Below are positions 1 through 64,000 of a stretch of 64,000 bases of DNA, piece by piece. The position numbers and the translations under genes are program-made. Positions within the stretch are counted from its first letter, which is position 1, and every line of letters begins with the position of its first letter. The stretch comes from Squalus acanthias (taxonomy: Eukaryota). Where the stretch lies: NCBI GenBank assembly GCA_030390025.1, contig CM059431.1, forward strand, positions 110,362,001 through 110,426,000, written 5' to 3'. A model generated the notes under the pieces. It saw nothing but the letters and a program-made list of their open reading frames with translations, did not search any database and was not told where the DNA came from.

Positions 1-502
1 TGTCCAATAAGGTGGAGTAGCACAGCACTTACTCTCTTTAGGTGAAGTCTCAGAGAAATTCTGGAATAAATGTTGCTAGAGTGTTGGTGAAGTCTTGACA
101 AGCGTCCCGAGAAAGTCTCCCGATGTGTCTCAAAAGTCCTCTTCAAACCTCCAGCAGCAAGTGAGCAGTGAAAGCTGAGCATGGCTTTAAGTAGCGCTCG
201 AAATCCTCAGCAATGACTTGTTTACTCCTGTTCAGCTGGTCGCTGTTAGGAGAGGTCGTTAATTGAAGCGCTATCCACCAAAAGGCTGTGCAGCCTCTTT
301 AATGAGCGCTAGCGGGCAAGTTAATTGTAAATCAGACCCTTAACGATCGTCCGGGCGGCCGTTCCTAGCGCGTGCTTAAACTCCTTTACCAAGATGGCGT
401 CTTGCACTGAAGGCGGGCTATATTGGCATTGCAGCTTAAGACCCCATCTTGGCCACCTCGGAGGCTATTTAGCATCTAAAGCATCCGGGGAAAATTGCCC
501 CC
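1..502. mobile_element. Right end of a Harbinger-type DNA transposon (runs off the window start)
   Basis: GC-rich subterminal region resembling 41740-42098; ends in GAAAATTGCCCCC, similar to the TIRs of other Harbinger elements in the window. Confidence 0.5.
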
Positions 503-544
503 TTTATGTTTTAGTCCATATACAGTGTATATGTTTTAGTTCAT

Positions 545-603
545 GGGGTCAATTTTAACTTTTCCCGCCCATTTTCCACCCTGCCCGTTTTAAAATCAAC
601 CCC
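545..603. mobile_element. Minimal ~60-bp MITE consisting almost entirely of TIRs
   Basis: GGGGTCAATTTTAA ... TTAAAATCAACCCC imperfect terminal inverted repeat. Confidence 0.55.
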
Positions 604-884
604 TTACATGCTTCTTTTCTGACATGTAAGAAAACCCGTCACTATAATTAAAAATTTCCAAACCAAACTTCAGAGAAATCCACAGGAAGGGTTTTTATTT
701 GCCCAATATGGACTCTCAAAGGACACAGCCCATTCAGTAATGCCAGAGAATTTCGATGCAGGTTAGCAAGCCAGGATTAGGAACTGCCACATGTGCATAG
801 GCATACTTTTGGAATTTAGCTAACTAAAACCATGCAGCTTGCGACCACAGAATAACTAGAAAGCTTCCTGCTCGGTTTTGATAG

Positions 885-1750
885 TCTCATCCTTGTGTTC
901 AAATCCCTCCGTGGCCTCGCCCCCTTCCCTATCTCTGTAACCGCTTCCAGTCCTACAACCCTCCGAGATCTCTGTGCTTATCCAATTCTGGCCTCTTACG
1001 CATCCCCGATTTTCATTGCTCCTCCATTGGCGGCCGTGCTTTCAGCTGCCTAGCCTCTATCTCTGGAACTCCCTCCCTAAACTTCTCCGTCTCTCTACCT
1101 CTCTTCCTTTAAGTCGCTCCTTAAAACCTACCTCTTTGACCAAGCTTTTGGACATGTGTCCTAATATCTCTTGGGATGAGAGGGCTGTCCTATGATGAGA
1201 AATTGTGTAGATTGGGCCTATACTCTCTGGAGCTTAGAAGAATGAGAGATGACCTCATTGAAACCTATAAGATTCGGAGGGGGATTGACAGGGTAGATGC
1301 TGAGAGGTTGTTTCCACCGGCTGGAGTGTCTAGAACTAGGGGGCATAGTCTCAGGATAAGGGGTCAGCCATTTTAAGACTGAGATGAGGAGGAATTTCTT
1401 CACTCAGAGGGTTGTGAATCTTTTGAATTTTCTGCCCCAGAGGGCTGTGAATGCTGAGTCTTTGAGTATATTCAAGGCTGAGATAGATAGATTTTTGGAC
1501 TCTAGGGGAATCAAGGGATATGGAGATCGGGCAGGAAAGTGGAGTTGAGGTTGATGATCAGCCTTGATCTTATTGAATGGTGGAGCAGGCTCGAGGGGCC
1601 GTATGGCCTATTCCTACTCTTACTTCTTATGTTCTTATGTTCTCTTTAAGTGACTCGATGCCAAATTTTGTTTGATAACACTCCTGTGAAGTGCGCTGTG
1701 ACATTTTTACTATGTTAAAGGCGCTATATAATTGCAAGTTGTTGTTGTTA
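885..1750 (+). mobile_element. L2-clade LINE 3' fragment interrupted by a CR1 insertion (L2 parts ~885-1172 and ~1641-1750)
   Basis: Same sequence as the copies at 7409, 26318 and 33606; ends in AAAGGCGCTATATAA...GTTGTTGTTG. Confidence 0.8.
1173..1640 (+). mobile_element. CR1 LINE 3' fragment
   Basis: Encodes MRGLSYDEKLCRLGLYSLELRRMRDDLIETYKI...TRGHSLRI (CR1 ORF2 C-terminus); (TTCTTATG)n tail; TCTCTT on both flanks is a possible TSD. Confidence 0.85.
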
Positions 1751-3036
1751 CCAGCTCGAACCACCCTATCTATTTGGATATTGGTTTGCATAGTTGTCTG
1801 GAGCCAAGTGGGAATAATCTCAACCCTAGTGATAGGTCTATCGCTTTCGGTTCCATTCAATTATTAACAGTGCCCTGGAGTACAGGAATACCTGGCTCAT
1901 GTATCATATTACTGGATCTACCAGACACGATTGTCTCAGTTCCAATCTTGCTTCACTAGCTGTGTCACCTTGGGGTCAACATGAACTCAAAGAGACCCTA
2001 TATGCCTTTTTCTCTTCCCCACCAAGGGGAATAACAGCAGTTTGCATTTATATGACACCTTTAACTTAATAATGTCCCAATGTGGTTTACAAATAGACAT
2101 ATTCAAAATAATGACAGGCGCCAGTTGGTTGTTAGATAATGGAATTTAGTCCATCTATTTTTTCCTGCAGCCATTCTTAGAATGCTCATTTGATTGTATA
2201 TATATATGTACAGAGAACATTTATTCCACGTGTAACCTAACTTCATACCTTCATAAAATGAGAACGCGGCAGCTAAAAGTGGGTTATGTAGAACAGGCCA
2301 CAATTAGAATTCTATCCTTATCACATGGACAAACATAAAACATTAAGCTATCATGAAAGTACAAAAAAATACAGGCACTTCTGCCAGTTCTGTTAACTTT
2401 TTGAAAGTTATTGGGTGGGTTCATTAACACCTGATAAATCTTTCTTTGTGGGTATTCGTTTTCATTGAGGCAAAGTGTGCCCAACAGTGTGTCAAAGGAT
2501 GTTGTTGCTGCAATGGATTGCTAGGCCCCAAGAACTCCAGGTCAGACATCGGCCTCGGGATGAATTTTCCGGGGTGGTAGCGGGCGCGATCGGTGGCGGG
2601 TCAGGTGGGAATGGTTTTTTTTTTGGACAGCGGGTCAGGAACCTGCTGCGCCAGCCAGCGAACGCCCGAACCGAGAGGCCCGAGGATCGATGGAAATCTG
2701 TCCCCGGGCCTCACCAGTGTCGGGCCTGAGCTGTCGTCGCTAATTGCGCCTCCGCAGGCGGCTTGCCTGAGCAAAGACGTCAAGGTCGAGCTGCCTGCCT
2801 CGCCGGCAGCTGCCCTCAGGTATGTCCTGGGATGGAGGGGGTTGGAGAGGGCTATGGGGAGGTGGGGGTGGGCGCCAGCGACTCCTGTGGAGTCAGATCT
2901 ACTCCTTGTGGCTCCACAGAAAGGGTTTTTAAAAAAAAATTAACACTTACTATAATGTATTATCACATGGTTTGGTATGAGCATGCTCAGCTCTCTTGGG
3001 CCTAATAAAGCGAGCACATGGACTAGCGACTCATCG

Positions 3037-3840
3037 GGGAGAATTTTGCCAGCCCTGGGGAGGCGGGACTGCCGGGAAAATGGCAGAGACTGGGAGCGGC
3101 TACCAACCCCGCTCCCAACCCGCCTCCGTGCCATCTTCCCGGGAGGCGGGTCCCCAAGTCCCGCAGGGACCCGTCTCCTCGAGGCGGGAAGGGGATTACA
3201 GCTATTTAACTGCCTGTTAAAGAGGATTATCCCCATTTTACCCCTGCGAGTGCGGGCTTCCCGACGGCTGCGAACCTCGCCAGGGTCAGCGAGGCGAGTA
3301 GTGGGTCTGCAGGGGTGAGAGGGATCGAAAAGTGCGCTGTGAGGTGAGTGATGGGTGCAAGTGTGGAGAGGTAAGTATGAGAGGTGAGTTTAAAGTGTTA
3401 GAAAAAGTTTACTTACCTTTGTTTCTTCCTTCAGGTTTCAACCCTTGGGGATCCGGAGGTGCCTCATCTCAACGGCAGAGATGACAGAATGCATCTGAGA
3501 ATGCAACAGCCATCTGATTTCTGCTGAGGAAAGAGGTTTTGGTGAGTCTTCAGTACAAGGGCTCACCTTAGAACAGAGATTGTCAGTGTTGGACAGCTTC
3601 TCAAAGCTGTCAAACGCTGACAATTCATCTGTCAAAATTTTTGACAGATGAAACATCATACGCTGACGTCCTCTGTCACCGGCTTTCCCTTAATTGGCCG
3701 GCTAAGCCCGCAGGGTGGGCTCAACAAGGTCAATTAAGGGAAAGTAGCGTGGGTTGGCCGGACGTCGTTGGGGGGCGGGACTAAAACCCGACAAGCAGCA
3801 GTCCCGCCCCCAACGCGCCCTCATTGACAAAATCCAGCCC
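3037..3840. mobile_element. GC-rich MITE / non-autonomous DNA transposon
   Basis: GGGGAGAATTTTG...CAAAATCCAGCCC imperfect terminal inverted ends; GC-rich block in an AT-rich background. Confidence 0.5.
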
Positions 3841-4715
3841 ATCGTGTCTCTGTCCTTTATTTGCTCTACCCACATATATTACACTTACCTTTTGTTGGCG
3901 GCCGTGGGGGGGCTGCTGAAGAATCTTGAGCAGGGCTGGCCTGACACCTGCCCTGCTCGTTGCCAACGAATTTTGAAAAGGGGCCATTACCAGGTATTAA
4001 GTCCCTAATTTGCATGTCTAAGGGGCCGAACGACAGGCCCCCACGAATGTAGCAGTCAGACCAACTCCTGCGGAGGTCGGGCGCAGGCTGTCCCACTGCT
4101 CATTTGGTATGCCAAGCACCTGGGTTTCTCGGTGTAAAATGGCGCATCGCTGACCAATTTCTACCCCATACTCTACTGTTATAGCATGTCCTAAGTTGGA
4201 AATTTGCCATATTCAGCAGATGTTATTGTGCAGTTCATGAAGTCACTTTCCTGCCGGATTTACATATGAAGACATTTTTGTTTTTCTTTAGCTCTTTTCC
4301 CTTGCCTGTCCTGAAGATCGTGTATCATTCCCCGACTGGGAGCAAACAGCCAACATGTTTCTAGGCCTCTGCTAATGCAATAATACCTGCCGTGAGGAGG
4401 TGTACGGAGGCAGTCAATTTGATTTACCATCCCTTCTTGTGTGAAGTGCTCATCTATACTTTCCCATGCTTGCAACCTCTGGTAGTCTGGATTAGATCAG
4501 GATTTCACTCTATGGGAAAATCCCAGTTTTGAGCCTGCATCTTACTATTCCATTATGCGCCCAACATACTACACCATTGGGCTGTCTAATGCATGTCTTA
4601 TTTTGACTCAAAAATACAAAGTCAAAACTTGTATGGCACCATGAAATGACTTGCTCAGTGGAGTTCCATCTTCAAAAAGTGTCAGAGTGTTACATTAGAC
4701 TTTAATAAGTGAATA

Positions 4716-4968
4716 AGGACTGAGATGAGAAGAAATTTCTTCACTCAGTGGGTTGTGAATCTTTGGAATTCTCTACCCCAGAAGGCTGTGGATGGTCAGT
4801 CGTTGAGTATATTCAAGGCTGGGATCGATAGATTTTTGGACTCTGGAGGAATCAAGGGATATGGGGATCGGGTGGGAAAGTGGAGTTGAGGTCAAAGTTC
4901 AGCCATGATCTTATTGAATGGCGGAGCAGGCTCGAGGGGCCGTATTTCTTACGTTCTTATGTTCTTAT
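4716..4968 (+). mobile_element. CR1 LINE 3' end fragment
   Basis: Closely matches 1375-1640; TTCTTATG tail. Confidence 0.8.
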
Positions 4969-5084
4969 AAATAAGCAAATTTAATGAACAAAAGATGATC
5001 AAGTGATTATATAACAGTAATGTCTATAGATTATTAATATTCTTGTGTAGGGCATGCACTTACTGTCGACAAACTTGGCAAACA

Positions 5085-7190
5085 ATGAAGTAGAACACAA
5101 TGGGGAACATTTAAAACGGTGTTCAACAGAGTCCAGGAAAAATATATTCCGCTAAAAAAAAGAACAAACTAAACACTAATGAGACACCATGGATGAATAA
5201 AGTCATAAGGGAAAAATTGAGGGTAAGGAAAGAGGCATACATTAAGTACATGGACAGCAGAGGAGAGCATGATAAGGGAGAATATGAAGAGATTAGGAGA
5301 GAAGTCAAAAAAGCAATTAGGAAGACAAAGAGGAACTATGAAATTAAATTATCAAGGAACATAAAACAAAATAGTAAAATATCTTACAGGCACATAAATA
5401 AAAAAAACAAAGGTCAGGATGGGAATAGCGCCACTAAGGGATGGACAGGATAATACCACAGGCAGCGATAGAGAGATGGCAGAAATATTGAATATTGACT
5501 TTGCTTCAGTATTTACCAGGAAGATCGAACAGGTGGATATGACATTGGATGATAAGAGTAGTAATGTGATAACTGCATTTAAAATAAAAAGAGGAGATAT
5601 ATTAAATAAACTAATCAAACTCAAAGAGTATAAAACCCCTGGTCCGGACGGATTACATCCGCGCATTTTAAAAGAATCTAGGGATGAGATAGCAGAGGCA
5701 TTACTACACATATTTAATAATTCATTAGAAAATGGTGTAGTGCCAGAGGACTAGCAGATAGCTAACGTAATACCTATATTTAAAAAGGGAGATAGAACAT
5801 GTCCATGGAATTATAGACCAGTCAGCTTAACATCGGTGGTAGGAAAAACAATGGAACCCCTACTAAAGGAGAAAACAGAAGAACATCTAGAAACCAAAAA
5901 TATAATAATGAATAGTCAGCATGGATTTCAAAAGGGAAAGTTTTGCTTGACCAACCTCATTGAATTTTTTGATGAGGTAACAGAGGGAATAGACAAGGGT
6001 AATGCAGTAGATGTAACTTATCTAGATTTTCAAAAGGCCTTCGATAAGGTACCACATAATGGACTAATGAATAAGGTCAGAGAATGCGGAGTCAGGGGAC
6101 AAGTAGCAGAATGGATAGCTAGCTGGCTTCAAGACAGAAAGCAGAGAGTAGGGGTAAAGGGTAGCTATTCACAGGAATTGGTGTTCCACAAGGATCAGTG
6201 CTGAGACCGCTGTTGTTCACAATATATATTAACGATTTAGACTTTGGAATCAAAAACACAATTTCTAAATTTGTGGACAACACCAAATTGTGTGGGGATA
6301 GTCAATACTGAGGAGGACTGCGACAATTACAGGAGGACATTAATAAACCTGCAGAATGGGCATATAATTGGCAAATGAAGTTCAACACAGATAAATGTGA
6401 GGTATTACATTTTGGTAGGATGAATAGGGAGGTCACTTATTACTTGGGTGGGGTAGAGGAACAAAGGGATCTCGGAGTACAAATACACAAATCACTAAAA
6501 GTAGCGACACAGGTTAACAAGATCATAAAAAAAAGCAAACCAAGCACTAGGGTTTATTTCTAGGGGGATAGAATTGAAAAGTAGTGAAGTTAGCTAAACT
6601 TGTATCGAACCTTGGTGAGATCACACTTGGAATACTGCGTACAGTTCTGGTCGCCATGTTATGAAAAGGATATAGAGGCACTGGAGAGGGTGCAGAGAAG
6701 ATTTACAAGGATGATACCAGAAATGCGAGGGTATACATATCAGGAAAGGATGAACAGGCTAGGTTTCTTTTCTCTTGAAAAAAGAAGGCTGAGGGGTGAC
6801 CTAATAAAGGTCTTTAAAATTATGAAAGGTTTTGACAGAGTAGATACAGAGAGAGTGTTTCCACTTGTGGGGAAGAGCACAACTAGAGGCCATCAATATA
6901 AGATAGTCACCAAGAAATCAAATAGGAAATTCAGAAGAAACTTCTTTACCCAGAGAGTGGTGAGAATGTGGAACCCGCTACCACAGGGAGTGGTTGAAGC
7001 GAATAGTATAGACGCATTTAAGGGGAGGCTAGGCAAGCATATGAGGGAGAAGGGAATAGAGGGTTATGCTGATAGATTTAGCTGAGGAAAGACGGGAGGA
7101 GGCTCGTGTGGAGCATAAACGCCGGCATGGACTGGTTGGGCCGACTGGCCTGTTTATGTGCCCTATATCCTATGTAATCTTATGTAAATT
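5085..7190 (+). mobile_element. 5'-truncated CR1 LINE with degraded ORF2 reverse transcriptase
   Basis: ORF fragments with KTPGPDGLHPRILKE, QHGFQKGKFCLTNLIEFF, YLDFQKAFDKVPH and YRTLVRSHLEYCVQFWSP; several frameshifts and stops; TATGTAA tail. Confidence 0.92.
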
Positions 7191-7408
7191 TATTTCCTGC
7201 TATCACAGTTGTTTGGTAGTAAAACAGAGGAAGATCTTTGTCTTGTGACTGAATGAATCAAATGAACACTAAGCTAAGGCTAGACAAAAATAATTTATTT
7301 TGATCATACCAGGAATCCTGAACCTGGACATATTCATTAGTGTCAGTGCATCATTGGGTAAGCAGTGGATTTAAGGTTAATGATTCACCAATTTTGTCCG
7401 TGATTTTG

Positions 7409-7770
7409 GCCTTGCCCCCTCCTTATCTCTGTAACCTCCTCCAGCCCTACAACCTTCCGAGATCATTGATCTCCTCCAATTCTGGCCTCTTGTGCATCCT
7501 CGATGTCCATCGCTCCACCATTGGCGGCCGTGCCTTCAGCTGCCTTGACCCTAAGCTCTGGAATCCCTTCCCTAAACCTCTCCATCTCGCTACCTCTCTC
7601 TCCTCCTTTAAGACGCTCCTTAAAACCTACCCCTTTGACCAAGCTTTTGGTCACCTGTCCTAACATCTCCTAATGTGGCTAGTTGTCAGATTTTGTTTGA
7701 TAAGGCTCCTGTGATACGCCTTGGGATGCTTTACTACGTTAAAGGTGCTGTATAAATGCAAATTGTTGTT
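7409..7770 (+). mobile_element. L2-clade LINE 3' fragment
   Basis: Encodes PPYLCNLLQPY...STIGGRAFSC...LWN...FKTLLKTY.FDQAF; GTT tail. Confidence 0.8.
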
Positions 7771-8237
7771 GGTTTTTGTTGTGATAGGGCAAACAGTTCA
7801 ATGGTCTATGGATCTAGAAGCATAACACTGGTATAGCCTTTATCCAACAGATACATCAAACTTCCTTCATTGATTCTGCAAGTGTGGTTAGATCCTCAAA
7901 GGTTTATGCTGGGACCAGTGGTGGTGCTGATAAAAATTTGGGGGGGCTTTTGTCAATTGTGGCAGTGGGATGAGGTGGGTAGAGTTTGAATGCCTAATTT
8001 TGGAAATGAGTTTGATATCCTTAGATTGGTTTAAATTTGTCTGAACTTGGGCATAGAACATTAGGTGATCTACTCATTCAATACAGGTTAAATGTCACAA
8101 TGGCTTAATTTGCATGCAAGTAGTTCAGATTTATTGTTCAATTCTTATTCAGCTGTACTTATTGGACCAGAACATATCAGAAATAACAACAACAATATTG
8201 AACAAATATGCTGCTAAAGAGTGGTCTCCGATTTCTT

Positions 8238-9000
8238 GTACAAACAGCGATTTACTTGTACTTCTTGCAATCTAGTATACTGTATTCGCTGCTCACGATG
8301 TGGTCTCCTCTACATTGGGGAGACCAAACGCAGATTGGGTGACCGCTTTGCGGAACACCTCCGTTCAGTCTGTAAGGGTGACCCCGAGCTTCTGGTCGCC
8401 TGTCATTTTAATTCACCTCTCCACTCCCACTCAGACCTCACCATCCTCGGCCTCTTGCATTGTTCCATGGAAGCTCAGCGTAAGCTCGAGGAACAGCACC
8501 TCATCTTCTGATTAGGCACTTTACAGCCTTCCGGACTCAATATCGAGCTCAACAATTTCAGATCATAACCTCGGCCCCTACATATATATATATATATATT
8601 TTTTTTTTTATCCACACTTTTGGTTTGTGCCTTTTCACTTTTTTTTCTCTCTCCCACATGGCAGCTGTCTTTCATTCTGCCAGCGCATTTCACACTTCTA
8701 GAGCCATCTTTTGTTTCTTAACCTGTCCTATTACCATCTCGTCTCGCCTTGAGTATCTCTTAATGTCTCTTTACTTCCCACAGACCTTCCCTTTTGTTCT
8801 TTTATTCCCTCCCCCCAGCCTCCAAACTTGCTTTTTCATCTGTTTCATTTCCTGCTTTTTTCTCAGTTCTGACGAAGGGTCTTCGACCTGAAACGTTAAC
8901 TCTGTGTTTCTCTCTCCACGGATGTTGCCTGGCCTGCTGAGTTTTTCCAGCGCTTTCTGTTGTTATTTCAGTTTTCCAGCATCCGCAGTATTTTGCTATT
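8238..9000 (+). mobile_element. Penelope-like element 3' part: GIY-YIG endonuclease plus pLTR
   Basis: FTCTSCNLVYCIRCSRCGLLYIGETKRRLGDRFAEHLRSV is a Penelope GIY-YIG motif; followed by a pLTR with a hammerhead core. Confidence 0.85.
8864..8903 (+). ncRNA. Minimal hammerhead ribozyme in Penelope pLTR
   Basis: CTGACGA-AGGGTC-TTC-GACCT-GAAAC-GTT: conserved core boxes, a stem II and a palindromic mini stem III. Confidence 0.7.
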
Positions 9001-11228
9001 GTCTCAGATTTCATGTTGCCTGGACTTCAGATTATTATCAGGGTAGCAATATGTGCCAGATGTTCATTTCAATTTAAGTAACAGGAAATAGGATGGCAAA
9101 CTGGGCCTGATCAATCAGCTAGTTTGCTGTGAAACAAAACTTGTATAGGACAGCATCATATTACAAGTCTGCCGCCATGTTCTGTGGTGCCATGTGTTGG
9201 AGCTGAGCCATTCAGGCTTGCTAGATACTACGTCAATGAAAGGTTTACTCGAAAATCATGTAGTTGTTCCAAATAGAGCAATTTGAATTTTGTACCGTCA
9301 AGTGGTTCAAATGCTAATGATGTTGCCCCTAAACCAGTAGTTTTTGGGTCCAAGGTCTAATGGTAGAGTTAAATTGACAACACTAAAGCGTGCTTTTATG
9401 CAACATTAGTGTTTGAATGTGAAGCTGAACTGTTACGGTTCAATGACACTAAAAAAAGAATTGTCTAGCACAGTCTTCAGGATGTATGCTGCAATATGTG
9501 GTAAGTAAAGTATAGGGATGTAAGAGTACTGAAACGTAATCATTTACTATTTTTATATGTGAGCAGTCATTGTCTTCATTCCTCCATCTTACTACGGCAC
9601 ATCTGTCAACATTGTGGCATAGTTTGAACCAGAACTAGCTTCCTTTCGCTCTCAATATCTAAACTCTCTGGTTATTTTGTTTAAATGCTTTTCTTTAAGT
9701 TCGCGCTATCATTCTTTTGTGAATAGCACAGCAAAACTGAGCCAGACATCAGCTAACAAAGAATAAAGTTCACTTGATCTAGGGTAGTGATTTCTGTTGT
9801 TTAAGAGTGTCAATTAGATTGTAGGTATATCAATGATCAGTGGATTATACAAGTATACATGAGCTCCAACTCCAGTGGATGGCTTTCACACACAAGTAAA
9901 ATGTACTGTTCAGTTCCTATACAAAGCTGAATATTTCATTTTTCTTTTTTCTGGAGTCCCTTACATCTCATGTTCCCAGTCATAATAGATAAATGGGATC
10001 CGAGTGACTGGATCTGGGAAACACAGCATAATGAATAACAATAGGTAAACAAAAGAGCTCCAACTATGAGTTCATTCTTCATCTGTCTTCTCCGAGTCTT
10101 TTTATTTCTTCCACTCCAAACTCCGCAGTGTCCAAACTTAATACCCTTGTGAAAGTTAAGCATATGATGGTACATTATTTTAAACTGGCCCGAAACCAGT
10201 TTATCTCAGGGATTTAGTCACTGCTGGACAGAAAGAGGATCTTGCATTTCTATAGCGCCTTTCACGACCTCAGGACATCCTAAAGCGCTTTACAGCCGAT
10301 GAAGTACTTTTGAATGCAGTCACTATATGGAGGTTAATGCCTCTATTAAAATAAAGGAAATGGAATTTCAAATGGATGGGTTAGTATTTGTATACTCCTA
10401 CAAATGGTGCCTTTTCACAACCCAGTATCTTCCTTCTTTAGATTCCTCTTCTTCCACATACTAATCCCAAAATTCCTTGTGCCATGATCCTGCTGCAACT
10501 GCCTGAATCACATTCGATAGTGCCCTACACCGCCTCATTTTGTGGGTCAGATGGGAGCATATCTCTGGTGCCTGCCTGCCATAATTCCGGTGCCTTACTG
10601 ACTTTGGGAGGTGGGTTTGTCTATTGGCCCCGAGTAAGAGAAATAATCTCGCAAACATTTTTTAAAAATAAGTTATTTGGAGTGCCATGGCTGCTTGCCT
10701 GGCCTGGATCTCACTGGTGGGGTCCACATTTGTCCTTGTGAAAGCCAGTACACTTCCACACACAGAATGAGCATCAGGAGAGGGAACACTTGGCTTAAGG
10801 AGTCTTCACCCCTGGCTCTGCCCCAGCACGTCATTTTGCTTTGTAAGGGGTTGATAGACGTTCCGCCCCTTACAAAGCATTGAAGAAGCTCCCAGAAACG
10901 GGTACAACCAGGGTCTCTACAATTTCTACCAGTCTCGCACTGGAGTTTATGGCAGAAGACTAGTGGATCCCCTGAGGAATTTTGGGCCAATCTTGCAGCT
11001 GAGAAGAAGCTCATTCTCAAATTTGTTCCAGTGCAGTTCTATAAGCGGCCAGCAAGAGGTGTGCCACAGAACTTAAGGTTGGTTTGTCCATTGTTTTTAT
11101 TCTCTCTCTCTCACTCTGATTTCCATTAAATACCTCCCCTCACCACTCATCACCTAGTAGAAAAATGATCATACCTCTCTTTGCCATTTTCTGTCAGATA
11201 TGATTGAGATTAGGAATTGTCTAAACAA

Positions 11229-11660
11229 CTCGCCTCTGAGTCAGAAGGTTGTGGGTTCACAGTCCCACTCCAGAGACTTGCGCACAAAAATCTAGGCTGA
11301 CACTCCAGTGCAGTGCTGAGGGAGCACCACACTGTCAGAGGTGCCGCCTTTCAGATGAGACGTTAAACGTCTGCTCTCTTGGGTGGATGTCAAAGATCCC
11401 ATGGCACTATTTCGAAGAAGAGCAGGGGAGTTATCCCCGGTGTCCTGGACCAATATTTATCCCTCAGTCAATATCACTAAAACAGATTATCTGGTCATTA
11501 TCACAGTGCTGTTTGTGGGAGCTTGCTGTGCGCATTTTTGGCTGCCGTGTTTCCTACATTACAACAGTGACTACACTTCAAAAGTACTTCATTGGCTGTA
11601 AAGCGCTTTGAGACGTCCGGTAGTCGTGAAAGGTGCTATAGAAATGCAAGTCTTTCTTTA
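11229..11660 (+). mobile_element. tRNA-derived DeuSINE (SacSINE1-like) with L2 tail
   Basis: B-box-like GGTTCA(A/C)GTCCC, central domain GATCCCATGGCACTATTTCGAAGAAGAGCAGGGGAG, and an L2-like 3' end; many copies in the window. Confidence 0.75.
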
Positions 11661-11949
11661 TTTTTGTTTTAAATAAAGATTGGGGCAAGTGCACATGTTC
11701 TAAATTATGTTGGTGCAGTGCATTGATCAAATTATTATTTCATGTGCAGTGTTTTGCTCAGTACATATGATAGTTTTCAACTGCAATGAACTGGAGTGTA
11801 GTTTAAAACAAAATGAAAATAGACAATTGATACGAGGGGTTAATATTAACCATCGGGTCGCTGTATGATGGAATGCGTCAGCTGGCTGGCTGATCCTGGA
11901 GCTTAAATTATGAGGACGTCTTGCATAGACTAGGCTTGTATTCTCTTGC

Positions 11950-12323
11950 ATATAGAAGATTAAGTAGTGATCTAATTAAGGTGTTTAAGATGATTAAAGG
12001 ATTTGACAGGGTAGATCGAGAGAAACTATTTCCTCTGGTGGGGGGAGTCCAGAACAAGGGGACAGAACCTTAAAATTAGAGCTAGGCTGTTCAGGGGTGA
12101 CGTCAGGAAGCACTTCTTCACACAAAGGGTAGTGGAAATCTGAAACGCTCTCCCCTAACAAGCTGTTGAGGCTGGGGGGGTCAATTGAAAATTTCAAAAC
12201 TAAGATTGATAGATTTTTTTGTTAGATAAGGGTATTCAGGGATATGGAACCAGCCATGATCTAATTAAATGGCAGAATAGGTTCGAGGGGCTGAATGGCC
12301 TACTCCTGTCGCTATGTTCCTAT
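11950..12323 (+). mobile_element. CR1 LINE 3' fragment
   Basis: Degenerate CR1 ORF2 C-terminus and 3' UTR with TATGTTCCTATG tail. Confidence 0.7.
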
Positions 12324-13551
12324 GAGGCCTGGCCCATTTTGAGGCTGGGCCTCATTCCCTTGCCGTCAGTGAGCTGCACACCCCTCGAGGCCGACCCGTC
12401 CTGCAGGAAGTTAGACAGGGGGGGGGGGGGTGAGGGGGGGAGGGTGCGTTCGGGGAAAGAGGGTGGGGTGGTGGAGCATGGGATGGCAGAGGCCCGCATT
12501 ATTCTCCTGGAGCCAGGAGGGGCACTCCTGCTTTTCCTGGCCCCACAAAAATAAGTATAGGCACTTATCTTTTTGGGCATCTTCTGTCAGGTTTTACTGA
12601 GCGGTGCTTCCACCGCACAATCTCTGCACAGTAGGCCAGGAAAATGTAGATCATAGGACCCCTATTTGCATAGATTAACGATGCTCTTGTCTGATTCATG
12701 CCAGTGGAAAGCGCCGCGGAAAATGGCGGCGGAGTGGGAATGGGGCCGTAAGTCTGCCGCCTCCATTTTAACTCTGCTACCGCCCCATTTTCGCTGGAGG
12801 GAGGGAGTTAAAATCTCTTCCGAGAGCTTTTGAGCGCTCAAACCACGTGCCACAATTCAAGAAAATGCCATTGCAAATGCTTGTATCTGTTGCACTACGT
12901 CATCCTATTGTGAAGGTTGCGTAGAAACTGACAGTAATTGGGTGAAATGCTTGCCAACATTTATTTTCCGTGGTTCCTGCCCTTGAGACCAACCGTTATC
13001 CGTGCAGCTGCAGCAGCAGAAGTGGTACAAAATATGACTCAACTGATCAAATACCGGAACAGCGTGGAACTCGTTAATACTCGCTGTTTAGTGGCATGGG
13101 AGAGTTCAAGCAGAGACATCCAAAAGCCGGCTGAATGAGCTCTGTTCATTCTGAGCATTCTACATAGAGCCTACATATTGTTGCGTTTCTGGGTTTTTTA
13201 CTCTCAATATTTTCCTTGGGTTCAGCAGCTCAAACCACTTCCATCAGTCAAGCTTCACTTCCCTTTGAACTAGAGTGAGCCTTTACATGCCTTTACATGC
13301 CCAACATCGAGGCAATTTGTAGCGAGCCCAGGGATTGAACAGAAAACCATTGTTGATGATTTCGGCATAATGGTTATATTGCATGTCCCCATGGGACTTT
13401 CCCCTGGCTTCGGAAGGCAGTAAAATAACCATTCCTCTAGACAGGGCCTTAGTCCATAACTAGACGGATGGATAAGTGAATAGAAGCAATGACATTCTGT
13501 AGATTTTCAATAGTTACAGTCTCAACAAACAGAGTGCAGGCAGCTCACCTG

Positions 13552-13650
13552 TTCTGACGAAGGGTCGCGGACCTGAAACGTTTGTACTCTGTTTCTCGCT
13601 TCACGGATGCTGCCTGGCCTGCTGAGTGTTTCCAGCATTTTCTGTTTTCG
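13552..13650 (+). mobile_element. Solo Penelope pLTR fragment with hammerhead core
   Basis: CTGACGAAGGGTC..GACCTGAAACG followed by GATGCTGCCTGGCCTGCTGAG, as at 8869. Confidence 0.65.
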
Positions 13651-14535
13651 TTAACAAGCTGCAATATAAACTGGACCAGGCACAATCTTGCTGAATATTA
13701 GACTTTATGGGGCAGTTTATTGCTGGCCTTCCACGGAGGCCTATTTTTCCCCTCTGATGGCTTCAGACAGACCACCAAATTTTAAAAGACTGAGGAATAC
13801 TTTTCCCTAATTTGACCGGGACAAAGGAAATTTAGACATGTGTTCTTAAACTGAAAAAGAAATGTCATACACATATACAAACAAAACCTCATAAGACGTT
13901 TGTATTTGAATTGAATGGCTTGACCCCCCCTCCCGAAAACACAGAGTTTTTACTGTGTACATATGGTGAGGCCTAGTGGCCTGGGAGGGCGGAGTGCAGG
14001 CAGCTCACCTGTTGGTGGGGAGGAGGGTGACAACTTGGGACAGGACCCAGAGCCACAGAGATTCTGCCCCATTTAGATCCGGGACCAATTTCTAATTGGT
14101 GGGGCGGAGGGGGGAGGGAGGAATCAAGCAAGTGTTCTGCCTGCTCTCCCTTATGTCTTGGGGTGTTCCTTAAGGAGTTTCTGGGTTATCCTGGGAATTC
14201 AGCTCCATTGAGTGTTGACAGGAATTTCATTGAAGGCCTTGTAAATGCCCCATAACTGCCCAAGACAAAGGTAATCGATCCTGGAGGGGATTTGATTGTC
14301 CTTTTTAAAAAAAATGGCCTTTTCTCCCTCAGGGGCATCTTAATATCTTAATAGCATTGAATCTTTAGCTCTTCTCGGGCCTCAGTCTCCAATGCTGGAG
14401 CGACATGGCACCATTCTGATTATCCTACCATTCCGGGCTAGACACCTCCAAAGCGCTTTTGCTGGGAGAGGCTGCTCACTCCAATTCTGTTAATGACCCA
14501 GTCCCCATGATTTGGGACAGCGTTATTAACAGCTG

Positions 14536-14950
14536 GAAGTCAGAAGGTTGTGAGTTCAAGTCCTAGTCCAGAGACTTGAGCACAAAAATCCAGGTTGACA
14601 CTCCAGTGCAGTGCTGAGGGAGTGCTGCACTGTCAGAGGTGCCGTCTTTCGGATGAGACGTTAAACCGAGTCTGCTCTCTCAAATAGACGTAAAAGATCC
14701 CGTGGCACTATTTCGAAGAAGAGCAGGGGAGTTATCCCCGGTGTCCTGGCCAATATTTATCTCTCAATCAACATCACTAAAACAGATTATTTGGTCATTA
14801 TCGCATTGCTACTTGTGGGAGCTTGCTGTGTGCAAATTGGCTCCCACGGTGCCTACATTATAACAGTGACTTCACTTCATTGGCTGTAAAGCACTTTGGG
14901 ACATCCTGAGGTCGTGAAAGGTGCTATATAAATGCAAGTCTTTCTTTCTC
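14536..14950 (+). mobile_element. DeuSINE (SacSINE1-like)
   Basis: Homologous to 11229-11660. Confidence 0.75.
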
Positions 14951-15111
14951 ACTCTACTGGACTTCTGCCAGCTCTAGAATTTTAGGCCCAATGTTGACAT
15001 TCTGGGGTTTTCTGTACCAAAACGAGTTGGTCCATTTTCTGTGAGAGTATCTGATACTTAACCCCAAATATGCTGTCACAGAAAGAAAGAGGCCAATATC
15101 ATGATACACTA

Positions 15112-15836
15112 GGGAGGATTTTCAACTGTCGAGCGCCTGTTTCTTGCCTGAATGTGGGAGGGGGCTGTTTAAATATGCAAATCGGGGTCATAGTTGAGGT
15201 AGAGGACCCCAATTGCAGTTTTCCTCATGAAATGGGTGGTGCATACAAATTTCATGTTTGTCCCAGTCTTTTCAGGCATTGGGCGGCCCAATCAGTGGTC
15301 CTAAAAAAGGACCACCGGCGGCCGCTCATAAAAGGTACGTTTTTTTTGAAGATTGTCGTAGGGAGGCCCATTCGTACTTCTTCTGGCCCCAGAAAAATTC
15401 TCCCGGCCTGCTGCAGGCCTGTTCCTGCTCCTGCTCCCACCCCACCACCAGCAGGCCCGACCAATGTTCCCGTTTAGCGGCCGCGCAGCTGTCTGGAGCT
15501 CCCGCACAGGCCGCTTGCCGGTTTCCCAGTGGAGAAACCGCACATGCGCGGAAGTTTGAATGGGCTGCGCAGTCCCTTAAAGGGGCCGCGCACCCCAAAA
15601 AAAAAATGACAGGGAACATTGGGCCCTACCTGCTGGCCACCTGCGTGCAGAAGACGGCAGACTTTCTGCCGCACCGAAAACACCAAGCTGCAGCAAAGCA
15701 CCCGATTGGCGCCTGCAGTAATATTTAAAAGAGGCCTGCACCTAATAGTGGGATTCGAGCCTCCTAACTGTGGCCTTGGGTGGTCACTGTGGGCCCACCA
15801 CCAATATCACACCTGGGCCCGACTTGAAAATCTCCC
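15112..15836. mobile_element. GC-rich MITE
   Basis: GGGAGGATTTTCAA ... TTGAAAATCTCCC terminal inverted repeats. Confidence 0.6.
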
Positions 15837-16528
15837 TTTTCACGGACAAAAAATGTTTCCAGCATGTAAATAGCAGTTTGTGTAGACGCACCTCCGCAGT
15901 GGCAGTTATTTTATTGTTAGTTTGGTTTCACACTGGGCTACTTTCAGTCCAAACTAATGGCAGCAATCTGGTTATCTTACCTTGCAGGGGAGTTGTCTTG
16001 TTATACACAACTGGGAAGAAACAGAACGTACCTATTTATCATTGTATGTCTCACCACAAAACCCCATTCGTCATTCTGGGAGTTGGGTGCTAGTTTGTGT
16101 ATGGAGACAGGCGTGACTGTTTATTGCTTAGTGAATGGATTCTGAGGTTATTTTAGGCCATGAAAGGAATGTAAAAGCTGACATCTTGAAATGTAACAGA
16201 TATTCGACCCTATGGAGAAAAAATGTTTCTTTCTTTGTCAGCATAAAGTGAGTGTGTATATAAAATACCCTTTATTGTTCAGCAGGATTAATGCAAATCC
16301 ACAGTAAAGGATCTATCTGTGTTTTATTCACTCTCAATCTTTCTATGGTCTGTTTAATGAATAAAAGTCTGTTCTTTCTTTGCTCTCTTCTGCTGCCTTT
16401 CTTTCTGTCTCTTACCGTCTATTCCTTTTATTTTTTTCCACCACCCTCTACTTCTATTTCTGTTTCTTTTTTATTCATTTTACAGTCTCATGTGCTTTTT
16501 TTCCTTCTGTTTCTGCTTCCACGACCAT

Positions 16529-17393
16529 GGCTGGAATTTCCTGAGGTAAGAGTGGGCGGGTTGGAGGCGTGGGGGGGGGGAAGTGAACCCTGACCCCAAC
16601 CCGCCTCCAACCCGCCCACTTTCACCTTTCACTCAGGCGGGACGGGGGGATGGGCTGCCAACCCGCGACCAAGAGGCGGGTTGGCAATTTACATATGATA
16701 ATGAGGCCTCGACTGAAGCCTCTACTTTAACCTGCTTTGTAGGTTTTACTGCAGGCAGCCGGGGATCCCGGGGCTCGGGATTCCCAGTGGCTGCAACGAG
16801 GCGGCCTCAGCCTCAAGGAGCAATGCTTGGGGGACGGAAGGAGCAGGAGTGCTTTCTCCCGGCCCACCCAAGCTCCCCCACCATCAGCCTGGCCCTCCCC
16901 GGGGTTGGGAATCCGACCCCCCCCCCCCAGAGATCGGAGCCCTCCCCCCGGGCCTGGAACACCCCCCCTCCCCCACCAGGATCGCAATTCGGCCCCGGAG
17001 TCTGGAATCGGACCCCCCCCCCCACCCTGGAGACAGGGATCGGCCCGTCTGGGCCTGGAACCACCCCTCTCCGGGAGATCGAACCCCCACTCCGGGGGAT
17101 CGGACCCAACCCCCTGGGGGATCAGAACCCCCCCCGGACTTGGATCCCCCGCCCCCACCATCCTGGGCCTAGCACTTATCTGTTGCTGCGGCCTCCTTCT
17201 ACGAGTTCCCCTGCACGACTGGAAGCCAACCTGTCAATCAGGCTGACTTCCAGGAGGGGGAACCCACCCCTGATGTCGCATGCACGCTGGAGTTAAAACC
17301 CCACAGTGTGCCGGGATACCTGACCTTCCGGGTCTCCCGCTGTCTCCTGGGTCCCCCCCGCACCTTGCAGGTGGGACCCGGAAAAATCCAGCC
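16529..17393. mobile_element. GC-rich MITE with internal C-rich low-complexity repeats
   Basis: GGCTGGAATTT ... AAATCCAGCC terminal inverted ends; recurring GATCGGxCCCCC units. Confidence 0.55.
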
Positions 17394-18024
17394 TGTTTTA
17401 TTTCTGCTTAATTTTCTTAAACTTCTCCTGATTCCTTCTTCTGTGCCTGACATTGCTTCCTTTTCAGATCTCACTAAAGTGGTGCGTAAGGGAAACAATA
17501 TTCATAAGATAGTCATTTCATGGTGGGGCCATAGTTACTTCATGGACAAAAGTGGCATGTTAAATAATGTCCATTTGCTCACGCAGGCTCAGTTATACTT
17601 CCCGGTCCGGCAACGCCTCGATTTTGAAATTCTCTTCCTCATTTTCAAATCCCTCCATGGCCTCGCCCCTCCCTATCTCTGTAACTTCCTCCAGCCCTAC
17701 AACTCTCTGAGATCACTAGCCTCCTAAAATTCTGGCCTCTTGCGCATCCCTGATTATAATCGCTCCACCTTTAAGGAGATGGACTATTGGTTCATTGTTC
17801 ATCAAGGACCCAGATGCCCCGTTGACCTCGCTGTGCCGTTATCAGCTCGCACGTCCAGCAGTTTGCGGCGCAAACTTTTTTCAAGCTGGCGGGTGAGGGA
17901 AAAAATTCCAATTCACGGGACAGGCCTTGAGGTGCCCCGCTTCAGCAAATACTGGGCCAAAATTATCAAAATTCGCTGCCACCACAAAGGTTGGAGGTTT
18001 GGTGAACAGCAAGGCAAACTGTGA

Positions 18025-18745
18025 AAGACTTTAGGAGTGCATAGACAAGTTAGTAGAATGGGCAGACAGGTAGCAGATGTAACTTAATGCGGAGAAGTGT
18101 GAGATACTGCATTTTGAGTAGAAAGACCATGAAGAATGCGGATGAATAATAGCCTAAAAAGTGCGAGTGCAGTTGATAAAGCCATAAAAAGGGCCAATAG
18201 TGCTTTGGATTTTACAAATAGCAACATGAAAGTACAAGAGCAAAGAGGTAATGATACATTTGTCCGAAGCAATGGTTAGGATACAGTTGGAATCTAATGG
18301 ATGCTCAATTGTAAAAAAAAAAGACATGAAGGCAATAGAAAGCATACAGCAAAGATTTACCAGGATAAAACCAGAAATGAGAAACCATAATCATGAGGAG
18401 AGACTTGAGATAGTGGGACTATTTTAATTGGAGCAGCGAAAGTGAAGAGGAAATTGAATAGAGATATTTAGAATTATGACGACTAGTTCCTTTGGTTAGG
18501 GTGTCAGAGATTCTGAGAGTGAGGAGAAAGGTTAGGAGAAATGTTTTGATGCCGAGTATTGTTAAAGCATTGCAATCTTTACCACAGGTAATGGTTGAGA
18601 ATGTTGCATGGATAATGGATAACTATTTGAAGTAGAGGAAGATAGATGGCAATGGGAAGAGAGGAGATCAATGAGATTACGTTTGAATTGCTCTCAGGAC
18701 AGACTCAATGGCCAAATGACTTCCTTTTCTGTGGTGCAAACTTCT
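18025..18745 (+). mobile_element. Old, degenerate CR1 3' region
   Basis: Residual similarity to the CR1 RT C-terminus (…GAATGGGCAGAC…AAGTGTGAG…CATTTTG…). Confidence 0.55.
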
Positions 18746-20571
18746 ATGGCTTTGCAATACTATCAACTTAACTGGGGAGTAGTGGAATTTGGAATGACAC
18801 CCTGTTACTGTCAAAAACAGACCTACAGACATACAGTGGTAAGTTAAAAATATTCTGGGTTGCAAATTGTGCCCGATTGTCTGATCTGTGCTCCTCTCTA
18901 GTGAGACTCCATGCCAGGAGCACGAACTCGTACAATGTACCCGAATATATGCCAACATGCTTACAAGGAGTTTCACTCTGCTTGACCAGTGAAACGGCCA
19001 GTGGTGTACTTCAGCACTGCTGCTCTGTGTCGCTCTAAGCAGGTACCAGGTTTCCAACTGGTAAGACATCTCCATTAAGGTTGAGTAGAGAACTTTGAAA
19101 ATATTTTTAACTGTCTTCTATAGTTCACAAGCTGATGGCATAAGTTAACTGCATTCTTTGTACATTTTCCGTTGTGATTATAATCGCTAAATGATTCACA
19201 CTGATAGCAGTTTGCATGTTACCAAACTTTGTGATTGTTTTGCAAAATAAAGAAAATTCCAAACTACAGTGTTTGATGATGGCGCATCCAATAGAACATG
19301 TAGCTAACTATCGCTGTGTGCATATCTCAGTTAAAATTATTTAAAGATAACCCAATTTAACAATGAAGCTCCTACTTACATTGAAAAGATTTGTACAAAT
19401 GCTGAATGATTATACATCACTCCAGCTCAGAGCATACAAGAGTACAAGATGTTTACTGTAATCATATCCCCAGCAGCAATTGCATTACTATCCTGTAATT
19501 ATCACTGGGATAATAGCCAGACAAGTCATTGGGTTTAAGACAGAAAGGAGGGCGGGGGTGGGGGGAAGGAATGTAGACAAAAGCTGGCTCAGTCGGACTA
19601 ACTCACAGATCACTTACCTGTGAGAGATAGCTTTCCTCTTGGCTGACATGGTGTAATAGATAAAATGTCCTTGTACCCAAGGAGGCCCCAAATTCCAGCT
19701 TGGAATTGAAGGTCAATTTTCACTTGAGGGCTGCGGTGTTCGATGTCTCAAGTGAAACGTGTTGTCCTTTAGTAGCATTGTCCATTTATATATCAGTAAG
19801 CATCTATCCGCAGTACAAAAAAATGTCACCAGCCCAATAAACCCCACATGTGAAACGGTTGAACTAAGTGTCCAGGGACAAGCACTGTCAACAAGGCTAG
19901 TTTTATCTTTGGTCAAATGTGGAGATCAATCTGCATTGGTATTAACTCAGTCTTAATTCCTGAACGATTTTAAAGATTTTAAATAAAGTGCACATTATGA
20001 AGACCTACCTCTGTGCAGTTTTTGATTTCTCCTCACTCTCAATTTTATCCCCCTTTCCTTTCCTGAAGGTGCTGACTCACTCATACGAGGGTACAAATTC
20101 ACAAGCACCAACAGCTGCTGTGTCTATATAAGTCTTTAGAATGAGTGTTCTGAGATTATTTTATCATGACAGCATTACAAAATACCCACACATGCACTTC
20201 TCAGAAGGGTGTAGCAAAGACCCTGGCTGATATATTTTCCTTTCACTAGCTGAGTCGCAGAGAATGTCATAAGTGCACCTGGTTAAGGCCATAGTGGTGT
20301 GACGGGAGTAGTAGTAACCTGGTTAGATGGATTCAAACAGTGAGTTATGAGAGAGATGGACGTGGATCTGGGAGGTGGTAACATATTAAAGCCTATAGGC
20401 ACTGACACAATCAAACTTCCTTTTTTTTAAAATTAAGTTTGGACTTGAGAGGAATATTTGTGCAGTTCTGTAACTTTAGATTGTATATACTTCCTTGCAG
20501 ACTTAGACAATCTCTGACTGGGCTCTGTGGATTGCCCTCAATTCATTCCACTCTTGCCTATTCAAATGTAG

Positions 20572-21320
20572 GTCATGATGTGGAGATGCCGGCGTTGGAC
20601 TGGGGTGGACAAAAATGAGAAGTCGCACAACACCAGGTTATAGTCCAACAGATTTATTTAATTTTACAAGCTTTCGAAGCAGTTCGCTCCTTCGTCAGGT
20701 AAGTTAGCAATGAGAGAATCTCCCAGAATTCACAATTTAAACCCAGACAAAATCTATTCACATTATTCCCTACAACAAAGAGCACAGCCAAGACAATGAG
20801 ATGTGTCCAGGCAGGAGGGTTGCCTCCCAGTCGGGGAACACTTCAGCAGCCAGGGGCATTCAGCCTCGGATCTGCAGGTAAGCGTTCTCCAAGGCGACCT
20901 TCGAGATACACGACAGCGCAAAATCATAGAGCAGAAACTGATAGCCAAGTTCCGCACTCATGAGGATGGCCTCAATCGCGATATCGGGTTCATGTCACGA
21001 TACAGAACGTGACTTGACATCATGGCCGGTCTTCCCAGGGTTTTTTTTTTAAAGAGACTAACACAAGAACACAAATTGACAGGATATGCAGCCAGCAGGT
21101 GGTTTGACACGTTGGACCCCCTGGGACACATCTCATTGTCTTGGCTGTGCTCTTTGATGTAGGGAAAGATTTGAATATATTTTGTCTGTGTTTAAATTGT
21201 GAATTCTGGGAAATTCTCTCACTGCTAACTTACCTGACGAAGGAGCGAACTGTTCCGAAAGCTTGTAAAATTAAATAAATCTGTTGGACTATAACCTGGT
21301 GTTGTGCGACTTCTCATTTT
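20572..21320 (+). mobile_element. Penelope-like insertion with inverted pLTR and 13-bp TSD
   Basis: ~200-bp inverted arms (20611-20809 vs 21124-21320); GIY-YIG C-terminus (PVGEHFSSQGHSASDLQVSVL...EQKLIAKFRTHEDGLNRD); TATTCAAATGTAG at 20559-20571 and 21321-21333. Confidence 0.85.
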
Positions 21321-21374
21321 TATTCAAATGTAGCTAGAGAATCCCTAGAAATGGCTTCTCTTCACACGGTTACC

Positions 21375-22110
21375 TCAGGAATCCCCTAGTATGGTCGGCT
21401 CCTCATCCTTATCTACATGGTGCTCCTTGGCAACATCATCCGCAGATGCAAGGTCATAGTCTCTCTGTCACAAATACCACTTGCTTCTATCTCAGTAAAT
21501 GGCCTGTTTCAGCTCGAACTCCACCCCATCTGCCACTGAAACTCTCCTCTGTGCCTTCCGTCATACCCAGACTTGACTACTCCAATGCTCAATTGGTCGA
21601 TCTCCCTTCCTCCGTAATCTTCAGCTCATCCAAAACTCTACTGCCCTTATCCTGCCCCACACCAAGTCCCACTTGCCCATCACCCATGTTCTCACTGATC
21701 TACATTGGCTCCAGGTCCCTCAATGACTGAAAATTTAAATTCTCATCCTAGTGTTTAAACCACTTCATGACCTTGCTCTCCCTATCTATTTAACCTACAA
21801 TGTGCTCCGCAAGGTCTCCATTCATCTGACTCTTGCCTCTTGAGTATCCCTCCCTCCCTTTACCCCACATTGGAGGCTGCGGCTTCAGCCATCTAGGCCT
21901 CATGGTCTAGAATTCCGGCCCTAAACCCCTCCATCTCTCTCTTTTCCTTTAAGACCCTCTTTACAGTCTACCTCTTTGACTAAGCTTCTGGTTACCCCTT
22001 CTAATATATCCTTCTATGGTTCAGCATCCATTGTTGCGATACATCTCCGTGAAGCACTTTGAGATGCTTTTCTATATTAAAGGCGCTATACAAATGCATG
22101 TTGCTGTTGT
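21375..22110 (+). mobile_element. Degenerate L2 LINE 3' region
   Basis: RLDYSNA motif and an L2 3' end AAAGGCGCTATACAAATGC. Confidence 0.7.
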
Positions 22111-22128
22111 TTTTATTGTAAATACTAG

Positions 22129-22871
22129 GGGCTAGAAATTCGGTGCAATTGCGCCTCTCATTAGCGCCCCTAAGGGGTGCAAACGACTTTTCACCCAGGC
22201 GCGGCGCCGCTAACGACTCCCGCTATGTTCAGCGGGAGTTTAGTGGCGGCGGTAACCGGTAGTGCCCTGCTCCGCTATGCAGATGATGACGACATCACCG
22301 TGCGTAGTGCCTCGTTTTCGCCCCGCCTACAAAATCGGCCGCACGCCCCCTGAATCTGCGCCGGGCGATGACAGCGACTGATTCAGGAGGCGGGAACGGA
22401 GCGGCAGGAGGCTCGCGGGGTGGTAAGTAAAGGGGAGGTGGCGGGCAGGGGGAAAAAAAATCGTCCGACTTACTTGTCACGGCCTGTTGCGTCTTTGAAC
22501 GCGGGGTCTGTGCCGCGATCTGGCAGCCTGGCACTCCTCTTGTGTGCCGGGCTGCTGGCACGGCACCCCGCTCCCCGGTGGTCCAGGTAGGGCCCCGCAG
22601 AGTTGTGGGCTTGGGCCCTCCCCTTTAATGAGGGGAGGAGCCCTTCCATGCGGCAGCGCTTCGTGGCCCAGTGCGTAGTGCTGCAGAACGCACCGCCCCG
22701 GTATTCGGGGTTAGCGCTCTAAGAAAGAAGTGGAGAGCTTGAATTAGTGCGCCACCTCCCTCTTGGGGCGCTAAAACTGAAGTTAGCGATTGCCGGCGCT
22801 ATTTTTCACGGCGCTAAATTTCGCACCCAGGCGATGCTAAGCAAAATGGTCGCTAACGAATTTTTCCTCCG
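22129..22871. mobile_element. Harbinger-type MITE
   Basis: GGGCTAGAAATTCG ... CGAATTTTTCCTCC ends with TAG on both flanks; internal similarity to 41022-41700 in reverse orientation. Confidence 0.65.
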
Positions 22872-23706
22872 TAGAACTTTACTTTATTTAGTTCAGGGTT
22901 AACAGGCCTCCAACTATATCTTTCACTATTTCTGCTTTGTTTAAATATAGGAAAAGCGATGAGGATGTAAATTAGAGCAGAGATACTTCACCTTTAAGTG
23001 TTCTTAAAGGCTCAAGTTTGGTGCAGCTTCTATTTCTGTTACTGTCTGGTATGTCCTATAGGTTAAAAAATAGCACATTTTAAAAAAGCAGTTAGCATTA
23101 AGTGTAACCAGATCTGGCATCAGTTGTGTTTAAATAGCTGTTTTGTTTTGGGAGTTGTTGGGAAGCTGCTAACAGACATTTGACACACTGGGTTTGTTGA
23201 TCAACCCTAAATCCATAGATGGTGAATAAAAATAACATTGGACGCAAAATATCCACACAAAATATCTCAGTCACTACATACCGTCAGAGTGATGGAAAAT
23301 CTTGGCAAACAAGACAACTCTGTTTTAGTATTCAGGAGCAAACAGATTTTTTACTATGAAAAGACTTCATGCCTCAGGCACATTGGGTAAACATGTGGTG
23401 ATACTGTGCATAGCCTCTACAACTCCAGCAGAGCGGAGGCAAGTGGTTCCACACTCCAACTCGACTAACCTGTATTTCTAGATCTATCCAGAAGATTCTG
23501 CAGCCTCGGTTCATTTGTCTTTTAAACAGTTGCCTGAAGCCCTGCAGGTAAAGTTCTCACATTTTAACACCCTGCAACCCATGAGAAAAAGTAATGACAT
23601 TTGACCTTTTGAAAACTCAGATGCGACAGTCTCGTTCAACACTGCCGATGGCACTCTCAGTCTCAGCGATAATTATACCCAAACATAATACATGCTTTTA
23701 TTAGTC

Positions 23707-24250
23707 ACTTTAATTCTCCGCTCCACTCCCACTCTGACCTCACCATCCTCGGCCTATTACACTGTTCCACGGAAGCTCAGCGTAAGCTCGAGGAACAGCA
23801 CCTCATCTTTCGTTTAGGCACCCTACAGCCCTCTGGACTCCACATCGAGTTCAACAATTTTAGATCATAACCTCGGCCCCTATCACATTTATATTTTATT
23901 TTTTCATCCACCCATTTGTGTGGCCCCCCCTTTTTTTTCCCTCCCAGAAGCTGGCAGCTGTCCTTCATTCTGCCAGTGCATTTCACACATCTTTTAGCCT
24001 CAACCTGTCACATTAACACGTCCTCTTGCCTGGATCATCTCTTAATGTCTCTCAATGTCTCTTAATCTCTCCTTTTGTTCTTTCATCCCCTCCCTCTTTT
24101 CCCAGCTTTATACTTGCTTTAAATCTATTTCATTTCCTGCTTTTTTCCAGTTCTGACGAAAGGTCTTCGACCTGAAACGTTAACTCTGTTTCTCTCTCCA
24201 CGGATGCTGCCTGGCCTGCTGAGTTTTTCCAGCGTTTTCTGTTGTTATTT
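23707..24250 (+). mobile_element. Penelope-like 3' fragment with hammerhead core (24153-24180)
   Basis: Homologous to 8408-8970. Confidence 0.8.
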
Positions 24251-24321
24251 CTTTTATTAGGGGAGTTCTCCCCGGTGTCCTGGGCCAATATTTATATCGC
24301 AAACAACATCACTAAACAGAT

Positions 24322-24873
24322 ACAAAAAGAAAATACTGCAGATGCTGGAAATCTGAAATAAAAACAGAAAATGCTGGAGATACTCAGCAGGTCAGGCAGC
24401 ATCTGTGAAGAGAGAAACAGAGTTAACGTTTCAGGTCGATGACCTTTCGTCAGAACTGGAAAAAAGCAGGAAATGGAACAGATTTTAAAGCAAGTTTAGG
24501 GACTGGGAAATGGGGGGGGGGGGATGAAAGAACAAAAGGGAAGGTCTGTGATAGGATAAAAGGCAGGAGAATTAAAGAGACATTAAGAGATATTCAAGGC
24601 AAAAGGAGATGGTAATGGGACAGGTTAAGAAATAAAGGATGGCTCTAGATGAAGTGTGAATTGCGCTGGCAGAATGAAAGACAGCTGCCATGTGGGAGAG
24701 AAGAACAAAAGGCACAAACAAAAAGTGTGGATAAAAAATATATATATGATAGGGGCCGAGGTTATGGTCTGAAATTGTTGAACTCTATGTTGAGTCCAGA
24801 GGGCTGTAGAGTGCCTAATCGAAAGATGAGGTGCTGTTCCTCGACCTTACGCTGAGCTTCCGTGGAACAATGC
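24322..24873 (-). mobile_element. Penelope-like 3' fragment on the reverse strand with hammerhead core (24427-24453), inserted in a DeuSINE remnant
   Basis: Reverse complement of the 8460-9000 family; SINE pieces at ~24259-24321 and ~24940-25050. Confidence 0.8.
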
Positions 24874-25402
24874 ATCCATCATCAATTTTTCCACGTGTCT
24901 TAGCAACATAACACCAGAACAGCCTCTGTGCTCACAGTAAGCTCCTACATTACAACATTGACAACACTTCAAAAGCACTTCATTGGCTGTAAAGCGCTTT
25001 GGGGTGTCCTGAGACCATGAAAGGCGCTATATAAATGCAGGTCTTTCTTTTCTTAGTTTCAAAATCTTGATGACAGATAGCACTCAAAACAGTTTATTTT
25101 TGGAGAACTGTGCATGACACCTTCTATAAAGATGTCATATTATGCACATATAATAATGATTGCTGAATCTTTGTCTGGGATGCTACATAACTAAACAAAA
25201 AGCAAAATACTGCCGATGCTGGAAATGTGACAACTAAAACAGAGAAAGCTGGGAATACTCAGCAGGTCAGGCAGCATCTGTGGAGAAACAGAAATCATCA
25301 ACATCAACAGACCTGTCTTTTTACAGAAGCTGCTGCCTGACCTGTTGAGTACTCCCAGCATTTTCTTTTTTGTTGCTAAATAACTAATACCTGTGTTTAA
25401 AT

Positions 25403-25727
25403 AAGAACATAAGAAATAGCAGCAGGAGTGGGCCATACGGCCCCTCGAGCCTGCTCCGCCATTATAAAGATCATGGCTAGTCTTCTACCTCAACTCCACT
25501 TTCCCGCCCATTCCCCTTATCCCTTGATTCTCTTTGTGACTAAAAATCTAGCGATCTCGGTCTTGAATATACTCAACGACTGAGCCTCCACAGCCCTCTG
25601 GGGTAGAGAATTCCAAAGATTCACAACCCTCTGAGTGAAGAAATTTCTCCCCATCTCAGTCCTAAATGGCCGATCCCTTATCCTGAGACGATGACCTCTA
25701 ATTCTAGACTCTCCAGCCAGGGGAATC
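25403..25727 (-). mobile_element. CR1 LINE 3' fragment
   Basis: Encodes RIRGHRLRIR.RPFRTEMGRNFFTQRVVNLWNSLPQ; reverse TTCTTATG tail. Confidence 0.8.
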
Positions 25728-26317
25728 CAGCCAGAATCACCGAATGAACTGATGTCTCTTTTTTTGCCCATATGTAATGTTTGGGCAGCATTCAACTGAG
25801 GTCCTAACTAGCCATGAGTCCGCAACAATAACCCACTGCTATTTTGGCACTCATTGTCAGTCTCATTCAGAATGGCCACACGGATGGCTGGTGTGGAAAT
25901 AGAAAGCACACACTGTGTTCTCTAGCCTTGCGGTACATTATCCAACAATCTGAGTAATTGTTACAAGGTACACAGTGTATCTTTCTTCACATCACGATCC
26001 CACATTGGGCCAAGGTTTTCCGGTTCTTCCCTCATCAGTCTGCGATTTGTTTCCGCCGTTCATTTTAATGGAGGGGAATATCACGGTCTGGTGAGCCCGG
26101 TAGCTGAAAACCCTGATCTAGATGTCAGAACTTTGGTTATTTAAACAAACATGCCAATGGTAGAGGTACGTTACTGGAGTCTGCTGGATCTGATGTTTAT
26201 ATAACAAGAAAACTCAATAACACACGAGTGACAAAGACAACCTAAGTGTGTTTTGACTTTGGGTTCACAAACTAGATCTATGTCACACTCAATAGAAACT
26301 TGCTAAGGATTATATAT

Positions 26318-26757
26318 TCCTCCAGCCCTACAACCCTCCGAGATCTCTGTAATCTCCTCCAGCCCTACAACCCTCCGAGATCTCTGTAATCTCCTCCAGC
26401 CCTACAACCCTCCGAGATCTCTGTAATATCCTCCAGCCCTACAACCCTCCGAGATCTCTGTAATCTCCTCCAGCCCTACAACCCTCCGAGATCTCTGTAA
26501 TCTCCTCCAGCCCTACAACCCTCCGAGATCTCTGTAATCTCCTCCAGCCCTACAACCCTCCGAGATCTCTGTAATCTCCTCCAGCCCTACAACCCTCCGA
26601 TATCTCTGTAATCTCCTCCAGCCCTACAACCCTCCGAGATCTCTGTAATCTCCTCCAGCCCTACAACCCTCCGAGATCTCTGTAATCTCCTCCAGCCCTA
26701 CAACCCTCCGATATCTCTGTAATCTCCTCCAGCCCTACAACCCTCCGAGATCTCTGC
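26318..26757 (+). repeat. 37-bp minisatellite, ~12 copies, derived from L2 sequence
   Basis: Unit CTCCTCCAGCCCTACAACCCTCCGAGATCTCTGTAAT repeated in tandem. Confidence 0.95.
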
Positions 26758-27057
26758 GCTCCTCCAATTCTTGCCTCTTGTGCATCCCTGATTTTCATCG
26801 CTCCACCATTGGAGGCTGTGCCTTCAGCTGCCTAGTGCTAACCTCTAGAATTCCCTCCCTAAATCTCTCCACCTCTCTACCTCTCTCTCTCTTCCTTTAA
26901 AACGCTCCTTATAACCTACCTCTTTGACCATGCTTTAGGTCGCCTGTCCTAATATCTCCTTATGTGTCTCGGTGTCAAATTTTGTTTGATAACGCTCCTG
27001 TGAAGCGCCTTGGGATGTTTTACTACATTAAGGACGCTATATAAATGCAAATGGTTG
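26758..27057 (+). mobile_element. L2 LINE 3' end continuing from the minisatellite
   Basis: Same family as 7409-7770. Confidence 0.8.
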
Positions 27058-27465
27058 TAGAAACTGTTAGCAAAGCAGGTAAAGAACGATAACAGACTTT
27101 TCTTCAGTTTTCACCATTAAGTCTCGTTCCCATGCTAAAATATGTTAATAAAGGTTATCGTACGAAAAATAAGAGAAGTTGCTTATTAAGAACTGTCAAG
27201 TCTTTGTTACAAGGCAATCAAGAGAAACTTATGCAATTTGGGATAAATATAATGACTGAGTTCATTATCCAAGATCATACCTGTCAGTTGGCTTTGTGAA
27301 GAACGGGCAAAATATCAAAGGTTAAGCACAGCCCTGACAGCTAAATAGTTCAGAGATGAGATTTTCATCCTGACAACATGGGTGCAGTAGCATTGCCGGT
27401 TATTACATCATACAGTAGAAGCTCGAGGAGAGGCTGCCTGGGAATGCAGAACAAATGCTGGTCTC

Positions 27466-27922
27466 ACAGTGTCAGCTGTGGCTCAGTGGGTAGCACACTC
27501 GCCTCTGAGTCAGAAGGTCATAGGTTCATAGTCCCACTCCAGGGACTTGAGCACATAAAGCTAGGCTGACACTTCCAGTGCAGTGCTGAGGGAGTGCTGC
27601 ACTGTCGGAGGTGCCGCCTTTCGGATGAGACCCCGTCTGCTCTCTCAGGTGGACGTAAAAGATCCCATGGCACTATTTCGAAGAAGAGCAGGGGAGTTAT
27701 CCCTGGTGTCCTGGCCAATATTTATCCATCAACCAACATCACTAAAAAACAGATTATCTGGTCATTATCACATTGCTGTTTGTGGGATCTTGCTGTGCGT
27801 AAATTGACTGCCGCGTTTCCCACATTACAACAGTGACTACACTTCAAAAAAGTACTACATTGGATGTAATGCGCTTTGGGATGTCCGGTGAAGGGCGCTA
27901 TTTAAATGCAAGTCTTTCTTTC
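27466..27922 (+). mobile_element. Full-length DeuSINE (SacSINE1-like)
   Basis: A-box TGGCTCAGTGGG, degenerate B-box, Deu-like core, L2-like tail. Confidence 0.8.
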
Positions 27923-29560
27923 TTTGGCAGCACTCCATGCTCAGAGGCAGTGCCCATTTTATGTGAATTAGCCTACCCTGAGCTTCAGCAAGGTATTCAA
28001 TCATGGAGTGGCGTCATAGCTGATCCACACCTCACCTGGCAATCACACACGTACACCTCCGAGAAGGGATCACTGGATAATGATCAGGGCTAAAAAGAGA
28101 GATTACTTTTACGTAGCAGCTTATCACATCACTCAGAAATGTCCCAAGATAGCTCACATATAATGAAATACTTTGAAATGGAGTAACTGTTGTTGCATAG
28201 GCAAATGGAGCAGCCAACTTTCACACAGCAATATACCACAAACAGCAATTGGATTAAAAAAAAAAGCGAATCTGTTTTTGGTTGCGGGAAGGAAGTTGGG
28301 CAAAGATACAGCTCATAGTTTTTTTTTAAGCAGTGGGAACCAGGAGCTTGATGTGAAGGGAGTTGTGAGTGAAATGTGTTCTACTCCTCCATGGCCGTAC
28401 TGTCCCATGCTGCTAGCAAGATCTAGATTTTAACAAAGGCTTTGTTAAGAAAACCCAGAGAAGGATCATTTTGCTTTCCATTCTATATTATAAGTGATAG
28501 TGCCACTTTAAATATTATAATATTAGTTTTATATGCCCGGTAATGATGCACCTATTTAAATGCACTCAGAACATCACACAACATAGGCTTGTACTTCTGG
28601 TGAGAAACAGATTCGTACAAAATGTGTATTTTGTTGTTTCATTATAAAACCTTACTTATGGCTGTGCATAACACAAAAACTAATTTCAGCTGGCTAGTTG
28701 TTGGTGTTATACAATTGGCTAGAGTCTCTGGGCCAGGCATAGAAAAACCAGCCAAGATTCCTTGTTTCTAATTACTATCCAGTGACCCCTAGCTGGAAAG
28801 CGAGTGCGTGCTGATGTTGGGTGATGACAGGATTGGGCTCAGCCGTAACAATCTCTGCGATTGGATACTTGTTGACTGGGCTGTCTAGAATTACGGAAGT
28901 GAAGATTGGCCAGTGAAGTGCCAGGGGCTGCTAGTGCCCATGGAAATGTCTCCCAGGATGAGTCAGTGCCTTCAGGAGATGAGGGGAGAAAATAGTAACC
29001 AAATGAAAAATAAGGAAATGGATCTTGATTTGTTTCATTGGAAAATGTAGGCTACGGTTCTCCTTTAGACTTGGGGCCAAGTCCGCATGTTAATGAACAG
29101 ACTCCCTCAACTCTAAAGCAATCCGTCAGCGATGACTCGACAAGAATTTTTCTGGGCATTAGGAATGGAATGCAGTTGGGTAGGTGCACCGACTTTGAAT
29201 GAAGTGAAGAATGAAAACACAAGCAACGTATCTTGATGTGGCCTAACACGATGGTATGGCTTCACCTTTAGATCTGTCCAACAGCAAATGGACAACCGGA
29301 CTGGGTACCATCAAGCCTACTATAAACTTTCCATATTCATAGCAATGGTGGGTGAGGCTAATGTGGTGGTACAATTTTTTATATTTGTGTCAATGAGGAT
29401 GAAAAGAATTGAGCAGGTGACCACAGCTACTGGTCAAAGACTAGTATGGGTTCTGCCCACGTATTATCTAGTTCGAACCTCCTGGCTCAAGCTGCCATTC
29501 TCCTGTCCATGGTTATATACGTGCACAGAGCTCCTCTCCCCCCCACCAGTTAAAATTTAA

Positions 29561-30453
29561 GGGGGAGAAATTCAGTATCGCCCCATTTGGGGCGCAATTA
29601 TCGGCCGGGCGCAAAGATTAGTGCCTGGCGCTAATTATCGCCACCGACTGCAAACTTGACTTTTATCGCCCTTGGAGGTGATTGCAGTGCTAAATCAGGC
29701 GCTTCACACCTGTCTTAAGGCGCAAAGGCCGAGGAGCGAGGCGCTACCTCAGAGCGCTGGCGAAGCTCATGTAATGTCAGTCAGCAATGGAACACACACA
29801 CAATGGCACGGGCCAGTTCTTAAAGGGGATGGTTAATCTTGCTTTCCATCCACATCCTGCTCATTGCAGCCTTGAATCTCGGCCTGGAGAGACCTGCACA
29901 TCAAATGTGCTGGAAAGAACAATGGAGAGTACCAGGCAAAGAGCTCAGAGTGCAGCCCCCACAGTCTCTGCTAAATCGATACAAGGAAGGGCAAATCAAA
30001 ATGAACCTGGAAAGTGCTGGTCAGTACCCAAAACTCCTTCACACAACGTTGAATCTCTCCAGAAGTCTCTCCCTCTCTCTCTCAGAATGCGTAGTTCAAA
30101 AATGGCACCAACAATAAAAGGCAGGAAGCGGACACCTTTAAATAGCGCTCCCCCTTTCCCTTCATGACTGCAGAACGCTCCCCTCAACCTGTCGTTGCTC
30201 GCGTCAGGCGGTAAGGCAGGGGGCACCACTCAATATCCGCTCCGGGGCGATACCGGGGCATTGCGCACTCGAGTGACGTCATGATCTGCTGGCGCAAGAG
30301 ATCGTGGCGGTAGTGTTTAGCGCCGCCGCAAAATGTCTAGTTAATTTCACGAGCGGCGCAAACTTCGCCGCGCCTGGGCGCTAGATGCTTTGTGCCCCAT
30401 TAGCGCCCTCTTAAGGCGCTAACGGGAGGCGCAACCAACTGAATTTTTCCCCC
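29561..30453. mobile_element. Non-autonomous Harbinger element (893 bp), internal deletion derivative of the family at 58191
   Basis: TIRs GGGGGAGAAATTCAG / CTGAATTTTTCCCCC; TAA TSD at 29558-29560 and 30454-30456; left and right halves match the two ends of 58191-62501. Confidence 0.9.
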
Positions 30454-31499
30454 TAAATGTTTAGAAAAGAAGGGTGGGGATGTCTGCCACGTCTGAACAG
30501 GATAAAGACCCCACTCCCTCCCCACCGGACCTTTTTTTTTCTGTTCATCAAGGTGAGAGACAATTTATGATGGAGAATAGGACTCTTCCAATTTCAGGTA
30601 GCCAGTGACAACAGCAAGCATTTCCAGGTGAGGTATAGCACAGCCGGATGCAGCGTAAAGGTCCTTCTACTCTGCCCCCTGGCAATGTGCCCCAACCCCA
30701 AACCTTACTATTGTGACATTTGTTCCCATTTCCCACACCGGCCATTGTGTGGCCTCTCTGAGTAAGATTGCCAATCAGTGCCACATCAGGAAGAGTTTTG
30801 TACAGTTGTCCCATGCACACTAGGGACTGGATTGAGAAACTCATTCCATGTAGAACTTTTACAGTCAACAGACAGAGGAAACATTCATTCATCAGTCTGG
30901 GATGGATTTGAACCCAGGTCCCAGAAGTGAAAGGTCAGTGTCAGTACTACCCACTTCAGGGGAGCACTTTTTAAACCTCTTATGAATTGCACTGGAGTTA
31001 TACTTCATCTGGTGTTAACCCCACGTGATGTGAGGCCACTCCGCCAGCGATCTCACACTGCTTCTTTCAAGAGTTGGGGCTGTAAAGCAGAAAACACGTT
31101 GCAGAGACGCTGAAATGCAGCTTAAAATTCCCAAAAGGTACCTTGTGAATAAAGTGGGAACAAGTTGAAGAAATATTTTAATATGATGAAAGGAAAGGAT
31201 CAGACAGACATCAAATTAGATTGTGAAGTGATCTATGAGTAAAAGTCTGCCAAAAGCTATGCTGTAAAAAAATGTTGGAATGCAAAGTATGAAACTAGCA
31301 AGGTACACGGAGGACAAGTGAAGTATGAGTAGAGTGAAAAGACAAAGTAGTCTGAAATAGTAAGATAGGGGTGAATGTTGGGGTGGTTTGATTATGGGGC
31401 GATATACCTTAAGGTAGATTAGAGAGTGGTTAAGAAGAAAGACAGTAAAGGAAGGAATAAAAAAGAAAGGTAAAGCAAATTGAAAAGTATGAAAGTTGG

Positions 31500-32720
31500 A
31501 TCAAGGTTGCAGTGTCTATATATGAATGTGCAAAGCATTAGGGAGCTATAGGGACTCATTAGAACGGAAGGAAATGGTTTTGTAGCCTTGATGGAAACTT
31601 GGCTTCAACTGGGATGAGACCGGGCACAAAATATTTCTTGCTATAAAATTTTAAGGGGAGGTAGAGAAGGCAAACAAAAGGATGTGGTTAATTAAGAACC
31701 TGATTACAGCCGTACATGGGAACATTTTAATTGATGGTGGTACTCGGATGGGATCAGTCCGTGCTGAGTTAAAAAATAATGAGAGATCGGTTACCAAATT
31801 GGGAGTTGATTATAGGCCACTGAATAGTGAGAAAGAAATCAAAGATGGCATGCGTAGGACATTTAGAGAAGTTTGCAGTAGTAACAGAATTATTGCAATG
31901 GGGACCATTAACTATGCTAAGTTAGATAAGATAAAAGTTTGTGATCCAAATGCAGACATGTCCGTGTGCCGTCTGCCCATTGTTACTGCTGAAGGCCTGG
32001 GCCATTTTGAGGCCTGGGCCTCAATTACATGCAGCCGGTGAGCTGTGGGTGCCAAACAGGAGGGCGAGAAAATGACTGGCTTCCACACTGAGCTGTCCGG
32101 CAGGTCAGGCTTGGAGTGGCGGGGGGGTGGCGGCATGGGTGGGGTGAAGGGGGCGAGGGTGGAAACGATCCTGGAGGGGGCCTTGCATGGGCCAGCAGCT
32201 AGCCGGAGTTTTTTTGAGGGCCCAGGAGTGCAGCTACTGGCCCCGCAGCAAGAAATGTTGAAGAGAAACTTCAGCCATTTTCCCTTTAAGGATTGCTGGC
32301 TGAGCCACTCAACACCTGGTACAACTGGAACCATCCCCACCCCATCGCAGGACCCTACCCAAGGTGCCAGCGTAAATAGTGGAGGGAAGTGACCCAATGT
32401 CATTTTCAGGCTGCTGTTTATGTCAGGTAGGGAGGGGGGGCCCTTAAAATTGGCCCTTGTTTCTTTAATCGGTATGTTGCAGATGCAATAACAAAGGATG
32501 TAGAATTAGATCCAGTTCTACGTAAAGAAGCAGAACAAGTAAGTGAAGTTAGAGAACACTTGGGAAATAATGACCATAACCAGCACACTGAAAATAGATA
32601 AAGATTTAAAAAAAAGTGTTAAAGGTGTTGGACTGGAAATCAATTAACTTCAGTAGCATAAAAAGGGACAAAGTCCAAGTTAATTGTTTTAAAAAGTGGC
32701 AGATCAAACAGTGAGAGATA
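31500..32720 (+). mobile_element. Old CR1 ORF2 endonuclease region interrupted by a GC-rich insert (~31950-32457)
   Basis: Degenerate APE motifs (CLYMNVQSI, METW, GVDYRPLNS, LGNNDHN). Confidence 0.5.
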
Positions 32721-33049
32721 TTTAAATGTACGATGGACGCTTAAAACAATCTAAAATGAAATTCAAAATGGTCACCGTGGGCTGAATTACTGTTGGATTC
32801 AGTGAGGTCAGCTGCAGAGGCTTATTGGAATATAGTCTCGGCACATTGACCATCGCTTGGCCCAGCACAAGGGGGAACGGGGGCACACAAATGCCATGAG
32901 ACCTCCCCCCCCTCTCCACCCCACCCAACTGAGGATTAGTAGGCTACCAGCACATTTCCTTCAGCCACTGAGGGAGCACTTAGGAGAAGCACTAGATTAC
33001 ATGGTACACTCACCAAGGCACTGGGAAAACAAACATTAGTGGGATATAC

Positions 33050-33440
33050 CGTAGACTGCATATCACCTTCAACCATTTCTTTCTCTTCTTTTTCCTCCTC
33101 CTCTTCCTCCTCTGACAAGGGTTGATGTTGTGCATCCTAATCCTCTGTCTCCATGACTACTCCTCTCAGGTTTGTGCCATTGTGCAATAAGCAGGATGCA
33201 CAAAAGACTTTGGAGTTGTTGCCAGGGCTACAGAGCAGAACCTCTCCCTTCTCGATCTCTCCAAACAGTGGCATTTCTGCTTCAGCATGCCAATAGTATG
33301 TTCCACCAGAATCTGGGTAGAGGCATGAGCTTCATGTATCTAGATTCTGCATCAGTTTGTGGGTTTGTCCAGCGGATCAATGGTCAGACCTGCTGTGGGT
33401 ATCCTTGGTCCCCTAAGTAGTCAACCATCTAGTCTGTTTG
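33050..33440 (-). pseudogene. Harbinger transposase C-terminal relic
   Basis: LLGDQGYP...VEHTIGMLKQK plus an acidic EEEEE run, resembling 60882-61300. Confidence 0.55.
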
Positions 33441-33605
33441 CTCCTTCAAATAATGATGGTGCAGTGGACAGCTGAAAAATGAAGGACTCATGGCTGCTTC
33501 CAGGGATTGTGCATTCTGAAGGGGTTGTGCTGATCTCCCACCGGATCTCCAGCTGGAGACTGGTGGAACTCCCCACCCCCAGGAAACAGCTGAGACCTGG
33601 TTGCA

Positions 33606-33920
33606 TCTCTGCGCTCCTCCAATTCTGGCCTCTTGCACAATCCCGAGTTTCATCGCTCCACCATTGGCGGCCGTGCCATCAGCTGCCTGGGCCCTAAGCT
33701 TTGGAATTCCCTCCCTAAACCTCTCCACCTCTCTACCTCTCTCCTCCTTTAAAACGCTCCTTATAACCCTACCTCTTTGACCAAGCTTTTGGTCACCTGT
33801 CCTAATATCTCCTTACGTGGCTCGGTGTTAAATTTTGTTTGATAACGCTCCTGTGAAGCGCCTTGGGAGGTTTTTTACGACATTAAAGGTGCCATATTAA
33901 TACAAGTTGTTGTTGTTGTT
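33606..33920 (+). mobile_element. L2 LINE 3' fragment
   Basis: Same family as 7409-7770; (GTT)n tail. Confidence 0.8.
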
Positions 33921-34297
33921 GCACCGGGAATCCACCATTTCCAGGAATTTCCTCTTTGCTTTGCTCAAAGGATGGCTGGGGCCAGAGCCGTGGGCAGGGA
34001 CTCCCTAAACCAGGAGTTCCTGCACCAGTGACTGGAAGGGAACCTGGAATAATCGTGGCAACCAGTACAGTATTGGGTCCAGGCCTGGCAAGTGGCTTGG
34101 ACCCCTGAAGAATTTAATTTTTAAAATTTTTCTGTCCTTCTTTCACAGGGGGCTGACAGGACACTTGGCGAGGTTAGGGAGGGAACAGGGCAACCAACCA
34201 CACCGCCCCTCCCCATTGGACGGGCAGGCGCCGGAGTTTCTGGGAGTTGTGGGCAGGTGGATGCTGGAGGTTACACTTACCACCCCTCCGTGAACTT

Positions 34298-34760
34298 AAA
34301 CTCATCCAAAACTCTGCTCCCCGTACCCTAACTTGCACCAAGTCGTGCTCACCCTGTGTTCGCTGACTTACATTCGCTCCCGGTCTGGCAACACCTCGAT
34401 TTTAAAATGATCATTCTTGTGTTCAAATCCCTCATGGACTCGCCGCTCCCTATCTCTGTAAACTCCTCCAGCTCCAGAACCCTCCGTGATCTCCCCAATT
34501 CTGGCCTCTTGCGCATCCCTGAATTTCATCGCTCCACCATTGGCTGCCTAGGTGGAAGCTCTGGAATTCCCTCCCTAAACCTCTCCGCCTCTCCACCTCT
34601 CTCTCCTCCTTTAGGTTACGCCGTCAAACCTACCTCTTTGACCAAGCTTTTGGTCACCTGTTCTAATATCTCTTTATGCGGCTCGGTGTCAAATTGTGCC
34701 TGACAACGCTCCTGTGAAGCGCCTTGGAATGTTTTATTACGTTAAAGGCGCTGTATAACA
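34298..34760 (+). mobile_element. L2 LINE 3' fragment
   Basis: Encodes LHSLPVWQHLDFKMIILVFKSL; L2 3' end. Confidence 0.75.
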
Positions 34761-35370
34761 TTAACCCTTGTCTACACTATTACATCATACAATGATGAAT
34801 CACCATTGAAGGTGCAAAAAAGATTGACAAGAATGATACCACAAGTTGTTGTTGTTGCTTGATAGCGGCGAGAAGAAGAGAAAATAGATTACAGGAATAA
34901 AGGTGTAGACACTGGAGAGTTAGGAGTGGTGACTGAGAGCTTGGCCAAAAGATGGGTCAGAAACATACACAGTTAGCTGTGCATAAGTTGCGACATGGGG
35001 CTCCTGACCCAAGGGTGCGTAGGTGTCAAATGCCTCAGGTGCAATTGCACTTGCCTTTTATCTCTCTGTATAAACTCCTCTTCCTTTTCCAGATCTAGGA
35101 CAGCTATAGGAATGGCCAAAGGAATTCCTATGATGAAAAATTGCTCACTGCAAATGAAATGGCAGCTGTTAGCAAGACTATTGTGGGCAAACAATTGTGC
35201 AGAGCAAGCCACGCAATGCAAAATTCAGTGCCAAATACCAGCAGCAACTAATGCACCCAGGACAATGCAGAAAGAGATATATGAATGCGAACCCACCCCC
35301 CCCACCCACTCCCAGAAATTTGATGCTGTAATTTGATCAGTCAAACACACCTTTAAGAAGTAACCTGCTA

Positions 35371-35752
35371 AATGAGTCAGAAGGTTGTGGTTTCAAGTCC
35401 CACTCCAGAGACTTGAGCACAAAATCTAGGCTGACACTCCAGTGCAGTGCTGAGGGAGTGCTGCACTGTCGGACCATGCCACCTTTCAGATGGGTTATAA
35501 AAGATCCCACGGCACTATTTTGAAGAAGAGCAGAGTGTCCTGGCCAATAATTATCCCTCAACCAACAGCACTAAAACAGATTGTTGGGTCATTATCACAT
35601 TGCTGTTTGTGGGACCTTGCTGTGCGCAAATTGGCTGCCGCGTTTCCTACATTACAACAGTGACTCCACTTCAAAAGTATTTCATTGGCTGTAAAGCACT
35701 TTGGAACGTCCTATGGTCGTGAAAGGCGCTATACAAATGCAAGATCTTTCTT
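35371..35752 (+). mobile_element. DeuSINE (SacSINE1-like)
   Basis: Homologous to 27466-27922. Confidence 0.75.
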
Positions 35753-36044
35753 TATTCTTTAAAGCCAGAGCAGCAAGGTCCAGCAATGCCCATTTTATAT
35801 GGACGGGCAGGGAGCGAGTGAAAACAATCAGTGGTTTTGTTGTGAGACCAATTTACATAGGATTGAATTAAATTAAGTAGTGCAATGAGGTTTGCTATGA
35901 GGCCATTGAAAAAAATCAAATGAAAACCCCCCCGAGTTGAGTTAGATGTGTTCCTGCAATGTGTGGATGTGCTCTCAAAGTGCACCATGGCTGAATCAGC
36001 TCTCGAACATAGTAAACAGTGCTCATGGCATCCTACAATTAGTA

Positions 36045-36503
36045 AAAGAAAAGAAAGACTTACATTTATATAGCGCCTTTCACGACCACCAGATGTCTCA
36101 AAGCGCTTTACAGCCAATGAAGTACTTTTTTGGAGTGTAGTCATTGTTGGAAATACAGCAGCCAACTTGCACACAGCAAGCTCCCACAAACAGCAATGTG
36201 ATAATGACCAGCTAATCTGTTTTTGTTATGTTGATTGAGGGATAAATATTGCCCAGGACACCAGGGATAACTCCCCTATTCTTCTTTGAAATAGTGCCAT
36301 GGGATCTTTTACATCCACCTGAGAGGGCAGTCGGGGCCTCAGTTTAAAGTCTCATCTGAAAGACGGCACCTCCGACAGTGCAGCTCTCCCTCAGCACTGC
36401 ACTGGAGTGTCAGCCTAGCTTTATGTGCTGCAAGTCCCTGGAGTGGGTCTTGAACCCACAACCTTCTGACTCAGAGACGAGAGTGCTACCTACTGAGCCA
36501 CAG
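36045..36503 (-). mobile_element. Full-length DeuSINE (SacSINE1-like), reverse strand
   Basis: Reverse complement of 27466-27922. Confidence 0.8.
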
Positions 36504-37959
36504 TTACATGTTGTTCTTCTTAATTATAGCCCTGAGTTACGATAATTCAGGAAGATAACTAAAAACTCCCTGAGTTTAATGATTTTTAGCAGTAGGTGAG
36601 CAAAGACGGGCTTTCCAAATAGAACTGATTGTATTATGCTCATGCTTGTAGATATGACTCATTTGAAAGTCCCTATCCCAGACTATATGAAATTCAATAA
36701 AATCAATTGTGTGTGTATCTTTGTCGACCAAGAGACAGAATTGCTGCAAAGTCTTGAAGCTGAAATGACTGTCGATCTAAAGTGAAAGTTATAGAAGACA
36801 AAGTCACTCTTTTTTTAAGTTCACTGCAGTGAGGATCTGGCCCATCCTTTGCTGGGCTCCCGATTACAATCCACAACATCACACAATACATTGACCGAAA
36901 AGAAGTATTAGTTTACAGAAGAGAAAGAAAAGTAAACTGTGAATGCTGGAAATCCAAAATGAAAACACAGGTTACTCAACATCTGAAAGAGAAATATAAG
37001 TTGACATTTCAGGTTGGTCCCTTCATTAAAACAAATTCTGACTAACTGTTCCACCCAAAGTCCAAACCTATCTCATCCTTTCAGTACCTGTTGTACGTTC
37101 CCAGTATTTACCTTGGTTGAATTTACAAGGTATGTTTTCTGATCCTGGCAGTGGGAGGCTGGGCTGGAACACTAGGAGCTTTTTGCTCGCACAAATCGTG
37201 CATTGCTGATCCCATCAGATCTTCTGGAGTTGGCCTTCAATTTTTACTCAAGGTGAGCGCTCAGCCTGGATTGCACCTAACGTTGGGAGCTCAGCAAAGG
37301 AGAGAGTGGGAAACCCAGCACATTATCAGCTCTTAAGTGGTTGCATGCCACAATTGAAGGACTGTGACCACTTAAAGGTGGCCACATGTGAGGACTAATT
37401 CTTTTTCAGTCTTTGCAAAGGCTCTATGGGGAAAAATAATTTGTTGGCAAAAACTACCTTTGCCTAGCAACTGGGCATGTGAAGGTACAGTCTATTTTTA
37501 GGGGATGCGAGACCTGCTTATGGGAACGGTTAGTGATGCTGAGCTCAAGGAGAATAACTAGGGTGAAAACAGACTCACTGACAAGATATCTGGGTACTTA
37601 GGATTTATTACCAAGTAATTTCCAGTTCTATCCATCTGCTGCTGTCTGAGTATTTTGCTAAAAGATTCCCCCAACTTTAATTTTATTCGACGGCCATAAG
37701 AAAGTATGGAATAACAAAAGGCCATTTGGAATATCAGGCCTTCACCTTCAAACAAAGCCTGTGCAACATGTATTGTCATGGACTCTATCCAACTTATTCA
37801 ATCTGGTAAGAGAAGAACCACCAGCGAAACTTGCAGAAGGTAAGATTCTGATATTTCTCTTAATCCCCAAAGACAATTGAGTGAAATGTTACAAAATTGC
37901 AATCGCCATTATTCAAACCTGGCTGATTGCACTCCATATATAACCCCCGTTCATCAGGA

Positions 37960-38078
37960 TCATCGACCTGAAACGTTAACTCTGTTTCTCTCTCCGCAGA
38001 TGCTGCCTGACCTGCTGAGTATTTCCAGCATTTTCTGTTTTTATTTCAGATTTCCAGCATCCGCAGTATTTTGCTTTT
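37960..38078 (+). mobile_element. Penelope pLTR fragment
   Basis: GACCTGAAACGTTAACTCTGTTTCTCTCTCC...GCATCCGCAGTATTTTGC. Confidence 0.65.
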
Positions 38079-39000
38079 GCCAATTCTGTTTTCACCCTTT
38101 CAGGAGCTACAGGTTTTAAATCTCGAAATTATTTGTTGATGTCTTTTGACTTTCTTTTGTATTAATGTGCTTTTGAAAGTAGACCAACCAAAATTTCAAC
38201 CATGACCTTATGAATAAGGGAACAGATTTAATTAAACTAGCTTATTTTGTTTATAATTGTTTTATTTGTAATACCCTCAAGATGAAGCTTTTTGAAAACT
38301 ACTTTGCCATACCAGGCACTTTCAGTGAACGGTCAGTAGTCACACACAATTCTTTCCATTTAAAACTTTTCTCAATGAACACCTGTCCATCCTGAGAGAA
38401 TTCCTTAAGAAAAATATTATTCACGTAAGGGGAAGCATTTGTTAACGCTTTCCTGTCCAACCCCACACCTTATTGGCTTACGTCAAAATAGAACTCATTC
38501 ATTCTGACCATGCGTTTCGTGTTTTCTGTACCAGTGTGAATAACTTTACATTTATCCATATAAATATCCTTCTGTTATTCTTAATCGTTATTGTTTAACT
38601 TAACTACATCACTTTAAATGGCATTGGATTGGTTCCAGTATACTTCCAGAAACACCTATGGGTCAGACTGTTCTGACTTTCTTTTTATCTTGAAGATCAC
38701 TTAGACAGATTTGCATCTGTCAAGCATAACAAGTTTGCTCAATACCACTAAATCTTGAATTACTTTGTTTATAGGTGCATTTATCAAAGATCTTTATTTG
38801 GAACACAGTTTTTTTTTAAAGACACATCTGTCACTTCGGCAGTGAGGTAATATCTCAGTTACCTACAAATGTAACTGTTGCTATGCGTTTGGGCTTATGC
38901 AAATTCTATAAATTTGTTGCATGGCTTTGTTTTGCTGAAATTGTTGTTGAGTTAATTGCTGTATATAGGTTACAAGATTCCAAATAGTGATCTTGTTTAT

Positions 39001-39212
39001 TTACATAGAATTACATAGATTGTACAGCACAGAAACCGGTCCATGCCAGTGTTTATGCTCCACACGAGCCTCCTCCCACCCTTCTTCATCTAACCCTATC
39101 AGCATAACCTTCTATTCCTTTCTTCCTCATGTGCTTATCTAGCTATCCCTTAAATGCCTATTGACCTCAACTACTCCTTGTGGTAGCGAGCTCCACATTC
39201 TAACCGCTCTCT
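39001..39212 (-). mobile_element. CR1 3' end, reverse strand (family of 5085-7190)
   Basis: Reverse complement similarity to ~6950-7190. Confidence 0.7.
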
Positions 39213-39214
39213 GT

Positions 39215-42098
39215 GGCTGCTGCAGGTGCTGAGGTCATTGGGAATACTGTGATTGCAACAATCAACAATGGCTGACCAAGAGAGTGAGCGGGCACCAAGG
39301 TGTTTGGACACTGCACTGGAGATCTTGGTTGAAGAGTTGAAACGGAGGAGAGAGGTCCTGTACCCTCCAGACACATGCTCAGAAGGCAGTCGCAAGAGAT
39401 GGCGGAGGAGGTCAAGGCCAGGAGCATAGCTCCAAGAAAATCGATGCAGTGCAGGAAGAAGTTTAATGATCTCACATGAGTGGTCAAGCTCAGTAAATGC
39501 ATCTTCAAATGCACCACTAGCCTCAGCCACCTCTCAATACACCACGCCCCCATCACTCACCTACCAACAATCCCTATCAATCGGGACTCATACCAAACAT
39601 TCATATGCTTCACCTCACCCTCACACATTTAGCACTGATGCAAGCCTCAAACCCACATCTCACAGCTTGCACACATTGCCAGCTATTCAACCATGACAGT
39701 CACATCACCCACACAGATTCCACGACACTCACTGACACACTACCCTCTCTTTTGCAGGAGAAGGTGGCACACAACTGGAGACAGCAGGAATTAACCTGGT
39801 GCACCTGCATGTTCTAATCCCCATGGAGGAGTCGGTGCTGGCCATTATGGGAAGAGCCATTGCTAAGGCCATAGCCACCAGCAGGACTGAAGCCATTGAA
39901 GTTGAGGGTATCCGCATACCTAATCCTCCTCCTTTCATCCCACTTCTCCCTCATCCCATAATCTCTTCTGACAGAGAAGCTGCTGATGGTGTAAGCACAC
40001 ACTTCTTACTTTCTGCTCTCCCCTCACCACAACCGTACACTTGTCCCTTTTTCCTTTCAGATACCCAAGAACTGCAACCTGCCCAGGCAGTGGAGGAAGA
40101 GCAAGAAGACAGTAATGATGAAGACGCACCATCACTCGATTTCACAGTCACAGCCACCAGCTCAGATACTGACACTGCGCGTAATTTAGAGGATGGCATA
40201 GAGGCGGAATCTGCACGTGGTGAGACACCGGGCATGAGTGCACTGCAGCCAGGGCGGGGGGGGAAATTATAGCACAGGTGACAGCTCGCCGGAGGGCGAA
40301 GTCGCACACTAGTTCTGCTGCAGAGGCCTCAGATGATGACTTTGATTGGACCAGGCTACAAAAGAAGGCTGATGGGTAAACACACCCAAATGCTTGGTGC
40401 ACTGGAAAACCTGCCAGAAAGCCTGCGCTCAATGCCAAGGAGCATGGAGGATTCCAGCACCAACTTGGCGCAGGGCTTTGCGCAGAGCTTGGAGCCCATC
40501 CTTTCCAACATGGAACGGATGTCAACCTCCAGCAGCACACCTGTGAAACCAACCACGATGCAGCATTTGATGGCTGATGTATCAGCATCCATTGCAGCAC
40601 AAGCAGCAGCCACCCAACGTCTGAGTGCTGCCATGGAAGCTCAGATTGCTGCCACCATGGCTCTGGATACCAGTGTGCAAAGGGGCTTCCAGGGTGTCAC
40701 AGCACTCCAGCAATCTGTTCTCCAACAGATCTACTCCCTAAAAGGCCCTCTGCGGATATGGCCTCCTGCTGAGGGCCCTTCTCCCCCTCCTCCTCCTCCT
40801 CCACCCTCTTCTAGCAGCTTGTCCTGGTCTGTGTGGCCTCTGCTCATTCTCCCAGTCATGCTCAATCCCAAGAGGATGCCTTCCCAGGCCACCCATGTCT
40901 GGAAGCAACTGGTTTGTGCACAAGCCTTTAAGTCACCAAAAAAGTACTTCAGCACTAGCCAGACCACACTCTGTACACCATTGAAACTTTAACCAACTAT
41001 AGAAAACACCCAAAACTCGTAGGGGGAAAAATTGAGTCGCGCCCCCTTTGGGACGCTAACTTCGCCGGGGCGCTACTTTTAGAGCCCCGAAAAAGTTAGC
41101 GCCCCCGCGGTCGAAATTCATCGGTAGCACCCCAAGAGGGAAGCGGGGTACTACTGGAAGTGCCCCACCTCCCTCTTGGGGCACTGCGAGGGAATATCGC
41201 GGCGTTACGTGCCGCGGTATTGCAGGCCTTCCTCTCCTTTTAAAGGGGAAGGGCCTAGCGCAGCGCGACCCAGAGCCCAGCTGGGCCACCAGGGATCAGA
41301 GTGCCGGCAAAACCACTCAAGAGAAGTGCCGGGCTCATGGACCGCAGCCAGCACTCCGTGGGGGGGCTGCAGAGGAGGCCGGGGACGGCAACGGGGGCAG
41401 GTGTTGGCAGGTGGCCAGCAACAAAAATGGCCGCCCGGCACTTCGCATTTAATTAGCGCCGCCCTGGCCACAGGTTGGCCCCCCTGACCCCGTCGGACAT
41501 AGTATTCAATGTTAAGTCAGGGGGCGCTACTGAAGATCGCGGCTGGGGCGTGAGTGGGGCGCTGCGCACGGTGATGACATCATCGCCGGCAGCGCAACGC
41601 CGCGGGGCGCTAACGGTTACCGCCGCCGCTAACCTCCCGCTGAATTTTGCAGGAGGCATTGGCAGTGCCGCACCCGTGCAAAGCAACTGAATTTTCCCCG
41701 CATAGAATTGCAGCGACAGCCAGAAGAAATAAACCAGCAACTAACCTGCAAGTAGTTGATGAACCCTTTAAATAGTGCTGGTGGGAGGGTCGTTCATGCT
41801 GCTTAATGTCATGTTCAGCTGTGCGAAGTTAAGAGAGTGTATCGGCTGGAGCCAGGAGCTCCAAAATGGCAGCGCTGGCGTTGAATCAGCGTTGTATGCT
41901 GATTGATGTCATGATCTACCTGCTCTGCGTGTTGTCGGCGGATGTTAGGAGCGCGTGCACTAACCCCTTTACAAATATGGCGTCGGGCGCACTTACTGTT
42001 GGAAGTGTGCACGCAGGCGCCATGGACGCCATTTTGGACACTTAAGGGGCCTCGTAGCGCTCAAAAAGCAGGCATTACCGAGCCAAATTCCCCCCCCC
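39215..42098. mobile_element. Degenerate, internally deleted Harbinger element: Myb/SANT gene relic (+) and transposase N-terminus (-)
   Basis: MADQESERAPR...LEILVEE...CRKKFNDLT* at ~39268-39480; ORF 40333 resembles exon 3 of the 58552 gene; RRALSRRPYPQRAFRE (-, ~40735-40900) matches the transposase N-terminus; ends AATTCCCCCC. Confidence 0.7.
41022..41700. mobile_element. Harbinger-type MITE nested in the degenerate Harbinger
   Basis: GGGGGAAAAATTGAG ... CTGAATTTTCCCC TIRs. Confidence 0.7.
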
Positions 42099-43313
42099 AC
42101 TCCATGATCATTGGAGATGCTATCCTCAGGAAGTTTGGTTGGCAACTTCCAGGACAGCCTGACAAGTCTGTATATAACTACACTGGAATTTGTAAAGCTT
42201 TATTTCTTCTTTTAAGGTGCGGAGGTGGTACTCCCTTTGTCCGCTACCAGGTGAAATGTCACTGTGGCTGAGGTCTGAAATTTAGGTGCATATTGAAACC
42301 AGGTTCAGTGATATATAGCTTTTCCAATACGCAATATACTTACCAGTAACTCAAAATGTCGCTGTACATGACAGGTATTTATATAATTTAAGTTACTTTA
42401 GTCAGCTGTATACTGAGTGGATCTGCTGAAACAGGCCTGATTATGCGTATTGTTATATCTGCTTCCAGCTAGGCGTGCGGCTTGGCTGTTCTGTGTCCCA
42501 ATAAATTATCCAACTATGTCCACATTCCATCTAAACAGGATAATGAAGAACAACTTGAAGCTTGTCCTGAACATCTGTTAGAATTCGCCTTATATATCTG
42601 TTGTGTCTCCAGCTGTGCGATGTCGTTTGTGTGATATCTTAGCCAAACAATGGCAAGCTCTCCCTCTCACTGTAGCCCTTCTTGTAATTCCTGGTGAGGT
42701 TCTTCTAAATCAGTGGCTATCTGGCTTGTCCATCTCCAGCCTATGCATGAGTATTGGAGCAAGCAAATATTTTATTATAAAATCAACGGAACGGAAAAAA
42801 ATATATTAATCAGCTTCATTGACCTTCACACTTCCCTGTCGTAAACTGGAGGTGCATTTAGGACTCAATTCTCCAAACATTTGCTGATAGTTTTATTTGA
42901 GTTCTTACACTTGAGATGAAGGTAAACCATTAGAATCCATCATTCACCTGCTAACAAATCCAGTTAGGAACAGTTCTAGTCAATTGACTTACTGAATTAT
43001 GAGCTGAGATTTAAGCACACTGGTGAACCTTCTTTGTATTGAGCTTAATTATTCAGCCACTAAATTGGTGCAGAGTGCTTGCTGCAAATAGCTTTTGTTC
43101 CTATGACACAAAATGTCACTTATCTGAACAAACAAGAGCAAACTCCTGTTCCCACACCATAGACAGAGTACAGGTGCTAAACTAAAAATTGTTTTAGTTT
43201 GTTATTTATAAAAACTTTGATGGATGTCCAAGATGTATCTTTTTGAGGTTTTTTTTCAATAAAATTATTTCTCTTCCACCTTTTACGATCTTCCCGGGCC
43301 GTACAGAAATAGT

Positions 43314-43665
43314 GGCCCCGGTATTTACAGAGAGGCGGGGAGGGTGCGAGGGAGGCCGAAAACAGCCGAAGAACCTTTAGGCCAGGTCACAGAGGTCCTG
43401 CCGAACTTAACGGCAGGATTTTATTGTCATTATTTGGATCCGTTTCCCACCCAGCCGCCGATCAAATTGACAGCCTGGCCGACGGCCTGGGGGGGATCAA
43501 CCAGCAGCAGGCGGCCACAGCCGGGGACGGTCCCCGACAATCGGGAGGAGAGAAGGTCGGCCATCATAGCGGGGGTAAGGGGGAAGAAGGGGGAGAAGGT
43601 TGGCGATAGGGATTAGGGGAGCGAGAGGCAGCGATTGGCAAGGGTGTAGGCCGAAGGCTTCCTTG
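43314..43665. mobile_element. Left half of a GC-rich MITE split by the provirus
   Basis: GGCCCCGGTATTTAC terminus; the sequence resumes at 56490 after the CTTG TSD. Confidence 0.5.
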
Positions 43666-45336
43666 TGTAAGGGTTTTGACCCGTGTGGCTCTGTGCTCAG
43701 CCTGGGTGCTAGTGCGAGGTTAGGCCTTGTTGCCTGTTCTGGTCTCCAGCCAGTCTGGGAGCACTAGACACCTGTGAGTGGTTCGACCCACTCGCCCTTA
43801 CGGTTCTGACACTGGACTTAGATGCGAGAGCAATAATGGAGAGAAAACTCAGGTAGACCCGGTTGAATGGTACGAAATGGAAAATCTTTATTGCATATTA
43901 TTCAAGATTACGAAATACATGTCATAAGCACAGATTAATGACAGTACAATCTTACACGCAGTTATGTAACTAATTTCAGGGAAACGAGGAACGAACGACA
44001 CATCGTAAATGGGGGCACACATTACAGTTATCCTTAAAACTTAAACCCTCCCCTATCAATACCTGCTCTAAACTAGATTTGTAGGATCGAGACTCATGCT
44101 CACCACTCGTGATAACTCGGAGAATTCCGAAAACTCTGCTCGGATGTTTTTACCGCAGCACCTGATCACCCACGTGTTGATCAGGGGTCTCTGTACCCCA
44201 CTTGTTTACTCGTTTCTGCTCCGGCTAGCAGGCTGGACTGTCTGCTGTCATGAAGATCTGTGTTGTTCTCGGAGTTCCGACACTACTCAAAAAAAAAAAG
44301 TCTTCCTGTGCCCTCGCCCTGATGCGATAAAACTCGAAGAATAGTCTTCCGATGCCAGTTCTGTAAAGCTCAAAAGATAGTCTTCCTGGGCAAGGAAATT
44401 GTCTATTTGACCTACAGGCGCGGTCGGGGCTTACTGACCGTGGCGAAACGTATGGTCGTCTTCTTCTCTTCTCATCTCATCTCATCTCATCTCGGGCCTT
44501 CGGTTCCAACACCGTTTACCGACTTCTCGGGATGGTGTGCCCATTTCAAGGCTTCACAGCCCAGTTCCACACAGATCTTCGCGGCAAGCCACGAGGCTGA
44601 TTCTGGCGGATCAGAAAGTTCAACAGTCTTTCAGCAAGTCAAACAGCAAGAGCTGCAAGAGGCAGAGGCACGATGCAAGCGGCAAGAGGCAGGAGAATAA
44701 GAGAAAGATGGACGGTTGTAGTTTACAGTTATAGTGCTGAAACTCTTCTTTTCCCGCCCAACCTTAATGTCTTTTCTTTTGTTAGGGTTTTGGCGCTCAA
44801 ATTTCTTGTATAGGGTGATCTCCGTTTTAATGGGTTTCGGGGATACTCGTAACTGTCTGAGTACCTGTTAATATTTTTCCCATTGTGTAACCGGTCAGTA
44901 TTCTCCCTGGAGGGGTTTTGGGGCTTCCAAATGTTTTCTGTAACTACCCGCAAACGGCTCTCTCATCGTAGAGTCGTGGGGATTTTGCATATTAATGTCT
45001 TTGGATGGGTTCTCGATCGCTTGGTACAATAGCCCTTATTCGCACCTGGGAGACCGATTTCAGTATTTATGTGTATACTGCAAACCCATAATGTCTCGTG
45101 TATTATCTCAAATGTGCTGAGTCTTGATCGATCTCGCACAAATGTTTATTGGAACGCCATCTTGTCTGCTTATCGAAAAGTCTAGAATGTTCTGCCACGA
45201 GGCGTGGCGGCCATTTTACAGGCTGCTTGTGTCCACTTTGAAAACCTGACAGCATTCTGCTGAAATAAAGCTGTTTGAACGAAACTATGTGTTTTCTCCT
45301 TATTTATAAAATCGCGATTATATTGCGAATTCTACA
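43666..45336 (-). repeat. 3' LTR (1671 bp)
   Basis: Direct repeat of 54819-56489; TG...CA ends; AATAAA on the minus strand at 43887-43892. Confidence 0.97.
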
Positions 45337-45347
45337 GTCCCTCCTGT
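45337..45347 (-). promoter_or_regulatory. Polypurine tract
   Basis: ACAGGAGGGAC immediately before the 3' LTR on the minus strand. Confidence 0.7.
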
Positions 45348-45783
45348 TGATGCGAATAACTCCGCTTATCGTATCAAAAATATTGTGGTGAACAATATTA
45401 TCTCAATTTCTCCAGATCCAGAAAAATAATCCCCATAACTTAAACTATCTAGGGTCTTTGCGTCGTCCTTATTTCCCAGGAAAATTACATTCTTATAACA
45501 CCGCAGGCATTATTTGCCTTTAAACTTACACCACTTGTTTTCCTTCCAGGCATAACCAGGCCGATGCCTCTCGTATCACCTGTATATTCACATTTTTTTT
45601 TGGGAAAAGAAAAACAAAACAAAACCAAACAATCATATTCAACAAAAACACCATCACCAAAATAATCAAAACCAACTCTTAAACATGTCGAGTTCCAAAC
45701 GTAATTACAGTTTCTGAAAAATCACGATCGATTACAACACTTCCGAGGCGCACGTGGCAAACGGGAATGACGCCATTTTCTGA

Positions 45784-48135
45784 TTACACGGTGCTTTCAT
45801 CGTGCACGCGCACGTTACGTTCTCGCCACTCTCCCGTGTTTTCGTTCTTGGTGAGGCGTTTGCCTCTCTTACAATGTACGACCAATAAGTATACCACAAT
45901 AAACACTTGGCATACAACTAAAATGTGGGAGGCTATTCTAATCCAGGAAGGCACTTCAATGTTGGTGAACAGATTCCACCACGGTGGAATTACTATGTCC
46001 AGAATGTCTGTCCCTATTTCGACAGTTTTCTGCTCTAGTGTGTAAAAATGTTTTTGTGACACCGCGACGGCTTTTAAAAGCTTGGTGAGGTGTTCAGGGA
46101 GAGGGGGAATGAGGTATCCGAAATGCGCGACGAATCGCTGCAGGTCGGTGAAGTTCTCTTTTACGGTGAGATGAACCGTGGATGGTTCAGGGATTGGGAC
46201 AATTCGCTGTTGTGCTACTTGAACTTCCGCCCTGGGTTTGAAACAGAAACTGCTGTCACTCACCGGACACCGGCTACGGTTTCCATGCTGGTAGTGTTGC
46301 GCTGCAGTGGTAACACAATATGTTCCACCCCCGATGTATGCTACCTGCGGAGGCACATGATCTTGTGCCATTGCCTCCATGGTGCAATTCATGGACTTGG
46401 CACCAGCCGTTCTGAACCCGCACTGTGGTGTTAAAAAGGCATTCAAGTGCTGGGGACACAGTATTATGTGTGCTCCCCTGCCACGACAACCAGAGAGATC
46501 TGTACCTGTCATCGTTTGCTCCCAGCGGATGACGTAAGGTGGAACCGCTGCATAGCGAATGTGGGCTCCCCCCTGAATGACACCAATGTTCTCTACCCGA
46601 TACACCGGGGCGGGCTTTGCTGTGTCGCCCAAAACCGGCATACGTAACACTATACCCATAATGGTATGATTTGACCGTCCGCAGTCCACGGGGACTGGGT
46701 ATGCTTCTGAAGCTAGCCTGAGCTGGCACGGGCTTAATGCGTTCTGAAAAGGGTGGAGCGCCCGCAGGTGTTTGTTACTTATCCAGGACGGGACCAAACC
46801 TTGTTTTAAATCCTCCAAATTACTGCGGCCCTCGCCCAGTAACCACGCCCCGTAAAGCACGCACACCTCATTCTGCGCAGCTTGATCGGATGCATTCCGA
46901 TCTTCCCTAATCAGGGCATTTACCGTTCTCGCGTGTTTCTCTAGTTCAGCTATTATTTCTTTTAAATGTAGAGTCATGGCTTGGTCCTCGTGTAACCCAG
47001 ACCCAACCACCTTATTTTCATCTGTGAGAATGTCCTTTAATTGCGTTTTTAAGCCATTAATCTGGGTCTGCAGCTCCACGCTGTCTAGAGCGTTGACCAC
47101 AGATGTACCTGTGTTGAAAGCAGTGAACGCGTCGTTCACAACACCCCTTCTTTGTCTCCCCACCTGATCCAAAACTTCCTGTGGTGCGGTGTACAAACTT
47201 GTTTTATCAATTTCCGCGAAATCGAATTCGTAAAATTGTCTGAACATCTTGGTCAACAGGACCTGATATAACTGCTCCGTCTTTTTGGGGCACCACTCTG
47301 GTAACCGCACCTCGGTGAGATTTAAAATCACCGAGGCCACCGCGTAATGTACCCCCTGAAATAGTATCTGGTCTGTGGGGACCAGTACCAAACCATTCCC
47401 GGGTCCCTTACTGGTTTTAGGGCACCCTTCTTCCTTAGCTAGAACCACCGGAATCGTGGGCGGGGCTTTGCGTGGGCGCGTAATGAGTTCAGTGGCATTT
47501 ACCGGGATCGGGGAGAATGGGGCTCCGCACTCCCTGGTGCTCGCATCCCACCTCATCCCCTGTCCGTTATCCTGCCATTGATTAATGAAAAATATGGAGA
47601 TGCCTTTGGGGCAAACGTACTTTGACCCCCACATACATACATAAATTCCCTCATCCGGTTCCCACCATTTGTCCCAACAGACTCTCACTTGTCCGTTTGT
47701 CCCCGTAATTGTCCGATGGGTATTATTACCCAGTCGTTCCCACTTGACCGAAGAGTTCCTCATGTTTTTGCTCAGCTTTCGTAGCCACCACCATCGGCTC
47801 AATGGGACATTCCCACTACAAGTCAAACAAATCCGTTTGCCGACGGTGACGCTGATCCTGGGTGCGATGATCCTTACTTTGGGGCACAGTAAAGAAGTCT
47901 CTTGGTAGGCAAACCCCGATGTGCTGGAATACTCCGTTGAGTTCGTTCCCAGCCATCCTGGCCACCTTCCCTTGTGGAAATAGGTGGTGGTCTCCTCAGC
48001 CTCCCGTCTTCCGGTCCCATCCACCGCGATGGGGGCCGTGTCCCCGGAGCATCCAAACACCACGACATCCTTGGTGCGGCCTCGATAGGCCAATCCACAT
48101 CCGATTGCCGCGAGCAATACTAGAATTCGTTCCAT
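45784..48135 (-). CDS. env: Envelope glycoprotein, class I fusion (F-like), 783 aa
   Basis: Signal peptide MERILVLLAAIGCGLA; N-glycosylation sequons; furin site RQRR (aa 327-330) followed by a fusion-peptide-like segment and heptad repeat; Cys-rich region; C-terminal TM ILVVCQVFIVVYLLVVHC; short basic tail. Confidence 0.9.
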   Translation of the reverse strand: MERILVLLAAIGCGLAYRGRTKDVVVFGCSGDTAPIAVDGTGRREAEETTTYFHKGRWPGWLGTNSTEYSSTSGFAYQETSLLCPKVRIIAPRISVTVGKRICLTCSGNVPLSRWWWLRKLSKNMRNSSVKWERLGNNTHRTITGTNGQVRVCWDKWWEPDEGIYVCMWGSKYVCPKGISIFFINQWQDNGQGMRWDASTRECGAPFSPIPVNATELITRPRKAPPTIPVVLAKEEGCPKTSKGPGNGLVLVPTDQILFQGVHYAVASVILNLTEVRLPEWCPKKTEQLYQVLLTKMFRQFYEFDFAEIDKTSLYTAPQEVLDQVGRQRRGVVNDAFTAFNTGTSVVNALDSVELQTQINGLKTQLKDILTDENKVVGSGLHEDQAMTLHLKEIIAELEKHARTVNALIREDRNASDQAAQNEVCVLYGAWLLGEGRSNLEDLKQGLVPSWISNKHLRALHPFQNALSPCQLRLASEAYPVPVDCGRSNHTIMGIVLRMPVLGDTAKPAPVYRVENIGVIQGGAHIRYAAVPPYVIRWEQTMTGTDLSGCRGRGAHIILCPQHLNAFLTPQCGFRTAGAKSMNCTMEAMAQDHVPPQVAYIGGGTYCVTTAAQHYQHGNRSRCPVSDSSFCFKPRAEVQVAQQRIVPIPEPSTVHLTVKENFTDLQRFVAHFGYLIPPLPEHLTKLLKAVAVSQKHFYTLEQKTVEIGTDILDIVIPPWWNLFTNIEVPSWIRIASHILVVCQVFIVVYLLVVHCKRGKRLTKNENTGEWRERNVRVHDESTV

Positions 48136-48148
48136 CCTTCCTTGGTTC

Positions 48149-48170
48149 CTGTGATCAGATAGAATGAGGT
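48149..48170 (-). promoter_or_regulatory. Candidate env splice acceptor
   Basis: ACCTCATTCTATCTGATCACAG|G with 13 nt before the env ATG. Confidence 0.55.
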
Positions 48171-48254
48171 AGCCAGCCTCGCAAGAGTCTCTGATTTTGT
48201 GAAGGGTGAGCGGGTCCCCTGACCTCGCCTCACGTAAGAAGACATGTGCGCTGG

Positions 48255-48450
48255 ATAAACTTTAACTAATCCTATCTCTAAAACTCCCATCATTTTACAT
48301 CCTTAAACAAAATTAAACTACCGACTTAAACCGATTTAAAACTATAACCTTATAACCTTATCTAAAACTATAAACTTATTCTTAACCTTAAACTATAAAC
48401 TTATTCTTAACCTTGAACTATAAACTTAGAAACTTATCCTAAACTTATTA
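48255..48450. repeat. AT-rich imperfect tandem repeats in the pol-env spacer
   Basis: Recurring AACTATAAACTTATTCTTAACCTT units (~25 bp). Confidence 0.75.
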
Positions 48451-48484
48451 CTGTACAGCGCCGCCCATTCCCAGGGCGGCCCAT

Positions 48485-51400
48485 TTAAATTCTGAAAAGG
48501 CTGCCACGAGCCTTTCCCGACGGTGGGAGGGCATTGACCCCTCCCTTTGATCTGCCGCAGCCTGTTGCTGCTGCGCTGGGACTGGGCTCTCCCTGGGCTG
48601 CCTTAACCTTGAGCCTACGCCTTGGGATACTCTGGGGACTTGACCATACCTTCCTGGGCTGGGGTATCCGACCTGACCTACGGAGAGTTACCGGGGGCAG
48701 GAACTCCAGGACCGACGGACCGGGTTCCGAGACTTCCACCGTGGCGACCTGTGGTCCCGCCACAGTCGCTGGCTCCGCCTCCCCTGGCTCCGCCTCCCCT
48801 GGCTCCGCCTCCCTGAACTCGGGATCTGCAGCTTGTGGCACTGCCCTACTCGGCCCAGTAGGCGGCCCTTCACTCGCAGTCCCTACCTCCCTCGAGGGCA
48901 GGACGTTCAAGGCGGGCGGCTCGGGCTCTGAGGCTTCCTTCGCCACGCCCTGTGGTCCCATCACAGCGGCTGGCTCCGCCTCCCCTGGCTCCTCCCCCCT
49001 GCGTTCGGGACCTGCAGCTTCGGCTTCCACCCTGTGTGGATCTCTATCTGCAGCCCCTGTCCCCCCTATACCTGAATCGGGGGCGACCCTTTCGTCCTCC
49101 GATTCCAGCTCTTCCTCGTCACTATCTTCACTATCCTCACTTTCACTATCTTCGTCGAGCTCCTTGAACTCACCCTCATCTGACTCCCAACCCCACAAAA
49201 ATGTCTCATAATTTTCCAGGATGTCCCCTTCCCTGATGCAAGCTGCTTTGCCTGCCTGTGTGCCCTGTGGCCCTACCTGGGGCTGCGAGTCCCCACTCGC
49301 AGGTTTTGCCCCTGTGGTTGGCCCTTGTGTACCTGGCTTGTACAGTTTGCACTGGTTTACGTGGAACCACTTAGTGCGCCGAGGTACCTTTACGGCGTAT
49401 ACCATGGGACTCGCCTTATCTACAATGTTGTAGGGTCCCATATACAGTGGTTCCAGACTCCCTACTCTGGCGTAGTTTCTGACCATGACCTGGTCTCCTA
49501 CTTCCCACTCCCGCGTTTTGCGGGGTTCCAGCAACAGGCGATTGCCCTGATGCTGCCTTCCCATGTTCCCAGCCGCCTGCTCATAAACCTGTTTCAGGCG
49601 CTCCAAGAGGGTCTGGACGAACTTGTCCCTGCTTATCTCTTGGAGCTGACCCTCAGTGAGCACCGGCGCTAGCACATGGGTGGGGGTTCGCATGATCCTC
49701 CTAGTCATCACCTCGTGCGGGGAATACCCCGTACTTTTCGACTGACTGGCCCGGACCCCCATGAGGACAAAAGGCAGAACCTCCGCCCATTTTTGGGGCG
49801 AGTTCATAGTCTCTTTCCTCAATTTCTCCTTCAGGGTCCGGTTCATGCGTTCAACAATCCCGGATGACTGGGGATTGTGCGCTACGTGCCATTTCCCTTC
49901 AATGCCCAAAAGCATGAGGGTGTTCTGCATCACCTGGCCGGTGAAATGACTCCCTTGGTCTGACTCCACAAAACGGGGGAGTCCCCACCGTGAGAACACT
50001 TCCCGGACCAAGATTTTTGCAGTACCCAGTGCCGTAGCTGTTCTACAGGGGAAGGCTTCCACCCATTTGGAAAACACATCCACCAAGACGAGGCAGTATT
50101 TATAGCCTCCCTGGGTGGTGGGCAGGGGCCCTATATAGTCGATCTGTATCGACTGCCATGGTCCCTCTACCCTCCTGACGTGCCCCATGGGCACTTTCCT
50201 TTTCTGGGGGTCTGGGTTGTTTGCAGCACACACGAGACAGCTTGCACAGAACTCGCGGACCTGTTCCCTGAGCCCCGGCCACCATCCCGCTTGCTCTACC
50301 CGTTGCCAGGTAACCTCGGGCCCGGGGTGCCCTGCCCCTGGTCCCTCGTGAGCCAACTGGAGGAATTCCCTCCTGTGCTGCTGCGGCACAACCCACTGCT
50401 CCTCGCGGAACAGCATGCCTTCCTTAACTGAGAGGGTTGCCGTACTGTACGGACCCTCTACCTGCTTCCCCTCAGCAAGGGTTTTGAGGACTGCTTTTAG
50501 GGCGGGATCCTGGTTCTGGACGGTCTTAAGGTCTCGGGGCAATGCTACCCTGGTGTTCCCGGGATTCCCGTCCCTGCCTTGGATCGCTGCCATGGGTCTG
50601 GGCCCATAGGGGTCCCAGAAAATGCCGTTGCGGGCACCTTCCCTGGCTAGCGCATCCGCCTGCTGGTTGCCTTCCCCAAGGGGCTCTGTGGAGGAGTGAG
50701 CCTTCACCTTATGGATGAAAATCTCCCCTTCCTCACCTACTGCTGCTAGGATCTTTTCCAGCAAGGGCTTCACCGTTAAAGGTCGCCCGTCCGCGGAGGT
50801 GTATCCACGGCGGGACCAAATGGCCAGGTATTCCGTACACGAATTGCATGTGAACATACTGTCCGAGCAAATCGTGTATGGGGTTGGGAAAATTTCTGGG
50901 TGGGTAACGACGTACACCACTGCAGATAGCTCAGCCTGCTGCGCGCTCATGGTGCTAGGGAGCTTGATCGCCAGGGCAAGGTTTGCCGCAGGGTCATAAA
51001 CTCCACACCCTGTGAGTCGTTCGCCAGCGGACACTGTGCTGGAACCATCAACATAAATCTCGCGCCCAGTGGGATGTATCCCGGCCCGCAAACCTATGTT
51101 GACTTCCCACACCCCTTCCACCGAACACTGGTGGGCTGTACCGGGGTATACCAAATTGGCCGCAAGCCTGGGCTCGCAAAGACCTTTAACTCTAAGATCC
51201 ATCTGGGAAAGAAGAAGGGTCCAGCGCGCAATACGCACGCTGCTTACGGTCCCATCTTTAATCCTCCCATCTAGAAGCATCTTAGTTGGTGTGTGATGGG
51301 TGAGGAGAGTGATGGGAGAGAGCCCTGTGAAGATCGCTGATCTTTTCACAGCCCAATGCGTGGCTAAAAGGCGCCTTTCGCAATTGGAGAAACTTCTCTC

Positions 51401-53008
51401 CACATCCGTTAACACCCTGGACGAATAGACAACCGGCCTCAGCTTGCCGTGGCGCTCTTGGAGCAGCACAGCGCTCAAGCTGTCTCCGCTGGCAGCTACC
51501 TCCAGGAAAAACTCCTTCCCCCCATCTATGGCCCCTAAAGCTGGCGCGGTCTGCAAATCCCTTTTTAACTTCTCGAAGGCTGCTTGGCAGCCCTCGTCCC
51601 AAGACCACTCCACTCCCTTATGGAGGAGTCGGAGCAGCGGCGCCGCTGTGGCCGCATAGTCTTCGATAAAATCCCTGCAGTAACCGGTCAGTCCCAAAAA
51701 GGACCTCACACCCCTTATGGTGTTGGGAATCGGTAACTCTTGCACCGACTCCCTCCTAGCCTTATCTATGGCTCTTTCCCCAGCGCGAATGGTCAGCCCC
51801 AGGAATTTTACTTCCTGCTGACCGATACGTGCTTTCTTAGGGTTCACTTTAAAACCCTTTCTCGCTAGCAGCTCCAATAATTCGGCCAGCAGTGGTCCAT
51901 GCTCCTCCCTTGAATCCGTAAATAGGAGCAAATCATCCACGTACTGCACTATCTGATTGGGCTGACTAAACTCCTTTAAACTTCCTGCCATACACTGATG
52001 GAAAATACTGGGGCTGTTGTGGAAACCCTGTGGCAGACAGTTCCATGTGTACTGTTGTCCTTTGAAAGTAAAGGCAAACTTGTACTGGTCCTCTCGCCGC
52101 AGCGGGATGGACCAAAAACCGTTCGAGATATCCAGCACCGTGAATGTGGTCGCGGACGCTGGGATACTCCCTATTAGGTCAGCGACTGCTGCTACCGTGG
52201 GCGCGCAGGCGGGAATGTTACTGTTAAGGACTCTGTAGTCCACCGTGGCCCTCCACGAATTATCCGGCTTCCTAACCGGCCATAATGGGGAGTTCACGTG
52301 TGTGGCTATCGGCCTCAACACGCCCTGCTGCACCAAGGAGGACATTGCTGTCTCCATATCGGGTTCTGCTTCTTTGGGGAAGTTATACTGCTTTTGGGGC
52401 CGGGTCATGGGGTCCCCATCTACGCTGACCTCAAACCCGGTAACCCTCCCACAATCGTGCTTGTGGGTTGCAAACGCGTGCATATTATCTGACACATACG
52501 TTTGCATGTCCGTTGGGACATCCGCGACCATAAGCCCGAGGTCGTAGCCTCCGGATGGCTTCATGGTACACAGGGCCCCTGTTTCTTCCTCCCCCGGAAT
52601 TACCACTACCTCGCCGTCTCCACCCTTAGCCCCCCAGAGACAGTGATTCCTGAGGTCCACGAGGATCCCGTGCCCTGATAGGAGATCGGACCCGAGGATA
52701 CCTCTCCCACCCCCCTCATGCCATTTCATCAGTATGCACTTCCACGTGATGTGGAGTGTTCCTAAACGAATGGATAGCGGAAGGGAGAACGCGCCAGCCT
52801 GTTCTTTTCCCGTGAACCCCGCTAATGTGAATGGGACCTTGGTAGATAGCGGTGAGTCAAAAGGGCTATCTGTATGAATCACGGTGCAAGAAGCTCCCGT
52901 GTCCAACAAATAACTACCCTTCTGTTGCTCTACCTCCATCTCCACCAGGGGTCGCTTCCACGCATCATAGCTGAGCGGACACAGGTAGACGGGCTGCGCG
53001 GGCTCTAG
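48485..53008 (-). CDS. pol: Pol polyprotein: protease, RT, degenerate RNase H/tether, RNase H, integrase, acidic tail
   Basis: LLDTGAS; VLDISNGFW, LPQGFHNSP, YVDD; EVAAS...YSSR; YVDGS...AEL...SDS...KAH...NQQAD; HHCC, DDE and GPY. The frame is open from the gag stop at 53009. Confidence 0.95.
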   Translation of the reverse strand, partial: LEPAQPVYLCPLSYDAWKRPLVEMEVEQQKGSYLLDTGASCTVIHTDSPFDSPLSTKVPFTLAGFTGKEQAGAFSLPLSIRLGTLHITWKCILMKWHEGGGRGILGSDLLSGHGILVDLRNHCLWGAKGGDGEVVVIPGEEETGALCTMKPSGGYDLGLMVADVPTDMQTYVSDNMHAFATHKHDCGRVTGFEVSVDGDPMTRPQKQYNFPKEAEPDMETAMSSLVQQGVLRPIATHVNSPLWPVRKPDNSWRATVDYRVLNSNIPACAPTVAAVADLIGSIPASATTFTVLDISNGFWSIPLRREDQYKFAFTFKGQQYTWNCLPQGFHNSPSIFHQCMAGSLKEFSQPNQIVQYVDDLLLFTDSREEHGPLLAELLELLARKGFKVNPKKARIGQQEVKFLGLTIRAGERAIDKARRESVQELPIPNTIRGVRSFLGLTGYCRDFIEDYAATAAPLLRLLHKGVEWSWDEGCQAAFEKLKRDLQTAPALGAIDGGKEFFLEVAASGDSLSAVLLQERHGKLRPVVYSSRVLTDVERSFSNCERRLLATHWAVKRSAIFTGLSPITLLTHHTPTKMLLDGRIKDGTVSSVRIARWTLLLSQMDLRVKGLCEPRLAANLVYPGTAHQCSVEGVWEVNIGLRAGIHPTGREIYVDGSSTVSAGERLTGCGVYDPAANLALAIKLPSTMSAQQAELSAVVYVVTHPEIFPTPYTICSDSMFTCNSCTEYLAIWSRRGYTSADGRPLTVKPLLEKILAAVGEEGEIFIHKVKAHSSTEPLGEGNQQADALAREGARNGIFWDPYGPRPMAAIQGRDGNPGNTRVALPRDLKTVQNQDPALKAVLKTLAEGKQVEGPYSTATLSVKEGMLFREEQWVVPQQHRREFLQLAHEGPGAGHPGPEVTWQRVEQAGWWPGLREQVREFCASCLVCAANNPDPQKRKVPMGHVRRVEGPWQSIQIDYIGPLPTTQGGYKYCLVLVDVFSKWVEAFPCRTATALGTAKILVREVFSRWGLPRFVESDQGSHFTGQVMQNTLMLLGIEGKWHVAHNPQSSGIVERMNRTLKEKLRKETMNSPQKWAEVLPFVLMGVRASQSKSTGYSPHEVMTRRIMRTPTHVLAPVLTEGQLQEISRDKFVQTLLERLKQVYEQAAGNMGRQHQGNRLLLEPRKTREWEVGDQVMVRNYARVGSLEPLYMGPYNIVDKASPMVYAVKVPRRTKWFHVNQCKLYKPGTQGPTTGAKPASGDSQPQVGPQGTQAGKAACIREGDILENYETFLWGWESDEGEFKELDEDSESEDSEDSDEEELESEDERVAPDSGIGGTGAADRDPHRVEAEAAGPERRGEEPGEAEPAAVMGPQGVAKEASEPEPPALNVLPSREVGTASEGPPTGPSRAVPQAADPEFREAEPGEAEPGEAEPATVAGPQVATVEVSEPGPSVLEFLPPVTLRRSGRIPQPRKVWSSPQSIPRRRLKVKAAQGEPSPSAAATGCGRSKGGVNALPPSGKARGSLFRI

Positions 53009-54814
53009 TCATTGGGTACTATTAGACGGGGCTGTGGCACCTGCGGGGCTGGTAGCAACCGCCACTTTTCCATGCGCACTCATGAGGTTACGCATGGCTC
53101 CCAACACTGTTTCGATCGCGTCGGGATGGATGGGTGTACTAGCTTCCCTATCAGAGACAGGCGCCTGGGCTCGGGCTGCGGGATTTTTATCCCTGGAATC
53201 CTTCCAAGGGTTCCTGCAGTTCTTGCGCCAGTGCCCTGTCTTCCCACACCCGTAACAAGCATTACTGGCCTGCGGGGCGCGGTTACCCTCCTGATGCCAC
53301 TCCTTTTGAGCCGGGGCTGCGGGTCGTGCCTCATGCACCTTTCCCTTAAGGGGACGTGCTCCCATACTTCTGGTATTACGGTACCCCACCGTGAGTCGAT
53401 TTAGGACCGACTCCTCTGTAGTGGTGGGGTCCGTGGGATCAAACCACGCTTTTGCCTGCTCCCTGACGGCTGGCAAACTGTTGGCTACTATACACCTGAG
53501 CCAATGAGTTAAACCGATGTCTGCCACATCGGCGCGCTCTGGCGCACCTGGGCAGCTACGCTGGTATACTGGCCACAGACTGGCGGCGAAAACCTTCGGG
53601 GGTTCTCCCTCCATCTGCACTGTCTGTCCCAGTCTAACAAACGGACCTTCATCGTCCGCTCCCAATACTTCTAGGACCTCATTTCTTAGTGCCCCATAGG
53701 TCTTAGTTCCCCTCTTGCTCTCGTCTGAGAGACACTGAAGGATCGAACTACCTAATGAGAATAACAGCATCTTTGCTGTTTCCCCATCGTCGCAGCCGTT
53801 AATGGCTGCGGTTTGCTCTATTTCCCTAAAATGTACGGAAGGGTCGTCTGACTCGGCCAGCTTCGGTACGTGACTGATCATAATCCTCAGCTGGTGTGAG
53901 CTGTGAGGCAACACAAGCTGGTTGAGGAGATCCCCTTGTTCCCCACCGTCTCTGTTCGGGCCCCTTTTGATACCCGTGACCGGACACAACGGTCCCGGTT
54001 CCACTTCTACCTCGGCGGGCTCTTTCGTTACTTCTACCACTTTCTCCCTTACCCAGGTTTCCGAATAGCTGGGTGGCGCGGAGGGCGTAGTGGCTAATAC
54101 TTCCTCTGCTTTGTTTGGTGGGGATTTCTGAAATTCCTCATCCACTAGCGGCTGGTGTGCTGACGGACTGATAAGGCACACCATGCCGTGCGCTTTGTTC
54201 ACGGCCCTTTTAAGGTGCTCTATCTCCTTTTGGCAGACGCTGTGATCGGCCCCCTGAAATTTATCCTCGAGGGCCATCTTATATGCCGCCCTAACCCCCG
54301 TTAAGCTCTCTTCCTGGGCTTTTATTTGGGCAGCTTGGCGGGCACATCGTTCCTTTAATCTGCCCTCACTTAACTTTGCCTCAGTGACCTGGTACTCGAG
54401 GTAACCTATTTTTGCTTTATGGTGGTTGGTGACTACCTGGCGTTCTTGATGCAACGCATTTAAAGTCGTGATGAGCTGCTGCCTCCCCGCGACCTTCTCG
54501 TCCATTTCCACCTCTAAACGCCTGATCCGAGCTGCTTGCGCTGTAATGACCTGGTCCGAAATTTGGACTTCTCTTTTATAGCACATCAGCCAGACCGCTT
54601 TCTCCACTGCCTTTTTATGTTCTTTGCTATCTGTCCACCTCTCGGCTGCCTCTAGTGGACACTTATCCACCAGCAGGTCACTTATCCATTTCTTAGTCAA
54701 ATTTACTTTTCCGAACACATAATCTGCTATTCTGTCTTCCATGACATTTCGCCCAATCATACCAAAGTCTAACACATTACCCTCTCGCTGCCAGTGTCCT
54801 GCCGCGGTCGCCAT
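53009..54814 (-). CDS. gag: Gag polyprotein, 601 aa
   Basis: Position after the 5' LTR; N-terminal coiled coil; PSAPPSY late domain; capsid-like region; CYGCGKTGHWRKNC CCHC zinc knuckle. Confidence 0.92.
   Translation of the reverse strand: MATAAGHWQREGNVLDFGMIGRNVMEDRIADYVFGKVNLTKKWISDLLVDKCPLEAAERWTDSKEHKKAVEKAVWLMCYKREVQISDQVITAQAARIRRLEVEMDEKVAGRQQLITTLNALHQERQVVTNHHKAKIGYLEYQVTEAKLSEGRLKERCARQAAQIKAQEESLTGVRAAYKMALEDKFQGADHSVCQKEIEHLKRAVNKAHGMVCLISPSAHQPLVDEEFQKSPPNKAEEVLATTPSAPPSYSETWVREKVVEVTKEPAEVEVEPGPLCPVTGIKRGPNRDGGEQGDLLNQLVLPHSSHQLRIMISHVPKLAESDDPSVHFREIEQTAAINGCDDGETAKMLLFSLGSSILQCLSDESKRGTKTYGALRNEVLEVLGADDEGPFVRLGQTVQMEGEPPKVFAASLWPVYQRSCPGAPERADVADIGLTHWLRCIVANSLPAVREQAKAWFDPTDPTTTEESVLNRLTVGYRNTRSMGARPLKGKVHEARPAAPAQKEWHQEGNRAPQASNACYGCGKTGHWRKNCRNPWKDSRDKNPAARAQAPVSDREASTPIHPDAIETVLGAMRNLMSAHGKVAVATSPAGATAPSNSTQ
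54796..54813 (-). promoter_or_regulatory. Primer binding site, tRNA-Ser-like (tentative)
   Basis: TGGCGACCGCGGCAGGAC, 5 nt after the 5' LTR; TGGCG....CGGCAGGA resembles the complement of vertebrate tRNA-Ser 3' ends, with mismatches. Confidence 0.65.
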
Positions 54815-54818
54815 TTTC

Positions 54819-56489
54819 TGTAAGGGTTTTGACCCGTGTGGCTCTGTGCTCAGCCTGGGTGCTAGTGCGAGGTTAGGCCTTGTTGCCTGTTCTGGTCTCC
54901 AGCCAGTCTGGGAGCACTAGACACCTGTGAGTGGTTCGACCCACTCGCCCTTACGGTTCTGACACTGGACTTAGATGCGAGAGCAATAATGGAGAGAAAA
55001 CTCAGGTAGACCCGGTTGAATGGTACGAAATGGAAAATCTTTATTGCATATTATTCAAGATTACGAAATACATGTCATAAGCACAGATTAATGACAGTAC
55101 AATCTTACACGCAGTTATGTAACTAATTTCAGGGAAACGAGGAACGAACGACACATCGTAAATGGGGGCACACATTACAGTTATCCTTAAAACTTAAACC
55201 CTCCCCTATCAATACCTGCTCTAAACTAGATTTGTAGGATCGAGACTCATGCTCACCACTCGTGATAACTCGGAGAATTCCGAAAACTCTGCTCGGATGT
55301 TTTTACCGCAGCACCTGATCACCCACATGTTGATCAGGGGTCTCTGTACCCCACTTGTTTACTCGTTTCTGCTCCGGCTAGCAGGCTGGACTGTCTGCTG
55401 TCATGAAGATCTGTGTTGTTCTCGGAGTTCCGACACTACTCAAAAAAAAAAAGTCTTCCTGTGCCCTCGCCCTGATGCGATAAAACTCGAAGAATAGTCT
55501 TCCGATGCCAGTTCTGTAAAGCTCAAAAGATAGTCTTCCTGGGCAAGGAAATTGTCTATTTGACCTACAGGCGCGGTCGGGGCTTACTGACCGTGGCGAA
55601 ACGTATGGTCGTCTTCTTCTCTTCTCATCTCATCTCATCTCATCTCGGGCCTTCGGTTCCAACACCGTTTACCGACTTCTCGGGATGGTGTGCCCATTTC
55701 AAGGCTTCACAGCCCAGTTCCACACAGATCTTCGCGGCAAGCCACGAGGCTGATTCTGGCGGATCAGAAAGTTCAACAGTCTTTCAGCAAGTCAAACAGC
55801 AAGAGCTGCAAGAGGCAGAGGCACGATGCAAGCGGCAAGAGGCAGGAGAATAAGAGAAAGATGGACGGTTGTAGTTTACAGTTATAGTGCTGAAACTCTT
55901 CTTTTCCCGCCCAACCTTAATGTCTTTTCTTTTGTTAGGGTTTTGGCGCTCAAATTTCTTGTATAGGGTGATCTCCGTTTTAATGGGTTTCGGGGATACT
56001 CGTAACTGTCTGAGTACCTGTTAATATTTTTCCCATTGTGTAACCGGTCAGTATTCTCCCTGGAGGGGTTTTGGGGCTTCCAAATGTTTTCTGTAACTAC
56101 CCGCAAACGGCTCTCTCATCGTAGAGTCGTGGGGATTTTGCATATTAATGTCTTTGGATGGGTTCTCGATCGCTTGGTACAATAGCCCTTATTCGCACCT
56201 GGGAGACCGATTTCAGTATTTATGTGTATACTGCAAACCCATAATGTCTCGTGTATTATCTCAAATGTGCTGAGTCTTGATCGATCTCGCACAAATGTTT
56301 ATTGGAACGCCATCTTGTCTGCTTATCGAAAAGTCTAGAATGTTCTGCCACGAGGCGTGGCGGCCATTTTACAGGCTGCTTGTGTCCACTTTGAAAACCT
56401 GACAGCATTCTGCTGAAATAAAGCTGTTTGAACGAAACTATGTGTTTTCTTCTTATTTATAAAATCGCGATTATATTGTGAATTCTACA
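54819..56489 (-). repeat. 5' LTR (1671 bp)
   Basis: Direct repeat of 43666-45336; only three substitutions noticed by eye. Confidence 0.97.
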
Positions 56490-56873
56490 CTTGAGAGGCC
56501 GGTGGAGCACCCCTGCTCCTCCTGGTCCACAAGGTGTGTTGGATGGGACACTTGCCTTGTGGCACCAGCAGCTCCCATCTCCCTTTCACTGCCGGGTTTC
56601 CCGAACCCTGGGAAACCGGTGCAGCAGCAGTGAATTTGAAATCAGGCTCCCAATTATACTGTCGGAGCCCAATTTAAATATGTTGATGAAGTGCGCCGCC
56701 TCTCCATGGCAGGACACTCGGATGCCACAAAACCCACCGGCGTAATAACGGCAATGTGTGTGCGCGCGGCAGGATAGGGTCGCGTTTTGCGCATTTGACG
56801 GTTTAACCTCCCCCGCCCCCCTCCCCCCCCCGTCATCCTCTCCCTCCCATCATGGAGGGGCTAATATTGAGGC
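56490..56873. mobile_element. Right half of the MITE split by the provirus
   Basis: GGAGCACCCCTGCTCCTCCTGG motif shared with other MITEs in the window (e.g. ~12520); ends GCTAATATTGAGGC. Confidence 0.5.
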
Positions 56874-57326
56874 AAGTGACTAAGAGGGCAATTGTATGAA
56901 CTGAGCCAGTTACAAGGGAGGCACTCGAGAGTGGAATGGTGATCTCGTTGTCCCTGATTGCTAGCGGTGCTTCCCCAACACTGTAGGAGTTCGTGGACGT
57001 GACTGCACATCCTGCCGCTGCCTGGCATTGTCGGTTTGAGGTCCAACACTTTCCGATGGATGCTTACTTGCTGTCGTGTCTGACATCCAATCCTATTTCA
57101 GCCCAACACCAGCATGTTCTTCAGTGTAGAATAAAAGTTGCGATTCTGAATGGTCATATATTTTGTATATATCAGAAATGTGTCACCCTATTCTTAATAC
57201 AGCTTTAAGACAAATTCCGGTCTCCCCTAGATACCACTTGGGTTCAAGTGCTTTCGGTTGCTCCCTCAAGTGGTCTGAGCTTCTCATTTCTGTGAAGTTG
57301 AAGCTCACTGCACTATATCTACTGGA

Positions 57327-57558
57327 AAGATTTGCATTTATATAGCGCCTTTCACAACCACCGGACGACCCAAAGCACTTTACAGCCAATGAAATACTTT
57401 TGAAGTGTAGTCACTGTTGTAATGCAGGAAACGCGGCAGCCAATTTGTGCACAGCAAGCTCCCACAAACAGCAATGTGATAATGACCAGATAACCTGTTT
57501 TAGTGATGTTGATTGAGGGATAAATATTGGCCCCAGGACACCGGGGAGAACTCCCCTG
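57327..57558 (-). mobile_element. DeuSINE 3' half, reverse strand
   Basis: Reverse complement of the SINE core and tail. Confidence 0.75.
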
Positions 57559-57688
57559 TACAAAAGCATGACCTGGGGATGTAACAATAGCATCCCTTTG
57601 TGATTTGGCCTGGATACTTGCACATGTTTTTCCTCAGTCTCCCCAGTGTTGGACCAAGTTACCACATGGTGAAGTGACTAGTTTCATC

Positions 57689-57808
57689 CAACAACAACAA
57701 CAACAACAACTTGTATTTCTATAGCGCCATTAACGTAGTAAAATGTCCCAAGGCGCTGCACAGGAGTATTTTAAGACAAAATATTTGACACCGAGCCACA
57801 TAAGGAGA
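57689..57808 (-). mobile_element. L2 3' end, reverse strand
   Basis: (CAA)n followed by the reverse complement of the L2 tail. Confidence 0.7.
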
Positions 57809-57814
57809 AATTAC

Positions 57815-58027
57815 ACACCATCCTGACTTAGAAATATATCACGGATCCTTCATCGTCTCTGGGTCAAAATCCTGGAACTCCCTCCCTAACAGCATTGTGG
57901 GAGCACCTTCACCACACGGACTGCAGTGGTTCAAGAAGGCGGCTCACCACCACCTTCTCAATTATGGATGGACAATAAATGCTGGCCTTGCCAACGATGC
58001 CTACATCCCATGAATGAATAAAAAAAT
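57815..58027 (+). mobile_element. Unclassified non-LTR retrotransposon 3' end
   Basis: GSKSWNSLPNS...FKKAAHHHLL-like C-terminus; TGAATGAATAAAAAA tail. Confidence 0.45.
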
Positions 58028-58551
58028 AGATTAGGGATGTGGCAAAGGCTTTAAACTAGTAAGATGGGGGGAGGGATCTACAAGAAACATAGCCAGCCTA
58101 ATTATAAATAAAACAGGAAAAGAGAGCATAGGAAAGAATAAAGTAAGGGAGGACATTGATGGCAAGGGAATAAATAGAGTTATAGAACTTGGGGGAGAAA
58201 TTCAGTATCGCCCCGTTTGGGGTGCAATTAAGGGCCTGGTGCAAAATTTAGCGCCTGCCGTTAATTATCGCCTCCGACTGCAAACTTGGCTTCTATCGCC
58301 CCTGGAGGTGATTGGAGTGCTAAATCAGGCGCTACACACCTCTCTTAAGGCACTAACGCCGAGGAGCGAGGCGCTAACACAGAGCGCTGGCGAAGCTCAT
58401 GTGATGTCAGTTAGTTATGGAACACAGACACACTGGCGCCGGCCAGTTCTTAAAGCGGAGGGTCGATCTTGCTCTCCAGCCACACCCTGCTCATTGCAGC
58501 CTTGAATCTCGGCCTGGACAGACCTGAACTTGCATTCTACTGGAAAGAAGA

Positions 58552-60576
58552 ATGGAGAGGCCCAGGGAACGAGCTCAGCACTTCAACGACCGGGCCTTGG
58601 TGGCTCTGGTTGGCGCAGTGGAGTGGCGAAGGGCCGTACTCTACCCACAGAGTGGCAGGAGGCCATTGCCCCGTGACTATAGAAGAGTGTGGAGGGAGGT
58701 GGCTCAGCACGTCTCCTCCAGGAGCCTGGTACCCAGGACCCACACCCAATGTCGGAAGAAGTTCAACGACCTCACTCGGGTGGTCAGGGTGAGTGGCTGC
58801 TTTTCAATACCTCTCCATCCCTCCATCTCAACTTCACTCTGTGCCCAGAGGGTTTAAAAACCCCAAATTCCCAACACTCATCCAAGACCAATGGCCATCT
58901 CATAAAACACACACGCACATTCCACACCTTGCATACATTAAGGGCTATTCAACTATGGGAGGCACATCAGGCAAGCACATGGCTGCATACATTAAGGGCT
59001 ATTCAACTATGGAAGGCACATCAGGCAAGCATATGGCTGCATACATTAAGGGCTATTCAACTATGGGAGGCACATCAGGCAAGCATATGGCTGCATACAT
59101 TAAGGGCTATTTAACAATGGGAGGCACATCAGGCAAGCATATGGCTGCATACATTAAGGGCTATTTAACAATGGGAGGCACATCAGGCAAGCATATGGCT
59201 GCATACATTAAGGGCTATTTAACAATGGGAGTCACATCAGGCAAGCACATGGCTGCACATTTATTCAGACGCCGTCCTTTTTCTTGCAGGCCAAGCTCTC
59301 TCACACCAGGCACCAGCAGCAACGCACGGGCGGAGGACCGGCTGAGCTGCAGACCCTCAGCGATTTGGAGACGCGCGTCCACAGGATCGTTGCCAGCCAG
59401 GTGATAGGTACCGTGGCCGCTGGAGAGATCGACCCCCTTGGGGACAGCAATGGTAAGTTCATCAGCTTTCTCTCCTCTCTCATTCCACTTGTCCCTCACA
59501 ACACCAGCCTTTTACACTTTCAATCCAACTTACTAAATCGCTCCAGTCCTTGCTCTCTTACTGCCCCCCTGTCCTGACGCTAAAGCCACTCTTGTACCTC
59601 CCTGCTTTCAGATAGTGAACCACCAGCTGAGCAGCCTGTCCCTCAGCCAACCAGTGGGAGCGACGCCGCAGGCGAGGAGGAAGAGGAAGCCGGAGCCTCA
59701 GCGCCTGCGTCTCCCGAGGGAGCCCATGTCCACAATGGGACCACGCCTTCCCTGGAGGGGAGCAGGGGGGAAGGGTCTGATGAGGACGAAGCTCCGGGAC
59801 CCAGCGGGCTGCAGCAACGCCATGGGAGTAGGGAAGCTCGGGGGCCATCTCCCCGGAGGGCGAGTAGGCAAGCGAGTCCTGCTGCACTGGACACAGAGGA
59901 GGAGCGCGTCATCGCGGAAATGAATAGCCAGGCCTTGAACATGCATACTCAGCTCATGGGTGCAATGGCAAGGGTGCCCGAAAGCATTGATGGAATAGCA
60001 AGGAGTGTGGAGCACTCCGCTGCAGCACAGGCCAACGCAACGCAATGGCTTAGTGCTGCAAATCAGTCACTGGCTGCTGCCATCCAATCTCAGACTGCTC
60101 TCATGCAGTCTCAGATTGAGGTCACGCATGCACTGAATGCTACCATCGTCGCTGGTTCGGCCACATTGCCCCGGGGCTGTCACGGTGCTGCAGCAGGCCA
60201 GCAATCTGTGCTCGAGCAGATTGCTCCGAATGCTGAGGTACTGCCTCGTGGGAGTGCCAGTGTGTCGGTCAAGCAGGGAGGTGCTGTCCTCTCTCAGGAT
60301 GATAGCACTCCTGCTGCCACCACTGTCACTTCCCCATTACACTTGCCACCGCCTGCAACACAGCCAGCCCAGACAGCTGCCGCCCATGCAGAGTTGGTGC
60401 AGTCTGCAGCTGGTCGAGGCCGTCCTTCAAGGGCATCTGTAGTATCAGCATCTGACATTCAGCAGCCTTCCACCAGCCTTGCTGCAGCCACTGGGGCCCC
60501 ATTACGGAGGAGCAGTAGGGTGGGAAGGGGGGAAGTGCGCAAGGGATGGAGATCACCCTCGAAGGGCAAACAGTAG
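58552..60576 (+). CDS. Harbinger Myb/SANT-like DNA-binding protein; 3 exons (58552-58788, 59290-59452, 59612-60576), ~454 aa
   Basis: MERPRERAQHF...VWREVAQHVSS...RTHTQCRKKFNDL; donors GTGAGT and GTAAGT; acceptors TTGCAG and TTTCAG; exons join in frame (1365 nt). Confidence 0.8.
58931..59256 (+). repeat. 54-bp minisatellite x6 in intron 1 of the Myb/SANT gene
   Basis: GCATACATTAAGGGCTATT(C/T)AAC(T/A)ATGGGAGGCACATCAGGCAAGCA(C/T)ATGGCT tandem units. Confidence 0.95.
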
Positions 60577-60881
60577 GAGGTCTAAATAAATGGTGGGAAT
60601 GTTCGTAGTAAAGGTCGAGGTTTGGCTGATTACATTTGTTTACTGTTTTGGTGTTTTTCTCCAGCTTGTGAGAACCAGTTCTGTAAATTCATGATTTGTT
60701 TTGTTTGTTTCTAATTGTTTGTCCTGAATAAATGACGCACACAGAGTTTGTTAAATAAAAAAGTTGTTGTATTCAAAATTTACATGTTTGGCCTTTGGAA
60801 TCATTGCAGCTTTGGCCGGCTATAGGGGTTGCTTTCCATGATGTCGTTCTCCATGCCAGAAGCCATCTTCTGAGTAGGGGC

Positions 60882-62035
60882 CTAGAAGTGGCTTGTTATC
60901 AGCCGTTGACGGACGGCCCTTGCAGTGGCAACATTGTGGGCCTCCCTCCCACCTGGGCGCTGCTGCTGATCATCCTCCTCATCCGCCTCCTCCTCCTCCT
61001 CTTCCTCCTCTTCCTCAGGTGGTGCACCAATCCCTGGTGGCATTGGCTGTGTCCTCAGGATTGCCAGGTTGTGAAGCATGCAGCACACAACTATGAAGAG
61101 GGAGATTCGCTCAGGCGAGTACTGCAGGGCTCCTCCTGAGTGGTCCAGACAGCGGAACCGTTGCTTGAGCACGCCGATCGTCTGCTCAACGATGTTCCTG
61201 GTGGCGATATGGCTCTCGTTGTACCGCAGCTCAGCAGGGGTGTTGGGGTTACAGAGCAGTGTCATCAGCCAGGTGCAGAGTGGATAACCCTTGTCCCCGA
61301 GGAGCCAACCACTTGGCTGATGCGGTGCCTGGAAAAGCTCTGGCACACCAGTCTGGCGCACTGATGAAAGCATCGTGGCTGCTGCCAGGATAGCGGGCAT
61401 TGACAGCGAGTATCAGCTGAGTGTGGTCACAGACCAACTGGACATTTAAGGAGTGGTAACCCTTGCAGTTTCGGAAAACCTCTGCATTTTCATGCGGTGC
61501 CCGCAATGCCACATGCGTGCAGTCAATGGCGCCCTGCACCATGGGGAAGCCCGCTATCCTCGCAAAGCCACATGCGCGCTCATGCTGTTTGGCCTGTGTC
61601 ATCGGGAAAGAGATGTACTGGCGTCTCCTTTTATAGAGGGCATTTGTCACCTCCCGGATACAGCAATGGACCGCAAACTGGGAGATATTGGCGATGTCCC
61701 CAGTAGCTGCTTGAAAGGAGCCGCTGGCATAAAAATTCTGAGCCACTGTCACCTTCACAGACGTCCTGGTCCTCAGTTGAGGCTGCAGATCTGGTTGCAG
61801 CAGGTGGCAGAGCTCAGTGACCACCTCCTTGCTGAAGCGCAGCCTACACAAACACTGCTCCTCAGACAAATGAATGTAGGAGAATTGCTCCCGGAATACC
61901 CTGGGAGGGTAAGGTCTCCTGGGCAGAGGCCTGTTGGCCCTCCTCCCTCTGGCCATGTTTGCCACTCTCTCTGCGTCTCTGATGCCTCCAATTCTGCAGG
62001 TGCAGGACGACGTCCCGAATCAGTGCAGCCCCCAT
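60882..62035 (-). pseudogene. Harbinger (HARBI1-like) DDE transposase, frameshifted
   Basis: [54 protein letters not shown] and CCMLHN; frame switch at ~61362 and probably another near 61970. Confidence 0.88.
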
Positions 62036-62501
62036 AGTCTCTTCTAAATCGATGTAAGGAAGGTCAAATCAAAATGAACCTGCAAAGTGCTGATCAGTAC
62101 CCAAAACTCCTTCACACAGCGTTAAATCTCTCCAGAAGTCTCTCTCTCTCTTTCAGAATCTTTCTCTCTCTCTCAGAATGCGTGGCGCAAAAATGTCGCC
62201 GACAAAAAAAGGCAGGAAGCGGCCGCCTTTAAATAGCGCTCCCCCAGCCCCTTCCCGACTGCAAAACGTTCCCCTCTACCTGTCGTTGCTAGCGGCAGGC
62301 GGAAAGGCAGGGGGCGCCACTCAATATCCGGTCTGGGGCACTACCGGGGCATTGCACACTCGACTGACGTCACAATCTGCGGGCGCAGGAGATCATGGCG
62401 GTAGTGTTTAGCGCCGCCGAAAAATGTCTGGTGAATTTCGCGAGCGGCGCGAACATCGCCACGCCCAGGCGCTAGTTGCTTTGCGCCCTGCTAGTGCCCT
62501 C

Positions 62502-64000
62502 ATCAATAAAAAAAAGGAAGTTTGGGATGGGAATAGGGCCATTAAGGGATAGACAGGCAGCGATAGAGAGATGGCAGAAATATTGAATAATTATTTTGCT
62601 TCAGTATTTACCAGGGAGATAGAACAGGTTGACATGACATTGGATCATGAGATTAGTAATGAGGTAAGTGCATTTAAAATAAAAAGAGGGGATATATTAA
62701 ATAAACTAATCAAACTCAAAGAGGATAAAACCCCTGTTCCGGATGGATTGCATCCACGCATTTTAAAATAATCCAGGGAAGAGATAGCAAAGGCATTACT
62801 ACACATATTTAATAATTCATTAGAAAGAGGACTGGTGGATAGCTAACATAATACAGTACCTATATTTAAGAAGGGGGATAGAACATGACCAGGGAACTAT
62901 AGACCAGTCAGCTTAACAGCTTAACATCGGTGGTAGGAAAAATAATGGAATCCCTACTAAAGAAGAAAATAGAAGAACATCTAGAAACCAAAAACATAGT
63001 AATGACTAGTCAGCATGGATTTCAAAAGGGAAAGTCTTGCTTGACCAACCTCATTGAATTTTTTGAAGAGGTATCAGAGCGAGTAGACAATGGTAATGCA
63101 GTAGATGTAATTTATCTGGATTTTCAATAAGGTACCCCATGATAGACTGATGAACAAGGTCAGAGAACGCGGAGTCAGGGGACAAGTAGCAGAATGGATA
63201 GCTAGCTGGCTTCAAGGCAGAAAGCAGGGAGATGGGGTAAAAGGTAGCTATTCACAGTGGCAGAAGGTGGGTAGTGGTGTTCCACAAGGATCAGTGCTGG
63301 GACCACTGCTGTTCACAATTTATATTAACAATTTAAACTTTGGAATCAAAAACACAATTTCTAAATTTGTGGATGACACCAAATTGAGGGGGATAGTCAA
63401 TACTGAGGAGGACTGCAACAAATTACAGGAGGACATTCATAAACTTGCAGAATGGGCATATAATTGGCAAATGAAGTTCAACACAGATAAATGTGAGGTA
63501 TTACATTTTGGTAGGATGAATAGGGAGGTCACTTATCACTTGGAGGGTGTGTGTCTGGGTGGGGTAGAGGAGCAAATGGATCTCGGAGTACAAATACACA
63601 AATCACTAAAAGTTGTGACACAGGTAAGCACGGCCATAAAAAAAGCAAACCAAGCACTAGGGTTTATTTCTAGAGGTATAGAATTGAAAAGTAGGGAAGT
63701 TATGCTAAACCTGTGTCGAACCTTGGTTAGACCACACTTGGAGTATTGTGTACAGTTCTGGTCGCCATATTATAAAAAGGATATAGAGGCACTGGAGAGG
63801 GTACAGAGAAGATTTACAAGGATGATACCAGAAATGCGAGGGTATACATATCAGGAAAGCTGAGGGTGACCTATTAGAGGTCTTTAAAATTATGAAAGGT
63901 TTTGATAGAGTAGATACAGAGAGAATGTTTCCACTTGTGGGGAAGAGCATAACGAGAGGCCATCAATATAAGACAGTCACCAAGAAATCCAATAGGGAAT
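62502..64000 (+). mobile_element. CR1 LINE ORF2 (degraded), runs off the window end
   Basis: [21 protein letters not shown] and RPHLEYCVQFWSP; same family as 5085-7190. Confidence 0.92.

Follow-up and report, generated by a model that had tools for sequence, protein, structure and literature searches.

The closest described systems are the snakehead retrovirus (SnRV) and SnRV-like endogenous retroviruses (ERVs) of vertebrates. A lineage that clusters with SnRV is known from a cartilaginous fish, as elephant shark CmiERV lineage I (Han 2015, PMC4422223), and an SnRV-like clade has been described from coelacanth, frogs, and zebrafish (PMC4977317). Few ERVs have so far been described in the vertebrate class of the host studied here, Squalus acanthias. 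In the window, by which we mean the whole 64,000-nt stretch of DNA that was analyzed, a minus-strand provirus of 12,824 nt occupies 43666–56489 (whole-window coordinates). We read it as a recent, structurally intact endogenous provirus of canonical Retroviridae, in the deep class III grade with SnRV and foamy viruses and nearest to coelacanth and frog ERVs, and put the probability of this reading at roughly 0.8. An earlier, sequence-only reading had described a complete and very young lokiretrovirus-like provirus with an F-type envelope, in a probable cartilaginous fish and perhaps of a poorly described chondrichthyan lineage. The features of the element, in window coordinates, are as follows.

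43662–43665, no strand: target-site duplication CTTG, left copy; the same CTTG lies outside both LTRs
43666–45336, minus: 3′ LTR, TG...CA, 1,671 nt
45337–45348, minus: putative polypurine tract, judged by its position, AACAGGAGGGAC; adjoins the 3′ LTR
45784–48135, minus: env ORF, 783 aa (signal peptide, aa 1–16; N-terminal region, 17–237; F2-like part, 238–330; F1-like fusion subunit, 331–733)
45871–45936, minus: Env transmembrane segment (TM), aa 734–755, followed by a 28-aa tail
47146–47157, minus: Env cleavage motif RQRR, aa 327–330
48485–52939, minus: pol ORF with Pfam domains, 1,484 aa (PR motif DTGA, aa 13–16; RT, 222–384; tether, 447–579; RNase H, 627–769; IN zinc finger, 851–909; IN core, 927–1023; SH3-like domain, 1158–1200)
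53009–53011, minus: lone TGA, in frame, that divides gag from pol (CAA TGA CTA GAG); a read-through site is presumed here
53012–54814, minus: gag ORF, 601 aa from the first ATG; in-frame stop at 53009–53011
54796–54813, minus: primer-binding site (PBS) TGGCGACCGCGGCAGGAC for tRNA-Arg(TCG), 18/18 complementarity
54819–56489, minus: 5′ LTR, pairing without gaps with 43666–45336
56490–56493, no strand: target-site duplication CTTG, right copy

This anatomy bears out the description of a complete LTR-gag-pol-env-LTR element with target-site duplication, PBS, polypurine tract, and three open frames. The gag, pol, and env ORFs run without interruption in the standard code. The two LTRs, both with TG...CA termini, pair without gaps and have 3 mismatches in 1,671 positions (44174, 45298, and 45326 in 3′ LTR numbering; two of the three are CpG transitions), and the provirus is young. 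The reverse complement of the PBS equals the final 15 nt of host tRNA-Arg(TCG) genes plus CCA (18/18). The corresponding tRNA 3′-end pattern had 435 matches in the genome and none in the control, and ARAGORN called tRNA-Arg(tcg) at all three of the loci scanned. No sense-strand ORF of at least 80 aa lies between env and the 3′ LTR; the element is a simple retrovirus without an accessory ORF. An Rfam search of 43000–57200 gave no match, and no further copy of the element or solo LTR was found elsewhere in the 64-kb window. The closest named Env relatives come from skate (76% identity), then sawshark and sharks, in agreement with the host group guessed from the letters.

The start of Gag is uncertain because the first ATG of gag shares bases with the PBS; further Met residues follow at aa 19 and 25. 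Gag has a coiled-coil region at about aa 80–200, the late-domain motifs PSAP (aa 244) and PPSY (aa 247), and one CCHC knuckle (aa 519–534), which matched zf-CCHC at E = 0.0035, below the Pfam cut-off, while matches to HIV NC reached E = 0.03. The gag and pol genes share one frame and are separated by the single TGA, a junction that is identical in six of seven other copies. A UGA-CUAG context favors stop-codon read-through. No stable RNA structure was detected downstream of the gag stop (z = 0.02). In pol, Pfam recognizes RVT_1, an RT_RNaseH tether, RNase_H, Integrase_H2C2, and rve. Past these domains, Pol ends in an acidic, Pro-rich tail of about 270 aa, within whose coding sequence a 107-nt repeat is found (48692–48798 and 48893–48999). 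Sequence comparison of Pol with the PDB returned Ty3, XMRV/MLV RT, foamy PR-RT, and PFV IN.

To place the element, an RT tree of 55 rows and 282 columns, none of the rows a lokiretrovirus, was built with IQ-TREE (LG+C20+F+G4), and reference rows were labeled by exact agreement of the RT string with named entries in the PMC7947760 supplement. SnRV is represented by an IMG/VR record (L086) whose RT matches the “SnRV” entry of that supplement apart from a two-residue loop difference. The query and the other canonical retroviruses, 48 rows in all, are united at 100/100, and a branch of 1.51 divides them from the Gypsy-like rows. This clade holds the labeled MuLV, FLV, KoRV, REV, WDSV, SnRV, FFV, and BFV, together with delta-, beta-, and alpha-like records. 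The query pairs with P0004 (100/100), and both fall in a nine-row clade (97/92) whose other members are proteins of Latimeria, Xenopus, and other frogs; the class I+II clade (98/95, 26 rows) excludes this nine-row clade. SnRV is the sister of the query clade in the best tree, with support of 34/0 in the careful tree and an SH-aLRT of 87 in the quick tree; this sister relationship is weakly supported, and firm placement is limited to a canonical retrovirus outside class I+II. Direct comparison with SnRV gave 35% identity over 690 aa of Pol (PR-RT-RNase H, E = 3e-111) and 29% over 380 aa of IN (E = 3e-36).

The envelope was modeled with AlphaFold. From a single sequence, pLDDT was 33; from a 38-sequence alignment, mean pLDDT rose to 61, with residues 1–231 unmodeled and values of 80–96 across aa 235–310 and 400–650. 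The best Foldseek matches of this model in the PDB are F proteins of paramyxoviruses and pneumoviruses (hPIV3 F, E = 4.8e-11). There were 239 matches at E ≤ 1e-3, and among the matches listed all 36 are paramyxovirus or pneumovirus F. VIA aligned Env model residues 245–662 with F at Z 12.0 (rmsd 5.2 over 292 aa). The postfusion F proteins of Nipah, Langya, hPIV3, and NDV scored Z 12.0 and 11.6 in this comparison, and foamy virus Env (8rm1) scored Z 8.8. Fold matches in BFVD include WEHV-1 Env (1e-10), WDSV Env (5e-8), and baculovirus F. The core of Env is thus predicted to have the paramyxovirus/pneumovirus F fold, and the F-type envelope of the sequence-only reading holds as a fold prediction. 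At the level of sequence, searches of Pfam and the PDB with Env found nothing significant; PF00523 gave no match even at E ≤ 10, and none of 15 Env relatives matched it at E ≤ 1. The Env profile reached henipavirus F among PDB sequences at E = 0.7–1.4, and one relative, P0066, matched Baculo_F weakly (E = 0.0011). Likewise, BLASTP of the window Env against SnRV Env was not significant, whereas hhalign of the 38-sequence profile against SnRV Env gave 92% and E = 6.6e-7 over 271 columns. One search of the available literature that combined SnRV with envelope, fusion, and paramyxovirus returned generic matches only.

The Env segment after RQRR, where a hydrophobic fusion peptide would be expected, is only mildly hydrophobic, with a Kyte-Doolittle mean of 0.53 for the 19 residues from aa 331, versus 2.5 in the TM. 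An Ig-like part may lie at about aa 85–175, where Ig_3 (E = 0.33) and JAM (E = 0.21) match weakly. Hints of the same kind, also weak, come from Env relatives P0060 (V-set, E = 0.045) and P0039 (UniRef name “Ig-like domain-containing”). Atlas scores of 0.77–0.79 for this part are below the useful range, and AF2 is not confident there.

The provirus is a member of a very large, recently expanded family and not a singular insertion. A copy-number check had been proposed, and a first look at the 3.7-Gb host genome yielded 3,491 candidate loci with pol, 4,061 with env, and 5,620 with the LTR. The 40 best-scoring copies were then scored per query, the window's own copy included (as two rows in the LTR case). 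Among these, the copies of pol and env other than the window's are 98–99% identical over their full length, and env is uninterrupted in 28 of 39 other sampled copies, a share that is biased upwards because the copies scored are the best-scoring ones. Sampled env copies have a mean pairwise identity of 98.4%, with dS of 0.049, dN of 0.0058, and dN/dS of 0.12. Divergence between paired LTRs ranges from 0.0006 to 0.0133 (median 0.0055; 15 of 20 sampled copies), and the window copy stands at 0.0018. The retention of env under purifying selection during the expansion points to reinfection rather than purely intracellular copying.

Sequencing runs give a similar picture of abundance. In DNA runs (Logan contigs), summed depth was 4e4–3e5 on the element versus 4–24 in adjoining flank bins (42500–43000 and flank contigs). 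Near-identical 31-mers are present in runs of five other organisms. Among the runs listed with the element, none is an established RNA run. Among the joints listed for these contigs, none skips the whole element and none corresponds to an env splice. A pattern search of viral contigs, based on a nine-sequence alignment, gave 18 matches and no relative. Separately, one X1 contig, 177 nt long, ends at 43661, a distance of 4 nt from the LTR; 45 of its letters are unplaced.

The reading offered from the letters alone, that the element is a lokiretrovirus, would place it in a sister lineage of the canonical retroviruses, with no earlier example from cartilaginous fishes. PMC7947760 lists dual RNase H as well as an F-type Env among the lokiretrovirus features. 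The element does have the dual arrangement in Pfam terms, a tether (RT_RNaseH_2/RT_RNaseH, aa 447–579) followed by a second RNase_H (aa 627–769), but this does not single out lokiretroviruses because it is common to all retroviruses. The nearest named Pol relatives carry the automatic names “NYNRIN-like” or “GIN1”, and lokiretrovirus IN has been linked to CGIN1 (PMC7947760). By eye, the Env of Loki-Xtr has the same order of parts and a short local likeness near the cleavage site and first heptad region, and the RT tree does not resolve how the canonical clade branches at its base. The RT phylogeny on which the matter was to turn, with a place among established retroviral groups set beforehand as counting against lokiretroviruses, puts the RT among spuma/SnRV-type class III lineages. 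Within the supplement of PMC7947760, PFGY and YVDDIL[IM] are present in all 19 Loki RT entries examined, whereas the element has LPQGFHNSP and YVDDLLL. The words DISNGFWS and QQYTW occur in SnRV entries only (3/3 each), while WPVRKP, which points the other way, occurs in Loki-Oja only (4/4). Block identities counted by eye are 42–62% to SnRV versus 30–43% to Loki-Oja, and at the PFGY/PQGF motif the coelacanth and frog proteins that group with the query are unlike Loki-Lch, Loki-Xtr, and Loki-Rca. A screen of six chondrichthyan genomes had found no lokiretroviruses (PMC7947760). A Xenopus Env relative, P0104, proved to be a protein other than the Loki-Xtr Env. Given the 100/100 canonical clade, in a tree built without lokiretrovirus rows, together with the PFGY/PQGF motif and the by-eye identity counts, we exclude a lokiretrovirus as highly improbable. 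An F-type envelope and dual RNase H are not sufficient for that assignment, and a tempting misfiling is corrected.

A foamy-like endogenous virus, related to Spumaretrovirinae, is in our view improbable as well. Endogenous foamy viruses are reportedly present in cartilaginous fishes. The best solved match of the integrase is PFV integrase (117 bits), the quick tree unites foamy viruses with the SnRV-like set (SH-aLRT 89), and foamy Env shares the F-like fold (PMC11468914). Against this, the six foamy rows group by themselves at 100/100, on a branch of 1.1 and with the query outside, and no bel/tas-like ORF follows env. The Gag of the element has a CCHC knuckle, and its gag and pol lie in one frame across a single stop; to our knowledge, foamy viruses lack Cys-His boxes in Gag and express Pol from its own mRNA. 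It would be more surprising still if this were a Ty3/Gypsy (Metaviridae) element that carries an env gene of the F type, as the invertebrate “errantiviruses” do, and we give this only the slightest credence. Ty3 is the top solved Pol match by total bits (242), but that total sums two stretches, and RT-RH alone scores 144 bits versus 240 for XMRV RT-RH. F-type envelopes are common in invertebrate errantivirus elements, and baculovirus F proteins are among the Env fold matches; that errantivirus study reports that it found no intact ERVs of vertebrates with homology to the elements of invertebrates (bioRxiv 10.1101/2023.10.26.564294). The long 100/100 branch separates the RT from the Gypsy-like rows, and a true second RNase H follows the tether.

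For a canonical retrovirus of this layout, a working cycle can be proposed. Transcription would start in the right-hand LTR, and the host tRNA-Arg(TCG), to which the PBS is complementary, may prime reverse transcription. Gag would terminate at UGA, with occasional read-through into Gag-Pol as the frame layout suggests, and PSAP and PPSY could recruit the budding machinery. The CTTG repeats are the 4-bp duplication that the integrase makes. Env would be translated from a putative spliced mRNA, and cleavage at RQRR would separate an N-terminal subunit from the fusion subunit, which is C-terminal and anchored in the membrane. If the core has the predicted F fold, membrane fusion would be expected to proceed by class I F-like refolding.

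By prediction, the SnRV-type envelope, previously unclassified, is tied to the paramyxovirus F fold and would be a third canonical retroviral group with F-like Envs, beside foamy viruses (solved) and epsilonretroviruses (fold matches). This distribution of F-like Envs bears directly on the question of a single or a repeated capture of retroviral envelopes. An F-type Env in a canonical SnRV-like retrovirus, the homology with SnRV Env, and the fold matches to foamy viruses and epsilonretroviruses would argue against independent captures. We tentatively suggest, as a combined idea that we think may well prove wrong, that the F-type envelope is ancestral to the whole retrovirus and lokiretrovirus radiation and not a lokiretrovirus peculiarity, and that the family is the germline footprint of an SnRV-like virus, infectious now or until very recently, that spread through one cartilaginous fish and relatives of it. 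The thousands of candidate loci, the env dN/dS, LTR divergence down to 0.06%, and the 31-mers found elsewhere are the grounds for a possible still or recently infectious virus. If all of the approximately 3,500–5,600 candidate loci were full length, the family would account for about 1% of the genome. Because it is unusually large and young, with env retained under purifying selection, it is a good natural system for the study of germline invasion.

Set beside known systems, the element shares with lokiretroviruses the LTR-gag-pol-env-LTR layout, the tether and RNase H, and a Mononegavirales F-type Env with basic cleavage site, coiled coil, and TM. Lokiretroviruses differ in RT motif and tree position; the Loki Env matches PF00523 by sequence (E = 2.2e-7, PMC7947760), unlike the window Env, and the Loki-Xtr Env (about 560 aa by a rough count) lacks the N-terminal region of about 220 aa. 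With paramyxovirus and pneumovirus F, residues 245–700 of the Env model pair with F residues at about 26–480. These F proteins and foamy Env (PMC11468914) have in common with the window Env a cleavage between F2-like and F1-like parts, a long central helix, and a C-terminal TM, but only 6–16% sequence identity. Unlike both, the window Env has an extra N-terminal region ahead of the F2-like part and a weakly hydrophobic post-cleavage segment, and its gene lies in a retrovirus whose Gag-Pol layout is of the read-through type.

SnRV is similar in more respects. It has gag, stop, and pol in a single frame (frames 316–2193 and 2194–6390), a collinear Gag whose coiled coil is N-terminal and which has a single CCHC knuckle, a Pol with a long tail after IN, and an Env that is homologous at profile level, with the CPK..GP..G motif, a basic cleavage site, and a collinear core. 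The differences lie in the gag stop (TGA CTA G in the element versus TAG G in SnRV), the LTRs (1.67 kb in the element), the window PBS, which is absent from the SnRV record, and the size of Env (a 1,134-aa frame in SnRV versus 783 aa). SnRV also has a 240-aa ORF after env that the element lacks and that may be specific to SnRV, not necessarily clade-wide. SnRV-like vertebrate ERVs belong to the same broad lineage and host classes, as the Latimeria and frog proteins of the query's clade illustrate, and one such lineage had been reported earlier from elephant shark. The CmiERVs of that species are set apart by their description, being dated at more than 50 My with few complete copies (PMC4422223), whereas the window family is young and numerous. 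The family is a new representative of the known SnRV-like retroviruses, in which the envelope and the recent expansion stand out.

The provirus at 43666-56489 of the window is real and intact. Its RT motifs, and an RT tree of 48 canonical-retrovirus rows and seven others, place it as a new member of the class III grade of canonical retroviruses, related to snakehead retrovirus (SnRV), and not as a lokiretrovirus. Only its minus strand is coding, and its main parts are the following:

43666-45336, minus strand: left LTR (3' LTR), from a direct repeat search and base-by-base comparison
54819-56489, minus strand: right LTR (5' LTR), from the same search and comparison
54814-53009, minus strand: gag, 601 aa, uninterrupted
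52939-48485, minus strand: pol, 1,484 aa, uninterrupted
48135-45784, minus strand: env, 783 aa, uninterrupted

The two LTRs (1,671 nt each) align without gaps and have three mismatches, at 44174, 45298 and 45326, two of which are CpG transitions. Their termini are TG...CA, with CTTG outside either end, and a purine tract adjoins the 3' LTR. The primer-binding site (PBS, 54796-54813) is an 18-nt stretch starting 5 nt past the 5' LTR, and is a perfect complement of the 3' 15 nt of host tRNA-Arg(TCG) genes plus CCA. A 20-nt pattern for this tRNA matched the host genome at 435 places, with no match in the control, and ARAGORN called tRNA-Arg(tcg) at all three loci scanned. Gag and pol lie in a single frame with one TGA between them (context CAA TGA CTA GAG). 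Pfam domains in Pol include RVT_1, an RT-associated RNase H-like tether, a true RNase_H, and the integrase zinc finger, core, and SH3-like domains, while Gag has overlapping PSAP and PPSY motifs and one CCHC knuckle that scores under the curated cut-off. From the repeat, ORF, PBS and Pfam results, the anatomy and coordinates proposed in the sequence-only reading are therefore correct, as the LTRs, target-site duplication, PBS, purine tract, and three open ORFs were all found.

Some details of this region are worth recording separately. The first ATG of gag (54812-54814) overlaps the PBS, so there is no untranslated leader between the two, and the frame stays open for 34 more codons into the LTR; Gag may actually begin at Met19 or Met25. 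Past the integrase SH3-like domain, Pol continues as an acidic, proline-rich, repetitive tail of about 270 aa (residues ~1210-1484, window 48488-49312), which holds a 107-nt direct repeat (77% identical) and differs in length, in frame, by +6 to -33 nt in other copies. Long tandem arrays in the host genome, for example at G000:C26:40.46-41.88 Mb (loci L096-L098), hold the tRNA-Arg(TCG) genes in alternation with tRNA-Ser(GCT), and the arrays repeat every ~1,623 nt. Other repeats lie beyond the provirus. The stretch at 57029-57500 is a very high-copy repeat, with a summed contig depth of 1.9-3.9 million in DNA runs and ~1e5 in runs marked "RNA?", far above the provirus. Mobile-element remains follow downstream:

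61249-62019, minus strand: DDE_Tnp_4 transposase fragment (E 8e-12)
63111-63863, plus strand: RVT_1 reverse-transcriptase fragment (E 4e-19)

Among solved structures, the best matches to Pol were Ty3 Gag-Pol (two stretches with 242 bits), XMRV/MLV RT-RNase H (240 bits), foamy PR-RT (218 bits), PFV integrase (117 bits), and HIV RT (~55 bits). The nearest database Pol is an unnamed protein (P0004, 88% identical), followed by frog, coelacanth, and Xenopus proteins that are 40-45% identical over RT-RH and 55-59% in the RT core, and that carry the automatic names "NYNRIN-like" or "GIN1". The lokiretrovirus paper of Wang and Han (PMC7947760) prints RT alignments in its supplement, and [LMC]PFGY and YVDDIL[IM] are found in 19 of the 19 lokiretrovirus entries compared there; the window RT has LPQGFHNSP and YVDDLLL in their place. 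Within that supplement, DISNGFWS and QQYTW of the window RT occur in SnRV entries only (3/3 each), and WPVRKP occurs in Loki-Oja only (4/4). RT block identities, counted by eye and without a tool, were 42-62% with the SnRV entry, against 30-43% with Loki-Oja. Six chondrichthyan genomes were screened for lokiretroviruses with no positives, according to Fig. S1 of the same supplement, and our literature search for lokiretroviruses together with cartilaginous hosts returned incidental co-mentions only.

To place the RT, we drew reference rows from retrovirus records in IMG/VR by degenerate motif scans. Eight records were labelled through RT strings that agree with supplement entries (SnRV, WDSV, MuLV, KoRV, FLV, REV, FFV, and BFV), and the others were judged foamy, delta-, beta-, or alpha-like by sequence and record length. 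The tree (IQ-TREE, LG+C20+F+G4, 282 columns) comprised 55 RT segments: the query, 28 of 35 database Pols (the seven without the cutting motif were dropped), and 26 loci picked from 59 with a clean RT segment, avoiding near-duplicates. All 48 canonical-retrovirus rows, including the query, formed one clade with branch supports of 100/100 and a branch of 1.51; the seven rows outside it were four Gypsy-like ones and a fish clade of three. The query paired with P0004 (100/100), and the two belong to a nine-row clade (97/92) whose other members include the coelacanth and frog proteins. These nine rows fall outside the class I+II clade (98/95, 26 rows), in a basal grade of unresolved order that also contains SnRV, the foamy viruses (100/100), an Astyanax group, and three rows that stand singly. 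In the best tree SnRV was sister to the query clade, with support of only 34/0 (SH-aLRT 87 in a quick tree). The label "lokiretrovirus-like" given in the sequence-only reading is consequently dropped, since the RT falls inside the canonical clade, in a tree without lokiretrovirus rows, and its motifs are unlike those of all 19 lokiretrovirus entries.

Sequence searches with Env matched no known family. An exhaustive search recovered 50 relatives at E <= 1e-3, and those with names come from a skate (76%), a sawshark, two sharks (32% and 28%), and three frogs (19-21%). Some sawshark and skate "host" gene models (P0002, P0003, and P0082; named Niban 1-like, ZFP2-like, and zinc finger protein 271-like) are chimeras that include ERV Env or RT pieces. 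An AlphaFold model of Env from an alignment of 38 relatives had a mean pLDDT of 61, with 80-96 at residues 235-310 and 400-650 and low values at 1-231. With Foldseek, this model had 239 PDB matches at E <= 1e-3, and 36 of 36 among the matches listed were paramyxovirus or pneumovirus F, the best being hPIV3 F (E 4.8e-11, TM 0.51 on target). In VIA-align, residues 245-662 of the model aligned with residues 34-444 of postfusion Nipah F (Z 12.0, rmsd 5.2, 292 residues), and the model reached Z 8.8 with postfusion foamy virus Env, for which an F-like fold has been published (PMC11468914). The best BFVD matches were glycoproteins of arthropod negative-strand viruses and baculovirus F, and Env proteins of WEHV-1 (1e-10), WDSV (5e-8), and feline foamy virus (8e-5) were also matched. 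On its predicted fold, then, Env is of the F type, as had been suggested from sequence. The resulting layout of Env is:

Signal peptide
N-terminal region of ~220 aa, absent from F and possibly Ig-like on weak marks
F2-like part, then RQRR at 327-330
F1-like part, including a long central helix
Transmembrane segment at 734-755, then a 28-aa tail

BLASTP found no significant similarity between Env and SnRV Env. A profile of the 38-sequence Env family did match SnRV Env in hhalign (probability 92%, E 6.6e-7, 271 columns), across a common CPK..GP..G motif and the basic cleavage site. An Env predicted to be F-type and homologous to SnRV Env, within a canonical retrovirus, is one of the two more interesting points of this analysis; a literature search on SnRV with envelope, fusion, and paramyxovirus returned generic papers only. 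Ahead of the F2-like region, Env residues ~85-175 (window 47611-47883) bear the Ig-like marks C..C...W and D.G.Y.C.W, and database signals for an Ig-like domain in the N-terminal part are weak. UniRef names one shark relative "Ig-like domain-containing protein", and similar words ("Y.CMW") are present in SnRV Env. Receptor binding is a possible role for this segment, as a domain with no equivalent in paramyxovirus F.

The second point is that the provirus family is huge and young, with env still constrained. Searches of the 3.71-Gb host assembly gave the following counts.

Copies in the host assembly, by query
3 kb of pol: 3,491 first-look candidates; 40 scored including self; other copies 99%, full length
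env: 4,061 first-look candidates; 40 scored including self; other copies 98-99%
LTR: 5,620 first-look candidates; 40 scored including self (two rows); other copies 93-98%

The scored copies are the best-scoring 40 per query, a sample biased towards good copies. Among the 39 other env copies of this sample, 36 keep their length and 28 are uninterrupted; the 37 of equal length have a mean identity of 98.4%, dS 0.049, dN 0.0058, and dN/dS 0.12. Seven other pol regions were compared, and the stop context is the same in six and pol is open in five. Two DNA runs from one organism gave the element a summed contig depth of 4e4-3e5, which is not a copy number, and flank depth was 4-24 in the adjoining bins (42500-43000 and flank contigs) and higher in outer flank bins. 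No paper on ERV copy number in skates or sharks came up in a literature search, and supplements of bioRxiv preprints may list the family. LTRs of the scored copies are 93-98% identical to those of the window copy, against 98-99% for pol and env; LTRs turn over faster than coding regions within the family.

Full LTR pairs were present in 15 of 20 copies probed, with divergences of 0.0006-0.0133 (median 0.0055). For the window copy (d = 0.0018), T = d/2u gives ~4 My at the slow shark rate of 2.2e-10 assumed by Han 2015 (PMC4422223) and ~0.4 My at the mammalian rate of 2.2e-9. The description "very young" holds in a relative sense; the family has younger copies, and the window copy is one of many. 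Copies differ from one another at synonymous sites ~10x as much as LTR pairs do. Most of this divergence therefore predates integration and built up in a replicating lineage with env under selection. ERVs that propagate intracellularly are prone to losing env; on that premise, reinfection fits better than intracellular copying as the mode of spread. In sequencing runs X6-X9, X12, and X15-X20, from organisms coded B-F or with none given, 29-52% of sampled 31-mers of 45337-54818 were present. This implies copies roughly 96-98% identical beyond organism A, either because close relatives have the family in common or because of cross-species spread.

The SnRV record (L086) resembles the window element in having gag and pol in a single frame over one stop, and its Pol likewise extends far past IN, as the window Pol tail does. 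However, its env frame is 1,134 aa versus 783 aa, and it has a further 240-aa frame, whereas the window element is without an extra ORF. The window PBS was not found in the SnRV record. The two Pols are 35% identical over 690 aa (E 3e-111) and the integrase parts 29% over 380 aa (E 3e-36), while the Gags are alike in architecture alone, with a coiled coil and, after it, a single knuckle. SnRV-like ERVs have been recognised as a clade in coelacanth, amphibians, zebrafish, and some reptiles (PMC4977317). A lineage clustering with SnRV has been reported from elephant shark (PMC4422223), and "Class III SnRV-related" Pols are noted in anamniotes in a preprint (bioRxiv 10.1101/2021.11.23.469661).

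Follow-up and report, generated by a model that had tools for sequence, protein, structure and literature searches.

A complete provirus with a single envelope gene

The window analysed here is a 64,000-nucleotide stretch of the Squalus acanthias genome (assembly GCA_030390025.1, contig CM059431.1, positions 110,362,001 to 110,426,000), and its minus strand carries a complete LTR-flanked provirus of ~12.8 kb in the order LTR-gag-pol-env-LTR (43663..56489). BLASTN of one end against the other revealed a 1674-nt direct repeat of 99.76% identity, and inspection of the ends showed LTRs of the TG...CA form with a 4-bp CAAG duplication on both sides. The endogenous retrovirus (ERV) is very young. 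The 5' LTR (54816..56489, minus strand; probably 54819-56489 from inspection of the ends) is followed directly by a TGG-starting stretch that resembles a primer-binding site, and a purine-rich tract lies just ahead of the 3' LTR (43663..45336, minus strand; probably 43666-45336 from the same inspection).

The gag open frame (53009..54916, minus strand, stop to stop) terminates in a TGA at 53009-53011 and shares its frame with pol, so that gag and pol are in frame across one TGA. Gag contains a weak CCHC zinc-knuckle match (Pfam zf-CCHC, E 0.0037), which is under Pfam's cut-off. The pol gene (48485..53008, minus strand) encodes protease, reverse transcriptase (RT), a degenerate RNase H (tether), RNase H, integrase and a long low-complexity C-terminal tail, with Pfam matches to RVT_1 (1.2e-35), RT_RNaseH_2 (1.9e-21), RNase_H (3.5e-20), Integrase_H2C2 and rve. 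Its best PDB matches were Ty3 (8.3e-71), gammaretroviral RT (3.8e-70), foamy PR-RT (1e-63) and PFV integrase (4e-33), and in this sequence comparison its likeness to Ty3, gammaretroviral and foamy RTs was about equal. The provirus has a single envelope gene and no separate attachment protein. Contigs of four sequencing runs, whose types were guessed, contained the ERV family at 90-100% likeness, with no leader-to-env joint and nothing readable as transcription.

Organization of the envelope protein

The env gene (45784..48135, stop codon 45784-45786) is open over 783 aa and, like all the features below, is read from the minus strand. A predicted signal peptide (aa 1-16, 48088..48135), suggested by a hydrophobic helix at residues 2-15, precedes a conserved N-terminal segment (aa 17-83, 47887..48087) with YGCSG..AP and GRWPGWLGSNST. 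The proposed entire Ig-like domain (aa 84-187, 47575..47886) extends from C84 to a putative G strand, GISIFFINQW, and its core is aa 88-170 (47626-47874). A linker of low model confidence (aa 188-232, 47440..47574) contains a Pro-rich stretch and one N-glycosylation sequon (N213); three other sequons, N65, N127 and N137, lie in or beside the Ig-like domain. The F2-like segment (aa 233-330, 47146..47439) runs from a conserved CP..GP.NGL motif, the point where distant Envs start to align, to a furin-type RQRR site (aa 327-330, 47146-47157), and the Ig-like domain sits within the ~215-aa extension between the signal peptide and this segment. The F1-like, membrane-anchored fusion subunit (aa 331-783, 45787..47145) comprises the fusion-peptide-like GVVNDAFTAFNTGTSVV, long helices at 334-444 and 680-711, beta-rich domains at 477-645, and a transmembrane anchor (aa 734-756, 45868..45936) predicted by a hydropathy scan and drawn within a helix at 730-779 in the model.

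The C-terminal part of Env models as an F-like fusion protein

The Env and the F-like fusion module of the original prediction both proved real, since env belongs to the 12.8-kb LTR-flanked provirus and modelling of the last 550 aa of Env yielded an F-like fold. In the full-length model, pLDDT was ~90 over aa 240-310 and 400-650, and the core has the F fold, which consists of domains I-III and heptad-repeat helices. Foldseek of the Env model gave 236 matches at E<=0.001, led by hPIV3 F (1ztm, E 8.6e-11) and followed by Langya, RSV and NDV post-fusion F. F-type features were also seen in the sequence, in that RQRR is followed by the fusion-peptide-like stretch and the hydrophobic anchor is present at aa 734-756. 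The Env family profile matched foamy gp130 (8rm1) best among PDB sequences, at E 0.017, with F0 (7ki6) at E 0.2, and no match to Pfam PF00523 (F0) was seen in the window's Env at E<=10 or in six relatives at E<=1. On the strength of a confident model, the remainder of Env is a class I fusion protein like paramyxovirus/pneumovirus F, and the relatives of this Env include the lokiretrovirus-type and foamy-virus Envs.

The N-terminal Ig signature is rare by chance and conserved

Translation of 47626-47874 reads RIIAPRISVTVGKRICLTCSGNVPLSRWWWLRK...GQVRVCWDKWWEPDEGIYVCMWG, and the signature claimed for it (B-strand Cys, Trp and DxGxYxC) is present as quoted. C106 takes the place of the B-strand Cys in the alignment to JAM-A domain 2, W117 follows as the C-strand Trp 11 residues on (10-15 in the IgSF), and D161-E-G163-I-Y165-V-C167 provides the D-x-G-x-Y-x-C motif, with C106 and C167 spaced by 61 residues (~55-75 in the IgSF). 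Env contains a single instance of the pattern C-x(8,16)-W-x(35,65)-D-x-G-x-Y-x-C, and when the entire protein was shuffled with its composition preserved, 28 of 100,000 shuffles contained it. In an alignment of five homologues that share 53-71% identity with the window, C103, C106, W117, C153, G163, Y165, C167 and C175 were invariant, and D161 of the motif was replaced by E in one of the five. Among 30 genomic copies the signature residues showed no nonsynonymous change. Many retroviral receptor-binding regions are variable, whereas between species the Ig-like domain of the window's Env varied no more than its flanks.

Purifying selection acts on the Ig domain no less strongly than on the fusion core. 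In 11 protein-ascertained genomic copies pN/pS was 0.07 for both the Ig domain and whole env, and in 30 DNA-ascertained copies the values were 0.15 (Ig domain) and 0.12 (aa 1-278). A first-pass search of the genome with Env gave 12,915 candidates, and scoring was confined to the best of them. A pN/pS of ~0.1 over many near-identical open-env copies of the window's ERV family suggests spread by reinfection.

Weak lines of evidence converge on an Ig-type fold

Profile and sequence searches leaned toward the Ig superfamily at scores below the usual thresholds. Pfam Ig_3 matched aa 88-167 (query, the N-terminal 252 aa) at E 0.078 with 13.9 bits, where the cut-off is 30, and on the same aligned stretch it matched three close homologues at 0.0027 (P0053), 0.0085 (P0011) and 0.58 (P0006); bit scores in the close homologues were 11-19, all under Pfam's cut-off. 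In the fourth close homologue scanned (P0009), Ig_3 was not among the 25 families listed, and no Pfam Ig profile reached its curated threshold for Env. The best PDB sequence match of whole Env was Ig domain 2 of JAM-A (E 0.21, aa 80-170), three of the 12 matches listed were antibody light chains, and a family profile of the N-terminal region picked out an scFv (E 0.29) and nothing else among PDB sequences. An Ig assignment from sequence alone was rejected, as the Pfam and PDB phmmer matches to Ig were all sub-threshold.

An AlphaFold2 model of aa 1-250 placed seven strands within aa 91-169, with a mean pLDDT of 44.8, values of 55-66 in the domain and no confident G strand. In the full-length model the Ig region was mostly below pLDDT 50 and aa 112-119 were drawn as helix. 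All 50 top Foldseek matches listed in the PDB were Ig domains, almost all V-type (best E 4.9e-3, TMt 0.5-0.6), and so were all 50 top matches listed by VIA-align against 48,161 chains; these included CD8alpha (5eb9; Z 7.1, 2.5 A, 88 residues), the skate IgNAR V domain (8ht3, Z 7.1) and I-set domains of titin and NCAM2, although a VIA Z of ~7 is in the range that the tool rates as common for models without a clear match. Each of the 10 language-model neighbours with a Pfam family belonged to the Ig clan (top score 0.90). Foldseek against the viral predicted structures of BFVD gave no match at E<=0.001, with a few herpes- and poxvirus Ig-family proteins scattered among unrelated rows.

A Cys- and Trp-rich segment of a surface subunit might mimic the signature by chance, with the predictor defaulting to a common beta-sandwich, and the sub-threshold sequence matches, the low model confidence and the unexceptional VIA Z would all fit such an origin. 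This explanation is improbable, however, as independent methods agree on one fold and one register, the motif is rare in shuffles, and the signature residues are invariant in the family. We conclude that aa ~84-187 very probably form a divergent Ig-type beta-sandwich, I/V-like and of Ig_3 type, an assignment that draws on a low-confidence model together with sub-threshold profiles. The Ig-type domain of the original prediction thus held in part: Pfam, AlphaFold, Foldseek, VIA-align and the language model, each weak, agree on it, and the structural check gave seven strands and Ig domains throughout the matches listed, but Ig_3 stayed under its cut-off and pLDDT at 55-66. The outcome named as refuting it, a structure other than a beta-sandwich together with a lack of Ig profile matches, did not arise, but all the Ig profile matches are below their curated thresholds. 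The order of modules was also supported, with the Ig-type domain ahead of the F-like module in one polypeptide.

The Ig module appears old and exchangeable

Env was compared by HMMER with 1.84 billion representatives in an exhaustive scan, and the 50 matches obtained include no host Ig protein. Eight of the 50 covered the N-terminal part, and all eight were ERV Env fragments or chimeric gene models. Env fragments of a skate, a sawshark and a whale shark contain the same Ig-like domain together with its flanks, 50-76% identical, and the domain therefore predates the window's ERV family. Distant Envs aligned to the window's Env from aa ~221-234 onward only, and weak Ig signals were seen at the N-terminus of those from a bamboo shark and two frogs. 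P0014, listed in UniRef as 'Ig-like domain-containing protein', matched VH at E 0.054; all 50 PDB matches listed for P0021 were Fab heavy chains (best 0.0049); P0035 matched V-set at 0.045 and is without the canonical Cys pair; and the signal of P0049 was judged by eye only. The survey of related Envs that had been proposed also uncovered other N-termini. In P0040 and the coelacanth P0048 the signal peptide leads straight into the F2-like motif without an N-terminal module, and three sharks (P0013, P0024 and P0032) have a Cys-rich, non-Ig N-terminus.

On a tree of the F-like part (10 rows, midpoint-rooted, with two long branches) the non-Ig states were nested among Ig-bearing branches, module-less P0040 was the sister of Ig-bearing P0035, and parsimony required 3 changes for an Ig-ancestral history versus 5 gains. 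Sequence comparison among the N-terminal domains gave little. The close-family Ig profile aligned to P0014, P0021, P0049 and P0035 with an hhalign probability of <=1.4%; BLASTP of the Ig domain found nothing in P0021 and, in P0014, a single 22-aa HSP (45%, E 0.016) in the A'-B strand at the equivalent position; and hhalign paired a W..W....G.I.C stretch of the domain with P0014 (E 0.037). A MAFFT alignment of the four distant N-termini was discarded, with P0014 and P0035 visibly misaligned.

The weak Ig signals in distant shark and frog Envs, together with the two module-less relatives and the three Cys-rich sharks, indicate that the module is old and swappable, and most likely it is an add-on, open to exchange, that this Env family carries in sharks, skates and frogs. 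Its acquisition was quite probably ancient rather than recent. The term ancestral leans on position, fold type and parsimony, because homology to the distant N-terminal domains is not demonstrable. Ig-type modules might instead have been gained several times through repeated host capture, the domain of the window's lineage being an acquisition of its own. The group of the window's Env, P0014, P0021, P0049 and P0035 do share no significant sequence similarity in this region, their lengths and Cys patterns differ (P0035 being without the canonical pair), and module-less P0040 is sister to P0035. We nevertheless consider repeated capture unlikely in view of the parsimony count, the short A'-B strand similarity to P0014 with the accompanying hhalign stretch, and the HMMER scan, which detected a host donor for none of the Ig modules.

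Viral Ig domains are usually host-derived, and the original prediction proposed a captured host domain that might serve receptor binding or immune evasion. If the window's retrovirus had recently captured a host Ig gene, for evasion or mimicry, this would suit the canonical signature. Such a capture is very improbable all the same: skate, sawshark and whale shark Env fragments hold the same domain, the 50 matches of the exhaustive search include no host protein, and the domain, rather than being secreted as a product of its own, is a covalent part of the surface subunit (SU), upstream of the furin site. A recent capture is thus unsupported, the weak Ig signals in distant Envs make the module look old, and immune evasion found no support. 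For an old module, we infer an ultimate origin in a host.

A receptor-binding head is the favoured function

Since the provirus has one envelope gene and lacks a separate attachment protein, the most likely role of the N-terminal module is that of a receptor-binding head, and given the Ig fold this role is fairly probable. As the Ig domain and the F-like module belong to one polypeptide, a single protein could provide both attachment and fusion. Furin-type cleavage at RQRR330 would free the surface subunit (aa 17-330), the Ig module would form its head and bind the receptor, and this engagement would release the F-like subunit to refold so that the membranes fuse. The foamy Env paper (PMC11468914) describes the F fold, in the text consulted, as a minimal scaffold that accepts receptor-binding modules N-terminally or between subunits. 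Receptor binding could instead sit in the conserved aa 17-83 or in aa 188-232.

The Ig module may also be structural, serving as a cap or glycan-bearing shield to stabilise or conceal the F-like trimer in its prefusion state, with attachment through aa 17-83, aa 188-232 or the F-like body as in pneumovirus F. P0040 and P0048 are without any N-terminal module, and the F-like body alone can therefore suffice as Env; the three sequons at N65, N127 and N137 and the finding that the domain varies no more than its flanks between species are likewise compatible with a shield. Selection equal to that on the fusion core is more readily explained by a specific interaction than by a passive shield, however, and in close relatives (the P0013 group) the module is replaced by a different one, as retroviral receptor-binding regions commonly are between relatives. 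A structural cap is accordingly a minority possibility. A narrower variant of the attachment role is speculative and rather unlikely: a true IgSF module would have been acquired in the distant past from a vertebrate receptor of cell adhesion or immunity, and it would bind its IgSF counterpart in the host, much as homophilic adhesion molecules do. Our overall explanation is that of an old, divergent IgSF receptor-binding head on an F-like fusogen, to which we assign a probability of roughly 0.55.

Comparison with known systems

Cellular IgSF domains (JAM-A D2 1f97, CD8alpha 5eb9, IgNAR V 8ht3, and I-set domains of titin and NCAM) share with the Env domain the Cys-Trp-Cys and DxGxYxC residues and the predicted strand order. 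Identity in the structural alignments was 12-22%, and the domain could not be placed in a particular IgSF family. Unlike them, the Env domain has extra conserved cysteines (C84, C103, C153 and C175) and a tryptophan run, and it is joined to a viral fusogen.

The F proteins of paramyxo- and pneumoviruses have F2 directly after the signal peptide and depend on a separate HN, H or G attachment protein. Paramyxo- and pneumovirus F (1ztm, RSV F 3rki, Langya F 8tve) match Env aa ~233-730 in fold, with Foldseek E values of 8.6e-11 to 1e-6, and like F the window's Env has an F2-like segment of ~98 aa ahead of the furin site. They are without an N-terminal Ig module, and their sequence similarity to Env is marginal (E 0.2).

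Foamy viruses are characterized by an Env leader peptide and an internal receptor-binding domain (RBD), separate pol expression and a Gag without Cys-His motif. The window's element has a plain signal peptide in place of a foamy-type leader, a weak gag CCHC match and gag-pol in frame, and the spumaretrovirus set (leader and internal RBD, separate pol, Gag without Cys-His) was not found in it. Foamy virus Env gp130 (8rm1), as described in the text of PMC11468914, has an F-like scaffold and its own receptor-binding module without a separate attachment protein, the arrangement proposed for the window's Env. Its RBD (aa 217-543) is, by the same account, not Ig and is inserted within the N-terminal subunit, whereas the module of the window's Env lies at the extreme N-terminus, ahead of the entire F2-like segment.

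Lokiretroviruses offer a close parallel in layout, their Env being F-like with a signal peptide, furin-type site, fusion peptide, coiled coil and TM anchor, as in the window's Env (main texts of Wang & Han 2021, PMC7947760, and mBio 2022, PMC9040795). The combination of an F-like Env with a dual RNase H (RT_RNaseH_2/RT_RNaseH as tether, plus RNase_H) is likewise seen in the window's element, and its Env has relatives in frogs and the coelacanth, belonging to host classes given for lokiretroviruses in those texts. Loki-Str Env, by that account, matches PF00523 at 2.2e-7, whereas the window's Env shows no match at E<=10. Cartilaginous fishes are not among the lokiretrovirus host classes in the main text of PMC7947760 and PMC9040795, and the present data extend F-type retroviral Envs to these hosts. 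The same main texts contain none of the terms 'immunoglobulin', 'Ig-like', 'receptor' or 'N-terminal', and none of the papers covered by our literature search links, in its main text, a lokiretrovirus-type Env to an Ig-like domain.

A public pipeline has already flagged an N-terminal Ig-like domain in A0A401SHR0 of Chiloscyllium punctatum (P0014), a 739-aa Env homologue with 28% identity in the F-like part that was automatically named 'Ig-like domain-containing protein' and entered as a hypothetical protein of the host rather than a retroviral Env. Beyond the 22-aa HSP, sequence comparison detected no similarity between its Ig domain and that of the window. Gammaretroviral RBDs share with the proposed module an N-terminal receptor-binding beta-sandwich in a retroviral SU, and the RBD of Friend MLV has an Ig-like beta-sandwich core. 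The Friend MLV domain is not known to carry the canonical IgSF sequence signature, and it is joined to another type of TM subunit.

The module is absent or replaced in close relatives of the window's Env, and modular evolution of a class I fusogen can therefore be compared inside one family. If our reading is true, the family keeps no-module, Ig-module and Cys-rich stages on one minimal F scaffold, a record of an F-like fusogen gaining self-sufficiency in entry, and the Ig domain would offer a compact, expressible handle for seeking the first receptor of a lokiretrovirus-type virus. As proposed for the window's Env, the coronavirus spike combines a receptor-binding module N-terminal to the fusion machinery in one polypeptide (text of PMC11468914); the spike modules are different and far larger. 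Foamy viruses and coronaviruses added receptor-binding modules of their own to an F-type scaffold, paramyxovirus F needs a separate attachment protein, and the window's Env family would represent a third solution, with a small, canonical Ig-type domain modelled at the extreme N-terminus.

Results

A probable immunoglobulin-like domain ahead of the F-like module of Env

Translation of 47626-47874 on the minus strand gives exactly the residues quoted in the original prediction, Env aa 88-170, which had been assigned to an Ig domain. The signature elements are present in canonical order, with C106 followed after 11 residues by W117 and then by D161-x-G-x-Y-x-C167, a C106-to-C167 spacing of 61 residues; this pattern was seen in 28 of 100,000 shuffles of Env. 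Residues C103, C106, W117, C153, G163, Y165, C167 and C175 are invariant in five homologues (53-71% identity), and none of the eight nonsynonymous variants found in aa 88-170 among 30 genomic copies falls on an invariant signature residue. At Env aa 131 (47743-47745, minus strand), the window copy has Lys, whereas all 29 other DNA-ascertained copies, as well as the aligned Rhinoraja homologue P0003, have Glu.

Pfam Ig_3 matched Env at E 0.078 (13.9 bits, against a curated cut-off of 30) and matched the same stretch in three of four close homologues scanned at E 0.0027, 0.0085 and 0.58; in the fourth, P0009, Ig_3 was absent among the 25 Pfam families listed. The top PDB sequence match was Ig domain 2 of JAM-A (E 0.21), with antibody light chains next at E near 1, and a profile from the N-terminal alignment gave no improvement over the single-sequence search of PDB sequences. 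By sequence alone, the Ig assignment is under every curated line.

For aa 1-250, AlphaFold2 gave a model from 12 sequences that is poor overall (mean pLDDT 44.8) but shows seven strands from aa 91 to aa 169 at pLDDT 55-66; the Ig region was no better in the full-length Env model. Every one of the 50 PDB matches listed by Foldseek was an Ig domain, nearly always V-type (E 4.9e-3 at best, TMt 0.5-0.6). With VIA-align, a structure aligner independent of Foldseek, the top 50 listed from 48,161 chains were Ig domains throughout, including a skate IgNAR V domain and CD8alpha, both at Z 7.1 (the latter 2.5 A over 88 residues), and I-set domains of titin and NCAM2; by the tool's own warning, a Z of about 7 is not exceptional. 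Language-model neighbours with a Pfam family were Ig-clan in 10 of 10 cases (highest score 0.90). The original prediction of an Ig domain is supported by a signature and by Ig_3, JAM-A, Foldseek, VIA-align and language-model matches that agree, at sub-threshold profile scores. We consider an Ig fold likely, with a probability of roughly 85%; an I-set or short V-like type fits the Cys spacing and strand count best.

The full-length model, built from 37 sequences, reached a pLDDT of ~90 at aa 240-310 and 400-650 and gave 236 structure matches at E<=0.001, hPIV3 F among them at E 8.6e-11, together with the post-fusion F of Langya, RSV and NDV. In PDB sequences, the family profile matched foamy virus gp130 (8rm1, E 0.017) and paramyxovirus F0 (E 0.2). 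A furin-type RQRR ends at aa 330 with a fusion-peptide-like stretch directly after it, and the membrane anchor lies at aa 734-756. Alignment to distant Envs begins only at aa ~221-234, at a conserved CP..GP.NGL motif, which marks aa 233-330 as an F2-like segment of ~98 residues and aa 17-232 as an extension not found in F proteins. Of this extension, the part with a recognisable fold is the Ig domain, which precedes the F-like module in one polypeptide.

The provirus and its copies

The 783-aa env open frame (45784-48135, minus strand) belongs to a complete provirus at 43663-56489, bounded by two 1674-nt direct repeats (43663-45336 and 54816-56489; 99.76% identical); as read at their ends, the LTRs run TG...CA, with a 4-bp CAAG duplication on both flanks. 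The gag frame ends in a TGA at 53009-53011 (minus strand) and is the same as the pol frame; with this single in-frame stop between them, Gag-Pol would need stop-codon readthrough. The pol gene encodes protease, RT, two RNase H domains, the first of them degenerate, and integrase, and is about equally close in the PDB to Ty3 (8.3e-71), gammaretroviral RT (3.8e-70) and foamy PR-RT (1e-63); for integrase, the closest is PFV integrase. After the integrase SH3-like domain, Pol has an acidic, Pro/Glu/Ala-rich C-terminal tail of ~250 aa (48485-49250, minus strand) with internal repeats (EAEPGEAEP...) and direct repeats at 48692-48798 and 48893-48999. Outside the provirus lies a tandem array with a 54-nt unit (58876-59307; six overlapping 162-nt copies reported), and a 106-nt direct repeat of 90% identity (36149-36254 and 57427-57532, 21 kb apart) that flanks the provirus region is probably another dispersed repeat.

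A genome protein search gave 12,915 first-look candidates, of which 57 full-length env matches (98-99% identity) were scored; 49 of the 57 were stop-free. Among 11 of 12 fetched copies (the match of the dropped copy was one residue short), pN/pS was 0.07 both for the Ig domain and for the whole of env, and 0.05 for the F1-like ectodomain. Because ascertainment by protein score favours copies with few amino-acid changes, we made a second count on 30 copies selected for DNA similarity across aa 1-278, none dropped and some loci common to both sets; pN/pS was 0.15 for the Ig domain and 0.12 for aa 1-278 overall, with a stop in 2 of 30. From the low values in both sets, we conclude that a functional Env, with its Ig domain, was selected for during most of the divergence among copies. 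Such a pattern fits spread by reinfection better than within-genome copying, and the LTR identity together with a pN/pS of ~0.1 points the same way. The provirus family is very large and very young.

N-terminal modules of related Envs

Public relatives carry the source names Rhinoraja, Pristiophorus, Rhincodon, Chiloscyllium, Mustelus and Heterodontus, which point to a cartilaginous fish as host. Weak N-terminal signals suggest possible Ig domains in four distant full-length Envs: bamboo shark P0014 (UniRef name 'Ig-like domain-containing protein'; VH matches, E 0.054), frog P0021 (50 of 50 PDB matches listed are Fab heavy chains, best 0.0049; Ig-clan language-model neighbours, score 0.84), P0035 (V-set, 0.045) and frog P0049 (judged by eye only). 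The closest non-Ig relatives, sharks P0013 (Mustelus asterias), P0024 (Pristiophorus japonicus) and P0032 (Chiloscyllium plagiosum), gave no N-terminal Ig signal and carry a Cys-rich module where the Ig domain would be. In P0040 (584 aa, anchor included) and coelacanth P0048 (Latimeria chalumnae), the signal peptide directly joins the F2-like CP..GP..GL motif; these are minimal F-like retroviral Envs without an N-terminal module. P0040 is 38% identical to Ig-bearing P0035 from P0035 residue 154 onward.

Discussion

The original prediction raised the possibility of a captured host domain. When 1.84 billion representatives were scanned exhaustively with HMMER, 50 hits came back; eight of these span the N-terminal part, and all eight were Env fragments or chimeric gene models (fusions to zinc fingers or pol pieces, for example), with no host Ig protein among them, and the five proteins from a word-based search with aa 1-230 were of the same kinds. 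Gene models P0004 ('Niban 1-like'), P0009 ('zinc finger protein ZFP2-like') and P0017, annotated as host proteins in shark and skate genomes, contain fused pieces of Env and are probably chimeras created by gene prediction across ERV insertions. The domain and its flanks are about 50-75% identical in Env fragments from skate, sawshark and whale shark, so the domain is older than the window ERV family, and no donor for a capture came up in these searches. For the F-like part, a midpoint-rooted maximum-likelihood tree of 10 rows, two of its branches long, grouped (P0014 Ig, (window Ig, (P0013 Cys-rich, P0016))) and (P0049 Ig, (P0048 none, (P0021 Ig, P0069), (P0035 Ig, P0040 none))). Non-Ig states sit nested among Ig-bearing branches, and an Ig-bearing ancestor takes three changes against five with independent gains; the weak point of reading the domain as an old family trait is that homology between Ig modules of different branches was not demonstrable by sequence comparison.

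An F-like Env in retrovirus-like elements is already known from lokiretroviruses and foamy viruses. The main text of the two lokiretrovirus papers searched (PMC7947760, PMC9040795) says nothing of Ig domains, receptors or cartilaginous fishes; neither 'immunoglobulin' nor 'Ig-like' occurs in a 2026 review of ERV structure or in a preprint about invertebrate elements with F-type Env, and searches of main texts for an Ig domain on such an Env returned nothing relevant. A public pipeline labelled one shark homologue (P0014) 'Ig-like domain-containing' without recognition as Env.

With a single envelope gene and no attachment protein in the provirus, Env must bind the cell itself. Since the N-terminal extension is the only part missing from minimal F proteins and module-less relatives, the Ig module is probably the receptor-binding head of SU, and receptor engagement would then set off F-like refolding. 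The main rival is that the Ig module has a structural or shielding role instead. Receptor binding and triggering, like any host origin of the module, are what we infer from this arrangement. In the foamy Env paper, F is described as a minimal scaffold, with receptor-binding modules at the N-terminus, as in coronavirus spike, or between the subunits, as in foamy Env (PMC11468914). On that description, the window Env differs from foamy Env in the N-terminal position of its module and resembles coronavirus spike in it, but with a module that is much smaller and of Ig type.

Follow-up and report, generated by a model that had tools for sequence, protein, structure and literature searches.

Known gag-pol junctions with an in-frame stop codon

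Retroviral readthrough has been shown experimentally in gammaretroviruses only, and the signals of epsilon-like and unclassified fish retroviruses are unknown, as stated in the accessible part of PMC13517186. The same source places an in-frame UGA between gag and pol of SSSV, ZFERV and RMEV, which are described as distant relatives of the epsilonretroviruses and for which the authors presume readthrough. XtERV-S also has an in-frame UGA at its gag-pol junction, with readthrough presumed (PMC8278194, accessible part). The initial annotation of the locus described here had assigned UAG to the gamma- and epsilonretroviruses. MoMLV and WDSV do use UAG, but UGA junctions are known in the four viruses named above. 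Opal gag-pol readthrough is not new, and the unusual part of the present junction is its CUAG context.

The UGACUAG sequence results in about 1.5% to 17% readthrough in human cells and is listed for 23 human genes in the available portion of PMC9841425; the annotation of UGA-CUAG as a vertebrate readthrough motif is thus borne out for mammals. The nsP3-nsP4 junction of alphaviruses, e.g. Sindbis and chikungunya virus, carries the type II motif UGACUA, and the extended stem-loops of VEEV and SINV span 126–177 nt (PMC13517186, accessible part). In the lokiretroviruses gag and pol were annotated separately, and the accessible text of the description does not mention readthrough (PMC7947760). In a literature search covering few subscription papers, neither a retroviral UGA-CUAG nor readthrough in lokiretroviruses was found described.

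Organization of the provirus

The window, i.e. the 64,000-nt stretch of Squalus acanthias DNA that was analyzed, contains a young, intact endogenous retrovirus with gag, pol and env (Table 1). The 5′ and 3′ LTRs display 3 differences over 1671 sites. The order of domains in pol is protease, RT (motifs LPQG and YVDD), tether, RNase H, integrase and a C-terminal extension. Pol has a dual RNase H, with PF17919/PF17917 at positions 470–602 (tether) and PF00075 at positions 650–792 (RH).

Table 1. Features of the provirus, with positions in the window
Feature	Position	Strand	Basis
Target-site duplication CAAG, 4 bp, upstream copy	56490..56493	-	sequence
5′ LTR, 1671 bp, TG...CA	54819..56489	-	sequence
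Primer-binding-site-like stretch, TGG at start; 5 nt past the LTR, overlaps first gag ATG	54796..54813	-	
gag, 601 aa from first ATG, single CCHC zinc knuckle	53012..54814	-	ORF; homologs P0171, P0172
In-frame TGA + CTAG (type II readthrough context), A at -1	53005..53011	-	sequence
Extended stem-loop (predicted), +12 to +222 counting from U of the UGA	52790..53000	-	prediction only
pol, gag frame, 1507 codons	48485..53008	-	ORF, domain matches
env, 783 aa; start resembles a signal peptide, RQRR resembles a cleavage site	45784..48135	-	
Polypurine-tract-like stretch adjoining the 3′ LTR	45337..45348	-	sequence
3′ LTR, 1671 bp	43666..45336	-	sequence
Target-site duplication CAAG, 4 bp, downstream copy	43662..43665	-	sequence

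The gag-pol junction

The minus strand at the junction reads ACC CAA TGA CTA GAG CCC, where TGA is at positions 53011–53009 and CTAG at positions 53008–53005. Reading back from the minus strand gives the gag end as first annotated and a frame that is open beyond it for 1507 codons; the translated peptide past the stop, with LLDTGAS, agrees with the one quoted earlier. The 2110 codons that begin with the gag ATG at 54814 and run to the stop of pol at 48485 have a single internal stop, at codon 602, and the catalytic Asp of the protease (LLDTGAS) is codon 36 past it. The hexamer at the in-frame stop is UGACUA, one of the Beier-Grimm type II pair (UGACUA or UGACGG). By composition, the chance of CTAG after a given stop is 0.2–0.4%, and 2 of the 162 TGA trinucleotides on the minus strand of the element are followed by CTAG, the junction included. 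AQP4 and OPRK1, the examples given in the initial annotation, are genes with the UGA-CUAG readthrough motif; in the accessible part of PMC9841425, AQP4 is mentioned in the title of a reference only and OPRK1 is absent.

Pol is in frame 0 relative to gag and no XXXYYYZ slippery site is found in 53400–52900, thus a frameshift is neither needed nor signalled. Readthrough of the UGA is the best explanation for the synthesis of Pol, and a very likely one. With gag and pol in one frame that is split by the conserved UGA-CUAG, Pol would be made as a 2109-residue Gag-Pol fusion. Most ribosomes would halt at the UGA and release Gag, while the CUAG context would weaken termination such that a few percent read through with an amino acid placed at the UGA, by analogy Trp, Cys or Arg. 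A predicted stem-loop of about 210 nt, which starts 12–16 nt past the first base of the stop codon, would make readthrough more frequent, as such stems do in Sindbis virus and VEEV. Conservation of the stop, constraint past the stop and the shared frame all argue for the Gag-Pol fusion by opal readthrough that had been proposed.

Coding constraint past the stop codon

Variants were surveyed in contigs from 4 runs and 3 organisms (235, 24, 24 and 5 contigs per run), a survey in which rare variants drop out of contigs and differences near contig ends go unlisted. It gave 16 variant rows. Those past the stop are synonymous in 4/4 cases, compared with 2/12 before the stop (Fisher p = 0.008; the rows are not independent), and pol codons 2, 3 and 7 display synonymous variation only. 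The first ATG in pol is codon 24, just 12 residues ahead of the catalytic Asp, and an RP motif precedes it at codons 19–20. The RP motif is similarly spaced before the Asp in L113, L005, P0004, P0009 and P0013. Since a conserved protease start lies between the stop and the first ATG, and variation is synonymous only, translation likely enters from gag. Protein-level constraint on the codons between the stop and the first ATG is thus supported by the sequence comparison.

Pol could instead be translated from a spliced mRNA in the manner of foamy viruses. A donor upstream would then be joined to an acceptor shortly after the beginning of pol, and the UGA would be an ordinary gag stop. The long LTRs and the match of the Env profile to a gp130 envelope glycoprotein chain are foamy-like traits, and a pyrimidine-rich AG at 52972–52971 (15 of 20 upstream positions are pyrimidines), ahead of the RP motif, is a candidate acceptor. 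However foamy pol has its own start in another frame, according to the available part of PMC8278194, and here the frame is shared. Codons 2, 3 and 7, which vary synonymously only, are upstream of the candidate AG, and diverged relatives match 53012–52977 but lose the match before 52972–52971. No joint is listed, and 15 of the 19 rows contain no loose end at the AG; just one run is RNA-guessed, and a donor outside of the stretch would appear only as a loose end. Splicing is improbable.

A separate Pol could also arise by termination followed by reinitiation, or by an internal start, either at a near-cognate codon or at the ATG of codon 24, and this is somewhat less probable still. The ATG 24 codons past the stop is in frame, and the published Loki sequence Lro has an annotated pol ATG two codons past the stop. 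A start at codon 24 would however lose the conserved protease start that contains RP, and reinitiation leaves the constraint on codons 1–7 and the CUAG context unexplained. Free Pol would in addition require its own route into the particle; such a separate route is needed for free Pol in orthoretroviruses.

Conservation of the stop codon

Three Gag homologs were found. Both full-length homologs, P0171 (skate, 57%) and P0172 (47%), finish at the same aligned Gln, and the third, P0173, is a 402-aa piece that stops short of the Gag end. None of the 16 variant rows is in 53004–53012. Conservation of TGACTAG had been suggested as a check on readthrough, and the contigs of the 4 runs vary nowhere in the motif, with no sense codon seen at the stop. 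That the 7 bases do not vary is by itself weak support, as this has a probability of about 8% by chance (hand arithmetic; the surrounding 53-base span has 15 variable sites). The match of diverged relatives is lost just behind 53011–53012 in 4/4 runs, and in 3/4 runs in a further contig comparison. Thus different gag tails lead into the same stop context.

An in-frame stop is found at the same place in the nearest named-virus relatives, i.e. TAG-GGC in L113 and TAG-GAT in L003. Of 112 loci surveyed, 12 have an in-frame stop shortly upstream of a protease-like motif, and L004 is the only one of them with TGA-CTA. Scans of metagenomes and genomes (best 80 of 521 confirmed, and 29/29) gave no close member of the lineage among the matches listed, and the first scan of viral sequences found no relative of the element.

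Judged from these alignments, the stop is a conserved feature and not a lesion. At least 10 entries of the Loki supplement are labelled "gag-pol gene", i.e. fused frames in deep-branching relatives, and the TGA could in principle have arisen by nonsense mutation in a single copy whose gag and pol were once fused. This reading is largely refuted and has a negligible probability: the 57% and 47% Gag homologs terminate at the same residue, a sense variant is absent in the 4 runs, and the remainder of the element is intact. Decoding of the UGA as selenocysteine in a vertebrate host is equally remote, since no Rfam family, SECIS included, reaches the gathering score in 43600–56600 and the leakiness is already accounted for by the CUAG context.

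Predicted fold downstream of the stop codon

The predicted stem-loop has basal helices at +16–20/+213–217 and +27–32/+198–203. These are present in 7/7 folding windows, one of which shifts one boundary by a base pair. A comparable long-range helix is found at 1 of 62 background positions, by a criterion set after the junction fold was known. The 200-nt window past the stop ranks 3 of 31 for folding, within an element that folds well throughout. The initial annotation had suggested the fold of the downstream ~100 nt as a check. Shuffled sequences fold as well as the windows of 50–120 nt past the stop, and short hairpins were rejected on this comparison.

The variable sites +9 and +12 are in the outermost predicted pairs. 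In one relative, an RNA-guessed contig, the matches are on the RT side and from 52977 on, and what separates them is dissimilar or unknown sequence, thus the 3′ arm of the stem is not visibly kept there. The extended stem-loop of ~210 nt after the stop is a prediction and the weakest part of the proposal.

The Env sequence

A structural model of Env (residues about 221–756, pLDDT 74) resembles class I F-type fusion proteins, and in the PDB it matches F of paramyxoviruses and pneumoviruses best (E-value = 3e-11, TM about 0.4). A single-sequence model was set aside (pLDDT 33). The model also matches epsilon and foamy Env; therefore an F-like Env is not diagnostic of a lokiretrovirus. A Pfam search of the Env sequence found no family, PF00523 included. 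The sole match of the Env profile to PDB sequences is 8rm1_D, the gp130 envelope glycoprotein chain of a foamy virus (E-value = 0.0012). A search of the ESM Atlas with Env gave one unnamed cluster (0.84).

Phylogenetic placement

Two quick trees, with 60 and 26 rows and no bootstrap, place the RT among retroviruses and separate from Ty3/gypsy (SH-aLRT 98); P0020 and P0067 were omitted from them as their coverage was too short. It falls outside of the epsilon/gamma-like clade, and frog and coelacanth Pols join it in a group that the trees do not resolve. The initial idea of a lokiretrovirus is rejected on the RT tree together with an AU test, which disfavors the element, P0001, L004 and P0019 as one clade (p = 0.008, with only two Loki-like rows); L004 is termed Loki-like by its resemblance to published lokiretrovirus sequences. 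By its RT sequence the element may be class III/snakehead-virus-like, in trees that lacked labelled rows for ERV-L, ERV-S, foamy viruses and class II. Close Pol matches carry the source name NYNRIN-like.

Significance of the type II context

The element is young and multi-copy, and its leaky context is the one best studied in cellular genes and alphaviruses; it would be a clean case for testing whether retroviruses have another kind of readthrough signal. UGA-CUA at the gag end of lokiretroviruses raises the question of how the earliest retroviruses set the ratio of Gag to Gag-Pol. Tentatively, type II UGA-CUA[G/A] with a stem of ~210 nt may be an ancestral route to Gag-Pol, shared by lokiretroviruses and the lineage of this element, i.e. 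separate cartilaginous-fish retroviruses with an F-like Env, and predating the UAG-plus-pseudoknot of gammaretroviruses; this is possible rather than probable. Such proviruses can be misread by ERV screens that discard elements with internal stops, and by gene models that open at the first Met of pol.

Comparison with known systems

L113 is presumably the snakehead retrovirus (SnRV), from its 10,688-nt length and a UAGGGC junction as in PMC13517186. Similar to the element, it has one gag-pol frame with a single stop 31–35 residues before the protease Asp, YVDD and a CCHC Gag, and it is the top viral RT match (45%). It differs in having UAG-GGC in place of UGA-CUAG, and the Env and Gag sequences of the two are without significant pairwise similarity beyond the zinc knuckle. 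The group of SSSV, ZFERV and RMEV shares the UGA, but the hexamers reported in the accessible part of PMC13517186 are UGAAGA, UGACGA and UGAAGU, compared with UGACUA here.

As far as the available portion of PMC7947760 shows, lokiretroviruses share with the element gag-pol-env, dual RNase H, an F-like Env and relatives annotated as NYNRIN-like. Several published lokiretrovirus sequences, and locus L004, also have TGA-CTA where gag ends. The UGA-CUA(G) context is at the gag end of at least 6 published lokiretrovirus sequences. The Loki supplement has at least 17 TGACTAG matches, 13 of them off any in-frame gag-pol junction, and at least 20 TGACTAA matches, of which 18 are off any such junction. 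The RT motif is LPQG in the element versus CPFG in lokiretroviruses, and the distance from the stop to the protease Asp is 35 residues versus 72.

In MoMLV, readthrough of an in-frame stop is shown to yield Gag-Pol, and in WDSV it is presumed to do so. Their stop however is UAG, MoMLV adds a downstream H-type pseudoknot, and the RT of the element is outside of their epsilon/gamma-like clade. Alphaviruses have a type II UGA-CUA that controls the polymerase and a long-range stem soon after the stop, as is predicted in the element. Unlike the element they are positive-strand RNA viruses with experimentally shown activity, and the predicted stem of the element is longer, about 210 nt.

Structure of the provirus

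The gag-pol junction is located in a 12.8 kb provirus. The LTR pair displays 3 differences over 1671 bp. The insertion is young, judging by the near-identity of its LTRs and by its open reading frames. A cartilaginous fish is the likely host, since named Gag and Env homologs come only from Rhinoraja longicauda, a skate, and Pristiophorus japonicus, a sawshark (Env identities of 76% and 59%, respectively). The first gag ATG is 4 nt past the LTR and overlaps a primer-binding-site-like TGG (54796–54819, minus strand), with no leader between LTR and gag. The aligned Met is also the start of three Gag homologs.

Features of the provirus and its surroundings, in window coordinates
Feature	Position	Strand	Description
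5′ LTR	56489–54819	−	1671 bp, TG...CA
3′ LTR	45336–43666	−	1671 bp, TG...CA
Target duplication			CAAG, flanks provirus
Purine tract			ahead of 3′ LTR
gag			zinc knuckle present
pol			protease, RT, tether, RNase H, integrase
Pol tail	about 48485–49330	−	~280 residues beyond integrase, acidic, proline-rich
80-bp repeat in Pol tail	48721–48801, 48922–49001		81% identity
env	45784–48135	−	open, 783 aa
Broken frames	59584–62037	−	adjoin 54-nt array; presumably resemble Harbinger-type transposase and partner gene
54-nt tandem array	58876–59307
37-nt tandem array	26207–26867
tRNA-Leu (ARAGORN call)	24757–24850		within repeat-rich DNA
RT fragment	63111–63863		presumably LINE-type

The gag-pol junction

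The junction sequence reported in the initial annotation is exact. It reads ACC CAA TGA CTA GAG CCC on the minus strand, with the TGA at 53011–53009. The same frame does run on past the gag stop, as had been stated: there are 2110 codons from the gag ATG (54814) to the pol stop (48485), and codon 602 is the only stop inside this run. Gag alone has 601 aa, and a Gag-Pol fusion would have 2109 aa. CTAG follows 2 of the 162 TGA trinucleotides on the minus strand of the element, and the chance of CTAG directly after a given stop is 0.2–0.4% from composition. Since gag and pol share a frame and positions 53400–52900 contain no slippery heptamer, frameshifting is neither required nor signalled.

The proposal that Pol is made as a Gag-Pol fusion by opal readthrough is likely correct, judging from the conserved stop, the constraint after it and the shared frame. 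Most ribosomes would halt at the UGA and release Gag, and a few percent would decode it and carry on into pol. UGA_CUAG readthrough is about 1.5–17% across 23 human genes (PMC9841425, excerpt).

Probable translation past the stop

Past the stop, 4 of 4 variant rows are synonymous vs 2 of 12 before it (Fisher p = 0.008; the rows are related, non-independent alleles). Pol has its earliest ATG at codon 24, which is twelve residues ahead of the catalytic Asp (codon 36) and is preceded by an RP motif at codons 19–20. A comparable spacing between this motif and the Asp is seen in the snakehead-virus-like locus L113, in locus L005 and in three proteins (P0004, P0009 and P0013); among the rows listed, the others lack the motif or begin too late to show it. 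A Pol begun at its own ATG would miss the conserved protease start. Four frog models of this lineage, annotated as NYNRIN-like or gypsy-integrase-like (P0002, P0003, P0005 and P0008), begin 3 residues before the protease Asp, which is expected if an upstream stop divides them from gag.

The main rival is a spliced pol mRNA. A pyrimidine-rich AG is present at 52972–52971 and the element shows foamy-like traits; however, the gag and pol frames are identical, codons upstream of this AG are constrained, and the match to diverged relatives ends at 52977, ahead of the AG. RNA evidence on splicing is thin, as it comes from contigs of runs guessed to be RNA. Reinitiation after the gag stop is less likely, as is selenocysteine at the UGA, for which Rfam gave no match. 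Programmed readthrough is, with good confidence, the best reading of the junction sequence.

Conservation of the stop

Three Gag homologs were found. Both full-length ones (57% and 47% identical) terminate at the aligned Gln of the window Gag; the third is partial and falls short of the Gag end. Contigs from four public runs, representing three coded organisms, give 16 variant rows over 52935–53075 and none within 53004–53012, the span of TGACTAG and its neighbouring bases. This gap is weak evidence in itself: hand arithmetic puts its chance at about 8%, and rare variants and near-end differences are masked in contigs. More telling are the match breaks: some contigs matching the pol side lose the match just behind 53011–53012 in all four runs, and in three of four in another comparison. 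Diverged relatives with different gag tails thus enter the same stop context. A nonsense mutation is the less likely view; a lesion is largely ruled out by the conserved end of the Gag homologs and by these relatives. The junction feature is real and conserved.

Predicted RNA fold

Folding of the ~100 nt downstream, suggested as a check, gave no signal: windows of 50–120 nt after the stop are no more stable than shuffles. At 200 nt the predicted folding is strong (z −4.3 to −4.9; −3.75 in a rerun), and the junction window ranks 3 of 31 within an element that folds well in general. The predicted fold is a single long stem with basal helices at +16–20/+213–217 and +27–32/+198–203, counted from the U of UGA. 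These are kept in 7 of 7 folding windows, where one boundary moves by one base pair in one window. Such helices, as defined after the junction fold was viewed, occur at 1 of 62 background positions. The predicted stem is similar to the extended ones in VEEV and Sindbis (PMC13517186, section 4.2.4). It is a lead only, with two variable sites in its outermost predicted pairs.

Lineage and Env

A lokiretrovirus was first suspected, because Pol matches are named NYNRIN-like and the Env model resembles F proteins. This was dropped: the RT displays LPQG vs CPFG in Loki, and a grouping with L004, a Loki-like locus, fails the AU test (p = 0.008). The Env model (pLDDT 74) matches paramyxovirus and pneumovirus F proteins (E 3e-11, TM about 0.4), and epsilon and foamy Env match it too. 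Env residues ~80–170 may form an Ig-like domain, a weak similarity (Pfam Ig_3 E = 0.33; junction adhesion molecule E = 0.21).

In quick trees the RT of the element falls among retroviruses (SH-aLRT 98); its neighbours are frog and coelacanth Pols, and it is not part of the epsilon/gamma-like clade. The closest viral RT is the snakehead-virus-like L113 (45%). Class III/SnRV-like serves as a working label, from trees without labelled ERV-L, ERV-S or foamy rows. Among the loci surveyed, L089 and L096 are retrovirus-like gag-pol-env contigs inside a bacterial MAG labelled Brevinema, probably host DNA contamination.

Comparison with known junctions

For retroviruses of fish and amphibians, published work already presumes opal readthrough. 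In-frame gag-pol UGA codons were reported in SSSV (UGAAGA), ZFERV (UGACGA) and RMEV (UGAAGU), in a review that calls epsilonretrovirus readthrough unverified (PMC13517186), and in XtERV-S (PMC8278194, excerpt). The same review lists Sindbis and chikungunya viruses under the type II motif UGACUA, for which downstream structure is needed only conditionally. Unlike this element, L113 has TAG-GGC at the junction. A literature search covering few subscription papers found none describing UGA-CUAG in a retrovirus.

In the lokiretrovirus supplement (PMC7947760), among the entries listed, 4 of 4 labelled 'Gag protein' end in TGA-CTAG (Ofa, Pyo, Sau) or TGA-CTAA (Bsp). Dcl and Lro also have TGA-CTAA at the end, one further unnamed TGA-CTAG lies before a protease motif, and at least 10 entries are labelled fused gag-pol genes. 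The terms readthrough, stop codon and suppression are absent from the main text, and a term search finds neither of the first two in the Odin paper (PMC9040795). The natural locus L004, a broken copy, has an in-frame TGA-CTAA at L004:2598–2604 and a predicted helix at +7–15/+215–223, similar in span to that of the present element. The likeness between its junction and those of Loki may stem from common descent, or from separate lineages converging on a strong motif. What sets this junction apart from those already reported is its CUAG context of type II, along with a possible long-range stem and the lokiretrovirus match.
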